A DNA stretch of 58,780 bases, filler included, from Dugesia japonica (lineage: Eukaryota): assembly GCA_001938525.1 (NCBI GenBank). It is 6 parts of 6 records of this genome, joined end to end, with 100 filler letters (N's around TTAATTAATTAA, not from the genome) between each part and the next. Parts side by side here need not be neighbours in the genome. Positions count along the whole stretch, not along the records: positions 30,079 to 39,716 come from MQRL01583982.1; 5 more parts are not named here. One strand, given 5' to 3'. The translations under genes and the position numbers were made by a program. A model generated the notes under the pieces. That model saw only the letters and a list, made by a program, of their open reading frames with translations. It did no database searches and had not been told where the DNA came from. This document shows positions 1 to 58,780 of this stretch, piece after piece (position 1 is the stretch's first letter; each line of letters starts with the position of its first letter).

Positions 1-1078
1 AAGTCATGACAACAGTTTATATAATTTAAATAAGGTTGTATCATTTCATTATTTTCTATGTCAAATTTTAATTCATTAGCAGGATAATTAGTATTATTTA
101 ATTGTAATTGTAAACCTTTAATATAATTTATTTTTGATACATTGGGTGCGCCTTTTGTAATATGATCAAATTTTTGTATAAATAAATTATTATTAGTTTC
201 AAATTTATTTTCTATTTCCTTAAAACAAAGTAAAATATATNTTGGTTGATAAGCTAAACTTCCAATTTTAAAAGAGCGAAATACTCCTGTATCTATAATA
301 GTTTTGCCGCATATCCTATTTAAATAAGAAACTTTAATTGGTTTTTCTAACGATATGCGTTCTAACATTATTAATTCTGTTTAGGGTAATAGTCGCACTT
401 CTGGAATATGGAATTCAAGTGTATCTAGTATTAAACTTGCTTTTGAATCTTTTTCACCATAAAATATTAATTTATCTTCAATTTGTCTGTTACATCTAAG
501 TTCTATACTTGTATTGTATAACAATCTATTATAATTTTGCATNAAACCAAATAAATGTTTTAATGGAAAGTAACCTTCAAAATTTCCTGATTTATAAATT
601 TTCATTCTTTTTTATAACCTTTATTGGATGATGTAATTTTTACTACATCTTTTTCAGCTGTTTTTATTATACTACCATCTTCTGTATCTGGTATCCAACT
701 TGACATTTGACCATATTCTTTTTTATATGTATCACTTGTTAATATTAAATTTAACATTGCACTTATGACACCAGGATCATTAATTGATTCAATTTCAGAT
801 GAGCCTAAAAATAATCTTAATGAATTAAATAAACATGGAAAGAAATTATTCTCTAATGTTATTTTATCTTTTGTTGGATCTTTAATTTTAATTTTAAAAT
901 ATAATAATGAATTGCAAATATCTAATGGGTTTGTAGATTGTAAACTTTGAAATACTATGTCACCCGAGGCATTTAATTTAGTAAATGATCCTGCTGTAGG
1001 TGAAATAACTAATATGTCATTTTTAATTGAAACATGTTGAAATTGAATGTTATTGTCTAAGTCTAACATTGTAATCAT
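1..1078 (-). pseudogene. Polinton double-jelly-roll major capsid protein (hexon-like), frameshifted
   Basis: ORF 602-1078 (LENNFFPCLFNSLRLFLGSSEIESINDPGVIS) shifts frame into ORF 381-605 (GYFPLKHLFGxMQNYNRLLYNTSIELRCNR). It continues past a stop to LERISLEKPIKVSYLNR...LQLQLNNTNYP, motifs typical of Polinton MCPs. Confidence 0.8.
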
Positions 1079-1294
1079 TTCTTATAATAATAATTTAATA
1101 ATTCATATAAAAAAAATATTACTATAACAAATATTAAAAAATAAATTAAATTAGTTTGATATTCAACTTTTGAATTTAAACTTTCAACAATATATATAAA
1201 ACTTGTTAAATCTTTTGTTGGTAAGTCTATCATCGTGTTATTTTTTAAAGTAATTGTTTAGACCTTGTTCTTGTTTTACGTAAAGCATTTAATA

Positions 1295-1790
1295 TTAAAT
1301 TTTTTTATGTTCATCTTGTTCACATTTCTTATATTCAATTAATTTATTAATTTTAGTTTCATCATATTCATTTGATTTTTCTATCTCTGTTTTTAAAACA
1401 TTATTTTCCATTTCTAAATCATANNNNNNNNNNNNNNNNNNNNNNNNNNNNNNNNNNNNNNNNNNNNNNNNNNNNNNNNNNNNNNNNNNNNNNNNNNNNN
1501 NNNNNNNNNNNNNNNNNNNNNNNNNNNNNNNNNNNNNTTCACTTAAATTGGTTCTAAACACTTTATCTTTTTTAATATCTTCAATTAACCAATCCATTTT
1601 CTTAAGTATTTTTTTATGCGTTTAATGATTTTTCTATTTCATCTTCATCATTATTAATTTTACCTGCAACATTAGCACCTGAATTAACAATTCTTTTTCT
1701 TGTTGGTTTATTATCATTGAGTTCATTTCTTTTATCAGTTAATGTTTGTTTTATTTTCTTTTCAGGAATTAATTCAAACTTTTTAGTTTT
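1295..1790 (-). pseudogene. Polinton-associated hypothetical protein, interrupted and gapped
   Basis: Lys/Glu-rich ORF 1295-1597 with an N gap, lying between the MCP and the element end; no recognisable domain. Confidence 0.3.
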
Positions 1791-1845
1791 TACATTAAAA
1801 AAATAATTACCATATTGATCATTAATAAATGAATTAGTTTTCTCA

Positions 1846-2130
1846 TTAAAATAATATTTTAGTTTTGAATCTTTTTCTTTCTGGTATTAAATTTAATTCT
1901 CTTAATGCTTTATTTAAAGTGTTAACTGATACATTAAGTTCTTTTGCTAAAACATTATCTTTTACATTTGGATCTTTATTTTTTATTTCTTTATATTTAG
2001 AAACTGAACATATCTTTTCTGATTTAATAAATAAATTTGGATTAAAACTGTTTTCACATTTCATGTTACATTCAACATTTATAGATGTTAATTTTTCATA
2101 TTCATATGCCATTTTTATCAATAAAATTAA
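1846..2130 (-). CDS. Small helix-turn-helix protein in the Polinton terminal region
   Basis: C-terminal NVKDNVLAKELNVSVNTLNKALRELN fits an HTH pattern. The start codon is uncertain; the ATG of MAYEYEK near 2109 is plausible. Confidence 0.45.
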   Translation of the reverse strand, partial: LILLIKMAYEYEKLTSINVECNMKCENSFNPNLFIKSEKICSVSKYKEIKNKDPNVKDNVLAKELNVSVNTLNKALRELNLIPERKRFKTKILF

Positions 2131-2559
2131 TAGCCATTTGTTAGCCAAAATGTCACATTGTGAATCTAACATTTTTTTCAAGTCACTTAGTATATCTAAC
2201 ATTTATAAATAATATTTTTCATTTAACATTTAACATTTATAAATAATATTTAGGGGTAAAATCTAATACCTGTAATACCTGTATATATAACTACTATTAT
2301 AATATATTATTTATTTTTTTCTGATGTCCCGTTCTGTTTATTCTCCGTACTTTAAAGAATCAGCTAATGACGTCATTATTGAATACTTCGCGTCTTTGTT
2401 GTTTTATGTTAGTAAATGAAAACAAACTTTTGACTAAAATTTAAAACCCCCTTTCATGTATTCCTGGCTACGCCACTGTATTTTTATTACATTTGTAATT
2501 TATAATATTTATATTCGTTATATTTATATTTATTATATTTATTTTTATATATTTTCTAG

Positions 2560-3236
2560 CCAATAGATTTGGTACAAATGAATTTTACTTTGATTACAAG
2601 GAACACTCAGATGATGATAAATTCTACCTCGTCACACCAAATCCACCATATAATGAGATACCAGGAAATTGTTTGTTTAAAAAATTGGACTCCATGACAG
2701 TTACCAATATAACCTTCAAAACGTTTCTTATTACTAGTTGTTACAAATTAAAATTTGTGAAAATAACTAGTATAAATATAAAATTAAATGAAAGGCCAAT
2801 TTTGTTCGTTGAACATCAAAATGGGGCCGTTAAAATAATCTTACATTTAATGATTATAACAAACATTCTAATGCCAGTAAACAATCAAACCAGGTTTAAA
2901 AGAAGCTCAGGATCAAGTAGATGTTCATTATATCCTCTTCAAGTCGATCTCAGTACTCTTTATGATCGTCAGTATACAGTCGGTGGAATAGTTCAAATTG
3001 GAAATTGCCAAGGTGATTGCTCCAATGAAATTCATTTACTAACTTTTCATGCAAGAGTTCGGTTGTTGATGAAACAGCGTCATGGAATGACGAATTCTGT
3101 GAATATAAGCCCAGGTCATTGTGGCCCTGATAAATATAAATCCCATAAAATTATGTATATTGAACCAGAAAATGAACAAATGCATATTATAATGGAGATC
3201 AAAGATTTGGTTGTTGAAAGCTGCAATTGTCATTGA
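2560..3236 (+). CDS. Divergent TGF-beta/BMP-family ligand, terminal exon (prodomain end plus mature cystine knot)
   Basis: Acceptor ttttctAG at 2558-2559 with an open frame from 2562. Furin site RFKR is followed by C..CQGDC..HC..CNCH-stop. AATAAA at 3325-3330. No signal-peptide exon identified. Confidence 0.85.
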
Positions 3237-4859
3237 TATACAATATTTTTATTATTATGTTTTTGATGCTTTAATATTTATTTATTGTTTATCGATTTTC
3301 AATGTAAACCTCTATTAATTTTCTAATAAAAATGCATTTGAATTTAAATTTATCTATTTATAATTGTGCATTATGGTAGAATTTATTGATAGACGGTTGC
3401 TATCGGTAGCTCACAGTTTTGTTCCTACAAAGCACAGAGTAAAATGAACTCGAATATACTGAGAGGTTTAGATTCTATGTTAGTGAATAATACACATAGA
3501 ATAGAATAATTTTAGTTTTAATTTATTTTATTTAAAAATAGTGAAACTTTTTATTAATAAATCTTTTGAAAATCCAAGTAAAAATTCAAAGTTTCGGATC
3601 TCTTACACTTTTTCCGAAAAACTTACCCAGCTTTAATTGTTAAAGTTCTTGTTCTCTTTTATTAATAGTTTTTGAATATGGTCAATTCTCCTTTTCACAT
3701 TTGTATCTCTTTTCAAATCACTGTCTATCTCACAAAAACCATCCATCAAATTTCCAATATTGAAAGAATACGTTCTAGATCGACCGTTTTCATAACTTCT
3801 AGAGTTTCTTCTTTGCTTTGTTCTTCTTCCTTGTCTCATTGTTAATGATTTAATACTTTGATTAATTTTTCAGAGTCATCGTTTTAAAGTGACTTCTCTT
3901 GAACTTCTATAAGTTCTATCACATCATCAGTTGTAATATAGTCCAAAAGAGAAGTTATATTTGGAATCATAAAAAAAACTTTGACATCCCGTGGTTTCTT
4001 TATTTAGTCAAAGTTTTTGAAGATGTTTAAAACTATTGTACAAAAGAGGTACATTGAGTGGTAAATTGCTTTCTTAAAAAAATGAAAGGCATGGCATAGT
4101 AAAAATAACTTGTGTACCAATCTATGAAAAATTCTTGCATGACCAAAGTTCTTTTGGCAACAAGTTTTTTGTTTAGACCTCGTTAGCCACATATTGTATG
4201 TGAATGATACACGCGCTGTTACTATTGAAAAGGTTCACAAAGATTCATATATATCATTACCATTTTGATTTTAATGTTTTATACTTTATTTTGANTTCTC
4301 TCATTATTCTGTTGCTCCCTTCAAAACCAATTACAATATAAATCTTACGGGTTATTTTTAACTTATCTTCCCTCTGGTCTGTTTTATTTTTAACTGGAAT
4401 GATGATTTATTCTACACTTACAACTTTTACAATATCGTATTTTAATAATCGTTTATAATCTACTGATGTCAGAATTTTTCTTTCTACTTTCAGTTTATTC
4501 TGTTTTATTTTACTAATAAATTTGTGGATGTTGGGAAAAGTTTTAAATTCTACGACGTGTCTCAATTACTGGTTGTATATAATTCACAATATAATTAATT
4601 ATTGCTAATTAATAAATACAACAAAACAAAATTAATTTTGAAATTATTTCTTTTGAAAACAGTATAAATCAAATAAATATGAAACTTGGATAACTTACAA
4701 AACGATTTAAAAAATTTAACATTTTAAACAGTTTTTGCTTTTATTGAAAATTAGCAAAAGTAATCAGTGACAATGAGAATCCCTACAAATAGTTTTCTAA
4801 GCCACAATAAGCAATGCTATCAAAAAGTTATAGTTGTTTTCTTTAGATTTTCCTCGGTA

Positions 4860-6470
4860 ATCGGCATTTGGTAGTCATGGCTTGACAAATCCTCCTATAC
4901 TATCAAAGATTTCGTCAGGTAATAGTATTGAGAATATAAGTGTATTTGTCTTGGCACTCAGTGTTCTGTAATCTACGCACATTTGATTATCCCCGTTTTT
5001 CTTTTTACAATTCTTTACAACAGTAGGAAACTTTAACGGTGAAGTACTAGGCTTTACAATTCCTGCTTTGTCTATCATGTTATCTATTTTATCTTTTAAT
5101 CCTTTTGGGATTCTAGTAGGCTTGAACGCGACGGCCTTGATGGGATACCAAATCTCTTTTCCTTATATCCGTTTTGTATTTGCTGAATATCTCTGCGTTT
5201 CTGTCTAAGATTACCATTGTGCTTTTCACGTTTCCCGAGCTGTTTTTTCTAATAATTTTACCTTGTATTTCTTTTAAAATCTTGGTAACAAGACTTTTCT
5301 CATTATTTATTTTCTTTTCTGTCAGACTATTGATTGATAGTTAGCTTTTCTTTTTGGGCTGAATTAACTCTACGTATTCTAATGTCGTATACTATTTTTA
5401 TCTCATCGAAGCATATAAACTTTAGCCCATTTAAATTCATCTATGCTTTTCACTAAGCTATCAGTAATTAAGAGATTCCTCTTTGCAATTCTTCACTTAT
5501 CGTAACATTCTCTACTACAACCACTTTATAATTTTAATCATTATAATTATTATTTTGAGTCTCATTTCTAAGGATTACCGCATTCTGACTCATCGATACT
5601 GTCGGAATTAGTTTTTTATTGACTCAGCTGTTATAATTTTGGATAGAAAGGAATATTGATACCCTGTATTTCTATTCCATTGTTGGTAGTATCCACTAAA
5701 ACTTCAAATGTTTTCATACTTCTTAACCCTATAAAAGGGAGAAAATATTTGGCATGATATCGAGGACATTAGCTGTTATTACCGACCCGATTGCTACATT
5801 CATTTGAATGTCATCTAGACAGCTTTTAGTAGTACCATTTGCACAGGTTATTTCGGTTATATGTTTTAAAGGCTGGATTCTGTTTTCCTATACGCTCCGC
5901 TAGCGCCTGGCTTATGAAATAAAACCCAGCACCTGTATCAAACAAAGTTTTGATTATTAAACCTGCCACTTAGCATCCTATAATTGTCAATTTATTGCTT
6001 TTTTGCTCTGGAATAAGAGATGACTGTTGGCNCGAATCTTATAACTTTAGTTTTAGCCGTTTTTGAAGTTGCCGTAATTTTTTTGTTTACTTAGCAAATT
6101 CGAGCAATATGACATCTTCGTTTAAATTGAAAACAATGTTTGGTTCCCCAAAATCGTGCAATGTGTCCTTTTTTTCCATATTCACAACATTTTTAATGAC
6201 TTTTCCTCCTTTTCTTTCATTGATTATACGCTAGTTTACTTTTTTGATTTAATTTGTTGTCGAAATAAGTCCTCTTGGGGTTTTTATTTGTCTTCAATTC
6301 ATCTATTTCTTTCTTGAGTTTTTCTCTTTCTATTTTTAATGCTTTAATTGCGTCTTTCTCATATCTCACATTGAAATTAAAATTCTCTTCTTTATCATTA
6401 GGTTTCTCGTCCTTAATAGCTTACATTATAATAGCTTGTATTATTAAGGAATTTATTTTTTAAATTTTGA
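4860..6470 (-). mobile_element. Decayed Ty3/Gypsy LTR retrotransposon (gag-protease-RT N-terminus)
   Basis: Degenerate zinc knuckles at ~6100-6190 (CEYGKKGHIAR; CFQFKRRCHIARIC), aspartic protease LFDTGA (5931-5939), and the start of RT (GIVKPSTSP..PTVV..KKNGDNQMCVDYRTL). Many stops and frameshifts. Confidence 0.85.
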
Positions 6471-6879
6471 TGCACACATATGAGTATATACATACACTCA
6501 TGTGTGTATGTATGTACTCTAAAATTTACATAAAAAAATAATAAAATTGTATAACACTCATCATTCTAAAACGGCGATAGTGCTTATTGATCCTTATCAA
6601 TTTATAAACTCATCATTGGGTGTGCCGTTAAAACCATCAAAACAACACCATTTACAACAAAGGAATTTAACGATAATCGGATAAAAAAAGTCAAATGGGG
6701 TTTTTCTTGCAACCAGTTTAGAGGTTTTGGAGTAAACAGCAAGCATGCCACCAAGATGGAATTATATCAGTAAAGAAACAGAGAAAAGTGTTTGGGTCAC
6801 AATAAACTGGAACCACTAAAATTTTTTGGTATCATAGAAATGAATTGTGTATTTGTCTTGATGACTTTGAATGAACTAG

Positions 6880-7700
6880 TTGAATTACTTACAGACATTT
6901 GTACACGTTTTTTGATGGAGGAATTAATGGGGATTTAGCATTTGTTAACAAACATCATGTCGTTAGTAATGAAAAAGAATTTAGCTTTTGTTCATCGATT
7001 TTAATACTTAATATGGATGAGAATAAAACCAAAATTACCGTAGAAAGACTTTCAATGTATTCACGCGAATTTGGAAACTATATAAGAACTTAAATTTTTT
7101 ATCGTCTGGATACACTATAGAAATTGACATGGAAATTCCTCAAGAGCTCCATGATTATTTAAGCAATTTGCCAGTAGCAGCCGAACAGCAAAGTACTCCA
7201 GGAAGTGAATTTAAAAAATTAATATTAACGCATCAACTAAAACATAATTATGTAGTGCACTAGAGGCTACTACGTATGTGTATTAAATAAGGTGTCAAAA
7301 TAATGAAAATACACAGGGCTGGGAAATTTATACAGGATAATATTTTCAAAGAATATATAGATAGTAATGTAAAATTAAGATTTCAAAGCAAATCGGAATT
7401 GGACAGAAATTATTATAAGCTTCTGAACAACAGTCTATATGGAAAAAATGTAGGTAATATGAAGAAGCGTCTAAATCTCCGGATCTTTAATTAGATTACA
7501 AAGTTAATGATTAAAGCCTGGATTCAGAAAAATCAACTAAATAGATAATGAACTGATTACAGTTACTCAATAAAGAAATCGTTAATCTGGATCGATCAAG
7601 TTTTACTGAACAAACGTTACTTGACTTAAGTAAATTAAGTATGTACCCGTAATAGTGCATTGAGTTGGAAAAATATAGAAGACAGTTTAGTTGTTAAAAT
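6880..7700 (+). pseudogene. Protein-primed family B DNA polymerase fragment (Polinton-derived)
   Basis: GGINGDLAFV..HVV, GYTIEIDMEIPQELHDYLSNLPVA, KKLILT..KHNYVVH and motif B YKLLNNSLYGK, broken by stops and frameshifts. Clearly diverged from the PolB at 35487. Confidence 0.85.
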
Positions 7701-8349
7701 TAAATTCAATCAAGCATATGTCAAAGTAATCATAATATTTCATATTAATTAAAATTAATTTTAATATTTAGTAATCAAATCCGATCAATTCCATTTAATC
7801 CTAAAAATGAAATTAATAAATGTATTGTAAAAAAATTCTGTTTTGTTATTTTGTTNNNNNNNNNNNNNNNNNNNNNNNNNNNNNNNNNNNNNNNNNNNNN
7901 NNNNNNNNNNNTTAACTAATTAAAAATCAAGTAGAGAAAATTAAAACTTAACCTAAATAAAACGTAACCTTGTAAAATTTAACTACTTAAAATAAACGTT
8001 ACTACCAGAGAAAATTCTAATATCAACTAATTAAAAATTAGCTTAAGTTAAAATTAAATTGTAAAATTGACCGAAGTTAAAACACTACCGATTAAGATTT
8101 TTATAGTATTATATAAGAAAATATATTTAATTTACTATATTTTTTAAATGAATTTCTTATTTATTATTATTATTGTTATTATTATTGAATTTATAAGTGT
8201 GTTTTTATTTTTTTATTATTTATAATTTTATTATTATGTGATTATTTATTATTTACAATTTAGATTTATTATTTGCATTTAATTTTCTTTTAATAATTTT
8301 AAATAATTCGTCAAAAAATTGAAAAATCAAAAATAATTAATCAAAATTC

Positions 8350-8550
8350 GAAAAAAATTGTACAAAGGACGCAAAGGTTGCTTTTCTGCCTCCATATTCT
8401 CTTCAGCTGAATCCAATAGAAGATATTTTTTCGAAATGGAAAAATGTTATTAAAAAACACAAAAATGTTTTACAAGAGATGATTGTTAAAAAATATTTTA
8501 ATCATATGCAGAAATTCGCTGTAAAAGCATTGAGAAAAGAGGAGTTTTAA
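8350..8550 (+). mobile_element. Tc1/IS630-family transposase C-terminal remnant
   Basis: Manual translation VAFLPPYSLQLNPIEDIFSKWK matches the LPPYSPxLNPIE catalytic-Glu motif. Confidence 0.75.
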
Positions 8551-9043
8551 TGAATATTAATTTGATGTTTATTTATGTTTTATTTATTATTTATTATTAT
8601 TTACTCAAATAGGAAACCATGTAAACATAATAAAATATAAATGGTTTCAATATTTTTAATAAAACATTAAGAAAAGTAATATATTAATTAAAAATATAAG
8701 AGTGTTTCGGAAATTTATGCTCAATTGCTATCAACAACGAAAACTAGAAATAACAGAAAATCAATAAATAATTTGAAAAATATTGTAGAATTCGAAAGAA
8801 AATCAAAAAAGAGATTTCTTTGAACTTTAAAGTTAATTAAAAATTCTACATAATAAATCACATGAATAATATTTACGCAGATTAACACATAAATTTCACT
8901 TTATTTGCAGTGATTAATATTTTATGATAATGCCAGACTTGATCCTTATCCAAAGATTAATGGGCTTAGGTGTAATAATTGATGATGTGAAAAGTTGAAT
9001 TTTTATCCGATTAAGCAATTTAGCTGCTTTTGTATCATTCTTC

Positions 9044-9142
9044 NNNNNNNNNNNNNNNNNNNNNNNNNNNNNNNNNNNNNNNNNNNNTTAATTAATTAAN
9101 NNNNNNNNNNNNNNNNNNNNNNNNNNNNNNNNNNNNNNNNNN
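9044..9142. other. Artificial scaffold linker (N-TTAATTAATTAA-N)
   Basis: A 12-mer with stops in all six frames (9088-9099) inside an N run; identical linkers recur four more times. Confidence 0.95.
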
Positions 9143-10569
9143 NTAGCAGCATTACGGTGATTTGATGAACCAAAGCGAGTATTATAGAGTAAAGGAATAC
9201 GAGCATGCACTCAAGCTACGGGTTTCGAGTCACCGGCTTTATTCCGAAAATCTAAAACAATGACGATAGACCTAGTTCTTCGATGGATTTTACAATTTGT
9301 CTAATCCTAGACTTAACTTGAAATTGAGCTACCTACCGAAATCTAATTAAATCATGTTTAGCTTCACCATTTTTATATAAATTCATTTCAAAATAAATTT
9401 TTTTCTTTTATCAATTTTTTCCTTTAATTCTTCAAAAGATAAACCATATTTCTTTTTTATTCAAGAGATATATTAATTGGGGCAAATAATTTGGGTTTTG
9501 TTTAAATTCTAGAACTGGGTTCAACAACTCTTGGTGGTCTAGTGAACGTTCCACTAGTGTTTCTCTCGCTACTCTTAGGGGTCTTGTTTATTTTTTACTT
9601 TTAATTTTGGTTTAATTTTTATATTAGTTTGTTATTTCATTAAATTTGACTCTAAAAGTGATTAATTTACAGTTATTTTATATTTTCCATTAATTGATCG
9701 TTTGTAATAATTTTTCTATTTACTATCTTGTATGGTATATTATAATCATTTAAAAATTTTCTTATTGTTTTACTTATTATTCCTATATTCTTAGAAAATT
9801 CATCAACGCTTATGGTTTTAAAATATAAATTTCTTAATATTTCTTCCAGGTCCATTTTTTTCTATAAATTATAAATTATTCTAAAAGATCCACCTTTTTA
9901 ATAGCATAATCATTCAATTCTATAATATCAAATTCTGCCTAAATAATATTAAGAGATTGTTCCTATATTACATCCTCAGTGATCATACTATTTGTGTTTA
10001 CACCTTGAGTGATAGCTTTCTTTGGTTTTTGATTCTTGTAGTTGTCACCCCTGTGGGAGATTTTTAATTATTAATTATTAAAATTATTCGGACTTTTCTA
10101 ATGCCTGAAGCATAAATTCTTTAACATAAATATTTAAATTCTTTTGGAACTGGAATTCTAACTTTTTTTGGCCAAATGTTTTTTATATCGCAATTTATAA
10201 TATTATTTGCGATTGCTTTTCCATCAATATTGTTATAATTAGTATTTTGATTTGTTAATTATACTTGGCTGTTTTACTGTGATTTTCTCTTTCTCTTCTT
10301 AATGTTTTGTGTTAAACTAAGCCTGTTTTCTAATTCGACATTGTTTTCTACTGTATAATGTGCTAATGTTCTTAAACATTTTACTAAATAATCCATTCCT
10401 TTCATATTTAAATAAAAATAGTTTCAACATGTATATTTCTTGTAATATTTGTATAATGGAATAATTTCAACCAATAGGAATTAAGATAAATTATTTTTAT
10501 TAATGATTAGTTTCTATTTCAAATTGTTTTAATAAATAAATTATAGTTTTAATTTGAAAATACAAATAT

Positions 10570-11490
10570 GCGTGAAATTAATTGTGGTTATTTGGTAAAT
10601 CAATTATCTTTAGAAGATGTACGTACTATGGGGACAGGGGTAAATATCGATTCAATTACAGATAGGTTATTGCAAAATGTGTTCTGCAGAGGAGATAATA
10701 TAGAAAACATTAATAAAGTATTGTGAATTTATTTTGATGCTAAAGGCATCACATAGAAGAAACAATAGGAAAGATTAGTTTCTTGTTTGTAACATGACCA
10801 TTGCTGAAAGAATACGTAAAGACGTTGAAAAAGATTAAAAGGTTTTAATCTCGTTTACGTTTGACATTTGAGAAAAAGAAAGATTTTATAAAAGATTTTC
10901 AAAATTTGATTAACTACAGGCGTGGATGAAGAAATTCAAGTTTATATTACGAATGTAGAAGATTTAGCGAAAATATTATTTACAAATAAAGATTTTACTG
11001 AGGAAAAATTGCAGCAAAGATGTTCAGATAACAAAAAAGTGAAGAAGAAGAAACAATGACGTTAGTAGATCGAGTAGAGAAAACAGAGATCAAGTTTATG
11101 CAGTTACAAATTACGTGCGAGTTACAAGTCAAAATTATCAGAAACCTGTAAATCATAAAGTGAGTGCAATTGTAGATCAAAGGACGGAAAAGCAGAATAT
11201 TGAAAGTTGGTTATGTCATACGATCAGTCATATTAAAGCAAATTATCTGACAAAAAAAGTAGTAGAGTGTTGGACTTGTCATAAAAAGGACATATAAGTC
11301 GAGTTTATCCAGATAAAAAAAAGGAACAAAATGCTTTAGTTGCGTATTATTAGTAGGTTATGTCAAGAGGTGATGTGTAAAAGATGTAGAAATGGTGGAC
11401 ATAAAGTAGAGACGAGCGTTATAAATTTGAAAATGAAAAGAACAACTGAGAAATTTGTGACTAATGGAGGGCCAGGTAACCGAAGTAGAA
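10570..11490 (+). mobile_element. Decayed LTR-retrotransposon gag
   Basis: Zinc-knuckle remnants ECWTCHKKGHISRV (~11265-11305) and CKRCRNGGHK (~11375-11405) follow a fragmented capsid-like region. Confidence 0.65.
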
Positions 11491-11498
11491 GATAGAGA

Positions 11499-12490
11499 CT
11501 AAGAACTATGAATTAGTCCTTTAATCATATTTCTTTTATATTTTATGCCACAAAAACTAACAGGATTTGTAAATAAATTGGTATCAGTTTCCTTTTTATA
11601 TATTTCTGTTTTAAAGAAATTATTCTTTCTTTCAATAAGCATACCAAGAAATGTTATAGTTGAATTGATCTCTTTCTCGACCGTAAAGCCTATATTTGAA
11701 TGCAAGTTATTGATGTACTCCAAAAACGGATGAACTTGAAAGTGATTTTCAAAAACAAGGAAAAATACACTGAAGGTTTAACAGAAGAATAAATATTAAT
11801 CTTACTCTCTAATTTAGACAAGAAAATAAAAGCTTACATTGGAGCTATTGGAGATCCCATCGTCGCACCATCAACCTGTCTATATCATTCATCATTAAAA
11901 AGAAATTGAACATTTGATGTTGGAAAAGTTAAAAAATCAGGAAACGCTATATCGTCNNNNNNNNNNNNNNNNNNNNNNNNNNNNNNNNNNNNNNNNNNNN
12001 NNNNNNATCTCTTTCTCGACCGTAAAGCCTATATTTGAATGCAAGTTATTGATGTACTCCAAAAACGGATGAACTTGAAATTGATTTTCAAAAACAAGGA
12101 AAAATACACTAAAGGTTTAACAGAAGAATAAATATTAATCTTACTCTCTAATTTAGACAAGGAAATAGAAGCTTATATTGGAGCTATTGGAGATCCCATC
12201 GTCGCACCATCAACCTGTCTATATCATTCATCATTAAAAAGAAACTGAACATTTGATGTTGGAAAAGTTAAAAAATCAGGAAACGCTATATCGTCTAAAG
12301 AGGATTAATTAGAATTAAATTCATTCCATATTACACAACACAGTATTGTCTCTTTTAATGGAACATTAGTAAATAAACTTATTATATCAAATGGCACACT
12401 GAAACAATCCTTACTAGCCAATGAATATTGAGAAATAAAAGATGAAAATTTAAAGCTGTTTTTGCAATCGAATTCAAATGTATATAAAGG
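11499..12490 (-). mobile_element. Penelope-like retroelement RT fragment
   Basis: FDIISLFTNVPLKET, YRQVDGATMGSPIAP and INNLHSNIGFTVEKE...TFLGMLI...TEIYKKETDT are PLE RT motifs. Part is duplicated across the N gap. Confidence 0.85.
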
Positions 12491-13008
12491 CTTGTTTGTT
12501 TTAATATTCTTTAATTTGCCTGATGATTGTGGTTATTCCGTCGAAATTGATTGTAAATAATAAATATTTTTAAAAATAGCGTTCTATTATTATTATTATT
12601 AGTTTAGTTATTTGATATTAATTATTAATTAATTAACGAATTAATTAATTACAAATTAATTTACTGTGTCTCGCTTTGATATTTTATGAGAAAATAAATA
12701 TTGACATTTTGTAAATTAAGCGATTTTCAATTAGAGAAAAATCGTAATCAGAAGTCAACACACTTGTAGAACTTTGTCTTCAAGTCGACATAACAGGTAA
12801 TTCCGGAATTCGATTGTTAAAATTACAATACAATAACAGCATTTGAGAAAATATACACACACATTCATTGTCATATTACATCACGAGTAAATTCGAGTGA
12901 AATGCGGCACACAAAGTAGAGTAGACAATACAAACAAATTGAAATTTTACCAATATAAATTAGATAGAAAATTTTTGAAAATATCATTTTGAATTTCCAA
13001 CGAAAAAA

Positions 13009-13509
13009 ATGGTAACTTTGACTGTGAGACAACTGTTAATATTCATCTATCTAGCTAGTTTTGTGGCATTGATTATCTCGATTGCTACAGAGCCACAAAA
13101 TTTTAATGGTGAATTTGTTTATTTAAATTATCTAATTTTCCTTATATTGATTTTATTATTTTATAGTTAATTCGTCATCAAGATCAAAAGCCTACGCTGC
13201 ATTCCAGGTTATTGGTGTAATCAGTTTGGGCATAGTTATTATTCTGGAAATTTTAACTGCTTTCACCAATGCAATCAGAAACAATCAAACTGTTCATTTG
13301 ATAAGCACAGTTTTAATAGTAATAACTTGTAAGATTTTGTTTTATCTAGCACTATTCCACATTGAATTACGCTTTCAGGTGTAGCTACAATCATCGCCTG
13401 TGCTGTTTATTCCAGCAGTCATTTCCCATATGGATGGACTGTTGCTGCATGCACTTTAGTAATGGAAGCACTATTAATTTTTGTTGTTTCACATTTGTGG
13501 ATTCACTGA
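13009..13509 (+). CDS. Small four-transmembrane protein (claudin/PMP22-like topology), 3 exons, 130 aa
   Basis: Exons 13009-13108, 13167-13328 and 13379-13509 join through GT-AG introns of 58 and 50 nt into one open frame: MVTLTVRQLLIFIYLASFVALIISIATEPQNFNVNSSSRSKAYAAFQVIGVISLGIVIILEILTAF...HFPYGWTVAACTLVMEALLIFVVSHLWIH. Missed by the ORF track. Confidence 0.8.
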
Positions 13510-13717
13510 TCGATTCTTTTGATTGACCATTTTTTNNNNNTTTTTATAATTACTAATAAATTTTGATAGTTGACTTTTATAACTATGCATATTTTTAATA
13601 AATAATTAATAATAATAATGATAATAATAACAATAATAAAAATAAAAATATTTTACAATTGCAATTATTGCGAGAATAATTGTTGGACACAATCATTGAT
13701 CGTTTTATAGAATTTTT

Positions 13718-13845
13718 TTAAAATAAAAGCTTCGATCAAAATTTTTGTTTTTTGATTGATATTAGATAACAATTCGATATTTCGACTTTGTCTTCTTCTG
13801 GAATTGACAAAAAAACAAAAATTTTGATCGAAGCTTTTATTTTAA
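13718..13845. repeat. Inverted repeat / MITE-like foldback
   Basis: A ~36 bp perfect inverted repeat (ttaaaataaaagcttcgatcaaaatttttgtttttt) around a ~56 bp spacer, with TTAA at both ends. Confidence 0.75.
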
Positions 13846-16814
13846 GTGAATAATAAAAATAATAATAATAAAAAATAATAATAAATAATAATTATTATTG
13901 AACAGTTAATATAACTCTAATACGTAGTGATTTGGTACATAATCAAATATTTTTCCGGTTATTTTATTCAGTTATATCGGGAATTTCATAACGTAATCTC
14001 TGTAATTTTTTATAGGCATTTTTATATATAAATGTGAAATTTTAAGAAAACATGCTAAAATTGTTTCCTTTTTGAAAATATTAAATGAAAAACGTTAATT
14101 TGCTTTATTATGAAATGAGGATAGTTAATAGAGAAGATAAACCTATGTATGTATCTTAATGAAAATTTTCCCATTCCTTTTCTCAATAAGATATCACAAT
14201 GAATTTTATAATCAAACCATTGTCAATCTAATAATGATTTTCCATGTAAAATTTTATTTTTACAATTAAATAAGTATTATTATAATATTCATTAATAAAA
14301 AATTTTTTAATAATAAAATAATACAAATCTCTATGAATCAATAAGTCAGTAAATTTCTCAACAGTTTTTAAATCACTTTGAAAAATCTAATGAAGAATAC
14401 CGGTACCCGAATCAAATCACGAGATGACACAAAAAGCAAACGGAAAAACTAAGATTTATTTTTGGGTCCAATTAAATAAATCGTTAGTGTTTAGTGTAGC
14501 GTTAAATAACAAAACTTAAGTTAAATAGTGTAATAACGTAATAATTTGTCAGTGATTATATAACTGGAGTTAAACGATTAGGCTACTATACAATTATTTG
14601 TTGAATAAAATTGATTCAGATTCATTAATTAAATAATAAGTGCCAGAAAACCGACGAAAGCTTAATTCCTTGTCCTTTTTTGTGGATCAGAAGCAAAAAT
14701 GGCAGAAAGAAAGAAGAAATCAATCAACTAAAGAAACAAATTAGTAAGAATAGAATCCAGGTGCATTTTCAGAAAGAATAAGAAGTTGAAATCCGTGCAG
14801 AGAGGGATGTCAAAACTTTATAAAAAATGTCGTCAGAAAAAGAAATCAGTTGAAAGTGGTAAGAAAGTTTTGAATCTTGTTTGATGAAAATAAATAATAA
14901 TTTTGACAATGTTCTTCTGAATATGAATATAAGNCAAAGGTTCCAATTTGTAACACAATGNCAAGATGATCTACCANAATACAGNGAAAGAATAGAGAAA
15001 TGAGAAATCATAAATTCTTGCGGTTCGTGTAATGTCAGATATTTGAAAAAATATATAATTGGACAATCAAAAGAACACTGGAGAAAGTAACCAAAATGAT
15101 ATTCGTGGAGATTCTGAATGAAAACTATCCGAGATGATATTTTTTTATAAAAGAAATACCAAAGACAATAAAGCTTGGTGGCGTTCTTTGGAAAACGAAT
15201 AATTTGTTGATAGATTACAGAACCCGCTAAAAATAAAGTCTATGAACAATGACTATATATGTTAAAAAGTTAGCAAATATTTGTAATCGACTTGATTTAA
15301 CGGAAAACAGAAACGGCATGATTGACAAAAGTCACACTATAGGGAGTAGTTTGAAGAGAAACACCGGATTAAATACTTGGGAAGGCTTTTACAGTAAGCA
15401 GAGTTATCTATAACACAAAATTAAGAGAATGTTCACTAGTAAAGCTCCAATAATCTGACCACGAAATTTTACGCAAGATTATAAAATAAAACTAAAACCT
15501 GTGGAGTGTCAATAAGGCACATAAAATGGAAAAACAAAAAGAGAATTTGATTTATTTTAATAAATAAACTGTGGTCGAATAAATGTAAATTCTAATGTAT
15601 TCTTTGAATGTTTATATGTAAAGATGCAAACAAGCAATATTATAATTCAAACTGGAATGCAATAACCAAATTCGTTTTGTATTTCATAACACTCGTCAAC
15701 ATTTTTATATTAAAAGTAAAAAATTTTAATAGAAATTAGTGGTTGTCAATATATTACGTGTAGTGAAGACGAGAAAATGGTTAGAATTTGAAATTTATGC
15801 GTGCGAAAAGAGTCTCGACTAATTTCACATACAACATGCGTATCAATAAAATTATAAGTAATATAAAAAATTGGATTTTTAAATAAAATTCGGCTAAAAA
15901 GTAGATAGGTAAAAATTGGGTTAATTGCAAGTAGTAAATTCAGACAAAATGCTCATTATTAAATTGCTATAAATTAAAGTATTTAAACACGGATAACCAA
16001 GTCTTAAAATTGGTATACTAAATTGTTAAACTTTATCAATTATTTTATCGTAAAGTTCAAAATAATAAACATTGAATGTTCTATCGTATTTCTTTAATAA
16101 ATGATCTAAACGATATTAAAAATGCCACGTGTAATTGTCTAAAAATTAATTTCTCCAAAACGGTAATTTTAATTCATCGGAATTAATTTATTTAATTAAA
16201 TTGTATTTAAAAATACATAAACAAAACAGCTCTTGTTGATCAGTTAACAATAAATCCACGAGGATTGTTTGCACGTCTTGCATTGTGAATAAAACATTGC
16301 TGTTGTCTAAATTTTACACAGCTTTCCCTATCACCACAAGAAGAGAAAGTTTTATACGGTAATCTAAATATTTTTAAATCTAAATTTTGAAATTTTTTTT
16401 AAATTAAAACTTAATTCCGGTGAATTAAAAAAAGTACCAAAGCTAATTTATACGAACTCAAATGAGATCGAAAACATGTACGGGCTGCAAATGAAGCGGG
16501 AACATGTACATATAATATTGAAAACTTAATTATGTTCCAACATAATTGTACAAAAACAACAAAAAATATTGAATTGGACAGTTTAAGTACATAAAAATTA
16601 AATAAAACAAGTTAATCTCAGTAAATTTTTCACGAAATTCCACTATAAAAATCATTATCAAAATGAGGTAAAAGTCAAAACTAATTTTTGATAAAAATAA
16701 AGTAAACTAATAATTAAATCTGATTATAGTTTATTCGAAATCTATTAGATTATCGATTAGAAATATGAAATTAAAGTAGTTAAATTTAAACTTATTATAT
16801 TAATAAAGTGGATC

Positions 16815-17639
16815 CTAAAATGGATTGGATTTAACTGAATCAACTTTCTGTTTTGCAATGTGAAATGCTGGCACGACCCAGTTACCACAAACACATCGTT
16901 CTCCAACCCAAGTATAAGAACCCAATTTAGAAGAACATTTCGGACAATTTATTTTTCCTCCGGTCACATTACTGCTATCAATCCACGAAAGGGCTTCAAT
17001 AAATATTTCTTCTGAACAAATCGTATTTTCACTGTTTGTTTTACAATGTTCAACAAGATTAGTGTTGTCGAATAACATCGCTCGACATTTTCTACATTTA
17101 TACTGAACAGGATCAATCGTGGACTTTGAAGTAATTGACATTTTAGAAACTACATTGTACACATCTATATCATCTCGGTGACATATTTGCATAAGTTGTT
17201 TGTATTCATCACTTTTATACTGTCCACAACATTTCATATTGTAATATATTTTTAGTTGTTGTTTAAAACCATCATTGGGGCATATAAAAGACTTTTCTTT
17301 TACTTTAGCAATTGCTTCAGTTGGATCAATTTTAAGACTTTTCATTAGATATGCAGTTACAATAGTTCCACTTCTAGAAATACCAGCCAAACAATGGACA
17401 AGTACCCCTTCTTTCCTTCCTTTATCAATAAATTCGCATGCATCATCAAAGTGCGAAATAAGATCTTGATCTAGAATATCATAGGCTTTTATAAATTTAT
17501 ATTGAAATACATCAATTTTATGTTCCAATGGTGTATCCATAACAGTTAATATATTTTTTATATTCAAGGACTTCAATAACTCGATGTTTGATGCATCTTC
17601 ATATGATCCAAGCCATAAATTTGTTAAGATTTCTTTCAT
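16815..17639 (-). CDS. DUSP12: Dual-specificity protein phosphatase 12 (YVH1-type), intronless, 274 aa
   Basis: Catalytic VHCLAGISRS and PNDGFKQQL, plus a C-terminal zinc-binding domain (CRKCR...CPKCSSKLGSYTWVGERCVCG). The first ATG is at 17639; the track start is a TTG. Confidence 0.93.
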   Translation of the reverse strand: MKEILTNLWLGSYEDASNIELLKSLNIKNILTVMDTPLEHKIDVFQYKFIKAYDILDQDLISHFDDACEFIDKGRKEGVLVHCLAGISRSGTIVTAYLMKSLKIDPTEAIAKVKEKSFICPNDGFKQQLKIYYNMKCCGQYKSDEYKQLMQICHRDDIDVYNVVSKMSITSKSTIDPVQYKCRKCRAMLFDNTNLVEHCKTNSENTICSEEIFIEALSWIDSSNVTGGKINCPKCSSKLGSYTWVGERCVCGNWVVPAFHIAKQKVDSVKSNPF

Positions 17640-18043
17640 TTTTGTTGGAAGTACCAATTACAAAAAATTATTTGAAATTGAAAATGCAATAATAAATATT
17701 TAAACAAAAATAAATAAATTTTAAGTAAATTTAAATAAATATAGTTTCTAATTAAATATCTAATTTGAATTTTAAAATATCATAAATAATAAACTTCAAT
17801 CTCGCCATAATGAAATTAATTGTACAATTCTGTCAATATATTTTAGTTTTGTGTGGTATAGGTATGATGCTTATTTTTAAAAATGATAAATACATGAACG
17901 AAAAGATTATTTTATTAAATAAAAAATGTTTCAATAAGGAATTCATGCTTACTATGATAATAAATCACGTTACATTCGAAAATAAAATTTTCATTTGAAA
18001 ATCATTTAGTTTCTTATTGTTAGGATCTAGCCTGGGATCCAAC

Positions 18044-18143
18044 NNNNNNNNNNNNNNNNNNNNNNNNNNNNNNNNNNNNNNNNNNNNTTAATTAATTAAN
18101 NNNNNNNNNNNNNNNNNNNNNNNNNNNNNNNNNNNNNNNNNNN
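18044..18143. other. Artificial scaffold linker
   Basis: TTAATTAATTAA at 18088-18099 within Ns. Confidence 0.95.
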
Positions 18144-18249
18144 TCATATTGCACGAATTTGTTCAACTATCTGCCTATCGCTTCCGCCCACTTGACTCAG
18201 ATATCGCAATAATCTCCTTGTATTATGTAAATCGTTTGAGTGATTGTTT

Positions 18250-19829
18250 AGCACTACATGTTGGGAACAATCCCATAACCATTGTCCATAACACTTTTCT
18301 TTCCTTTTTGTATTAATCAAAACTAGCTAATAATTGAGTCAGTAATATTTTGATTATTGGCACAATAAATATTATCCCAATAATCCTTAATGGATTAAAT
18401 TCCGTACTGTCTTCAGTTTTAATGCTGAAAAATTTCTCTGCAGGTAATCTCTCAGGAAAGCGTATCCACTTATTATTAGCCATTTTAAAAAAAGGTCCAA
18501 ATAAATTAGAACAGTTCAGTTTGTTCGGCACGAATCTTTTTGGTAATAGGTTGTATCTTTCTTTTCTCTCCGATGTAATCGATTTCCATCTTATTATAGC
18601 ATATTTTTTCTTTGGATAAAATTGCTTCCACTCGCCTACATTGATAAATGAACATAATTTCTCCAACAATACGTTCAAATTGGCCTTCTTCTAATGGTAA
18701 CACTGGTGTTACATTATCCTGGTTTTTTATCGCTGTTGCCAATTTTGTCCGTAATATTTCCCGATTTAATAAACAGTCATTATAAATCAGATCATGATAC
18801 ATTCTCTCCATAGATTTTTGGGTTTGGTGGTACTGAGTGTCCACTTTATTATTTAGATATAAATGTAACTTGGTGTCTTGAGGCATAACCCCATCTCTTG
18901 TCTTTTCCAGTCTTTGCTTTGATACGAAGATTCTATTGTAATTCGTTTTATAGGCAATTTCCCCACATTTTGCTTCAGATTTCTTTCGGATTAATTTTTG
19001 ATCATGTCATTTGCATCGGTTCCCATTAGTAAAATTGGTGTATCAGACCACAACAGTGCTTTCTCCTTTGTCCCCATTACTGCGTTTACTTTTCCGATGG
19101 CCGGCATTTTATCTTCTTTATTTGAGTCAACAATTTTCTTTCCTCGATGCGCATCAAACAAAACCTCTCTAAGAAACGACATAGTACATTCTTGATGATT
19201 GACTTGATATACTAAGCTGGACTCTCCCGTATTACACGAATTATCTGAGGCTAATCACATTGAATACATTTTCATATTTTTGGTCGTTGTATCAAATAAT
19301 GCATCAAATTCTTTTTATTCTGCCGAATAACTTTCTATGGCAACGACTCCATTCGCATAGCCTAAGGGGCTAGTATATTTTTCTTGTACGCAAATTCCTG
19401 TTGCATACGAAATAAATCCTGCTGCGAACAGACGAGTTTGTAATATTTGACCCCTTTTGGCATTAATTATCTTTCCGGTTGTAAATCCTGATTTGCATTG
19501 TTGTCGTGTGAGGAGAACGGTATTACTTCCATACCTGGGGATATTATTGCCGAATAACTACTTCCTTCACACCAATATACAAATACTTGCATTGTTACAT
19601 TACACTCCATGACCTTTGTCTTGTAATAATCTGATTTTTGATACACAAAATAACTCATCGATTTCTGTACTACTTCCAACTTTTCTGGATATGCTTCTGG
19701 ACATTTTTCTGCATCAATTAATGAATATACCGTTTCCCCGATATACATATGATCACAATCATAAGCTCGAATTGCTGCACTTTGGCCCATTAAGAACATT
19801 AAAATTAACACCATGAACATTGACTGCAT
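18250..19829 (-). pseudogene. Envelope glycoprotein, chuvirus G-like (class III fusion protein), with frameshifts and stops
   Basis: Signal peptide then IRAYDC...YSLIDAEKC...VYQKSD..TKVMECNV......WC..SSYS. Downstream pieces include KCGEIAYKTNY.RIFV, YLNNKVD...YHDLIYNDCLLNREILRTKLA, IVGEIMFIYQCRRVEA...CYNKMEI...QPITK and CSNLFGPFFK...W. The cysteine spacing resembles chuvirus-type glycoproteins. Confidence 0.75.
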
Positions 19830-19978
19830 ACTGCTGGTTCCTGTACTTCGATTTGTCTCGGTTCCGTATTCATCGATATAATCCTTTAATAACGCATGTA
19901 CTCGTTCGTTTAATTTGTGATGTGAATTTTATTTTGGTTTCATCTTTTTGATTATTCCGTTCCATCCACCGCCATTCA

Positions 19979-22900
19979 CTAACAACGGTTCAATCCGATC
20001 ATTTGTATCCCAACTATTGGCCAAGCGCTTAATTGAAATTTCATTCCCGGTCTACAACAGGTCAATGCTATTCGCGTTTGTTTTACTAAATATGCAAGTA
20101 CCACTAATAACCTTGGAGTCGTTGGACAATTTGACAATAGTTCTTGTACCTCTTTTTCCATTGTTTCTCGATCTTTGAGGGGTGTATATTTTGTAACTGG
20201 TAATTTTGCTATTATTGGTTCTAATATCGTTGCTATTTTTTTACATTTCATTGACAAAATTGTACTCCCAATCCATAGTTTTAAATCTGGATACAGCGCT
20301 AGTAATATCTGATGTACTCGTTTCTCGGTTGGTAACGTGTGTGGTCCTAATTTCTCCATTATTTCTGATGAAAATTCGGCCATTTGTTTATCTCTTGTTG
20401 GTTTTCTCCTCGTTGTACTACTTGCTGTGGCTTCTTTTTGTCGACCTCTTGGCTTTTTGTCCATCCACGTCTCTGCATCACACATCACTCGTTGATGTAT
20501 CTCATTATCGGTTGTATCATCTGTATTATCCGTTGTCGTTTTCACTTCTTCAAACATTGTGGCTGGCGGTATTATTTCGTCTGCAATTTCATCCATTTTA
20601 ACTGATATATCATCGTCCTCCTGATCTCAGTCTACTTGACTTACATTAAATCTTCCCTATCTCTTTAATTTCATTGGTATTTTTTACTCTGACGTTATCG
20701 CTGGTTCTATTTGTGTAATTTCGATTTCTTCATCATCTTCAAGATCTAAAATCTGTTCGATTATTTCATCTTCTGTAGTATTTTCTGCTGTTGACTCCTT
20801 AATTGGAGATTTCCTTGGTCGCCCTCTTGGTTTAGTACCTGCTTTGCTGGATCTTCCAGACTTCATTGGTTGTACAAATTATGTATCGATGTCTGACTTG
20901 ATCCTAATCCTGCTTGTGATTTACCTTTGATCTCCTTGGCTGGTAGTTTTCTCCTAATTAGTTTTTCACCACCTTCCGGTTTAATGTACATTTTATTTTC
21001 TACCTTTTGTCGGATATCCAATGTTCCGATGATATCGTTATACAATAATTCCCGATTATTCAATAGTAATACATATGGCAAATTGTATTCAAATTGTATT
21101 TTAGATTTCTTCTGCCTCACTGTCTTGTAAGACAAATTTGAAATTCTCGTTCCGTGACCATCCGGTTCCACGATTCTGAAGCTAAATCTAAGTGATGTCA
21201 GTTCCGCTTCTTCACACTTTTTCCATCTTGATATCAGCAGCTTAAATTTTTCTGGCCTCCATTTACATTCCTTTTTATATCTGGAGATTTCATAAGTTAA
21301 TGCTCTCAATTCCTCAATTGACAAATCACTCTGTAATAATTGATCTGCTAGATGCTCCACAGTAGTTTTATTTATGCTTTTCTCTTGAATCCTTTATATA
21401 AATTGATCCACTAGATCTGTTGAATCTCCATTACACTTCTTTGATTTACCAGTCATTACCGCTACCATTTTCTGCGATCTGCTCAACTCTTGATTTGATT
21501 TGTATTTTCAATGTAATCTTGGTCTCTGTTGTATTATTGCTATCTTTTCTCGATTTGCTAATTCTATTTAGTCATTATGTAGTTGCAATCCCCGTGGCAA
21601 CTTTGGATTGATATTATCGACATAATATTGCATTGTCTTTCTACAAAAATTCTGTCTAATTGATTTTAACGTATACGGTTTTCTCTCGTTTTCGCCACTT
21701 GCAAAAATATAGACATTCATCATATGACCTGGTCTCATCCGGCTTGATCTCTTTACTGGATACTCGTCATGATCCTCCGTGATCTCTCCTCCACAATAAA
21801 CTACAATATCCTCTCGTTTAGTAATTGGTGTATTCTCTTTTCCNNNNNNNNNNNNNNNNNNNNNNNNNNNNNNNNNNNNNNNNNNNNNNNNNNTGGTCTC
21901 TGTTGTATTATTGCTATCTTTTCTCGATTTGCTAATTCTATTTAGTCATTATGTAGTTGCAATCCCCATGGCAACTTTGGATTGATATTATCGACATAAT
22001 ATTGCATTGTCTTTCTACACAAATTCTGTCTAGTTGATTTTAACGTATACGGGTTTCTCTCGTTTTCACCACTTGCAAAAATATAGACATTCATCATATG
22101 GCCCGGTCTCATCCGGCCTGATCTCTTTACTGGATACTCGTCATGATCCCCCGTGATCTCTCCTCCACAATAAACTACAATATCCTCTCGTTTAGTAATT
22201 GGTGTATTCTCTTTTCCTTTCACTGTTTTTTTATTCAAATTTTTAATAATTTTCTTTATTACTTTACCCCAACGTTTCGTTTTAATATCGAACTCTTTAC
22301 TTGATTCATCAGGAAAATATACTGCTACCTGCACATCTTGTTTCGATATGGCATCTGCATGAGTTATTGTTAACGTATGTATGGGCGTATACAACGCTTT
22401 TCCTCCGATCATACACAATTGGTTCAATCGGTTTATTACCTCCTGAATATTCAACTCTGTCATTTGACTGTAATTCTCGTAAATTGTTAACGCCATTTTG
22501 CTGTAGTTTGTTTCAGACTTTTCCACGGTTCATTCTCGTTTTCTGTTTCTGCTATTCGTTCAATTTCCTCATCTGACATAATTCTCAAATATTCCATTTT
22601 ATCTATTTCATTTAAATACACATTTCTCGTTTTTGTTCTAATTCAACTAATTGATTGTAATTCAAATATTTTCGGTTTTCCATCATCCAATTCCAAAGTT
22701 AATTCAGTAATCAATCGTAACTCAATCACATGTTGATCCCCTTTATTCAACTTGTCTTTTTGTATAATCATATAATCACACACAATTTGATATTTCTCAA
22801 ATGTTTTCTCTAAAGGTAATTTACTCAATATCGCTCGCAATTCACTCACTTTGTGCTTTAACATCATCTTGCTCTATCACTCTGGTTCGAGATCACAAAA

Positions 22901-23490
22901 CATAATCTTTGATAGGCTTTGGCCATATTAACTCATTTAATGCTTGTAAAAATCCACCCACAGTAGTATCTTGCAGCTCAATCTTCCTGGGTATTTCTTG
23001 ATATTTCAATTCAGTTGAATCTTCATCCGTGGCCGGCTCGTAGGCATTAATACTATAGTCGTTTGGTTTTTTATGATTTTGAATTTCTAATTCGTATTCC
23101 TGTGATTGAAGAAACCACGTCTCACTCGTGTATGCATCCAATTTGCCTGACTCCATCAATTCCAACACATGGTTCATCATTGCCCAATATGCTTCTCGGT
23201 AAAAAACTATCTTGATGGTTTGTGTCATTGTAATTTTATCCTCCATCTGTCTCGTTATCGCCGTGCTTTTTGCTTTTAATTTTGCTGATAGCTCTANTTC
23301 CATTGGATGAGCTCTCATCATATTTATCTGTCCTCGATTATTCTCGCGCTTTTGCATTCTCTCCCTTGCCACCTGCTGCTCTTCCAATTGTTATTGCAAA
23401 TATTCCTGCTCTTGTTTCAACTTGTCATACACTCGCTGTTCTGTCTCTTCTTGCCTTCGCCTATCTTGTTGCATAAAATTCACTTGTTGT
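19979..23490 (-). pseudogene. Uncharacterised accessory coding region of the retroelement (probably one or two long ORFs, now fragmented)
   Basis: Consecutive minus-strand ORF fragments 22893-23387, 22643-22867, 21942-22526, 20863-21360, 20684-20866 and 19979-20596. Contains the AT-hook KPRGRPRK. No protease, RT, RNase H or integrase motif recognised. Confidence 0.6.
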
Positions 23491-23499
23491 TGACTTTGG

Positions 23500-24601
23500 T
23501 TTCGATTATTTTTTATCTGGTTCCTCAATTTATCATTTTCGTCCATCATTTTACCAATAACCTGATTATTTCTCGATTTATTATTGTAGTTTGCATTAGA
23601 ATTTTCATAGCTCGATCTCTGATTATTCTGGAATCAATTTCTACTCGTATGGCCTGGTTTGTTGAATGTATAACACACTGGTGATTTTGTGATGAAACAA
23701 TTTTCCGCTTTATGTCCTGGCTTCTGGCAACTTGTACAAACCATTGTTGATCTGCAGTCTCTTGCATAATGTCCAATTTTCCCAAAATTATTACTCGTGA
23801 TTGCTGCCACGCTCCTTGTCTATTTTCTCCGTTTGATCTCGAATTATTATTTGGTTGTCGTGGTGGGGGTCTATTTTGATCTGGTGACAGTTCTCTTAAT
23901 AATAGTTGAGTTCTGGCTGGTATGAAATCTGCTATTTTCGGCTCGCTTTGTTCCTCCGCATTCTGTTCCTCAATTTTGAAAACATTTGATTGTTTTTGAT
24001 TCATGTCTACTTTATGCGCCACCATTGCTGCATTTATCGCCATATCAACTGTCTTGGATTGAGATAGATTTACCCACTTTTTCCCTTTTGCGTTTCGAAG
24101 TCCTTTAATTAAGATACCAAGTATCGTTGGATCATTCAATTTATCTTTTAGTGCTAATTTACCGAGCTTACATAATTCTGTTGCGTAAGCCTGAAATGTT
24201 TCATCTCGCAGTTGCCTTCAACCTACAAATTCTTGAATTTCTTGTCCTTGTAACATCAAGGGTTTGAAGTTTTCCAATAATACTTCCTTCGCTTTTCCCC
24301 ATGTATCAACGGGATCTTTAAGGTCACTAATTTTATCCCAATAAATAGTTTTAGCTGAATCCCTCAAGTATATAGGTAATCGATCTGCTGCTCTCTTGTC
24401 ACTCCATTGACACGCTAGTATATGTATTTCATATGCTGCAATAAAATCATTTAATTTCTCAGGTTGTCCATTAAAATAATCTCCATTGAACTCCGTTTTC
24501 CACTCTGGACTCCGCTTTGACTTATATCCACTTGTACTCTTTTCATCATTTGACAATTTAGTATTCTCCTCGGTTTCCTTTTCTTTATCGGTGGTTGACA
24601 T
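23500..24601 (-). pseudogene. Ty3/Gypsy-type gag (capsid plus about three zinc knuckles)
   Basis: FNGQPEKLNDFIAAYE....CQWSD..AA..LPIYLRDSA..YW.....TWGKAKEVL...F, an in-frame stop at 24218-24220, then RQLRDETFQAYA...IKGLR. After a frameshift: NFGKIGHYARDC, CTSCQKPGHKAENC, CYTFNKPGHTSRN. Confidence 0.85.
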
Positions 24602-25564
24602 GGTATTGGTATCACTTGATGCTGAACTTGATTCCGAGTAATGAAGAATTCTACTTGATGCTCTTGTCGTAGCTATACTATCACTAACTGATTTAGATTC
24701 ATATAGACTTTCCAGATCAATATATTCTAAAGAATTGGCTCTTGAGTGATTTGATTCGGTTATGGTATCAAATTCTCTTTGTACGTCGTCATTTGACGGG
24801 AACGAACTGGGTGATTTGGATGCTGAAACTGATAAAGATTTGTCGAATTGCTGAGACGGTCTGTTGTACGAGANTGATCGCTTTACTTTGGCTGGATTAT
24901 GTCGTTTNATTACAAATGATCTTCTATGTTCAGTACTCTCTCTAAAATTATATCGGGATCCTTGATTATCTATGATTGTTTATTTGGTTGGTTCGTAGTT
25001 GGATTGGTTTGTTTTGATCTATTCAGTTGTTGGAATATGGATTGTTTTGGTTTCTGAAATTAAATAATATGGCCCTACGGCTTCTGCACGCATTCATTAA
25101 TTGACTACTTCTAACTACTTTTATTTCCGATTGATACTTCTAATTACCATTTAATACACTACTATACATTACCATACTTTATTTCTATTACTTCAGCAGC
25201 ACATTTACGTAATTTACTTTTATCACTCAATCGTTTATTATACATATGCAGCAATTTTATCTGATTATGTCATCAGGAATTCTCCAAAAGAAAGTTTCAA
25301 TAGTACTTTCAATATTCACCGTTTTGAAAAAGCTCAACTCAGAAATCATTAATTCCAATTATAAATCGTACAATTTAACAGCTTAAATCACTCTTGTACT
25401 CAAGTTCCTCGTAATCATTCACCCATAATTAATGTAGATTCTCCGATGTGCCTTTGACACCTTATTTGAACAGACTATCATTAATTCGTGTCGTATTTTT
25501 ACTGTAATTGATTCCTCCGTTGAGTTCCTCACCACTTCCTTGATTAACGAATTCCTTCATTCCT

Positions 25565-26230
25565 CATAGAACATTCCTGACTGTTCCTAGCAAACTTTCA
25601 TCGATGAAAGTTCTTTAATTTACTGAACGCCTCTAATATCTCGCCATATAATTGATTAACTCATTAATTTTATTTCTACTCAACATTTCGCATTGGAACA
25701 ATTCCGCCTGATCCTGGCAATTTGTTTTCCGAACAAATTTCATAATTAATCAATACTCAATTTATCTCCATTTAATTTCTCATAATAGAACAATCCAGCC
25801 TGTTCCTGGCAATTTATCTTCCGAATAAACTTTTATAACTAATTGACGATTAATTCATTTCAACTTTATATTTCATGTTGTGACAATCCCACCTGCCCAT
25901 GGTAGTTTATCCTCCGAATAAACTTTTAATATCAATTAACAATCACTTTATTTCATTTCCCTCTCATGTTGAAACAATTCCGCCTGTTTCTGGCAGTTTA
26001 TACCCCGGATAAACTTTTGCAACTTATCAATGATTAAATTATCTCCACTTTGCATTGTCCATTTGTAGAACCATTTACTTTATTTAGACGTGATTCATTT
26101 TCTCTTAAAATCATTTCAATTACTAGTTTCTCGGCTATACCTCTTTCTTCACCACTTCACATTAGTACTCCTCAATTATCAACAATGGAACTCTTGCGCC
26201 GGTTCCTGGCAAATTTCCTTGTGAAATTTT
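25565..26230. repeat. Degenerate ~92 bp tandem repeat array in the element leader
   Basis: Core gaacaattccgcctgttcctggcaattt...ccgaataaactttt at ~25697, 25788, 25881 and 25972, with more diverged copies at ~25570 and ~26188. Confidence 0.8.
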
Positions 26231-26290
26231 GTAAGTTCAATTCTCTCCAACAATAATTATCAATAAAATTCTCCTCAACTAATTCGATTT

Positions 26291-26400
26291 AACTATACCC
26301 TCGGATAGTTTTATTATTTTTTTCCAATAAACTATACACTCGGATAGTTGTATTATTTCTCTCCATTAAACTATACACTCGGAGAGTTTTATTATTTTCG
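26291..26400. repeat. 39 bp tandem repeat x3, each with a hairpin
   Basis: AACTAT-AC(C/A)CTCGG-ATAGTT starting at 26291, 26330 and 26369; the third copy has one stem mismatch. Confidence 0.85.
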
Positions 26401-29169
26401 ACCAGATCTTCTTTAGTTCTCTTTTCGGTGGCCAACCGACAAGTATCCGGAATGCATTGCTGGTAATTAACTCACTACTCCAATATTTGCTTCAATATAT
26501 TTCATTTATTTTCGTTATTATCTTTCCTTCAAATACATTTCCGTCTTTTTTCACAACAGTTTATTTGTTTTAACACTCTCTCTATGTAGCCGGTAGTCTA
26601 TTTTTTCAGCTCCAGCTGGGTGAAAATTTCGATCCTCAATTAACAATAATACTGTAATATTTCAATTCTTGAGTCATTTGACAGTCTATTTCGATTCAGC
26701 TCCAACCGCTCGCTAATGTGAAGGTTCACAGTCAGAATCCCATGATCCAGCTGATATGTAACTACGACGCTACCCGCGATCGCATTACTAAAATAAATTT
26801 CCAAAACTAAACAACACTACTGATGCCACATGTGGGCTAACTATTGTACCATCTTGTCAACACTGAGTCCTCTGATTGCAAGATAACACGGACAATGTGC
26901 GACCTTGTCCTACTGGGATGTTTCACCCTCAATTCTAAGGCTTTGTAGAGCTACGGGTAGTTAGCTGTAGAGTGTGAGTGTCAAGGCGCCCTCACGCCAA
27001 CCGAGCGCCATAAGTGGTCAGCTTAATAGACGCAATGCTCGTTTCCCGCTCTTACGTTTATTCCCCTGGAATTTCCTGAGTTTATCTCTCCTGAATTAAA
27101 CTCCATTTTCCCGGCGTGGAAGTCAGACAAAGTATCCAACTTCCGAGATCGGTACTCCTTATCCGAAGCGTTGAATCTCGAAATCTGTCCCAGCATATCC
27201 ACGGAAGACCATCCACTCCAATAACTACTTCGAAGATTCCTGTCCCTAGTTCAATAACAATTTCAATCATTTCAGTCATTAGACGATCATTGTAGCTGTC
27301 CCTCCAAAGTTGATCAGGCTTCTGGTTCTAGCTTACTGATCACGGGCCCTATTTTCCAAAGTGACATCCACCATTACGACATCTTTTTCTTGGGTGTTTC
27401 ACATATCTACGGTCACGCTCGAAATTGTCTCTCTCCAAATTACTGTAATAAAATTCTCCAACAACATTTAAATCTAAATTCAAAATTACTTACTCATATG
27501 AAACTCAAAGTTAAATCACGATTAATATTCATTAACTCGCAACCTTTACCAATTAATTTCTTCAATGTTGACAACATTATTCCATTATCGTTTCATATGA
27601 CTCCGTAACCATAGAACCCCACTGTTACACCTCGTCCGCATCTCCGTTCATTTTTCGATCGAATTCTCGGTTACCACTCACTTGGGTGGCCTCTCTGTGT
27701 TGACTGTCCGATACCAATGCTGCACTTCTTGATAAGGCATAGCAATTTCCCCTCCAAATAAATCTCATTGATTAATTCCATTATTTCTTTTTAACTCATT
27801 TGTCGCCTCTCCTTTTCTCAAATTTATTAGTTTCTCGTCAATATCTCATCTCAAAATTATTCTCTTAATATCTAGTAATCTCATTGCTTTCAGTTACTCC
27901 TACTTCGTTGCTTGTAGATTATCATTACCACGCAAATTATTCGTTATGCTTCCAAAACAATTAAGCATATTAAATGGATAAAATGACTGTTTATATTGAA
28001 TAAATATAGTAAAATTAGTGACTAGATTTAATCTAATAAGTATTTTCCATGACAAAAGTATTTCTCTGGTAAAACTTGTATTTTCTATTATAAGTTCATA
28101 CTTTTTCTATTATAAAGCTAGTACTTTCAACGATGAACCTTTATTTTCTAATAGTGAAATTCTCAATAACAAAACTATTAAATAATGTATAAATTATAGT
28201 CTAATGATTGATTTTGCTAACAATGTAACTCATAATTAGGTATCTGTTTATCTAAAAGAAAACGAAACCCATGGAAATCCAGGCGTAAGCAAAGATAAAA
28301 GCAAATATTGAAGGATTTTATTGAAAAGAATTTGAATATCCTACTAGATAAAACCATTATATTTATGTTGAAACCTATAATTTCCATAAAAAAGGACAAA
28401 AATGGGGGAAATAACCAAAAAATGAGGGAAAGCGACAAAAACAGGTTAAAGGGAGAATTAAGAGAGAAACTTTAAATTGATAAAGGACTAAAAATCATAT
28501 AAAACTATGGAAAATGCTATGAGAAGCGACTAATGTTAAAATTAAAGTATGATCATTTTTTAAGAAATTCTTTAGCAAATAGACCATCACTAGGAAATTT
28601 CATTAACTAAAATTAAATTAAATTCCTTAGAAAATTAACCAAAAAATGACTTTAATTAACTATAATTGACTGATTAAATCATTTAACCAAGATTACCATT
28701 ACCTTAGAATATTTTAACCGATTCATCCGAAGATTACCCAGAATTATCCAAAAATCACCAAATAGTGACTATTATTGACCAAAACTGAGCATTGTCAGTA
28801 AATAAATGACCACTATGCGCAAATAATTTACCAAGATTCGATCTCTTCGAGTAATTATTGACTATGATTGTACAAAACTGACTTCATCGAGTAAACCTTT
28901 GACCGAATTCACCTCAAAATTGTTCAAATTCAACCAGCCTGAAGAAAAATTTGACCGTACCAAAATTAGCCATATTCGACCTGACAGAGTAAAATATATC
29001 CAAATTCACCTAAAACCACTCAAAATAAGACCGAATCAACTATCCCGAGGAAAACTTTAGTGGATTTGACTTCACCGAGCGAAAATTTAAACAAATTGAA
29101 CTTTTATTTATTTAAAAGGATTATTTAAAAAATTGACTGATTACGTAAAATCTGTATGAAAACACAAAT

Positions 29170-29978
29170 CCATTGTATAAAGTTTCTGAGCCACTTACGT
29201 AAGAAATTTGATACTACTTAATTCGATTTCGTTATATTATAGAAATTTTTTTTCTAACTAAAAAGAAAGGAAAAATTCAGAGCCACTTCAAAGATTGATT
29301 TTTGGAAGGTCATTCATTTGAAAAAAGAGTGCAAAACACGATGGAGTAGCCTATTGTGTATGATGGAAAGATTTCATTTGTTAAAAATTTGTATTAAAAA
29401 TACACTATTTTTTTGANGATTCGTTACAAATAGANGAATATGAGTATGAAATTGTTTCACATTTAGTTTGTGTTAAGTCCAATTATCAATATACTTAATG
29501 ATAATTTAACAACTGCAGATATTGCATTAGAATTTATGTTGAAAAGCTGGAACAATAAAATTTGAACATCAGTTGCGAAACTATTTCAGCTGTAATTCTT
29601 CAAATTAAAAAGAAGAGAACTCAATTAAGCAGCTTAGCTCAATATATTCACAACAATCAATGATTCAATGAAAATGACTGAAGCTTTTATATCATTCGCA
29701 AATACTGAAAACAAACAGCTTATGTTGGAGCGTTTACAGCAATAAAAAATACAACCAATTTAGTAGCTAAAATTTTTAAGGAAGCTGATATATATACTTT
29801 ATAGTGAGAATTCTATGAGTGAGCAATCGAACCAAGCCCAGGAAAAAGGTTTTATGTCAGCTAGAAAACTTCCATCGCGAGTTGAAAACACTTATCAAAA
29901 CTAAAAAAAGAAATGTCGTTATTTGAAAGTTGTGTCATAATAAAGGACTATCTGCAAAGAGTTTATGATTTTTTAATA
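29170..29978 (+). mobile_element. hAT-superfamily transposase remnant
   Basis: Manual translation gives LKKECKTRWSSLLCMMERFHLLKICIKNTL (~29318-29410) and LTTADIALEFML (~29507-29545); TRWxS..MxxRF is the hAT signature. Confidence 0.8.
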
Positions 29979-30078
29979 NNNNNNNNNNNNNNNNNNNNNN
30001 NNNNNNNNNNNNNNNNNNNNNNTTAATTAATTAANNNNNNNNNNNNNNNNNNNNNNNNNNNNNNNNNNNNNNNNNNNN
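29979..30078. other. Artificial scaffold linker
   Basis: TTAATTAATTAA at 30023-30034 within Ns. Confidence 0.95.
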
Positions 30079-30330
30079 AATTGTAATGTGATTTACATAT
30101 CACAAACATATTATGATTTAGATAAAAATTCAATAAGAAATAATAGTAATTGTTTTATTTTCTTTAAACTTGGTAAAAGAGATAAGGATAATGTTTATCA
30201 TGATTTATTCAGTAATATTTTTAATTCAAAAGAAGAATATGACTTTGAAACCAATCACCATTGGAAAACAAAATATAATTATTTTTATCTAGATAAAGAA
30301 AAAGAAATGTTGGTGGATTCACTATTCTAG
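30079..30330 (+). CDS. FtsK/A32-like packaging ATPase, C-terminal part (5' truncated)
   Basis: NCNVIYISQTYYDLDKNSIRNNSNCFIFFK matches the conserved sensor Q / arginine-finger region of Polinton ATPases. Confidence 0.8.
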   Translation, partial: NCNVIYISQTYYDLDKNSIRNNSNCFIFFKLGKRDKDNVYHDLFSNIFNSKEEYDFETNHHWKTKYNYFYLDKEKEMLVDSLF

Positions 30331-30447
30331 CTAACGAAGCCGCTTCGCGGCGCTATTAGCTAAGCTGTAAGCCGAGCTGTAAGCCGAGCGAAGCGAGGCT
30401 TCTGATCTAAACCAACTAAATGTTAAAGCTAAATTATTATTTAAAAA

Positions 30448-30972
30448 ATGTCCACAACTGAACAAGAATTATTAAATTTAATAAATAGTGACAAAAGTAA
30501 ATCAATTAAAATTAATGGTAAAAATTATTGGATTGGAAAAAGAAGTAAAGATTTAATAAAACAAAGGTTAGAAAAAGAAGGTGGACTATTTCCATTATTA
30601 GGTTTAATACCAGCAATTTTAGCAGGAATTGGTGCAGCTGCTCCTACTATTGCAGGAGTAACTGCAGCAGTTGCAGGAACTGCAGGCGCTGCTGCTGGTA
30701 TTGCAAAAGTAGTTGCAAATTCAAGAGAAGCTAGTAATAAACTTAAAGAAGGTGAATTATTAAATGAACAGATAAAGTCTGAACAATTAAAGTCTGGCAA
30801 AGGTATTTATTTAAATCCTTATCAAGGATCAGCTATTCACAAATATCTAAAACCTTATTTACTTGATAATGTTAATACAAAGAAATTTAAAAAAGGAATT
30901 GAAATTATTCCAAGTGGTAATGGATTATATTTGAATCCTTATCCTCATAATGAGAACCTAAATAAAACTTGA
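30448..30972 (+). CDS. pX/mu-like membrane-active core protein precursor
   Basis: KEGG/LFPLLGLIPAILAGIGAAAP resembles the adenovirus pX GG/xLPxLIPxIAAAIGA segment. It has an Ala/Gly-rich helix and two SGxG(I/L)YLNPY repeats. Confidence 0.7.
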   Translation: MSTTEQELLNLINSDKSKSIKINGKNYWIGKRSKDLIKQRLEKEGGLFPLLGLIPAILAGIGAAAPTIAGVTAAVAGTAGAAAGIAKVVANSREASNKLKEGELLNEQIKSEQLKSGKGIYLNPYQGSAIHKYLKPYLLDNVNTKKFKKGIEIIPSGNGLYLNPYPHNENLNKT

Positions 30973-30977
30973 ATAAA

Positions 30978-31944
30978 ATGGATAATTGGATTGATGATAG
31001 AATAAAATGTTTAAGAGATCAAATTAAGGCAAGAGATGATTATGATAAATTAATAGTTGAACAAGTTTCATTTAACAACAACTTTGGTTCAACTGGACAG
31101 TTTTCAAATCAGCTGTCAGCTAATTTAAATAAAGCTGAACCTTTAAAAGCAGAAGCTTTAAAAGAATCTATTAAAGCTGAACCAACAAAAGAATCTGCTA
31201 AAGAATCTGCTAAAGCTGAAAGAATAACAAGTGATAATTTTAGAATAAAAAAAGAAAATTTTCCAGTAACTAAGAAATATGATTTACCACCAACTTTAAT
31301 TCCTTATATTATTTTTAATGATGATGATTATTTTGATTCTTTTAAAATAGGACCAGATAATATTGAATTAAAAGAAAGAGTAGAGGATGGAGAAAGAAAG
31401 AGATTTTTTCTTATAAATGGAACAAAAGAAATAGATTTTAATCAAGAAGTATTAAATTTAATGTTTGGTTATGGTTNNNNNNNNNNNNNNNNNNNNNNNN
31501 NNNNNNNNNNNNNNNNNNNNNNNNNNTTTTCTTATAAATGGAACAAAAGAAATAGATTTTAATCAAGAAGTATTAAATTTAATGTTTGGTTATGGTTCGA
31601 GTGATAATGAAGCTAAAAAACTTTATTTAAATAGTTTTAATTTTAATGCTCCTAGTTCAAGTAAATATATTAAAACATGTAAGAAAAGAAGAATATTTGA
31701 TGAAGAGTTTAAAGAATTAAAAAACCCTCCAAAATATAAAGAAATTAATACTATCAAAACTAATTATGGTGAAGGTTTACAGAATCCAATTAAATTATTG
31801 GAAAAGTTTGTAATATTAACCAGTGCAATGAAAGCAGGACACGATAATCTGTCTAATGATTTTGTTAAAATAATAAACAAAATGTTGGATAATAAATTAA
31901 TAACAAAAACTAAATATGATAGATTAAAAGTTAAATACTTGTAA
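30978..31944 (+). CDS. Conserved Polinton hypothetical protein (split by an assembly gap)
   Basis: ORFs 30969-31562 and 31465-31944 overlap through a ~70 bp sequence duplicated on both sides of the gap. The C-terminus GEGLQNPIKLLEKFVILTSAMKAGHDNLSNDFVKIINKML resembles a recurrent Polinton protein tail. Confidence 0.65.
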
Positions 31945-31946
31945 GC

Positions 31947-32020
31947 CAGCGAAGCTGAGTAGCAGCGAAGCTGAGTAGCAGCGAAGCTGAGTAGCAGCGA
32001 AGCTGAGTAGCAGCAAAGCA
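31947..32020. repeat. 16 bp tandem repeat CAGCGAAGCTGAGTAG x4 plus a partial copy
   Basis: GCGAAGC cores at 31949, 31965, 31981 and 31997; each unit folds as CAGC-GAA-GCTG. Confidence 0.95.
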
Positions 32021-32113
32021 AAATTAAACTATAATAAATTACTTATATAAAATTACTTGTTAGAAACCTTATTTAAGAAACCTCACTCGCTACGCTCGGT
32101 TTAATCATTTTCA

Positions 32114-32938
32114 ATGTCTCATCAATTTTTAATATATGGTCAAGAACATGAATTGGAAACAAAATTATCAAATGGTTTAAATTAAAAAGGTGAATGGGAA
32201 ATTGCTTTAATTTGGTTCACTACATCCAACATGATTTTAAATATAAATAATAAAAATAATAAATACAAGATCCAACTAGTTGGCAATAGTACATTAAAAG
32301 AATTAACTCCAGGGGCTTATGAAATTAAGCAAATAGCTGAGCGTTTGCTCGTTGATTGTCTATTGTTAACTTTTGATGTATCAACAGGTAAAGCAATGCT
32401 TCAACTATATATTGACAAGGAAAATAAAACTAATCAAATCAATCAAGTTAATCAAGTAAAGCTTGAATTTGATGATATTTCTTTTTTTCATACTATATTG
32501 GGATATAATGTTTTGACTGATGGTTATTTACTTACTAATCAACTTACTAAAGATAAAACTTTCATTTCAGATAATAAAATAAACATTATTGACATTAACA
32601 CAATTAATATTATTTGTAATATTGTTCAAGGTAATTATTTAAATAGTAAAGAATATAANNNNNNNNNNNNNNNNNNNNNNNNNNNNNNNNNNNNNNNNNN
32701 NNNNNNNNAAGGTAATTATTTAAATAGTAAAGAATATAATTTATTACATAGTTTGCCAATGGGAACAGTTCCTTATGGATATCGAATAACAGACAGACCA
32801 GCGAATCCAATTTACTCTCAAATTAATACAGATTTCATATCTAGAATAAAATTAAATATAGTAGATGAGAATTTTAATACAATAGACTTTGATGGTGAAA
32901 AGATTAATATTTTAGTTCATCTTAGAAAGGTTAAATGA
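32114..32938 (+). pseudogene. Minor capsid protein (penton, single jelly roll) with a premature stop
   Basis: The ATG at 32114 is in frame with ORF 32231-32938 but is interrupted by TAA at 32183-32185 (GLN*KGEWEIAL). Motifs PGAYEI, INIICNIVQGNYLN, VPYGYRITDRPANPIY and IVDENFNTIDFDGEKINILVHLR. Confidence 0.8.
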
Positions 32939-32949
32939 TTTAGATAAAA

Positions 32950-33453
32950 ATGAATAAAGAAACCTCACATACTTGGTCTATAGTAGATTTTCTAAAAACA
33001 TTTGGTATATCATCCACAACTAATTTTGATTTGTTAGAAATTGCTAAATTTTTAAATATTAAAGTAAATGTTGTAATGAAGAATGAGTGGGCTAGCGCTG
33101 AGCGCTCATCGGCTGACAGCTGGCCAGTACAAAACTGGATAATAAACTATCAAAATTCAAATCAAAAAGGTAGTCATTGTGTTGCTCTAGTTCAATTAGA
33201 TAAACCAAATGGATCTTGTAAAAAGTATTATTTTGATTCCTATGGACTACCTCCGCTAGATTGTATCAAGCAATCAATTGGAAAATGTACACTAAAATGG
33301 AATAGCGTTCAAGTTCAGCCATGGCAAACTAAAATATGTGGGATATTATGCATTTACTTTATTTATAAACTAGAACGTGGAGGTAGCCCTTTTGATTTAC
33401 AATTTAATGCAATAATTAAAGAATTAAAAAATACATTCAAAGATTGGCTTTAA
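32950..33453 (+). CDS. Adenain/Ulp1-like cysteine maturation protease
   Basis: INYQNSNQKGSHCVAL, YYFDSYGLPP and QVQPWQTKICGILCIYF supply the His, Asp, Gln and Cys residues. Confidence 0.9.
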   Translation: MNKETSHTWSIVDFLKTFGISSTTNFDLLEIAKFLNIKVNVVMKNEWASAERSSADSWPVQNWIINYQNSNQKGSHCVALVQLDKPNGSCKKYYFDSYGLPPLDCIKQSIGKCTLKWNSVQVQPWQTKICGILCIYFIYKLERGGSPFDLQFNAIIKELKNTFKDWL

Positions 33454-33484
33454 ACTTATCACTATAAACTTATCCCTATAAGAA

Positions 33485-34696
33485 ATGACTCACAGCTTTT
33501 CAAATGTTATAATGAATAGGTTTGGGGAAACATTGGACAATAAAAATACTAACCAATTACTAGAAGCATTTGATGGTAAAGTAGAAAGTAAAATTAATTT
33601 AAAATTAAAGATTCATGAACATGAAGAACAAGTTAGAAATAAAAAGTATGATGATAGAGAATATGTTGATAAAGTTGTTAATAAACAGATTGATAAAGTT
33701 GTTAATAAACAGATTAAACAGCTGAGCGCTCAGATAATTAAACAACAAGTTACTATTGATACTTTGATAGAAAGTAACAAAGTTCAATTTAGTGAAAGTA
33801 AAAAGGAATTTATTAATTTTAAAAGTATAATGATATTTCAATTAAATAATATGATTAATAAAGTTAATAATGATTACATGAATAAAGTATATGTTAATGC
33901 CAATAACTTGATTAAACAAATTGAAAAGTTGACAAGTAAATGTGGTCAAGAAAAATGTAATGACATTCAAAGACAGTTTGATAAATTAAAATATGAATTT
34001 AATTATTATCTACAAAGTAAAAACGATCCATTACCTGCATTAGAATCAATATTTTTTCAAAGAAAACACATGTATCAAAATGATAGAGAATATCTTTACA
34101 AGATAATAACCAAATTGAAACAAGAAAGAAGTAGAAATAAACTTTATTCAATTAAATTAATCACAGAGGTGAAAGAATCAATAGAAAATTATTTTCCTTA
34201 TGAATTAGAAAAGGATGAAATTAAAAACAAGAATGTATTATTTAAATTAACAATAGATAAAGTTATTGATGATTTACCAAGTGTTACTATTTTTAAAATG
34301 AAAAGATTTACTGCATATAGACAAGGATTTTATTTTGATAAAATATTAGGAAAAGGGAATACTTATTATCTATTAGAAAAAGATGCAACATTTAATTTTG
34401 AATTATTAAAAGAAGAAGAAGAATTATATTTCCTTTTTATATTTGGCTTTCCAGGACAAAATCATGATTTTGCTCCTTACTATTTTATTAATGAAGTTTT
34501 AATAAAAAATGAATCTACTCCAGTAGTTTTTAAAAACTTTAAATTTAAAACAAAAATTGATAATAATTTAACAAGATTATTTTATATTAGTAGTAAAGAT
34601 GTAAATAAAAATTCATCAAAATGGTTAAAGTTTTCAATAACCCTTAGTACTGATACTTTTTTAAAAACTATAATAATATCAACTAAAAAGTTTTGA
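33485..34696 (+). CDS. Hypothetical 403-aa Polinton protein (coiled-coil N-half, beta-rich C-terminus)
   Basis: Intact ORF with a tandem DKVVNKQI repeat; no recognised domain. Confidence 0.7.
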   Translation: MTHSFSNVIMNRFGETLDNKNTNQLLEAFDGKVESKINLKLKIHEHEEQVRNKKYDDREYVDKVVNKQIDKVVNKQIKQLSAQIIKQQVTIDTLIESNKVQFSESKKEFINFKSIMIFQLNNMINKVNNDYMNKVYVNANNLIKQIEKLTSKCGQEKCNDIQRQFDKLKYEFNYYLQSKNDPLPALESIFFQRKHMYQNDREYLYKIITKLKQERSRNKLYSIKLITEVKESIENYFPYELEKDEIKNKNVLFKLTIDKVIDDLPSVTIFKMKRFTAYRQGFYFDKILGKGNTYYLLEKDATFNFELLKEEEELYFLFIFGFPGQNHDFAPYYFINEVLIKNESTPVVFKNFKFKTKIDNNLTRLFYISSKDVNKNSSKWLKFSITLSTDTFLKTIIISTKKF

Positions 34697-34721
34697 ACAA
34701 GGCTAAATTATTTAATAAAAA

Positions 34722-35420
34722 ATGGAAGCTAGTAACCTATACCCAAATTTAGATAAAGATTTTAATAATGATAAAGATTTTTATATTGATAATGATAATG
34801 ATCAACAACCATCTCAGTTAGCTGGAAGTTTAACAATACAAGAATTGAAAAATAAATTAAACCAAACAAGAATTAAAGATTTTGAGAATGATCTAGAATG
34901 GATAGGTGATAAACTAAAACATTATAATAAATTAAAAAGAAGGTGGTCAAAGTTTGATAATGGTATTAGATTTACAGATGTTGGTATTTCTACGCTTGTA
35001 GGAGTTGCTTCAGGAACAATAATATTAATGTCAACTTTATCTTTTACAATACCTTTAATTGTTACTGGAATAGTTACAGGTATTCCAATTATATATTCTA
35101 GTGCTCATGGATCTTTGAGAGTTGGTTTAATAAAAAATAAAATTTCCAAGTATGATAATAAAATTAAATTATTAGAAGAAACTAAAAATAAATTATTCCT
35201 CTTTCATATTAAAGCTTTGGAAGATAATGAATTAAGTAATGAAGAAATTAAAATTAGTAAAGATATAATTGTTAAACTTAAAGAACAACTTTTAAATATT
35301 AAAGGCAAACCACAAGTCAACAAGTTGAACAATGAACTGCCTAGCGATCTGCTTAACCAGTTGTCCAACTTTATGCAACAAATATCAAGCAGTCAATCAA
35401 ATAAAAAATTTATAAAATAA
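34722..35420 (+). CDS. Polinton membrane protein: coiled coil - hydrophobic hairpin - coiled coil
   Basis: Intact 232-aa ORF with N-terminal LYPNL and a central hydrophobic stretch VGISTLVGVASGTIILMSTLSFTIPLIVTGIVTGIPII. Confidence 0.75.
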   Translation: MEASNLYPNLDKDFNNDKDFYIDNDNDQQPSQLAGSLTIQELKNKLNQTRIKDFENDLEWIGDKLKHYNKLKRRWSKFDNGIRFTDVGISTLVGVASGTIILMSTLSFTIPLIVTGIVTGIPIIYSSAHGSLRVGLIKNKISKYDNKIKLLEETKNKLFLFHIKALEDNELSNEEIKISKDIIVKLKEQLLNIKGKPQVNKLNNELPSDLLNQLSNFMQQISSSQSNKKFIK

Positions 35421-35486
35421 TTGACTAGTAAAAAAAAATGATCATGTTGGTGTACAACCCTTAGGACCAAAAGATTTGTATAAGAA

Positions 35487-38400
35487 ATGGCGACTAGTAT
35501 TGATCACCATGCACAAGATCACCATGCACAAGATCACCATGCACAAGATCACCATGCACAAGATCACCATGCACAAGAATATGTCGACAAATTTTGTGTA
35601 ATCTGTAATCAAACTTTTAGATCAGTTTATCACTTTGAAACTCATCTAAAAGGTAAATCTCATTTAAAAAAAGTAGAATTAAGTAATTTGGGAAACTTTT
35701 GGAGAAGATGTCACATTTGTGATAGGGATTTTGATAATTTAGTAAACTACAATAGACATTTAAATGGTCGTGCACATATTAATAAAGTAGCAGAAAGTAT
35801 CTCTCATCGGGAAAGACCCAACGAGAATTTATCTCTTGTAAATTTATTCAGAGAATATATTAAACCTGTAGGAGAATATAATGTAGAGACATGCCAGAAT
35901 TCAATGATTAAGTTGAGAAAAGATTTTTTAATGTATAAAAATGAAAGTCAACCAGCAATTGAAAACATTTATCAATTCAATGAAAGAATTAACTTTAATC
36001 TTTTAAAAGAATATTCACCACAAATGAAAGAAATGGTTAGTATTTTTTTCAATAAATTTCAAAAGGCAGCAGTTTCAATAACTTGTACTACAACATATTC
36101 AAAGGATTATGTTGGTGAAGATAATATAACTAATCAAACTTGGGTAAAGAATTATGATGCTCATTCACAGAAAATTACAATGTCTAGTCAAATTAATTGT
36201 ACAATTGATGAAATGTTGNATCAACTTTCTGAAGATATTTTCACAACAGAGATTCAAGGATCAGGTTGGTCATTTGAAAAGTTTAATTCTTTTACAATTG
36301 AACTATCAAATTACAAATCTCTAGTTGGTCAAGGATATATTCCATTACCTATTATATGGAAAAATATTCCTGGAATTTTAAATATCATGAATCCAGAAGA
36401 TGATTTCAACTGTTTTAAATATTGTATAATGGCTCATCTTGATCCTTCTCTCAATGATTCTGTTTATAATTATCAATTTCCACTTTTAGATTTAGATTGT
36501 CCAATTAATTGGAAAGGAATAACAATGCCAATGGTTATAAAAAATATTCCAAATTTTGAAAAACAAAATAATTTTCTAGTCAATGTCTTTGAAGTAATTC
36601 CAAGTAATACTAAACCAATAATACAAAAACTATATTCATCTCACTTGGAAACTAATCCTCATCACACAGTTAGGAAATGTAATTTGTTATTATACAATGA
36701 CCATTCTCAATCTCATAATGGACACTACATTTTAATTAGAAATTTAAACAAAATAAATAACAAATCTAAACATTGTAATGAATTGTGTATTAATTGCATG
36801 ACCTGGAAAAGGGATAAGAAATCATTAATTAATCATCAAGTACTTTGTTTAAAACAGAAAAGTGCAGAAATTAAGTTTTCTTTCAACAAAACATATTCTT
36901 TTAATAAATATTACATGAAGAATAAAAATCCATTCACAATTTACTTTGATATAGAGACTTATAAAAATAGTGATAATGAATTAATTCCATTCTGTTTAGG
37001 ATTATATCTTGTAAGTGAACATCCATTAGTTAAAAATATTTATAATTCTTTCACAGGACCCAACTGTATTTCCAAATTTATTGATTGGTTATTAAAATTT
37101 AATGATTTATTTGAAAAGTTAATTAATCCATCTAGTTGTAAAAGTTATCAATCCATACCACTAAATGATAAAGATTATAGCAATAAAGATTACAATTTAG
37201 CATCTGGTAAAAAGTGTTATTATTGTGAGTTAAACACACCACAGTGTGATTATCTTTCAGTAAATCCATGGACAGGTGTTAATAGAAGTTATGCACATGC
37301 TGATTGTATCAAGATTTATGAGAATTCTAAAAGGTATTTCTTTCCAGTTTATGCACACAACTCTAGTAAGTTTGATAACCATTTCATTTTTAAGGAATTG
37401 TGTAAATCTTATCCAGAAGAAATTACTAATCTGATTCCAATAAATGATGATGTTTATATTTCATTTTCTATAAAAAGAATGAGATTTCTTGATTCTTTAA
37501 GAATGTGTAGTGGTCATTCAGTTGAAAAGATGGGGCAGGATTTATTAAAAAGTAAAAATCATCCTCATTTGGATAAATTTAATCTCAAACCAGCAAAAGG
37601 AATTTATCCATATGATTATGTAAGTGGTGATAATTATTCAGAAGTTAAAAAGAAATTAATAAACTTTACTCCAAATATTGATGACTTTTATAATGTATTG
37701 CGTCAATCTAAACTATCTGAATCTGATTATCAAATATTCCTAAAAGATTATTCAAAATTTAACAATCTAATGGAATATACTCTGCATTACATGAAACTTG
37801 ATGTAATAATTCTAGCAGACTTTTTCGAAAACTTTAGGACTTTATCACTAGAAAGGAATCAAATTGATCCAACTTATTGTTATTCAGCTCCAGGTCTTAC
37901 ATGGGAAATTGGAATGAAAGTTTCAAAAGTTAAATTATTAAATGCTAATGAATCAAACTTTGACATGTTTCTAACTATAGAACAAGGAATACGAGGTGGT
38001 TTTTCAGGAGTATGCGGCAACCGACATGTAGTAGCTGATGAAAATCATACAATAAAATGTCTAGATGAGAATAGTTTATATGCTGCATCAATGACAAAAC
38101 GATTACCTTGGGGTGAAATGAGTTGGGATTATGACAAAACTTATGTTAGAACTAATGATAATTATACAGTTAATGATCATGGTGAAAAGATTTACATGGA
38201 TTACATCTATACAGTTGATTTAATATATCCAAATGATATAAAAGAAAAGACAAAATATTATCCATTAGCTGTAGAAAAAAACTCAATTAGCTATAAAGAT
38301 CTAAGTGATTATCAAAAACATTTATTAAAAATTATGAATCAGAAACAATCTACTAATGAAAAATTAATAATGACACAGAAAAATAAATATAATTATGTAG

Positions 38401-39311
38401 TTCTAGGTAAAGTTTTGGATTTATATATTGATCAGGGAATGATTATATCAAAAGTTCATAGTAAAATAAATATTCCTACTAAATATTGGTTAAAAGATTA
38501 CATCCAATCTAATATTAATTCTAGAGATGCAGCTAAAGTTGATAATGATGATTTCAGAAATTCATTCTTTAAACTATTAAATAATGCATTCTTTGGCAAA
38601 ACTTTGGAAAATGTTAGAAATAGGGTTAATTTATTTATATCAAAGACTAAAAAGGAATTATTAAATCATGTTTCTAAACCAGGTTATAAGTCATCAGTTA
38701 TAATTAATGAACAAGTTGCTTTAATTAAATCATTAAAAAACTTGATTACTTATAATAAATTTCAATATATAGGATTCTTTGTTCTAGATTATGCAAAATT
38801 AATAATGTATGACTTTGTTTATAATCAATTAAATGTATTAATTCCAAATAAAGTCTCTGAGCAATGGAAAATACACTACTCTGATACTGATTCTTTAATG
38901 ATTGAATTTATACATCCAAACATGAATTGGGAAAAATTTAATGAAAAAACACAAATTTCAAATCTATTTGGTAATAATTTATTTCAAATGAAGGATGAAT
39001 ATCCAAATGAAATAATAAAAGAAGCATTCTTTATTAAAGCAAAATCTTATTATTTAGTAAAAGCTAATAAAGTTAATTCTAATAAAGATTTAAAGAAACA
39101 TAAAGGAGTTAGTAATACAAATAACTTTACAGTAAATCAATATAAAAGTGTTTTGTATAATGATTTAACAATAAAAGGAACAAATTACTCAATTAATTCA
39201 AAACTTCATAATGTAAAACAAACTAAACAGGATAAACAAGCATTAACTTCATTTGATGATAAAAGATTTATATTAAATAATGGAATAACTACACTACCAT
39301 TTGGATATTAA
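35487..39311 (+). CDS. Protein-primed family B DNA polymerase with N-terminal zinc fingers, 1274 aa
   Basis: ExoI YFDIETY, ExoII YAHNSSKFD, ExoIII YMKLDV, Pol A LDENSLY, Pol B KLLNNAFFGKT, Pol C YSDTDS, GSGW in the terminal-protein region, and C-terminal DDKRFIL.NGITTLPFGY. Open throughout with one ambiguous base. Confidence 0.97.
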   Translation: MATSIDHHAQDHHAQDHHAQDHHAQDHHAQEYVDKFCVICNQTFRSVYHFETHLKGKSHLKKVELSNLGNFWRRCHICDRDFDNLVNYNRHLNGRAHINKVAESISHRERPNENLSLVNLFREYIKPVGEYNVETCQNSMIKLRKDFLMYKNESQPAIENIYQFNERINFNLLKEYSPQMKEMVSIFFNKFQKAAVSITCTTTYSKDYVGEDNITNQTWVKNYDAHSQKITMSSQINCTIDEMLXQLSEDIFTTEIQGSGWSFEKFNSFTIELSNYKSLVGQGYIPLPIIWKNIPGILNIMNPEDDFNCFKYCIMAHLDPSLNDSVYNYQFPLLDLDCPINWKGITMPMVIKNIPNFEKQNNFLVNVFEVIPSNTKPIIQKLYSSHLETNPHHTVRKCNLLLYNDHSQSHNGHYILIRNLNKINNKSKHCNELCINCMTWKRDKKSLINHQVLCLKQKSAEIKFSFNKTYSFNKYYMKNKNPFTIYFDIETYKNSDNELIPFCLGLYLVSEHPLVKNIYNSFTGPNCISKFIDWLLKFNDLFEKLINPSSCKSYQSIPLNDKDYSNKDYNLASGKKCYYCELNTPQCDYLSVNPWTGVNRSYAHADCIKIYENSKRYFFPVYAHNSSKFDNHFIFKELCKSYPEEITNLIPINDDVYISFSIKRMRFLDSLRMCSGHSVEKMGQDLLKSKNHPHLDKFNLKPAKGIYPYDYVSGDNYSEVKKKLINFTPNIDDFYNVLRQSKLSESDYQIFLKDYSKFNNLMEYTLHYMKLDVIILADFFENFRTLSLERNQIDPTYCYSAPGLTWEIGMKVSKVKLLNANESNFDMFLTIEQGIRGGFSGVCGNRHVVADENHTIKCLDENSLYAASMTKRLPWGEMSWDYDKTYVRTNDNYTVNDHGEKIYMDYIYTVDLIYPNDIKEKTKYYPLAVEKNSISYKDLSDYQKHLLKIMNQKQSTNEKLIMTQKNKYNYVVLGKVLDLYIDQGMIISKVHSKINIPTKYWLKDYIQSNINSRDAAKVDNDDFRNSFFKLLNNAFFGKTLENVRNRVNLFISKTKKELLNHVSKPGYKSSVIINEQVALIKSLKNLITYNKFQYIGFFVLDYAKLIMYDFVYNQLNVLIPNKVSEQWKIHYSDTDSLMIEFIHPNMNWEKFNEKTQISNLFGNNLFQMKDEYPNEIIKEAFFIKAKSYYLVKANKVNSNKDLKKHKGVSNTNNFTVNQYKSVLYNDLTIKGTNYSINSKLHNVKQTKQDKQALTSFDDKRFILNNGITTLPFGY

Positions 39312-39716
39312 TCAGCAATCAATCAGTAATAACCAGCAATCAATCAGCAATCAACAGCATCCAGCAGTAATCAATCAGCAACCAGCAACAATTAGCAATA
39401 AAAAAAACCAAAAATATTTGTCTCTTTTTCACTACAATTTGCATTCAGTCTCGTACATCTTTCAAAAAAAACATGATTTTAATCATTTTTCACTACTTTT
39501 CGCATTCCGGATAGGACGACCAAAAACATCAAAAAAAAAAACATGATTTTCAATTTTTCATCAATAAAATTTTATGTGTAAAATAGTGATTTTTCAATTT
39601 TTCATTTTTTTCTAGTTTTTTACAGTTTTAACTTTTTTTTTCATTTTTTTCATCTTTTTTTTCACTTTTTTCACTATGAAAAAAAAATGAAAATTTATGG
39701 TCTGGGGGTCCCCCCC
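39312..39716. repeat. Low-complexity subterminal region of the Polinton (possible inner TIR)
   Basis: (aatcagc)-like repeats at 39310-39400, T-tract repeats, and a GC palindrome gggggtcccccc at the scaffold end. Confidence 0.45.
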
Positions 39717-39816
39717 NNNNNNNNNNNNNNNNNNNNNNNNNNNNNNNNNNNNNNNNNNNNTTAATTAATTAANNNNNNNNNNNNNNNNNNNNNNNNNNNN
39801 NNNNNNNNNNNNNNNN
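39717..39816. other. Artificial scaffold linker
   Basis: TTAATTAATTAA at 39761-39772 within Ns. Confidence 0.95.
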
Positions 39817-39988
39817 TTCCAGTTTTGAATCGCACAAACTACTTATAAACTGTGCTATCTGCAACGACATCATCTTCGTAAACAGAACAAATCTTTCTTT
39901 TTATTATTTACATTAATTGATTTTGAATTTAATTAAAATTTAATTATTTAATTTCCTTGTTTTTTAAAGTGTAATGGTTGAAAAGTGA

Positions 39989-40062
39989 TACCGTCGAAGC
40001 TCTGTAATCCAAAATTTCCAAAGGACCAGTGTAAAGTATTGAATTACAGTAGTTCGACAGTA
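39989..40062. mobile_element. Mini-MITE with Tc1/pogo-like TIRs
   Basis: TAccgtcgaagctctgtaatccaa ... ttgaattacagtagttcgacagTA is an imperfect 24 bp inverted repeat with TA ends. Confidence 0.65.
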
Positions 40063-40199
40063 TAGATTTTTTATAGGGACTGTACGTTACTGTCGGAATT
40101 AGGAGGAGTTACTTTCTTTTTGCAATAAATATTTAATTAGGAATCAAAACAGAACACATGAGAAACAAAAATATTTGTTAAAATATTGTGTTTATTATT

Positions 40200-40816
40200 T
40201 TAAATTTTATCGAGAAGTTTAACATCAATATGGTGATTATCTGTGTTAATTAGAAGAGTCAATTTTTTTCTAATTTTCAACAACATTCTGCAACATCCGA
40301 ATGGTAATTTCAGACAAAATTTGTGTTATTCTTTTTTCAAACTCAATTATAGTGAATTGCTTTTTGGGGTAGACCTTATGATTAACATGTCCCCATAAAA
40401 AAAATAACAGGGTGTGACATTAGGAAAGATTGGGAAAACCACGACCCATCCTACTTTTTTCATCCAACTATTTGCTGACATCAAAGCCAAATAGAGAGGT
40501 ACTCCATCCTACATAAATATGATGTTCTTATCCATTCTCGTAATAACTCATGGCAAAAATAATTATTCATCATTTCTAAATAATGTGTTTTGCTGATTTT
40601 TTTTTAGTGGACGAAGGTTTCTTTCAGTAGACCAATAAAGATTCTCTAAAGACAATGACAGTTTACTATGTCATTTTAAAAAGAAGTGACCCTCATCATT
40701 AAACATGAGATTTTGAAGAAGAGGTGCTGAATTTTTTATGTCATGATTAGTATATGCTGAATAAATCATTGGATAAACTAATTTGAAATAGTAATTTTTA
40801 GCTGTGTCACCCTGTA
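40200..40816 (-). mobile_element. Decayed Tc1/mariner-superfamily transposon
   Basis: Minus-strand remnant PNVTPC.FFLWGHVNHKVYPKK...EKRITQILSEITIRMLQNVVEN (the SPDLTPxDFFLWG motif region), and terminal TACAGGGTG on the minus strand at 40808-40816. Confidence 0.75.
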
Positions 40817-41058
40817 TTTTTAAAATAATATTTATTTACAATTAATAATAACAAAAATTGAGTAATAACTATTTTCAAGTCAACAATGCNNNNNNNNNNN
40901 NNNNNNNGTTGTTGAATTTGTTCGGGTTTTTAATATTATTTATTATATTTTTAATATTATCTACTAATAAATGTCAGTAGTATTTATACAATAGTGTTAT
41001 ACAGTATTGATTGAAAAGTAAATATAAATCATCCAATAATTATTAATACAATTCTAGA

Positions 41059-41736
41059 TTTAAATCAAATAATTGTTCTGCTGATAAAATAGAAACTGGT
41101 TATAACCAAAATTTTGTGATTAAATTACCATCAAAATTTAAAATGACTTTTAAAGCGAATTTTGATCTTATGAAAGAAAATTCTCATTATTTCGAGGCAT
41201 CTTTAAGGTTTTCGTCATCTGAAACCATTTCTATGGACGTATCAAATGATCATTATCTGTATCCTCCAGATAAAGAAGAATCTGTAAANNNNNNNNNNNN
41301 NNNNNNNNNNNNNNNNNNNNNNNNNNNNNNNNNNNNNNNNNNNNNNNNNNNNNNNNNNNNNNNNNNNNNNNNNCTTCTCAACTCTGCTTTAATGATTTGC
41401 TTTTTTATTGAGGACAGAATACAGATGAAATCCCAACCAAAAACCTATTTATTTGATATTGTTATTTATTATTTATTTATCAATTATTCGGTATCATTTC
41501 CCCGTACAGAAATATTCTATATCTTGAACTATGTGGTAAAAAGTGGATGTTTATATTTCTATCAGATTATTTTGGAAATGGTTGTCAATAATGTGAAATA
41601 TAAAAATTCCACCAGTTCTTTAGTTACAACGAATAAGAAAGATATTACAACAATTGTTAAAAATACACATGCTCATCATAATTGGTTTGGATCTGATTTG
41701 TGTTGGAAGCATTTAATAGATTTTGTTTGTAAATAA
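41059..41736 (+). CDS. Possible host exon(s) of unknown product, gapped
   Basis: Long open frame after a ctAG acceptor, but it spans an N gap and has no recognisable domain. Confidence 0.3.
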   Translation, partial: FKSNNCSADKIETGYNQNFVIKLPSKFKMTFKANFDLMKENSHYFEASLRFSSSETISMDVSNDHYLYPPDKEESVXXXXXXXXXXXXXXXXXXXXXXXXXXXXXLLNSALMICFFIEDRIQMKSQPKTYLFDIVIYYLFINYSVSFPRTEIFYILNYVVKSGCLYFYQIILEMVVNNVKYKNSTSSLVTTNKKDITTIVKNTHAHHNWFGSDLCWKHLIDFVCK

Positions 41737-43599
41737 AAATTTTGTTCTTTGAGATTTGTGTAAACAGTAATTATAAATATTTTTTTTAATTTATGATCAG
41801 ATGAAATAATTTTTAACCCTTTTATGTAAATTATTATACATACATTTTTTGGATTTAGTATAATTATTTATTTCAATTATTTATAATTTGTTGGACTTCG
41901 AGGCTTTCATTGACTTTTCGGAACTTGCGTTCCTTGATTTTGTTCTCAGTATCTGATTTGATCTGCTGGGGGTAGATACCCCGAAACACGGAGAATTTAT
42001 AATTCCTCTGTGTTAATATCTATCTTCCAGCGGTTCTTTGTCATGGCCAATCGTGAATTGAAATCTCCTAAAGTACTCTTGACTCATTTATTGTAAACAC
42101 TTCACAATGTTTACTAGTAACGGATTCATTATTTTTACTTTACTCCCCGTCTGCATAACTTCATTATGTCTGTCAACATGTGGCAGTTCTGCATTAACAC
42201 GAGCTTCAGTAATCGTATCACTCTTTTTTCCGATCAATTTATTGCATCTCTTCCCCAGTGTGATTTAATCTATTAGCTTTTTACTAGATGCTGTCCATTA
42301 CTGTTTTTTTTCGAGTACAACTGTGACTGGTATTGTTATTTGCGATGTACACTATAACATATTGCTCATTATATTCACAGGATTGACTCTCTTTATAATC
42401 CTAATCTTGTCAGGTTCGACTTGTTTCTTCTCCAACGTTTTTTCTTCTTAGACTGGTAAGAAATCTGCATCTTTTGCTTGACCAGTGACCTTCGTTAGTA
42501 TTTGATCATCTCGTTAGTAGTGATTGGCCGGTAATTGATTAATAAATAAATTGGTTTCCCCAAAGTATAATCGGATCTCGATTTCCAGTTTTTGGATCCA
42601 CTTAGCGTATTCGTACTCGTGTTCAATTATTCTTGAACCATCTGATGTGAAGATCAAATAGCGAACCATTTCTTGCTGGATACACCAGGGAGTTATATCA
42701 ATACCTTCCATTGTAATGGTGTTCCAGTGATTTAGCATATGAATTGTTAATCCTGTACTAAAATATATTCCGTCAGTCTGTTGGCGATTTAACATGTTGG
42801 CCTCATGTTGCAATTAATTCGACAGATAAGACATTAAATATTTTAAGATTAAACAATTTCATTAAGCCGATAAAAATGTACGATATAGAATTTATTATAT
42901 TAACAATACTTTGAAAAAAAATTAGTAATAACTAGTTATTAATTTATAATTCCGTAAATACGAGAAGAAACTTTGATATCGTTCTTTTTTCGTAATTCCA
43001 AGTTTAATTTTATATTTTCCGTTTAAACAGTTATAATATTAAAGTAGCAAAATTAAAGTTCTTCAATGATTCTTTATTGTTTTATTTAATGATTGACAGA
43101 TTTTTGAGAAAATGAGATAAACCTCCGATTAAAGTAAATCCAGTATACAAAGCCAATATACAACTATTTTAATAACATATAATCAGTGTTGTGAACATAA
43201 TTTAGTTAGAATAAATGCAAATAATAATCAATTTTTGTTAAAAATACATATACCTCACATTAGTAAAACATGAAAACGGAAAATTTGATGTAAAATTTAT
43301 TAATTTAAAAATATCGAATTAAAACATTGAGATAAATTCTTTAATTATTAAAAACGTATCTGTCTGAACACCTCAATTATAAAATTAAATATACAAGTAA
43401 TATAAACAATGATATAAAATGAGTTAAAATTAGATGATTAAAAAAAATTCTTTAATTGAAATCAATCTGCATTGCATGTCAATTTTTCAAATATTGAGCT
43501 GTTCAAAAATTTCACAATTCAAAAAATTGTAAATTCAAAAATTTACAAATAAGTTAATTAATTTACAAAAATATATAAGCTAAAGCAATCAACATTTGT

Positions 43600-43615
43600 G
43601 GTCCTAAAGAGGACC
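43600..43615 (-). terminator. Histone mRNA 3' stem-loop
   Basis: Minus strand AAAAC-GGTCCT-CTTT-AGGACC-ACAAA, 37 nt after the H4 stop; a 6-bp stem with a 4-nt loop. Confidence 0.93.
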
Positions 43616-43652
43616 GTTTTTAACATTCACATTAAAAGAAAATAGTTGTTAA

Positions 43653-43967
<315 letters not shown>

Positions 43968-44006
43968 TTAAAATTAAGTTATTGTAATTATTATAATTTA
44001 AAGTTG

Positions 44007-44014
44007 TTTATATA
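44007..44014 (-). promoter_or_regulatory. Putative TATA box of H4
   Basis: TATATAAA on the minus strand ~45 bp upstream of the ATG; the AT-rich background weakens this call. Confidence 0.5.
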
Positions 44015-46279
44015 CTAAAATAATTCCTAATTAAATTTATTTTAATATATTACGTTGCGGTATTTTGATGAAAAAGATTTTTATTTCATTTTACGATATT
44101 TTAAAGGTATAATTTTTTTAATTTAAATCTAAAAAACCGTTATGAAAATATTTTGAAAAGAAATTTGAATTTAATAGGCATATAGGTTTATTAATAATGA
44201 GCTTGTAAGTCCAATTAAGACTTACATCTCTACTAAGTTTAATAAAAATATTCGATTAAAAAATGTTAGTTTATATGTTAAAATATGATCCATGAAACCT
44301 GATCAAATTTATTTTAATTTCATACTTTCTGAAGGATTTGCATTTTCTATTAATTCCATTGGAATTTTGAGATATATGCAATAAATCGAACAATGCTTTA
44401 ATTCCATTAGAAAATCAGAGCTTATTTAGTGTTATGCTTAAGGAATGTCGGCTTGTCGAGCTGGAATATCTGTTTTTACCACTTTGAAATCTTGGTTTCC
44501 TCCAAAATACTGGTTGACTGTGCAATAACCTAATTGTAGCAGAGCTGACGAAAAATCTCAAAATTAATCTATAACAATTAGTAATATAATAATAACTATT
44601 TAAAGCAGTGCTGTAATGTGTTCTAAAGAAATTTGATTTGAAATTAATTTAAGGTATCAAAATGATAAAATCAGAAAAATTCAATTTCTATTCATTGCCA
44701 CGAAAGATCAAAATTACTGAATACAATTTCATCTGAAATGAAAAACAACCATATCCATTCAAATTGAAATTACGAAAAAACTTTAATCAATTCTGTTACA
44801 GAAAAATCTTCTGTTCATGGAAAAAAANNNNNNNNNNNNNNNNNNNNNNNNNNNNNNNNNNNNNNNNNNNNNNNNNNAAATAGTTCAAAATGGAAGTGCT
44901 TTATAATTTTATAGACCATATTTCAGTAAGAAAATCATAATGGGTTCGTGTTGCAGAACCAGCTCCAATAAGTTTAAATCAAGTTGTTACTGGAAAAAAT
45001 TTAACTGATGAATCTGATATTAATAATTTGTTGAAAAAAACTCAATAAACCAATTCGTACGAATATTACCACTTAAAAAGNGAAAATCTACGATAGTAGC
45101 AGTTGAAATTTTTAATGTACTAAACTGTCAATCAGCGACTAAAATTTTGCGATAGTAATTATTATCTTTCAATTTGGTAAAATCAATAGATTTCACGTTT
45201 TTCATTCATTTAACATTATTGTGTTTTGATTATGATTAGTATTGTAAATGAGTTTTCAATTTGTCTAATAGTCATTTGGATTACCAATGTCAAAATTAAC
45301 TACTTATTAGTGANNNNNNNNNNNNNNNNNNNNNNNNNNNNNNNNNNNNNNNNNNNNNNNNNNNNNNNNNNNNNNNNNNNNNNNNNNNNNNNNNNNNNNN
45401 NNNNNNNNNNNNNNNNNNNNNNNNNNNNNNNNNNNNNNNNNNNNNNNNNNNNNNNNNNNNNNNNNNNNNNNNNNNNNNNNNNNNNNNNNNNNNNNNNNNN
45501 NNNNNNNNNNNNNNNNNNNNNNNNNNNNNNNNNNNNNNNNNNNNNNNNGTTTGTATGAAACAAATACAAATTATATTAAATAAATCTGACTTGAAATTTT
45601 GTGTTCTTTTAAATGGCTGAGACCCAACGATTTATTTAGTCCTAAGTTTTATAATTCAATAAAAAAGGTACAAATGATAACAATTCAATAATACTGATTC
45701 AGTTAAGTATCTCAGTGAAGTTTGCAAGGAGACTTTTAACCCTTGCTGTAATTATTAAATGATTATAACTTGAATTGTAATTTTATTCAATGTTTTATCT
45801 TTTTAGCCTCTTTCTAGACTCCCTTCGGATAAATCTTTAAAATTCTCTTTAGACAATATCAGATTTATTTTAGTTAATTAATCAATTTTTTCTTTCCTCA
45901 TATTTATCTGAACTTGAATTTTCAATTCACGCTTCTAAATTTTATTTCGTATTCTTTATTAATTCTCCAAAAAACACAATATCGATAAGTTCTTTTTAAA
46001 TTTCTTAATGTTTATCGAATTCTTGTTCTTTTTATAGTCTGAGCACTGGCATCATAATTTTGACTTTTCTGTTTATGTCAGGTGTGACAGGTATTTAATA
46101 ATCTACTTTTTAATATCTTTCTTACGTCGATATTTCAGACCTCTCGTGTTATCTCCTTGTTTTAATTAAATCCGTCTTTTCCCATTAAACTCTTAAACTT
46201 TGGTTGATCTACTTTCTTTTTTATATTACATTCTCTTCTGAACAGTACATTATCTTAATTAAGAGAAGATAAGTTATTG

Positions 46280-47300
46280 AAAAGCTTAGAAGAAAAAGCA
46301 ATTCTCAAACTCCAATCAATTAAAGAGTTTAAATCCAATAATGCAAATTACGAATGACTGAAAACAAAGTTAATTGAATTATAAATCTTCATGTGAAGGC
46401 AACCAAAGTAACTACAATAATTAATATTTTACCTTTAAAGCGGGAAGATATGACTCTTAGACAGTATCTAACTGCCATCAGAGTTGCTGGAATTCAGGAA
46501 ATGTCAGACTATGATAAATTCAACAAAGAAAACGCTCTTATCAATATTTTTGATAGGGTTAAATAATCGTTTGGCAGCCACGGAAATAATGAAACCAAAC
46601 ACTCTTGAAGAAGCTTTTAATTTCATGAAAAAGGAAGATAAAACTCGATATAATGATAAATTGCAAATTTTTAGCAATGATGTCAACACGGAAAAATGGA
46701 AATCTTAAAACGGAGAATAATTGAGCTCGAAAATCGTATAAAAATTTTGGAAAGCAACTAAAAAAACAGATTCTCAAAAGTATCCAAAGTTCAAAAGATC
46801 AAACAAGAAATAAAATGTTATAATTTTTCAGTTGGAAAGGTGATATTGCTCGAAATTGTAACAAACTATAACTAGGGAGGAAATGTAACAAATTCGGACA
46901 CATATCTTGATTTTGTCAAGTAGCCAAAAGATTCAATATTCAGAAAAAAGCTTTTCGAAGATTCAAAGAAACAAATGACAATTAAAATATTGAATATGAT
47001 GAAGCTAGTTGTGATTATGAAAAGTAATTTGAAAATAATAATAAATTTTCAAGATTGTTTCAAAATAAAGAAAAAAAACTGAAAGATAGAAGAAAACAAA
47101 AAGAAATATCATTTATGCAGACGATATTATTAAGTTGAACGAATATATTTGAGGTTCAAGAAACAAATTTCCGATTTACAAGGGACAAAGAACAATGATT
47201 TTAGATAGAAAAAGTGAACCCATGGCAAACAAATCAATAATCAAAGGCAAAGTAGAACAAGATTCAGGAGCAGAGTTCAGCATCATAGATTTCAAACTGT
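46280..47300 (+). mobile_element. Decayed LTR-retrotransposon gag-protease
   Basis: IFLIGLNNRL...PNTLEEAF, zinc-knuckle remnants at ~46815-46920 (KCYNF..GDIARNC; KCNKFGHI) and DSGAEFSII at 47261. Confidence 0.7.
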
Positions 47301-48673
47301 TTAGGCTTTGCTTGTTGAGGTATTTACTGATATCACTCGAAATATATATTAAGTGATATTATATTTCTGTCATATATATTTTTTATCACCCAAAATGAAA
47401 TAAAAATCCAAAAAATAAAACTAATAAAAATTAACTTTACATGAAAAATGAAAGTATATTAAATTTTATTTGATAATTTACAGACCTCATGGCGATATGT
47501 TATAAGCAATAATAGTTCTTGCACTCATAAATACAAATCCCCATGCCACAGCAACTAATCCAAAACACAAGAAATTTAGTATAAAATTTTGAAATTTCCA
47601 ATTTGATGAAATCATTTCAGCTCAATAGATGGTTTCTATCTAAAATGTGATTTAATAAGATAAGTAATCTTCTTATATTATTAATAAAATACATTTAAAA
47701 AGTTTATGAATTATAAATTAATTGCTTATATCAAAATTTTAAAAAGCATAAAAACAAAAATTTGTGTCAGAAAATTTATGATGAAAGCTTACATAATGTA
47801 TGCAATTAAAAAAATTAATAAACAAAAATCACCTTGGTGAAGTTATTTTAAACCCTACAAAACAAAATATTGAAAGAATTTCGTAAAATTCAAGGTTTCT
47901 CAGTTAAAAAAATAATTTTTTTAATTAAAGGATTGCTTTAAAAAATATAAATTCAAACAAAGCACACCTGGTAAAGTTAAAGATTTATTATTAAATTTAT
48001 TTTTTACAAAAACTATTCTATTAAAAATGATTTGAAAATGATTTGCCGCATATGTGAAAAATACGAATTCTCTTAACTCACATCAATCGAATAATGATCC
48101 ACAAACTATTATAATTTTTCAATTTGATCTCATTATTAGAGTTCCAACTTTTCACATTTTTTTGCGATAAGACTTAGAATTGGGAAAAAGTTTCTTATGC
48201 GGAAGGAAAAAGATGATAAACAATTATCTAAACAAATCAACAATCTAAAAACCAAGCAATACCAAAACAAAATCTAATGACACTGGTTTTTACCGATTCA
48301 TAAAATGAAATTTATTTTGTATCAAGTATTGTTTTGATCAATTTTTTTATTACATTTAGAATATTGCAGAATCTTTACAATTCTACAAAATCAACAAATC
48401 ACAGAATAATGAAATTTTTATTCCTATTAAGTGTTGTGTTTAGCTAAATAAAATAAGCTTGCTATAAGCACTCAAAAAAATTATTTATTAGGAATCGAAA
48501 ATCTTGTTGGGGTGAAATACCCCCTAAAGTATAGAATAAACCAGGAAAGAAGATAAAGCGCAAAATACAACAATAAAAAGAAATGAAGTTAAAATAAAGA
48601 AGGTGTGGAAAGAAAATGGAAGTTACTTATGCTCAGTAATTAAGAAAAATTAATAATCAAAAAGAAATAACCA

Positions 48674-48773
48674 NNNNNNNNNNNNNNNNNNNNNNNNNNN
48701 NNNNNNNNNNNNNNNNNTTAATTAATTAANNNNNNNNNNNNNNNNNNNNNNNNNNNNNNNNNNNNNNNNNNNN
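48674..48773. other. Artificial scaffold linker
   Basis: TTAATTAATTAA at 48718-48729 within Ns. Confidence 0.95.
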
Positions 48774-49680
48774 TTTTTACGGAACAATAAGGTAATTTAC
48801 GAAAAAATTAAATTAAATTATAAAAAGATATCATTAAATTTAAAGCTTCAATCAAAATATCACAATAATTGCAATTGTAAAATGATAGCAAATGAAATTA
48901 ATTTTTAAATTATTCCAACCAATTAAAAAAATCGAGTTACTCAAAAAAGAATATAAATACGCAAAGAAAATTTTAAAAATAATATAATTAAAATTATATT
49001 TCTCCTCAAATGTATGAGTCACGCATCATCTATAATCGATTGCTGCTATTTCATTTTCAATTTCAGAAATTATCTATTACATAGGGAAATTCTTGAATTC
49101 GTTTTCCGGAATATTAAGTCAAGGCCTTAGAGAAATAAAATCAGGAATTTTGTTGATTGCACAACTTTCAAGCTTATGAAGAAAATTATTCTCAATCAAT
49201 AACTGAAAATCCTACCTTCCTATCGGTAATTTTGATTTTGGTAAGATTTAGTTGACTTATTTCTAACTAGTTCTTCGTTGAATTTTAAATGAATTTCCAA
49301 ATAACGATTTGTTTCCAGTAAACTATTCTACCCAACTATTCAATTCAAATTGAACATCAAATTTATTGACGATAATTACTCAAAGATTGATACTATCAAT
49401 GGTCCAAATAAATTGCTAATTAAAGATATGTTTCCTATGAATTGTTTCTAAATCTTCTAGAAACTGGTTTTAAATGAATCTGCAATTGGTTTGCAATAAG
49501 TGTTGTGGATGATGAAAAAAAAGTTTTTATTCTAATAAAATTTCTCTACGATGATATTATTTTTTAAAAATACATTTTTTATAAAAACCTATGAAAAATC
49601 ATAAAATTTATACAAATTGAAAAATTTTAAAAATCTTTTTACATCTAAACAAATTTAATCCATTTAGTCGAAAAAGCTAT

Positions 49681-50770
49681 CTATATATTATGAAATTTAT
49701 TTCTATTATACATTGTATTATGAAATCGAATCATTAAAGCTTCATACAGCACTCTCTCCAAATAATTTTTAAATTTTTTAGACAAAATTTCAAAATTTGA
49801 AATTTCAACATTCGAATTACATTTACTTTTATTTTTACTTTTTATGCTCAGCCATATTAATACCACTACCAAAACGATTATGCTCTTGAACCATTGAACA
49901 GAGATGACTGGCAGTTTTTCCAAAGTATATAGCATCACACCCATTACATTTTAATTGATAAAAAAAAAAGGTTAGAACACAAACCAATTGATGTATGAGA
50001 TTTATTAACAAAGCTAATAACAATCTTACGTGAACGCGAAAAAATTTCAATAAAAGATCCTTAGCAGCTTTCAGAATCGAATTCTTAAACTTTTTAAAAC
50101 CTTCAGAATAAGGAATCGATAAAATAAATGGCCCAACAAGATTTGACAAAGTATTATCAGGTTCAGGATTATTCATCACAGTTTAAATATTTTTATCGAA
50201 ATCAATATTAGTAATATTTCTATATTTAGTAATGTAGTAATAAATTGGAAGTAAATTATAAAGTTGGAAATTATTTAGAATCTTTAGAATAAAATAATAA
50301 AATTAAATCATTAAAATTAATCAAAGTAGCATATAATTGAGTAGTAAGAACATACAAATTGTAGTAATTAAAATTAATAAGGAGAAATATTNNNNNNNNN
50401 NNNNNNNNNNNNNNNNNNNNNNNNNNNNNNNNNNNNNNNNNTTTTATGCTCAGCCATATTAATACCACTACCAAAACGATTATGCTCTTGAACCATTGAA
50501 CAGAGATGACTGGCATTTTTCCAAAGTATATAGCATCACACCCATTACATTTTAATTGATAAAAAAAGGTTAGAACACAAACCAATTGATGTATGAGATT
50601 TATTAACAAAGCTAATAACAATCTTACGTGAACTAGAAAAAATTTCAATAAAAGATCCTTAGCAGCTTTCAGAATCGAATTCTTAAACTTTAGAATAAGG
50701 AATCGATAAAATAAATGGCCCAACAAGATTTGACAAAGTATTATCAGGTTCAGGATTATTCATCACAGTT
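49681..50770 (-). mobile_element. Penelope-like element 3' fragment (GIY-YIG endonuclease), present twice around a gap
   Basis: LSIPYS, YQLKCNGCDAIYFGKTASHLCSMVQEH and NFEIL......ERVLYEALMI are PLE endonuclease motifs. Confidence 0.85.
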
Positions 50771-52067
50771 TAAATATTTTTATCGAAATCAATATTAGTA
50801 ATATTTCTATATTTAGTAATGTAGTTATAAATTGGAAGTAAATTATAAAGTTGGAAATTAATTAGAATCTTTAGAATAAAATAATAAAATTAAATCCTTA
50901 AAAGTAATCAAAGTAGCATATAATTGAGTAGTAAGAACATACAAATTGTAGTAATTAAAATTAATAAGGAGAAATATTTTTGGAAATTTGAAATGGAACA
51001 AATTAATAATATATAAAAATAATTTAAATATAAAATAATAAGATATTACCTCAAAAGTTGGCGAGCATCGCACCAGCCACGAGGAAAAATGAAAACAATG
51101 AAAGTATTTATACTATTTTTGTTTAGAGGATAATGGGTATGGATTATGACAAGAAACCGAAAGCCATTAAACAAATTGGACAGGGATATTAAAATTTTGA
51201 CAACACAGAAATTGGTTTAGATGAACAGAATAAAAAAAGACAAGCCCCCGAACCCGAAAATGGAAATTAAAATGTCAAATTAAGTTAATGAGATTAGTTT
51301 AACCGATAAAACTTTTGAATGAAAATTTTAAACGAAATAAAAGTTTTATTTTAATTATAGCAATTAAGTTATATTTAAGTTATAATTAAAATACCTAAAA
51401 CATAGTAAATAAGGTATAACGAGAGTTGTTTATAATTTCATTAAAATAGATGGTTATTATAAAATTTTACGGACTCGATCCCTAACCACTACCTGGCAAT
51501 GAAAAATAGAAAGTTGATGTGAGATCAATTTGAGATCAGTATATCTAAAACATTTTCTTTAGTTGATATTAAAGTGTAAAAATCATCTTGAAAACTTTTA
51601 TTTGTGGACAAATTTTATTGGTTTTCTCTTTGTGTAATTGAGTTGTGTGCATGATCAAGTATTTAAACGAGTTAAATTTTTGTAAAAATTTGCAATATTT
51701 TGCCGGAAAAATTTATTGTGTATTTTATATCAGTTTTAATAAAATTTATTCAAAGTTATTGCGTTGTTGGAGAATATTTTCTCTTGATATCAAACTTCAT
51801 TCAGGAGAATATTTTCATTTATTATTTATTCTGCAATACGGACCTCTGCCTGATTAGTGGAGTCAGGTCAGTTACTAATTATCAAGCAAATATAGTACAA
51901 TCGAGCTTACTGTTGGAAAACACCCAACAGTAATTTAAAATTACTAATTTTACTTTTTTATTTTTTAAATTCTATTTTTGGTATTTTATTTCTATTTTGA
52001 GTAATTATTTTATTATTTTTTATAAAAACTTTTTAGATTCCAGCTCACTGAGCCAAAATTTTTTTTT

Positions 52068-52353
52068 CGCTGCCTCATCTTTCCCAGAGGTAAAATTTTT
52101 TCCCGATATTTTTTTGTTTTCGAAATTTAGTGTTTATTTTAAAGTTAATATTACCCGGAGAGCAACAACTGTTAATATTGATCGGGATAAATTATCTATT
52201 ATTATCTATTTAAAAATCATTAATTTCGCTTGAATTAAAGAAATCAATAAATTTACTTAATTTAAACAAAAAAAATGATGTCATCGACACACTAAATTTC
52301 GAAACCAAAAAAATCGGGAAAAAATTTTTACACTTCGGGGAGGTAAGGCAGTG
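52068..52353. mobile_element. MITE with ~65 bp imperfect terminal inverted repeats
   Basis: ctgcct...taaaattttttcccgat...ttcgaaatttagtgt (52068-52133) mirrors acactaaatttcgaaa...atcgggaaaaaattttta...aggcagtg (52288-52353). Confidence 0.75.
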
Positions 52354-54492
52354 TAGACCTATCTATTTACTGCAGCGATCTGAAAAAAATTGACAGACAC
52401 TACTCTACCCCAACCATATTGTTAATTTTACAATTTAATATACTGATAAGTTAACGACTTTGTTACCCGGTAGAATATTTTTTAAATCATTTTATTAAAT
52501 AACCACTTCGCTTTCCATTGAAAATTTTTTAAAATTCGTATACGTATTGATTATTTAATAATTTGATTATATTTCATATTGCTTTTTGTAAGCATGTTTT
52601 TACAACTTTATTATTTCATTTTATTTTATTGATTTTTTTTCTTGATTCAATTAAATTTACTAATTCTGTGTTCACTTAATAAGGATTTCAATAAATAAAT
52701 TTAATAATTAAAAATTGCAATTATGATTAGATATTGGTTAAAATTACATGGATGTACGTAGCACAATTTATTCATTAATATTTAAAAAATACCCATGTTC
52801 ATATTAAGTCTTATTTGAATTGGAAATTATGTAACCATAATAATAAAATGATATATAAAAGAAACAGGTATTTAATACAAAAAATTTTCAAAGAATAAAA
52901 TAATGCAATAAATAATATACAGATATTTCTCTTAAAAATAATCCACGAAATTACATTCTTCAATAATGAAATCATGCCCATATCATTTTTATCTACATAG
53001 AGCTTCGTCATCGTTCGATTTCCCAAAGTTTAATAATAAACACGAATGTATTTAACAGATGAATGCGAATCAGAATGGAACAAAAATAGNNNNNNNNNNN
53101 NNNNNNNNNNNNNNNNNNNNNNNNNNNNNNNGGTACATTATACACAATTTATTTGATACAAAATGGTGTATAACAATTAACAAAGTTAATAATAGAACCG
53201 TTTTTAAAATGAAAATTAATTTAAATACTTGAATTTTGAAACTCTGTGGATGAATTTAAAAAGTGTACAGAGTAATCAATAGTTACAAACAGCAAATTAA
53301 TGAAAATTTTTTATAAACAAATGGAACGTAGATATTATTGCAATTCATAAAATAGTAAATTGGGCATACAAACAATCTGGCAGAAATATTTAATCATGCA
53401 TTGTTATACAAAAAATACACCATTTCAAACCAATTAGAATAACAATCAAAAAATATAAAATTCCACAACGCCAACATAATTTTACCATACATCCTTCATA
53501 TATTTTTTATAATTTACTCAAGAATTACAACTGAAAAGAGTAACCAATCACATAACATTTATTGAAAACATTGCATTGACATATTTTGGAAAGAAAATAT
53601 AACGCCGACCAACATTGTAAATAGTCTATAACTGCAAATATATNNNNNNNNNNNNNNNNNNNNNNNNNNNNNNNNNNNNNNNNNNNNNNNNNNNNNNNNN
53701 NNNNNNNNNNNNNNNNNNNNNNNNNNNNNNNNNNNNNNNNNNNNNNNNNNNNNTTTGATCTGTACAATATCATTAATAATAATTCTGTACAAAAACACAT
53801 CCTAATCATTATTGTTCAGTCTACACCATAAATATATATGTATAAAGGGTGACAGAGATAGATAGGTAGAGATAATAAGCAAACTAATTTCAACAATCTA
53901 CAGTTTTGTAAACAATATTCTTCGAAGGCATCAAAATTAAGCGCACAAATTATTCCATCACTAGCTCTTTTGAATCTACATATAATCATCTCAAATTCAA
54001 AAGAAAAACAAAATCGATAGTTAATTAAAAATACATCGAGAGAGATAGCTAAAACTTGAATCACAACATAGAAATATAAATTAATTAACATCAAAATAAT
54101 CATAATTATAATTATAATTATCATTATTAATCTTCATTATTATCAAAATCAACATCCTTATCAACAATTTCAGAATATAACTATAATAAACAATAATAAC
54201 ATCATAATTGGAAAGGTTCAATTCATTGTTTGGATTGTAAATGAATTGAATATATATTTATATAAATGTAAGTATGAAGTTCTGTATAATTATCAACAGG
54301 TAGTTTCAATCTAATAGATATAAAAATATTGAATTATAATAACATAATCAAAGAAAAATAGAGAACTGATTTGACAACATTGTTCGAGATTATAAAAACT
54401 AAAATCAAATGTTTCATATTAATGAAAACCGGAAACTATTGAAAAAAAGTCCAGAAATTTCACAGGGATGCTATTGCACAAATTGATAAACA

Positions 54493-55790
54493 TTACGATA
54501 AACACAAATCTGCCATTATTGAAGAAAAATCAGAAAGTCGTTGATAATCAATGTCTTCTTCGTCGTCTACTTGAGTGTCACAAATATTTGCTCCTAAACC
54601 CGAAAGTTTTGGTGCATCTATTGGACAAAATGCAGGGTTCGAAGTAGTTGTAGTGTGCCGTTTTTGAGTGACTAATACCAATGTACATGGTAACATCTCT
54701 GGCATTACTGTAAGATGTGTCACTAATGATTTCATTGTTGGCCATTCTTTTTCTAATCCCTAATTAATTTAATTTAAATTATAATTAATGATTAATATTA
54801 ATTAGTTAGAAATTAACTGCCAGTAGTTTTCATGAAAACTCAAAAGATCGTAATAAAGCAAATTTTAGAAAATATTTACATTATAACAAAGAAAACCAAG
54901 AATAGTCTTAATTTTTGGATATCTGAATTAATTTTTATTAAATTTACCACAAAATTCAATATCTTAATTTGTTAAATGTATTATCAATCTTAACTTTATT
55001 TTCAACCCATTTTTTTCCAAAATTTTATTAAGTCTATTTCAATTAAAGAGTTTGATACTTAATACTTAAAACATTTTAATGTTACACTTCTTTTGAGTAA
55101 TTAATGCGANNNNNNNNNNNNNNNNNNNNNNNNNNNNNNNNNNNNNNNNNNNNNNNNNNNNNNNNNNNNNNNNNNNNNNNNNNNNNNNNNNNNNNNNNNN
55201 NNNNNNNNNNNNNNNNNNNNNNNNNNNNNNNNNNNNNNNNNNCATTTAGTATTGCTAGACTATAAATAAAATTGATGAAATACCACATTCTGAAATAAAT
55301 AATTAAAAAACCGAATATCTTATATAGTTTTTAAATATTTGAACTTTAATTATGCTTTAATTATATAGTATTTTTACATAAAAAAATATTTAATTGAATA
55401 GATAAATGAGTAAAATTAAATAAATAAAAACTAGTAAAATCATTTACGTAATAACCTTATAAAATAAAAGTTTAACTTCAAATCTATTGTAGTTTTGAAG
55501 AAAAATTACCTACAAGGTGTCGGAAATACATCTCACACAAATATGCCATTTGTGTTTCTTTAAAAATTACAAGATGAAAAATTAACATAATAATATACGA
55601 ATTACAGGATAAAAATTATGTTCAAAGTGGCAAATAAATTGATTAAAATTACTTTCAATTTAAATCCAGTAGATGTTCTTTGAATTAAATAATGTATAAC
55701 TCCAGTTGGATTATCAGTTTTAGAAACTTTTACTGATAAAGCGTAACATCCAGAATGACTTGAACTATCTCGAACCACAAAACTTCCAAT
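54493..55790 (-). CDS. SH2-domain adaptor protein (tensin-type SH2, EGFR-adaptor-like), last two coding exons
   Basis: Exon 55790-55653 (IGSFVVRDSSSHSGCYALSVKV...VIHYLIQRTSTGFKLK) splices GT-AG in phase 0 to exon 54759-54493 (GLEKEWPTMKSLVTHLTVMPEMLPCTL...EEDIDYQRLSDFSSIMADLCLS*). Upstream exons were not located. Confidence 0.9.
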
Positions 55791-55791
55791 C

Positions 55792-55792
<1 letters not shown>

Positions 55793-55860
<68 letters not shown>

Positions 55861-55910
55861 NNNNNNNNNNNNNNNNNNNNNNNNNNNNNNNNNNNNNNNN
55901 NNNNNNNNNN

Positions 55911-55974
<64 letters not shown>
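55793..55974. repeat. (AAT)n microsatellite spanning a gap
   Basis: Pure ATA repeats on both sides of an N run. Confidence 0.97.
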
Positions 55975-55976
<2 letters not shown>

Positions 55977-58780
55977 TTATTCTTTATTTCGTAATAACAA
56001 GAATCTATACTAACTTCATTTTACTCAAATTTTCATTATTCATGAAGAAAAAGAAGTGAATTGCGTTACTATTATTAAATTACATGTTAAGTATGAAAAT
56101 ACAATCACGATATTATGTTTCATCTTATTTAGACAAATACAAAAATGAATCGGTATACAAAGCTTAAATTTCTGATTATTTAATGCAAAGTGTAATTAAC
56201 TTCAACTTAACGTAGTCTAGAAAATCATATAATTGACAAATAGTGATTATTATAGAATATTGTTTATTCATTTTNNNNNNNNNNNNNNNNNNNNNNNNNN
56301 NNNNNNNNNNNNNNNTTTTTTCATTTATACAAGATTATTATTATTATTACAAATTATTATTACAAATGAATAGGTCGAGATTTAATAATTACTTAAATGA
56401 AATTATAAACCTTCGCAGTCCAAAAAAATTAAATACTATGTCTTGTTAATCGAAATTAAAGTGTTCTGTATCTATTGTATATTTATTAGGAAAATAAAGT
56501 CAATTTATTTTCGCTTGTTATAATTAGAATACCAATAATTCGGTGTTCCTTAATTACTTTGTCATTGATTAACTTTAAAATATTCACATCAGAAATTAAA
56601 CTTAATTTTATCATTTAATATATTAATATTATGTATTTCACATCAACGACTTTATTAAATTCATAAAAAAAAGAAATTTGTAGCTCAAAAGTCATCATTA
56701 CCGTAATTCAAGTATAAATGAGACCCATTTACATTCCAGCATTTAAAACATTACCGGAAACCAGAAAGCTAGAAATTTTTTTACAAAAATTTACTGCTAT
56801 AATTTATTTGATCATCAACTTTGCTGTTTGACATAAAATGATTACATTTAATCAAGACATGATGTATTAAGATTCTAATAGCAATTATATGAAAAAAGAT
56901 AAATACTAAATTAATACTAATTAAACAAATTATATTGGATTCATTTCAAATTATTCTTTTTATAATGATAAATATTTTATTATATGAAATTTTAACATTT
57001 AGTTAATTAAATGTTGATAAATTCAACTAGTCTTAATTTAATATTGATACAATGCATTTACAAATGTTATGAATTTTAATCAACTTGTTGAACCATTTTA
57101 ATTAATTCCATTTTTTATTATAANNNNNAAAAAAAATACTAAAAATAAATGACAAATATTAGAATATAAAATTTTTAATTTCTTTAAATAAATTGATATA
57201 TTAAAATGAACATTACTATAAATCACCAATAATCAAATGACTAGTCCAAAACAATGTAATAATACATCCAGACTGTGAAAATGATAAATATAATTAATAT
57301 TATGTTTATAATCACATTCTATTTAATTGTTTGTAGTTGAAAACTGAATTATCAATTTAAATAAAGGAAATGGTTGAATCTGCGAAATAAGAATTGTTTA
57401 GAATTAATTCTGACNNNNNNNNNNNNNNNNNNNNNNNNNNNNNNNNNNNNNNNNNNNNNNNNNNNNNNNNNNNNNNNNNNNNNNNNNNNNNNNNNNNNNN
57501 NNNNNNNNNNNNNNNNNNNNNNNNNNNNNNNNNNNNNNNNNNNNNNNNNNNNNNNNNNNNNNNNNNNNNNNNNAATTAAATTTCGAGGCAGGTATTAAAT
57601 TTTTACTTGAATTTCTATTAAAAATATAAGGTTATAAGTACAACGATTTTTAAAGAGATGCAAAAATACTTTGTCATTTTTATTAAATATATATAAATAT
57701 AATTAAGTAAAATAAATTTAATTTCTAATAATTTTAAAACATAAATATTTGGAATTAAATTTTTAAATATAAATTTTAAAAAATTATCAATTTATAAATA
57801 AAACAACAAATAATTCTATTAATTAACATATATTTTTCAATGATGCAAATTCCCAAAAATTATACATTGAAAGCTAGTAAAACTTGAGTACAAAATATGC
57901 AATATATTGAATATTAACTACAAACTCTTTATTTTAAAATAAAAGATATCAGGTTGTAATTTATAACATATCGTATTGAGTAATTTTTATTTTATTTGGT
58001 ATTTACCGCCATTTATGAATAAATACTATCTAATATCTTCTATTTAAATAATGTACAACATTTTGGAAGATATTAAAAAATCACTTAAATAATTTTATCA
58101 TTAAAAATTAAATTTTACTTTAATTTTATAAACTTTTCAAACAGATTTGTAATTCTCACTATTTTTAATGATAACTTAAACTAATTTTGAAAATGATTGT
58201 TACAAAAAAAAATCTCTTAAGATAATAATTTTAAATAATTATTATTTCTAACAATTAACTTTGTTAAAATTGATAAAATTTAAATGCTGTATTTTAATTA
58301 TTAATCTAAAACTCAAGCATTTCATTTGGATTTTAAAATAGAATAAGTTTCTCGTTAAAAATAATAGTGTTTCAAACTTAATATTAATTTTTAACAAAAA
58401 ATTCAATAATTAATGAAGTATAATAAAATAAATACAAACTTCATGCAGTTTTTATTAACGGTTGTATTGTAAATGGTCAATAAGACCCATGAACCAACTT
58501 ATATTGTTTCCACCTACAACTAACTCTTTTTTAAAAGATTTATATTTAGCATGAATTAATTTTCTAAGCTAAACGAATTTATTTGATTTAACTCCTATAG
58601 AGAAATCAAATAAATTTAATTAAAAGGAAAGAATATTTCGTGTTAAATAAAAAAAAAGATTATTATTTTGATAATGTCCATTATTATTTAATTGATTACT
58701 TATAGAAATTTGAAGTCTAAAAGAAAATTTCACAATAGATGAGCTTATAATGGTGATCCATGAACATGCGATGAACTAAA

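Follow-up and report, generated by a model that had tools for sequence, protein, structure and literature searches.

A divergent Polinton/adintovirus-type gene block on a single scaffold of an AT-rich invertebrate

The scaffold at 30079-39716 raises the question of how much of a Polinton it contains, and of how recently that element was active. The window (the whole 58,780-nucleotide stretch analysed) consists of six scaffolds separated by N44-12nt-N44 spacers, of which 30079-39716 is exactly one, the fourth. It is 9638 nt long with a GC content of 25.8%, similar to the 22.6-26.7% of four of the five other scaffolds. The initial annotation saw here a near-intact, virion-competent element. We consider it quite likely that the scaffold is instead the right arm of an animal Polinton (eupolintovirid/adintovirus type), present as one young genomic copy that belongs to a large, older multicopy family of an AT-rich invertebrate, probably a planarian.

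Gene content and order

As first described, the genes are co-oriented: eight plus-strand coding units occupy 30079-39311. Pfam searches with the small ORFs themselves yielded no match above cut-off, and their identities come from profiles built on related loci. Two N50 gaps (31477-31526 and 32659-32708) have duplicated flanks of 71 and 31 nt and are therefore scaffolding artefacts rather than lesions. The first unit (30079-30330, +) is the C-terminal third of an A32/FtsK-like packaging ATPase, cut by the scaffold start, with the P-loop part beyond it. It matched a profile of 9 ATPases from related loci at E 3e-12 over positions 151-225 of 242, and two of these nine homologs match Pox_A32 (PF04665). 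The ATPase is followed by a GC-rich intergenic patch (30331-30410) with palindromic words of the GCGAAGC/GCTTCGC type, where GC in 50-nt windows reaches 0.60 vs 0.26 for the scaffold and the fold is not significant (z -1.5). Other copies of the family skip this patch or have a different sequence. A hairpin function for the GC-rich patches was dropped, their folds being no better than those of shuffles (z -1.5 to +0.2).

The next unit (30448-30972, +; 174 aa) resembles a pX-like core/membrane-active protein, having a GGLFPLL motif and GxGxYLxP repeats, and it fits a profile of 3 positional homologs at E 6e-7; the homolog in metagenomic locus L015 matches Adeno_PX weakly (E 0.007, below cut-off). 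A conserved Polinton ORF of about 300 aa, function unassigned (30978-31944, +), fits a profile of 7 homologs in its C-terminal part (E 2e-6), with no profile match for its N-terminal part; we take it to be probably PZ. Downstream lies a 16-nt GC-rich tandem repeat of 4.6 copies (31947-32019; TRF score 139, 98% matches); some other copies have a short stretch in its place.

The minor capsid gene (32114-32938, +) has 1346 relatives at E<=0.001. Its structural model, with X at the breaks, has a pLDDT of 83.4, and in Foldseek the mavirus penton was the best match (E 1.5e-9), followed by adenovirus penton bases and Sputnik. The fold match predicts a single-jelly-roll penton. The adjacent gene (32950-33453, +) is an adenain-type maturation protease, matching a profile of 11 homologs at E 2e-21 and retaining the His/Asp/Gln/Cys motifs in the alignment; Peptidase_C5 matched at E 0.097 only, and a sequence search of the PDB gave no meaningful match. 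The protease carries a short in-frame GC-rich insertion near 33090-33125.

An orphan ORF of 403 aa (33485-34696, +) is fibre/spike-like by position only; loci L006 and L015 have fibre-like genes immediately after the protease. No homolog was found among 7119 candidates, all 221-706 residues long, nor was there an Atlas or Pfam match, a counterpart in 108 related loci or a match to a 7-sequence fibre-like profile. The following gene (34722-35420, +) encodes a conserved coiled-coil protein of 232 aa that contains two hydrophobic helices. It has homologs in L015, L031, L053 and L106 (E 1e-9 to 3e-5), matches an L006/L015 profile at E 3e-7 and falls in unnamed Atlas clusters at 0.92-0.93. With profile and fold evidence for the ATPase, the penton, the protease and the polymerase with its N-terminal domains, the assignment of the scaffold as a Polinton/adintovirus-type gene block is supported.

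A divergent protein-primed polymerase

The last gene (35487-39311, +) encodes a 1274-aa protein-primed family B polymerase (pPolB), identified by PF03175 (E 6e-25, 88 bits), motifs and folds. It had been described as a fully open reading frame of 3.8 kb, and all 1274 codons are indeed open, one base being ambiguous; when the scaffold was shuffled 200 times, no stop-free run exceeded 162 codons. The N-terminal region contains a 15-nt repeat and two C2H2 fingers (residues 37-59 and 75-97; zf-met E 8e-8). These fingers were rejected as a novelty, since 10/120 homologs have them. Next come a terminal-protein domain (~154-278), an OTU domain (~287-422), an exonuclease with a nuclease-like insert, and the polymerase. 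The exonuclease and polymerase residues D488/E490, D630, Y768/D772, D860, K1029/N1033 and D1133/D1135 are invariant in 24/24 sequences, and S259, C309 and H413 in 74/74 aligned polymerases. In the N-terminal model (pLDDT 79), the terminal-protein domain resembles the little finger of Y-family polymerases (Z 8.6; 105 residues at rmsd 2.9) and the second domain an OTU fold (a middling Z of 6.7, rmsd 3.4 over 96 residues, with many further OTU matches). Foldseek returned nothing at E<=0.001 for the TP/OTU model, and the polymerase profile had no meaningful match among PDB sequences. Both folds have been described in pPolB (PMC11071308), and the model predicts a terminal-protein domain and an OTU protease fused to the pPolB N-terminus.

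Among 796 homologs the nearest is only 33% identical, and most of the top homologs carry PF02945, not PF03175. The insert is endonuclease-VII-like (PF02945 in the homologs), but the D/E-H-x-H motif, present in 114/120 homologs, is absent from the scaffold protein. The PF02945-type insert is presumably linked to group 1 Polintons. The Beta class (group 1) is defined by an OTU-PolB that is <30% identical to the PF03175 type and clusters with a Beta exemplar; the scaffold leans tentatively towards Beta. Nematode and oomycete pPolB2 Polintons likewise have a nuclease-like domain, HNH or VSR, inserted in the polymerase (10.1101/2023.08.22.554363), but these are group 2 and their catalytic residues are conserved. 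The part of the Polinton literature searched contained no mention of endonuclease VII.

An alignment scan detected 28 relatives in viral contigs, where a single-sequence scan detected none. The metagenomic loci L015, L006, L002 and L106 (IMG/VR, JGI contigs) have the ATPase, penton, pX-like protein, two-helix protein, ~300-aa ORF, protease and a pPolB with the nuclease-like insert. In L015 and L006 the shared order is ATPase, penton, pX-like, whereas the scaffold has the pX-like gene and the ~300-aa ORF before the penton, and the protease before the polymerase. L015, L002 and L106 also have integrase and capsid, and L006 capsid only within its known stretch; the scaffold has neither. In the tree its polymerase groups not with these four loci but with P0002-P0005 (FastTree support 1.0), on a long branch.

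Missing parts, copy family and age

"Near-intact" proved too strong a term. Profile searches found no major capsid gene on the scaffold, the sole capsid gene there being the minor one, and detected no integrase in any part of the window (best E 0.92); of the ATPase the scaffold has just the last third. The non-coding right end (39312-39716) is probably part of a terminal inverted repeat, judging from its sequence, TRF and fold: it has short repeats, a T-rich stretch and a G5/C7 hairpin at the scaffold end (fold z -2.1). No partner for this repeat was found within the scaffold, which has one element end and no host junction or target-site duplication. The terminal 17-nt word had no exact match in viral contigs; one contig of DNA-type run X5 equals 39425-39716 without a difference and continues for 24 further letters. 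A vertebrate Maverick counts as intact when its eight genes are open and it has its two terminal repeats and the 6-bp duplication (PMC8097293). The scaffold shares with such elements pPolB, ATPase, minor capsid, protease and probably PZ, but its penton is interrupted by a stop, its ATPase is cut, and neither capsid nor integrase is present on the scaffold. Virion competence was therefore overstated: as assembled, the scaffold cannot make its own penton, and by itself it demonstrates neither virion competence nor integration nor expression.

The arm measures about 9.6 kb vs 13-25 kb for a typical Polinton, and the capsid and integrase genes probably lie in the missing left arm. In 36 related loci of at least 10 kb, integrase was found in 26/36, capsid in 13/36 and both in 12/36, the capsid count being a lower bound from a profile of 5 sequences only. 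That the family itself lacks capsid and integrase, so that it would be a self-synthesising transposon or be helped in trans and its morphogenesis genes would be relics, is very unlikely. Polintons without capsid are known (PMC4028283), the window's one major capsid gene is a pseudogene, and deletion and rearrangement joints are frequent in the contigs, all of which fit such a family, as does the gene content of the scaffold. However, it was the assembly, and no repeat, that cut the left end inside the ATPase; the element has retained its penton, protease and pX-like genes, other copies are free of the penton stop, and the capsid-less elements of PMC4028283 tended to lose protease and ATPase too.

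By analogy with known elements, a complete copy of the preferred right-arm element would replicate as follows, every biochemical step being predicted from such elements. At the inverted repeat, the pPolB would start synthesis from a serine in its own terminal-protein domain, the primer domain would be cut off by the OTU domain, and the excised linear DNA would be copied by strand-displacement synthesis. The A32-type ATPase would pack the DNA into a capsid of double-jelly-roll type that has pentons at its vertices, the pX-like core proteins would be matured by the protease, and new copies would be inserted by a retroviral-type integrase.

The claim of a single evident lesion held: the sole in-gene stop is penton codon 24. 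A single stop over 8.7 kb of coding sequence corresponds to roughly 0.2-0.3% neutral decay, with an upper bound of about 1.6%; at 5% decay 17-26 stops would be expected. The copy is therefore young, or the scaffold is a mosaic. Related contigs numbered 8552, 7860 and 8514 in DNA-type runs X1, X2 and X5 from three studies. They are mostly 85-95% alike, about two thirds being below 95%, with indels and rearrangement joints, and they show what reads as a large, older genomic multicopy family. Alongside them are pieces of 178-330 nt with 0-2 differences and depths of 2.6-6.3. Among contigs covering codon 24, the stop was absent from X1 and X5 and accounted for <=8.8/132 depth units in X2; it may be private to the scaffold copy or an assembly error.

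If assembly had stitched together or collapsed several similar young copies into this scaffold, its openness would overstate the integrity of any single locus. The two gaps with duplicated flanks and the ambiguous base are in keeping with this, as is the fact that only 16-32% of sampled scaffold words occur in the listed runs, with no piece among thousands of contigs spanning the stretch. We nevertheless hold a mosaic to be unlikely. Low-depth exact or near-exact pieces match at 31105-31331, 35720-35949, 36430-36674, 39290-39619 and 39425-39716, whereas most family members are 85-95% alike, and the minority letter is frequent in the window, unlike a majority collapse. A mosaic would, moreover, still require young copies. 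Of the recent insertion first proposed, the young look thus stands, supported by the low decay; insertion itself is probable rather than observed, and a mosaic built from short reads would give the same picture.

Neither end has host flank and the genes are compact and intronless, features also expected of a virus that is free (exogenous or episomal) or of a contaminant assembled together with host DNA, and free-ended adintovirus contigs have been described (PMC8502044). Such an origin is extremely unlikely: the DNA-type runs date from 2014, 2015 and 2025 under the same organism label and contain a family with marked divergence and many indels, not a single deep haplotype, the composition is host-like, and degraded Polinton relatives adjoin host genes on scaffold 1. 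The copy is probably integrated in the genome. Its expression was next to none in one poly(A) library, and no RNA run was among the listed runs matching scaffold words.

A second lineage and the place of the family

The relics on scaffold 1 had been taken as signs of more than one Polinton lineage. The major capsid pseudogene expected at 1-1078 was detected at 3-1078 on the minus strand, where three pieces match a profile built on five PF21738-type capsids (E 2e-13, 1e-10 and 1e-6), with PF21738 itself on the middle piece (E 3.4e-6). It has one frameshift and one stop, and the scaffold edge truncates it. The polymerase relic placed at 6880-7700 is real, but was detected over a narrower stretch, 6982-7506 (+; profile E 6e-30, 7 stops in frame). 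It is 37% identical to the scaffold pPolB over 119 aa and closer to 120/120 database polymerases; because the scaffold pPolB ranks last (121 of 121), a second polymerase lineage exists. The relic is short and on a very long tree branch, and its placement was left out. The capsid pseudogene can be assigned to neither polymerase lineage and so does not on its own point to a second one. A TGF-beta-like gene between the two relics was dropped as Polinton cargo, the relics being opposite-facing and 6 kb apart and the interval containing, by eye, a reverse-transcriptase-like fragment with no Pfam match. The tentative assignment of the host to the planarians draws on a Burro-like retroelement on another scaffold of the window.

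Adintoviruses are animal Polintons/Mavericks, and Adintoviridae has been renamed Eupolintoviridae, order Amphintovirales (PMC8502044, PMC12451622). Like members of this family, the element has an OTU-bearing pPolB, adenain protease, FtsK/A32 ATPase, penton and pX-like protein, compact intronless genes and a multicopy degraded family with few young copies; it differs in the absence of capsid, integrase and complete ends from the scaffold, in its distance from the nearest pPolB and in the orphan gene. Hundreds of such contigs were catalogued earlier (PMC8502044; one of its supplements contains no planarian term). Parts of PMC8532177 report Polintons in planarians, treated there as a repeat class, and their silencing by SMEDWI-2; the scaffold represents the same class, probably in the same host group, and its near-silence in the poly(A) library fits. 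Our literature search found no relevant paper on a platyhelminth Polinton major capsid; subscription papers, Repbase and bioRxiv supplements lay outside it and may cover this family.

The scaffold is an ordinary, if divergent, new example of the well-known Polintons, and what it adds is a divergent branch and one orphan gene. Its minor peculiarities are the 33% identity to the nearest pPolB, the nuclease-like insert without the usual motif and the orphan ORF. A bolder reading, which we regard as doubtful, is a deeply divergent flatworm Polinton lineage that is still amplifying and whose other copies retain all the virion genes, with an insert that has lost the catalytic motif and the 403-aa protein as a lineage-specific receptor-binding fibre. 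The view that animal Polintons form particles still relies mostly on inference from their genes and from selection (PMC4028283, PMC8097293), and young copies bearing virion genes in a tractable animal are useful for this question. If the bolder reading were true, existing datasets on a stem-cell-rich host whose Polintons are restrained by a somatic PIWI protein could directly address the particle stage.

Genes and ends of the Polinton copy

Of the six scaffolds that make up the window, kept apart by spacer blocks, the Polinton copy takes up the fourth in full (30079-39716; 9638 nt, 25.8% GC). The initial annotation described its gene block accurately: each of its eight coding units runs on the + strand, the last of them, the polymerase, is stop-free for 1274 codons, and the sole within-gene stop is at codon 24 of the frame for the penton, or minor capsid protein (32114-32938). 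The longest stop-free stretch in 200 shuffles of the scaffold was 162 codons. Two N50 gaps, with duplicated flanks of 71 nt and 31 nt, are assembly artefacts. GC-rich palindromic patches lie at 30331-30410, 31947-32019, 32085-32097 and 33090-33125, one in frame within the protease, and some are skipped or replaced in other copies; all five GCGAAGC words of the window fall in this scaffold.

Apart from the polymerase (PF03175, E 6e-25) and the pair of C2H2 fingers within it, Pfam named none of the gene products. An alignment of 24 polymerases, used to scan viral contigs, picked out 28 loci, from which gene profiles were derived; several of these loci are Polintons that are nearly complete and include an rve integrase, a Pox_A32 ATPase and a PF21738 capsid. 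The profiles matched the C-terminus of a packaging ATPase (profile positions 151-225 of 242, E 3e-12), a protease (E 2e-21) whose His, Asp, Gln and Cys motifs align, a pX-like protein (E 6e-7) and a membrane protein with two helices (E 3e-7). They also matched, at its C-terminus, a conserved ORF of about 300 aa, which we take to be the one called PZ (E 2e-6). As controls, two host proteins gave E 0.04 or worse. The penton has 1346 relatives, and its structure model, with X placed at the breaks (pLDDT 83.4), matches the mavirus penton (E 1.5e-9), adenovirus penton bases and Sputnik. No relative of a 403-aa ORF directly after the protease was detected in sequence, profile and related-locus searches; fibre-like genes occupy the same place in two related metagenomic loci (L006 and L015), and from this position we would guess a fibre.

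The left end of the scaffold breaks off within the ATPase. The right end, 400 nt of non-coding sequence closing in a G5/C7 hairpin, probably lies within a terminal repeat whose partner is absent from the scaffold, and one contig of the DNA-type run X5 extends 24 letters past this end. A profile search found no capsid gene on the scaffold; for the integrase, the profile had no match anywhere in the window (best E 0.92). Of the 36 related loci that reach at least 10 kb, 26 carry an integrase and 13 a capsid, with 12 carrying both, so that these two genes most likely sit in the missing left arm. The copy had been called near-intact; given these absences and the cut ATPase, it does not count as 'intact' under the criteria of PMC8097293. 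Its supposed virion competence was likewise not borne out, as capsid and integrase both went unmatched.

The polymerase and a second lineage

The protein-primed family B polymerase (pPolB) has 796 homologs, the closest 33% identical. The catalytic residues of the exonuclease and polymerase do not vary among all 24 sequences aligned, nor do S259, C309 and H413 among all 74. A structure model of residues 101-436 (pLDDT 79) gave zero Foldseek matches at E<=0.001. In a wide structural search, Y-family little-finger domains ranked top for its first domain (Z 8.6, rmsd 2.9, 105 residues), and many OTU proteases were matched by the second (best Z 6.7, rmsd 3.4, 96 residues); for this predicted structure, both fold scores are middling. 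Both folds agree with the Polinton terminal-protein (little-finger) and vOTU (OTU) domains as described in PMC11071308, as does a linking Ser beside Gly before the last strand. In the endonuclease-VII-like insert (37215-37313, residues ~577-609), the cysteines are retained and the D/E-H-x-H motif, which 114 of 120 homologs have, is missing; 10 of these 120 share the N-terminal C2H2 fingers. The N-terminus also carries a perfect in-frame 15-nt repeat (35502-35578; 5.1 copies of His-His-Ala-Gln-Asp).

In a FastTree of 44 sequences (20 of 120 hits, 22 locus polymerases, the window's enzyme and a relic from scaffold 1), the window's pPolB clusters on a long branch with four database homologs, P0002-P0005 (support 1.0). 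The relic (6982-7506, +; 7 stops) is closer to all 120 database polymerases than to the window's own pPolB, and a second polymerase lineage in the genome is therefore real. The earlier proposal of more than one lineage thus holds for the relic, but the major capsid pseudogene also cited for it (3-1078, -; capsid profile matched in three pieces, PF21738 also matched) can be assigned to neither lineage.

Upstream of the pseudogene and co-oriented with it are three short AT-rich ORFs (1295-2202, -), probably Polinton accessory genes; one has a weak HTH match (E 0.002), and the three had zero matches among related loci. Between the two relics lies a divergent TGF-beta/BMP-like ligand (2694-3236, +; PF00019 E 2e-10, BMP2-like chains E 1.5e-4), probably a host gene. 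An uninterrupted dual-specificity phosphatase (16815-17639, -; PF00782 E 1e-26) and a canonical-looking histone H4 (43653-43964, -) are animal host genes; together with the TGF-beta-like gene they mark the host as an animal. Scaffold 3 (18144-29978, -) holds a decayed giant LTR-retroelement-like region, in which a gag-like frame is followed by three CCHC-like knuckles, recognized by eye; Pfam gave no match on either. About 5 kb downstream of that frame are pieces of a Monjiviricetes (mononegavirus-type) fusion glycoprotein (PF24664, E 2e-15 and 1e-12). PMC6431247 describes planarian Burro elements with such an order, and a planarian host is therefore likely.

Genomic family and age of the copy

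Eight runs under one organism label, from four studies, contained 5-32% of the scaffold's sampled words, and four of the runs were aligned to it at 85%. Contigs aligned across all 30 bins in three DNA-type runs (X1, 8552; X2, 7860; X5, 8514). In X1, 815 were at least 99% similar, 1919 at 95-99%, 3591 at 90-95% and 2227 below 90%, and contigs of the family show indels and rearrangement joints; near-exact pieces (178-330 nt, 0-2 differences) are present at depth 2.6-6.3, summed contig depth not being copy number. This pattern speaks for a large genomic family, most of it older, that includes a rare young variant, and against a single free virus. Joints 30825-36538 (depth 134, 42 and 102 in X1, X2 and X5), 33441-38486 and 38772-32850 recur in all or several of these runs and suggest that the family has derivatives with internal deletions or rearrangements.

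Stop-creating substitutions make up 4.0-6.0% over 8673 coding nt. One stop corresponds to 0.19-0.29% decay (95% upper bound 1.1-1.6%), and 5% decay would predict 17-26 stops. Selection on this copy therefore ended recently, provided that the scaffold is not a mosaic, as it may be: none of the aligned pieces spans 30079-39716. Contigs covering penton codon 24 are without the stop at 433 of 433 depth units in X1, 338 of 338 in X5 and 123 of 132 in X2; the stop is thus private to the window's copy or an error.

Classification, proposed mechanism and expression

On every feature open to testing, a set outside which capsid, integrase and ends fall, the scaffold is an animal Polinton. We lean towards the Beta class; the current family name is Eupolintoviridae, formerly Adintoviridae (PMC12451622). 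In searches of openly available papers, we found no published flatworm account of this family's virion genes.

By analogy with the group, as described in PMC8502044, PMC4028283 and PMC11071308, protein-primed replication would start at the terminal repeat and the OTU domain would cleave off the primer domain. The ATPase would package DNA into a capsid of the double-jelly-roll type with pentons at its vertices, the protease would mature pX-like core proteins, and the integrase would insert the element. The scaffold itself shows the gene parts and motifs described above; the chemistry, the left arm and integration are inferred from the group.

The expression check proposed initially yielded next to nothing in the one library used: 87 of 13.6 million reads of the poly(A) run X10 aligned, 84 of them only partially and 65 at less than 90% similarity. 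In planarians, Polintons are reported to be silenced by SMEDWI-2 (PMC8532177); such silencing would agree with how little of the family is seen in this library.
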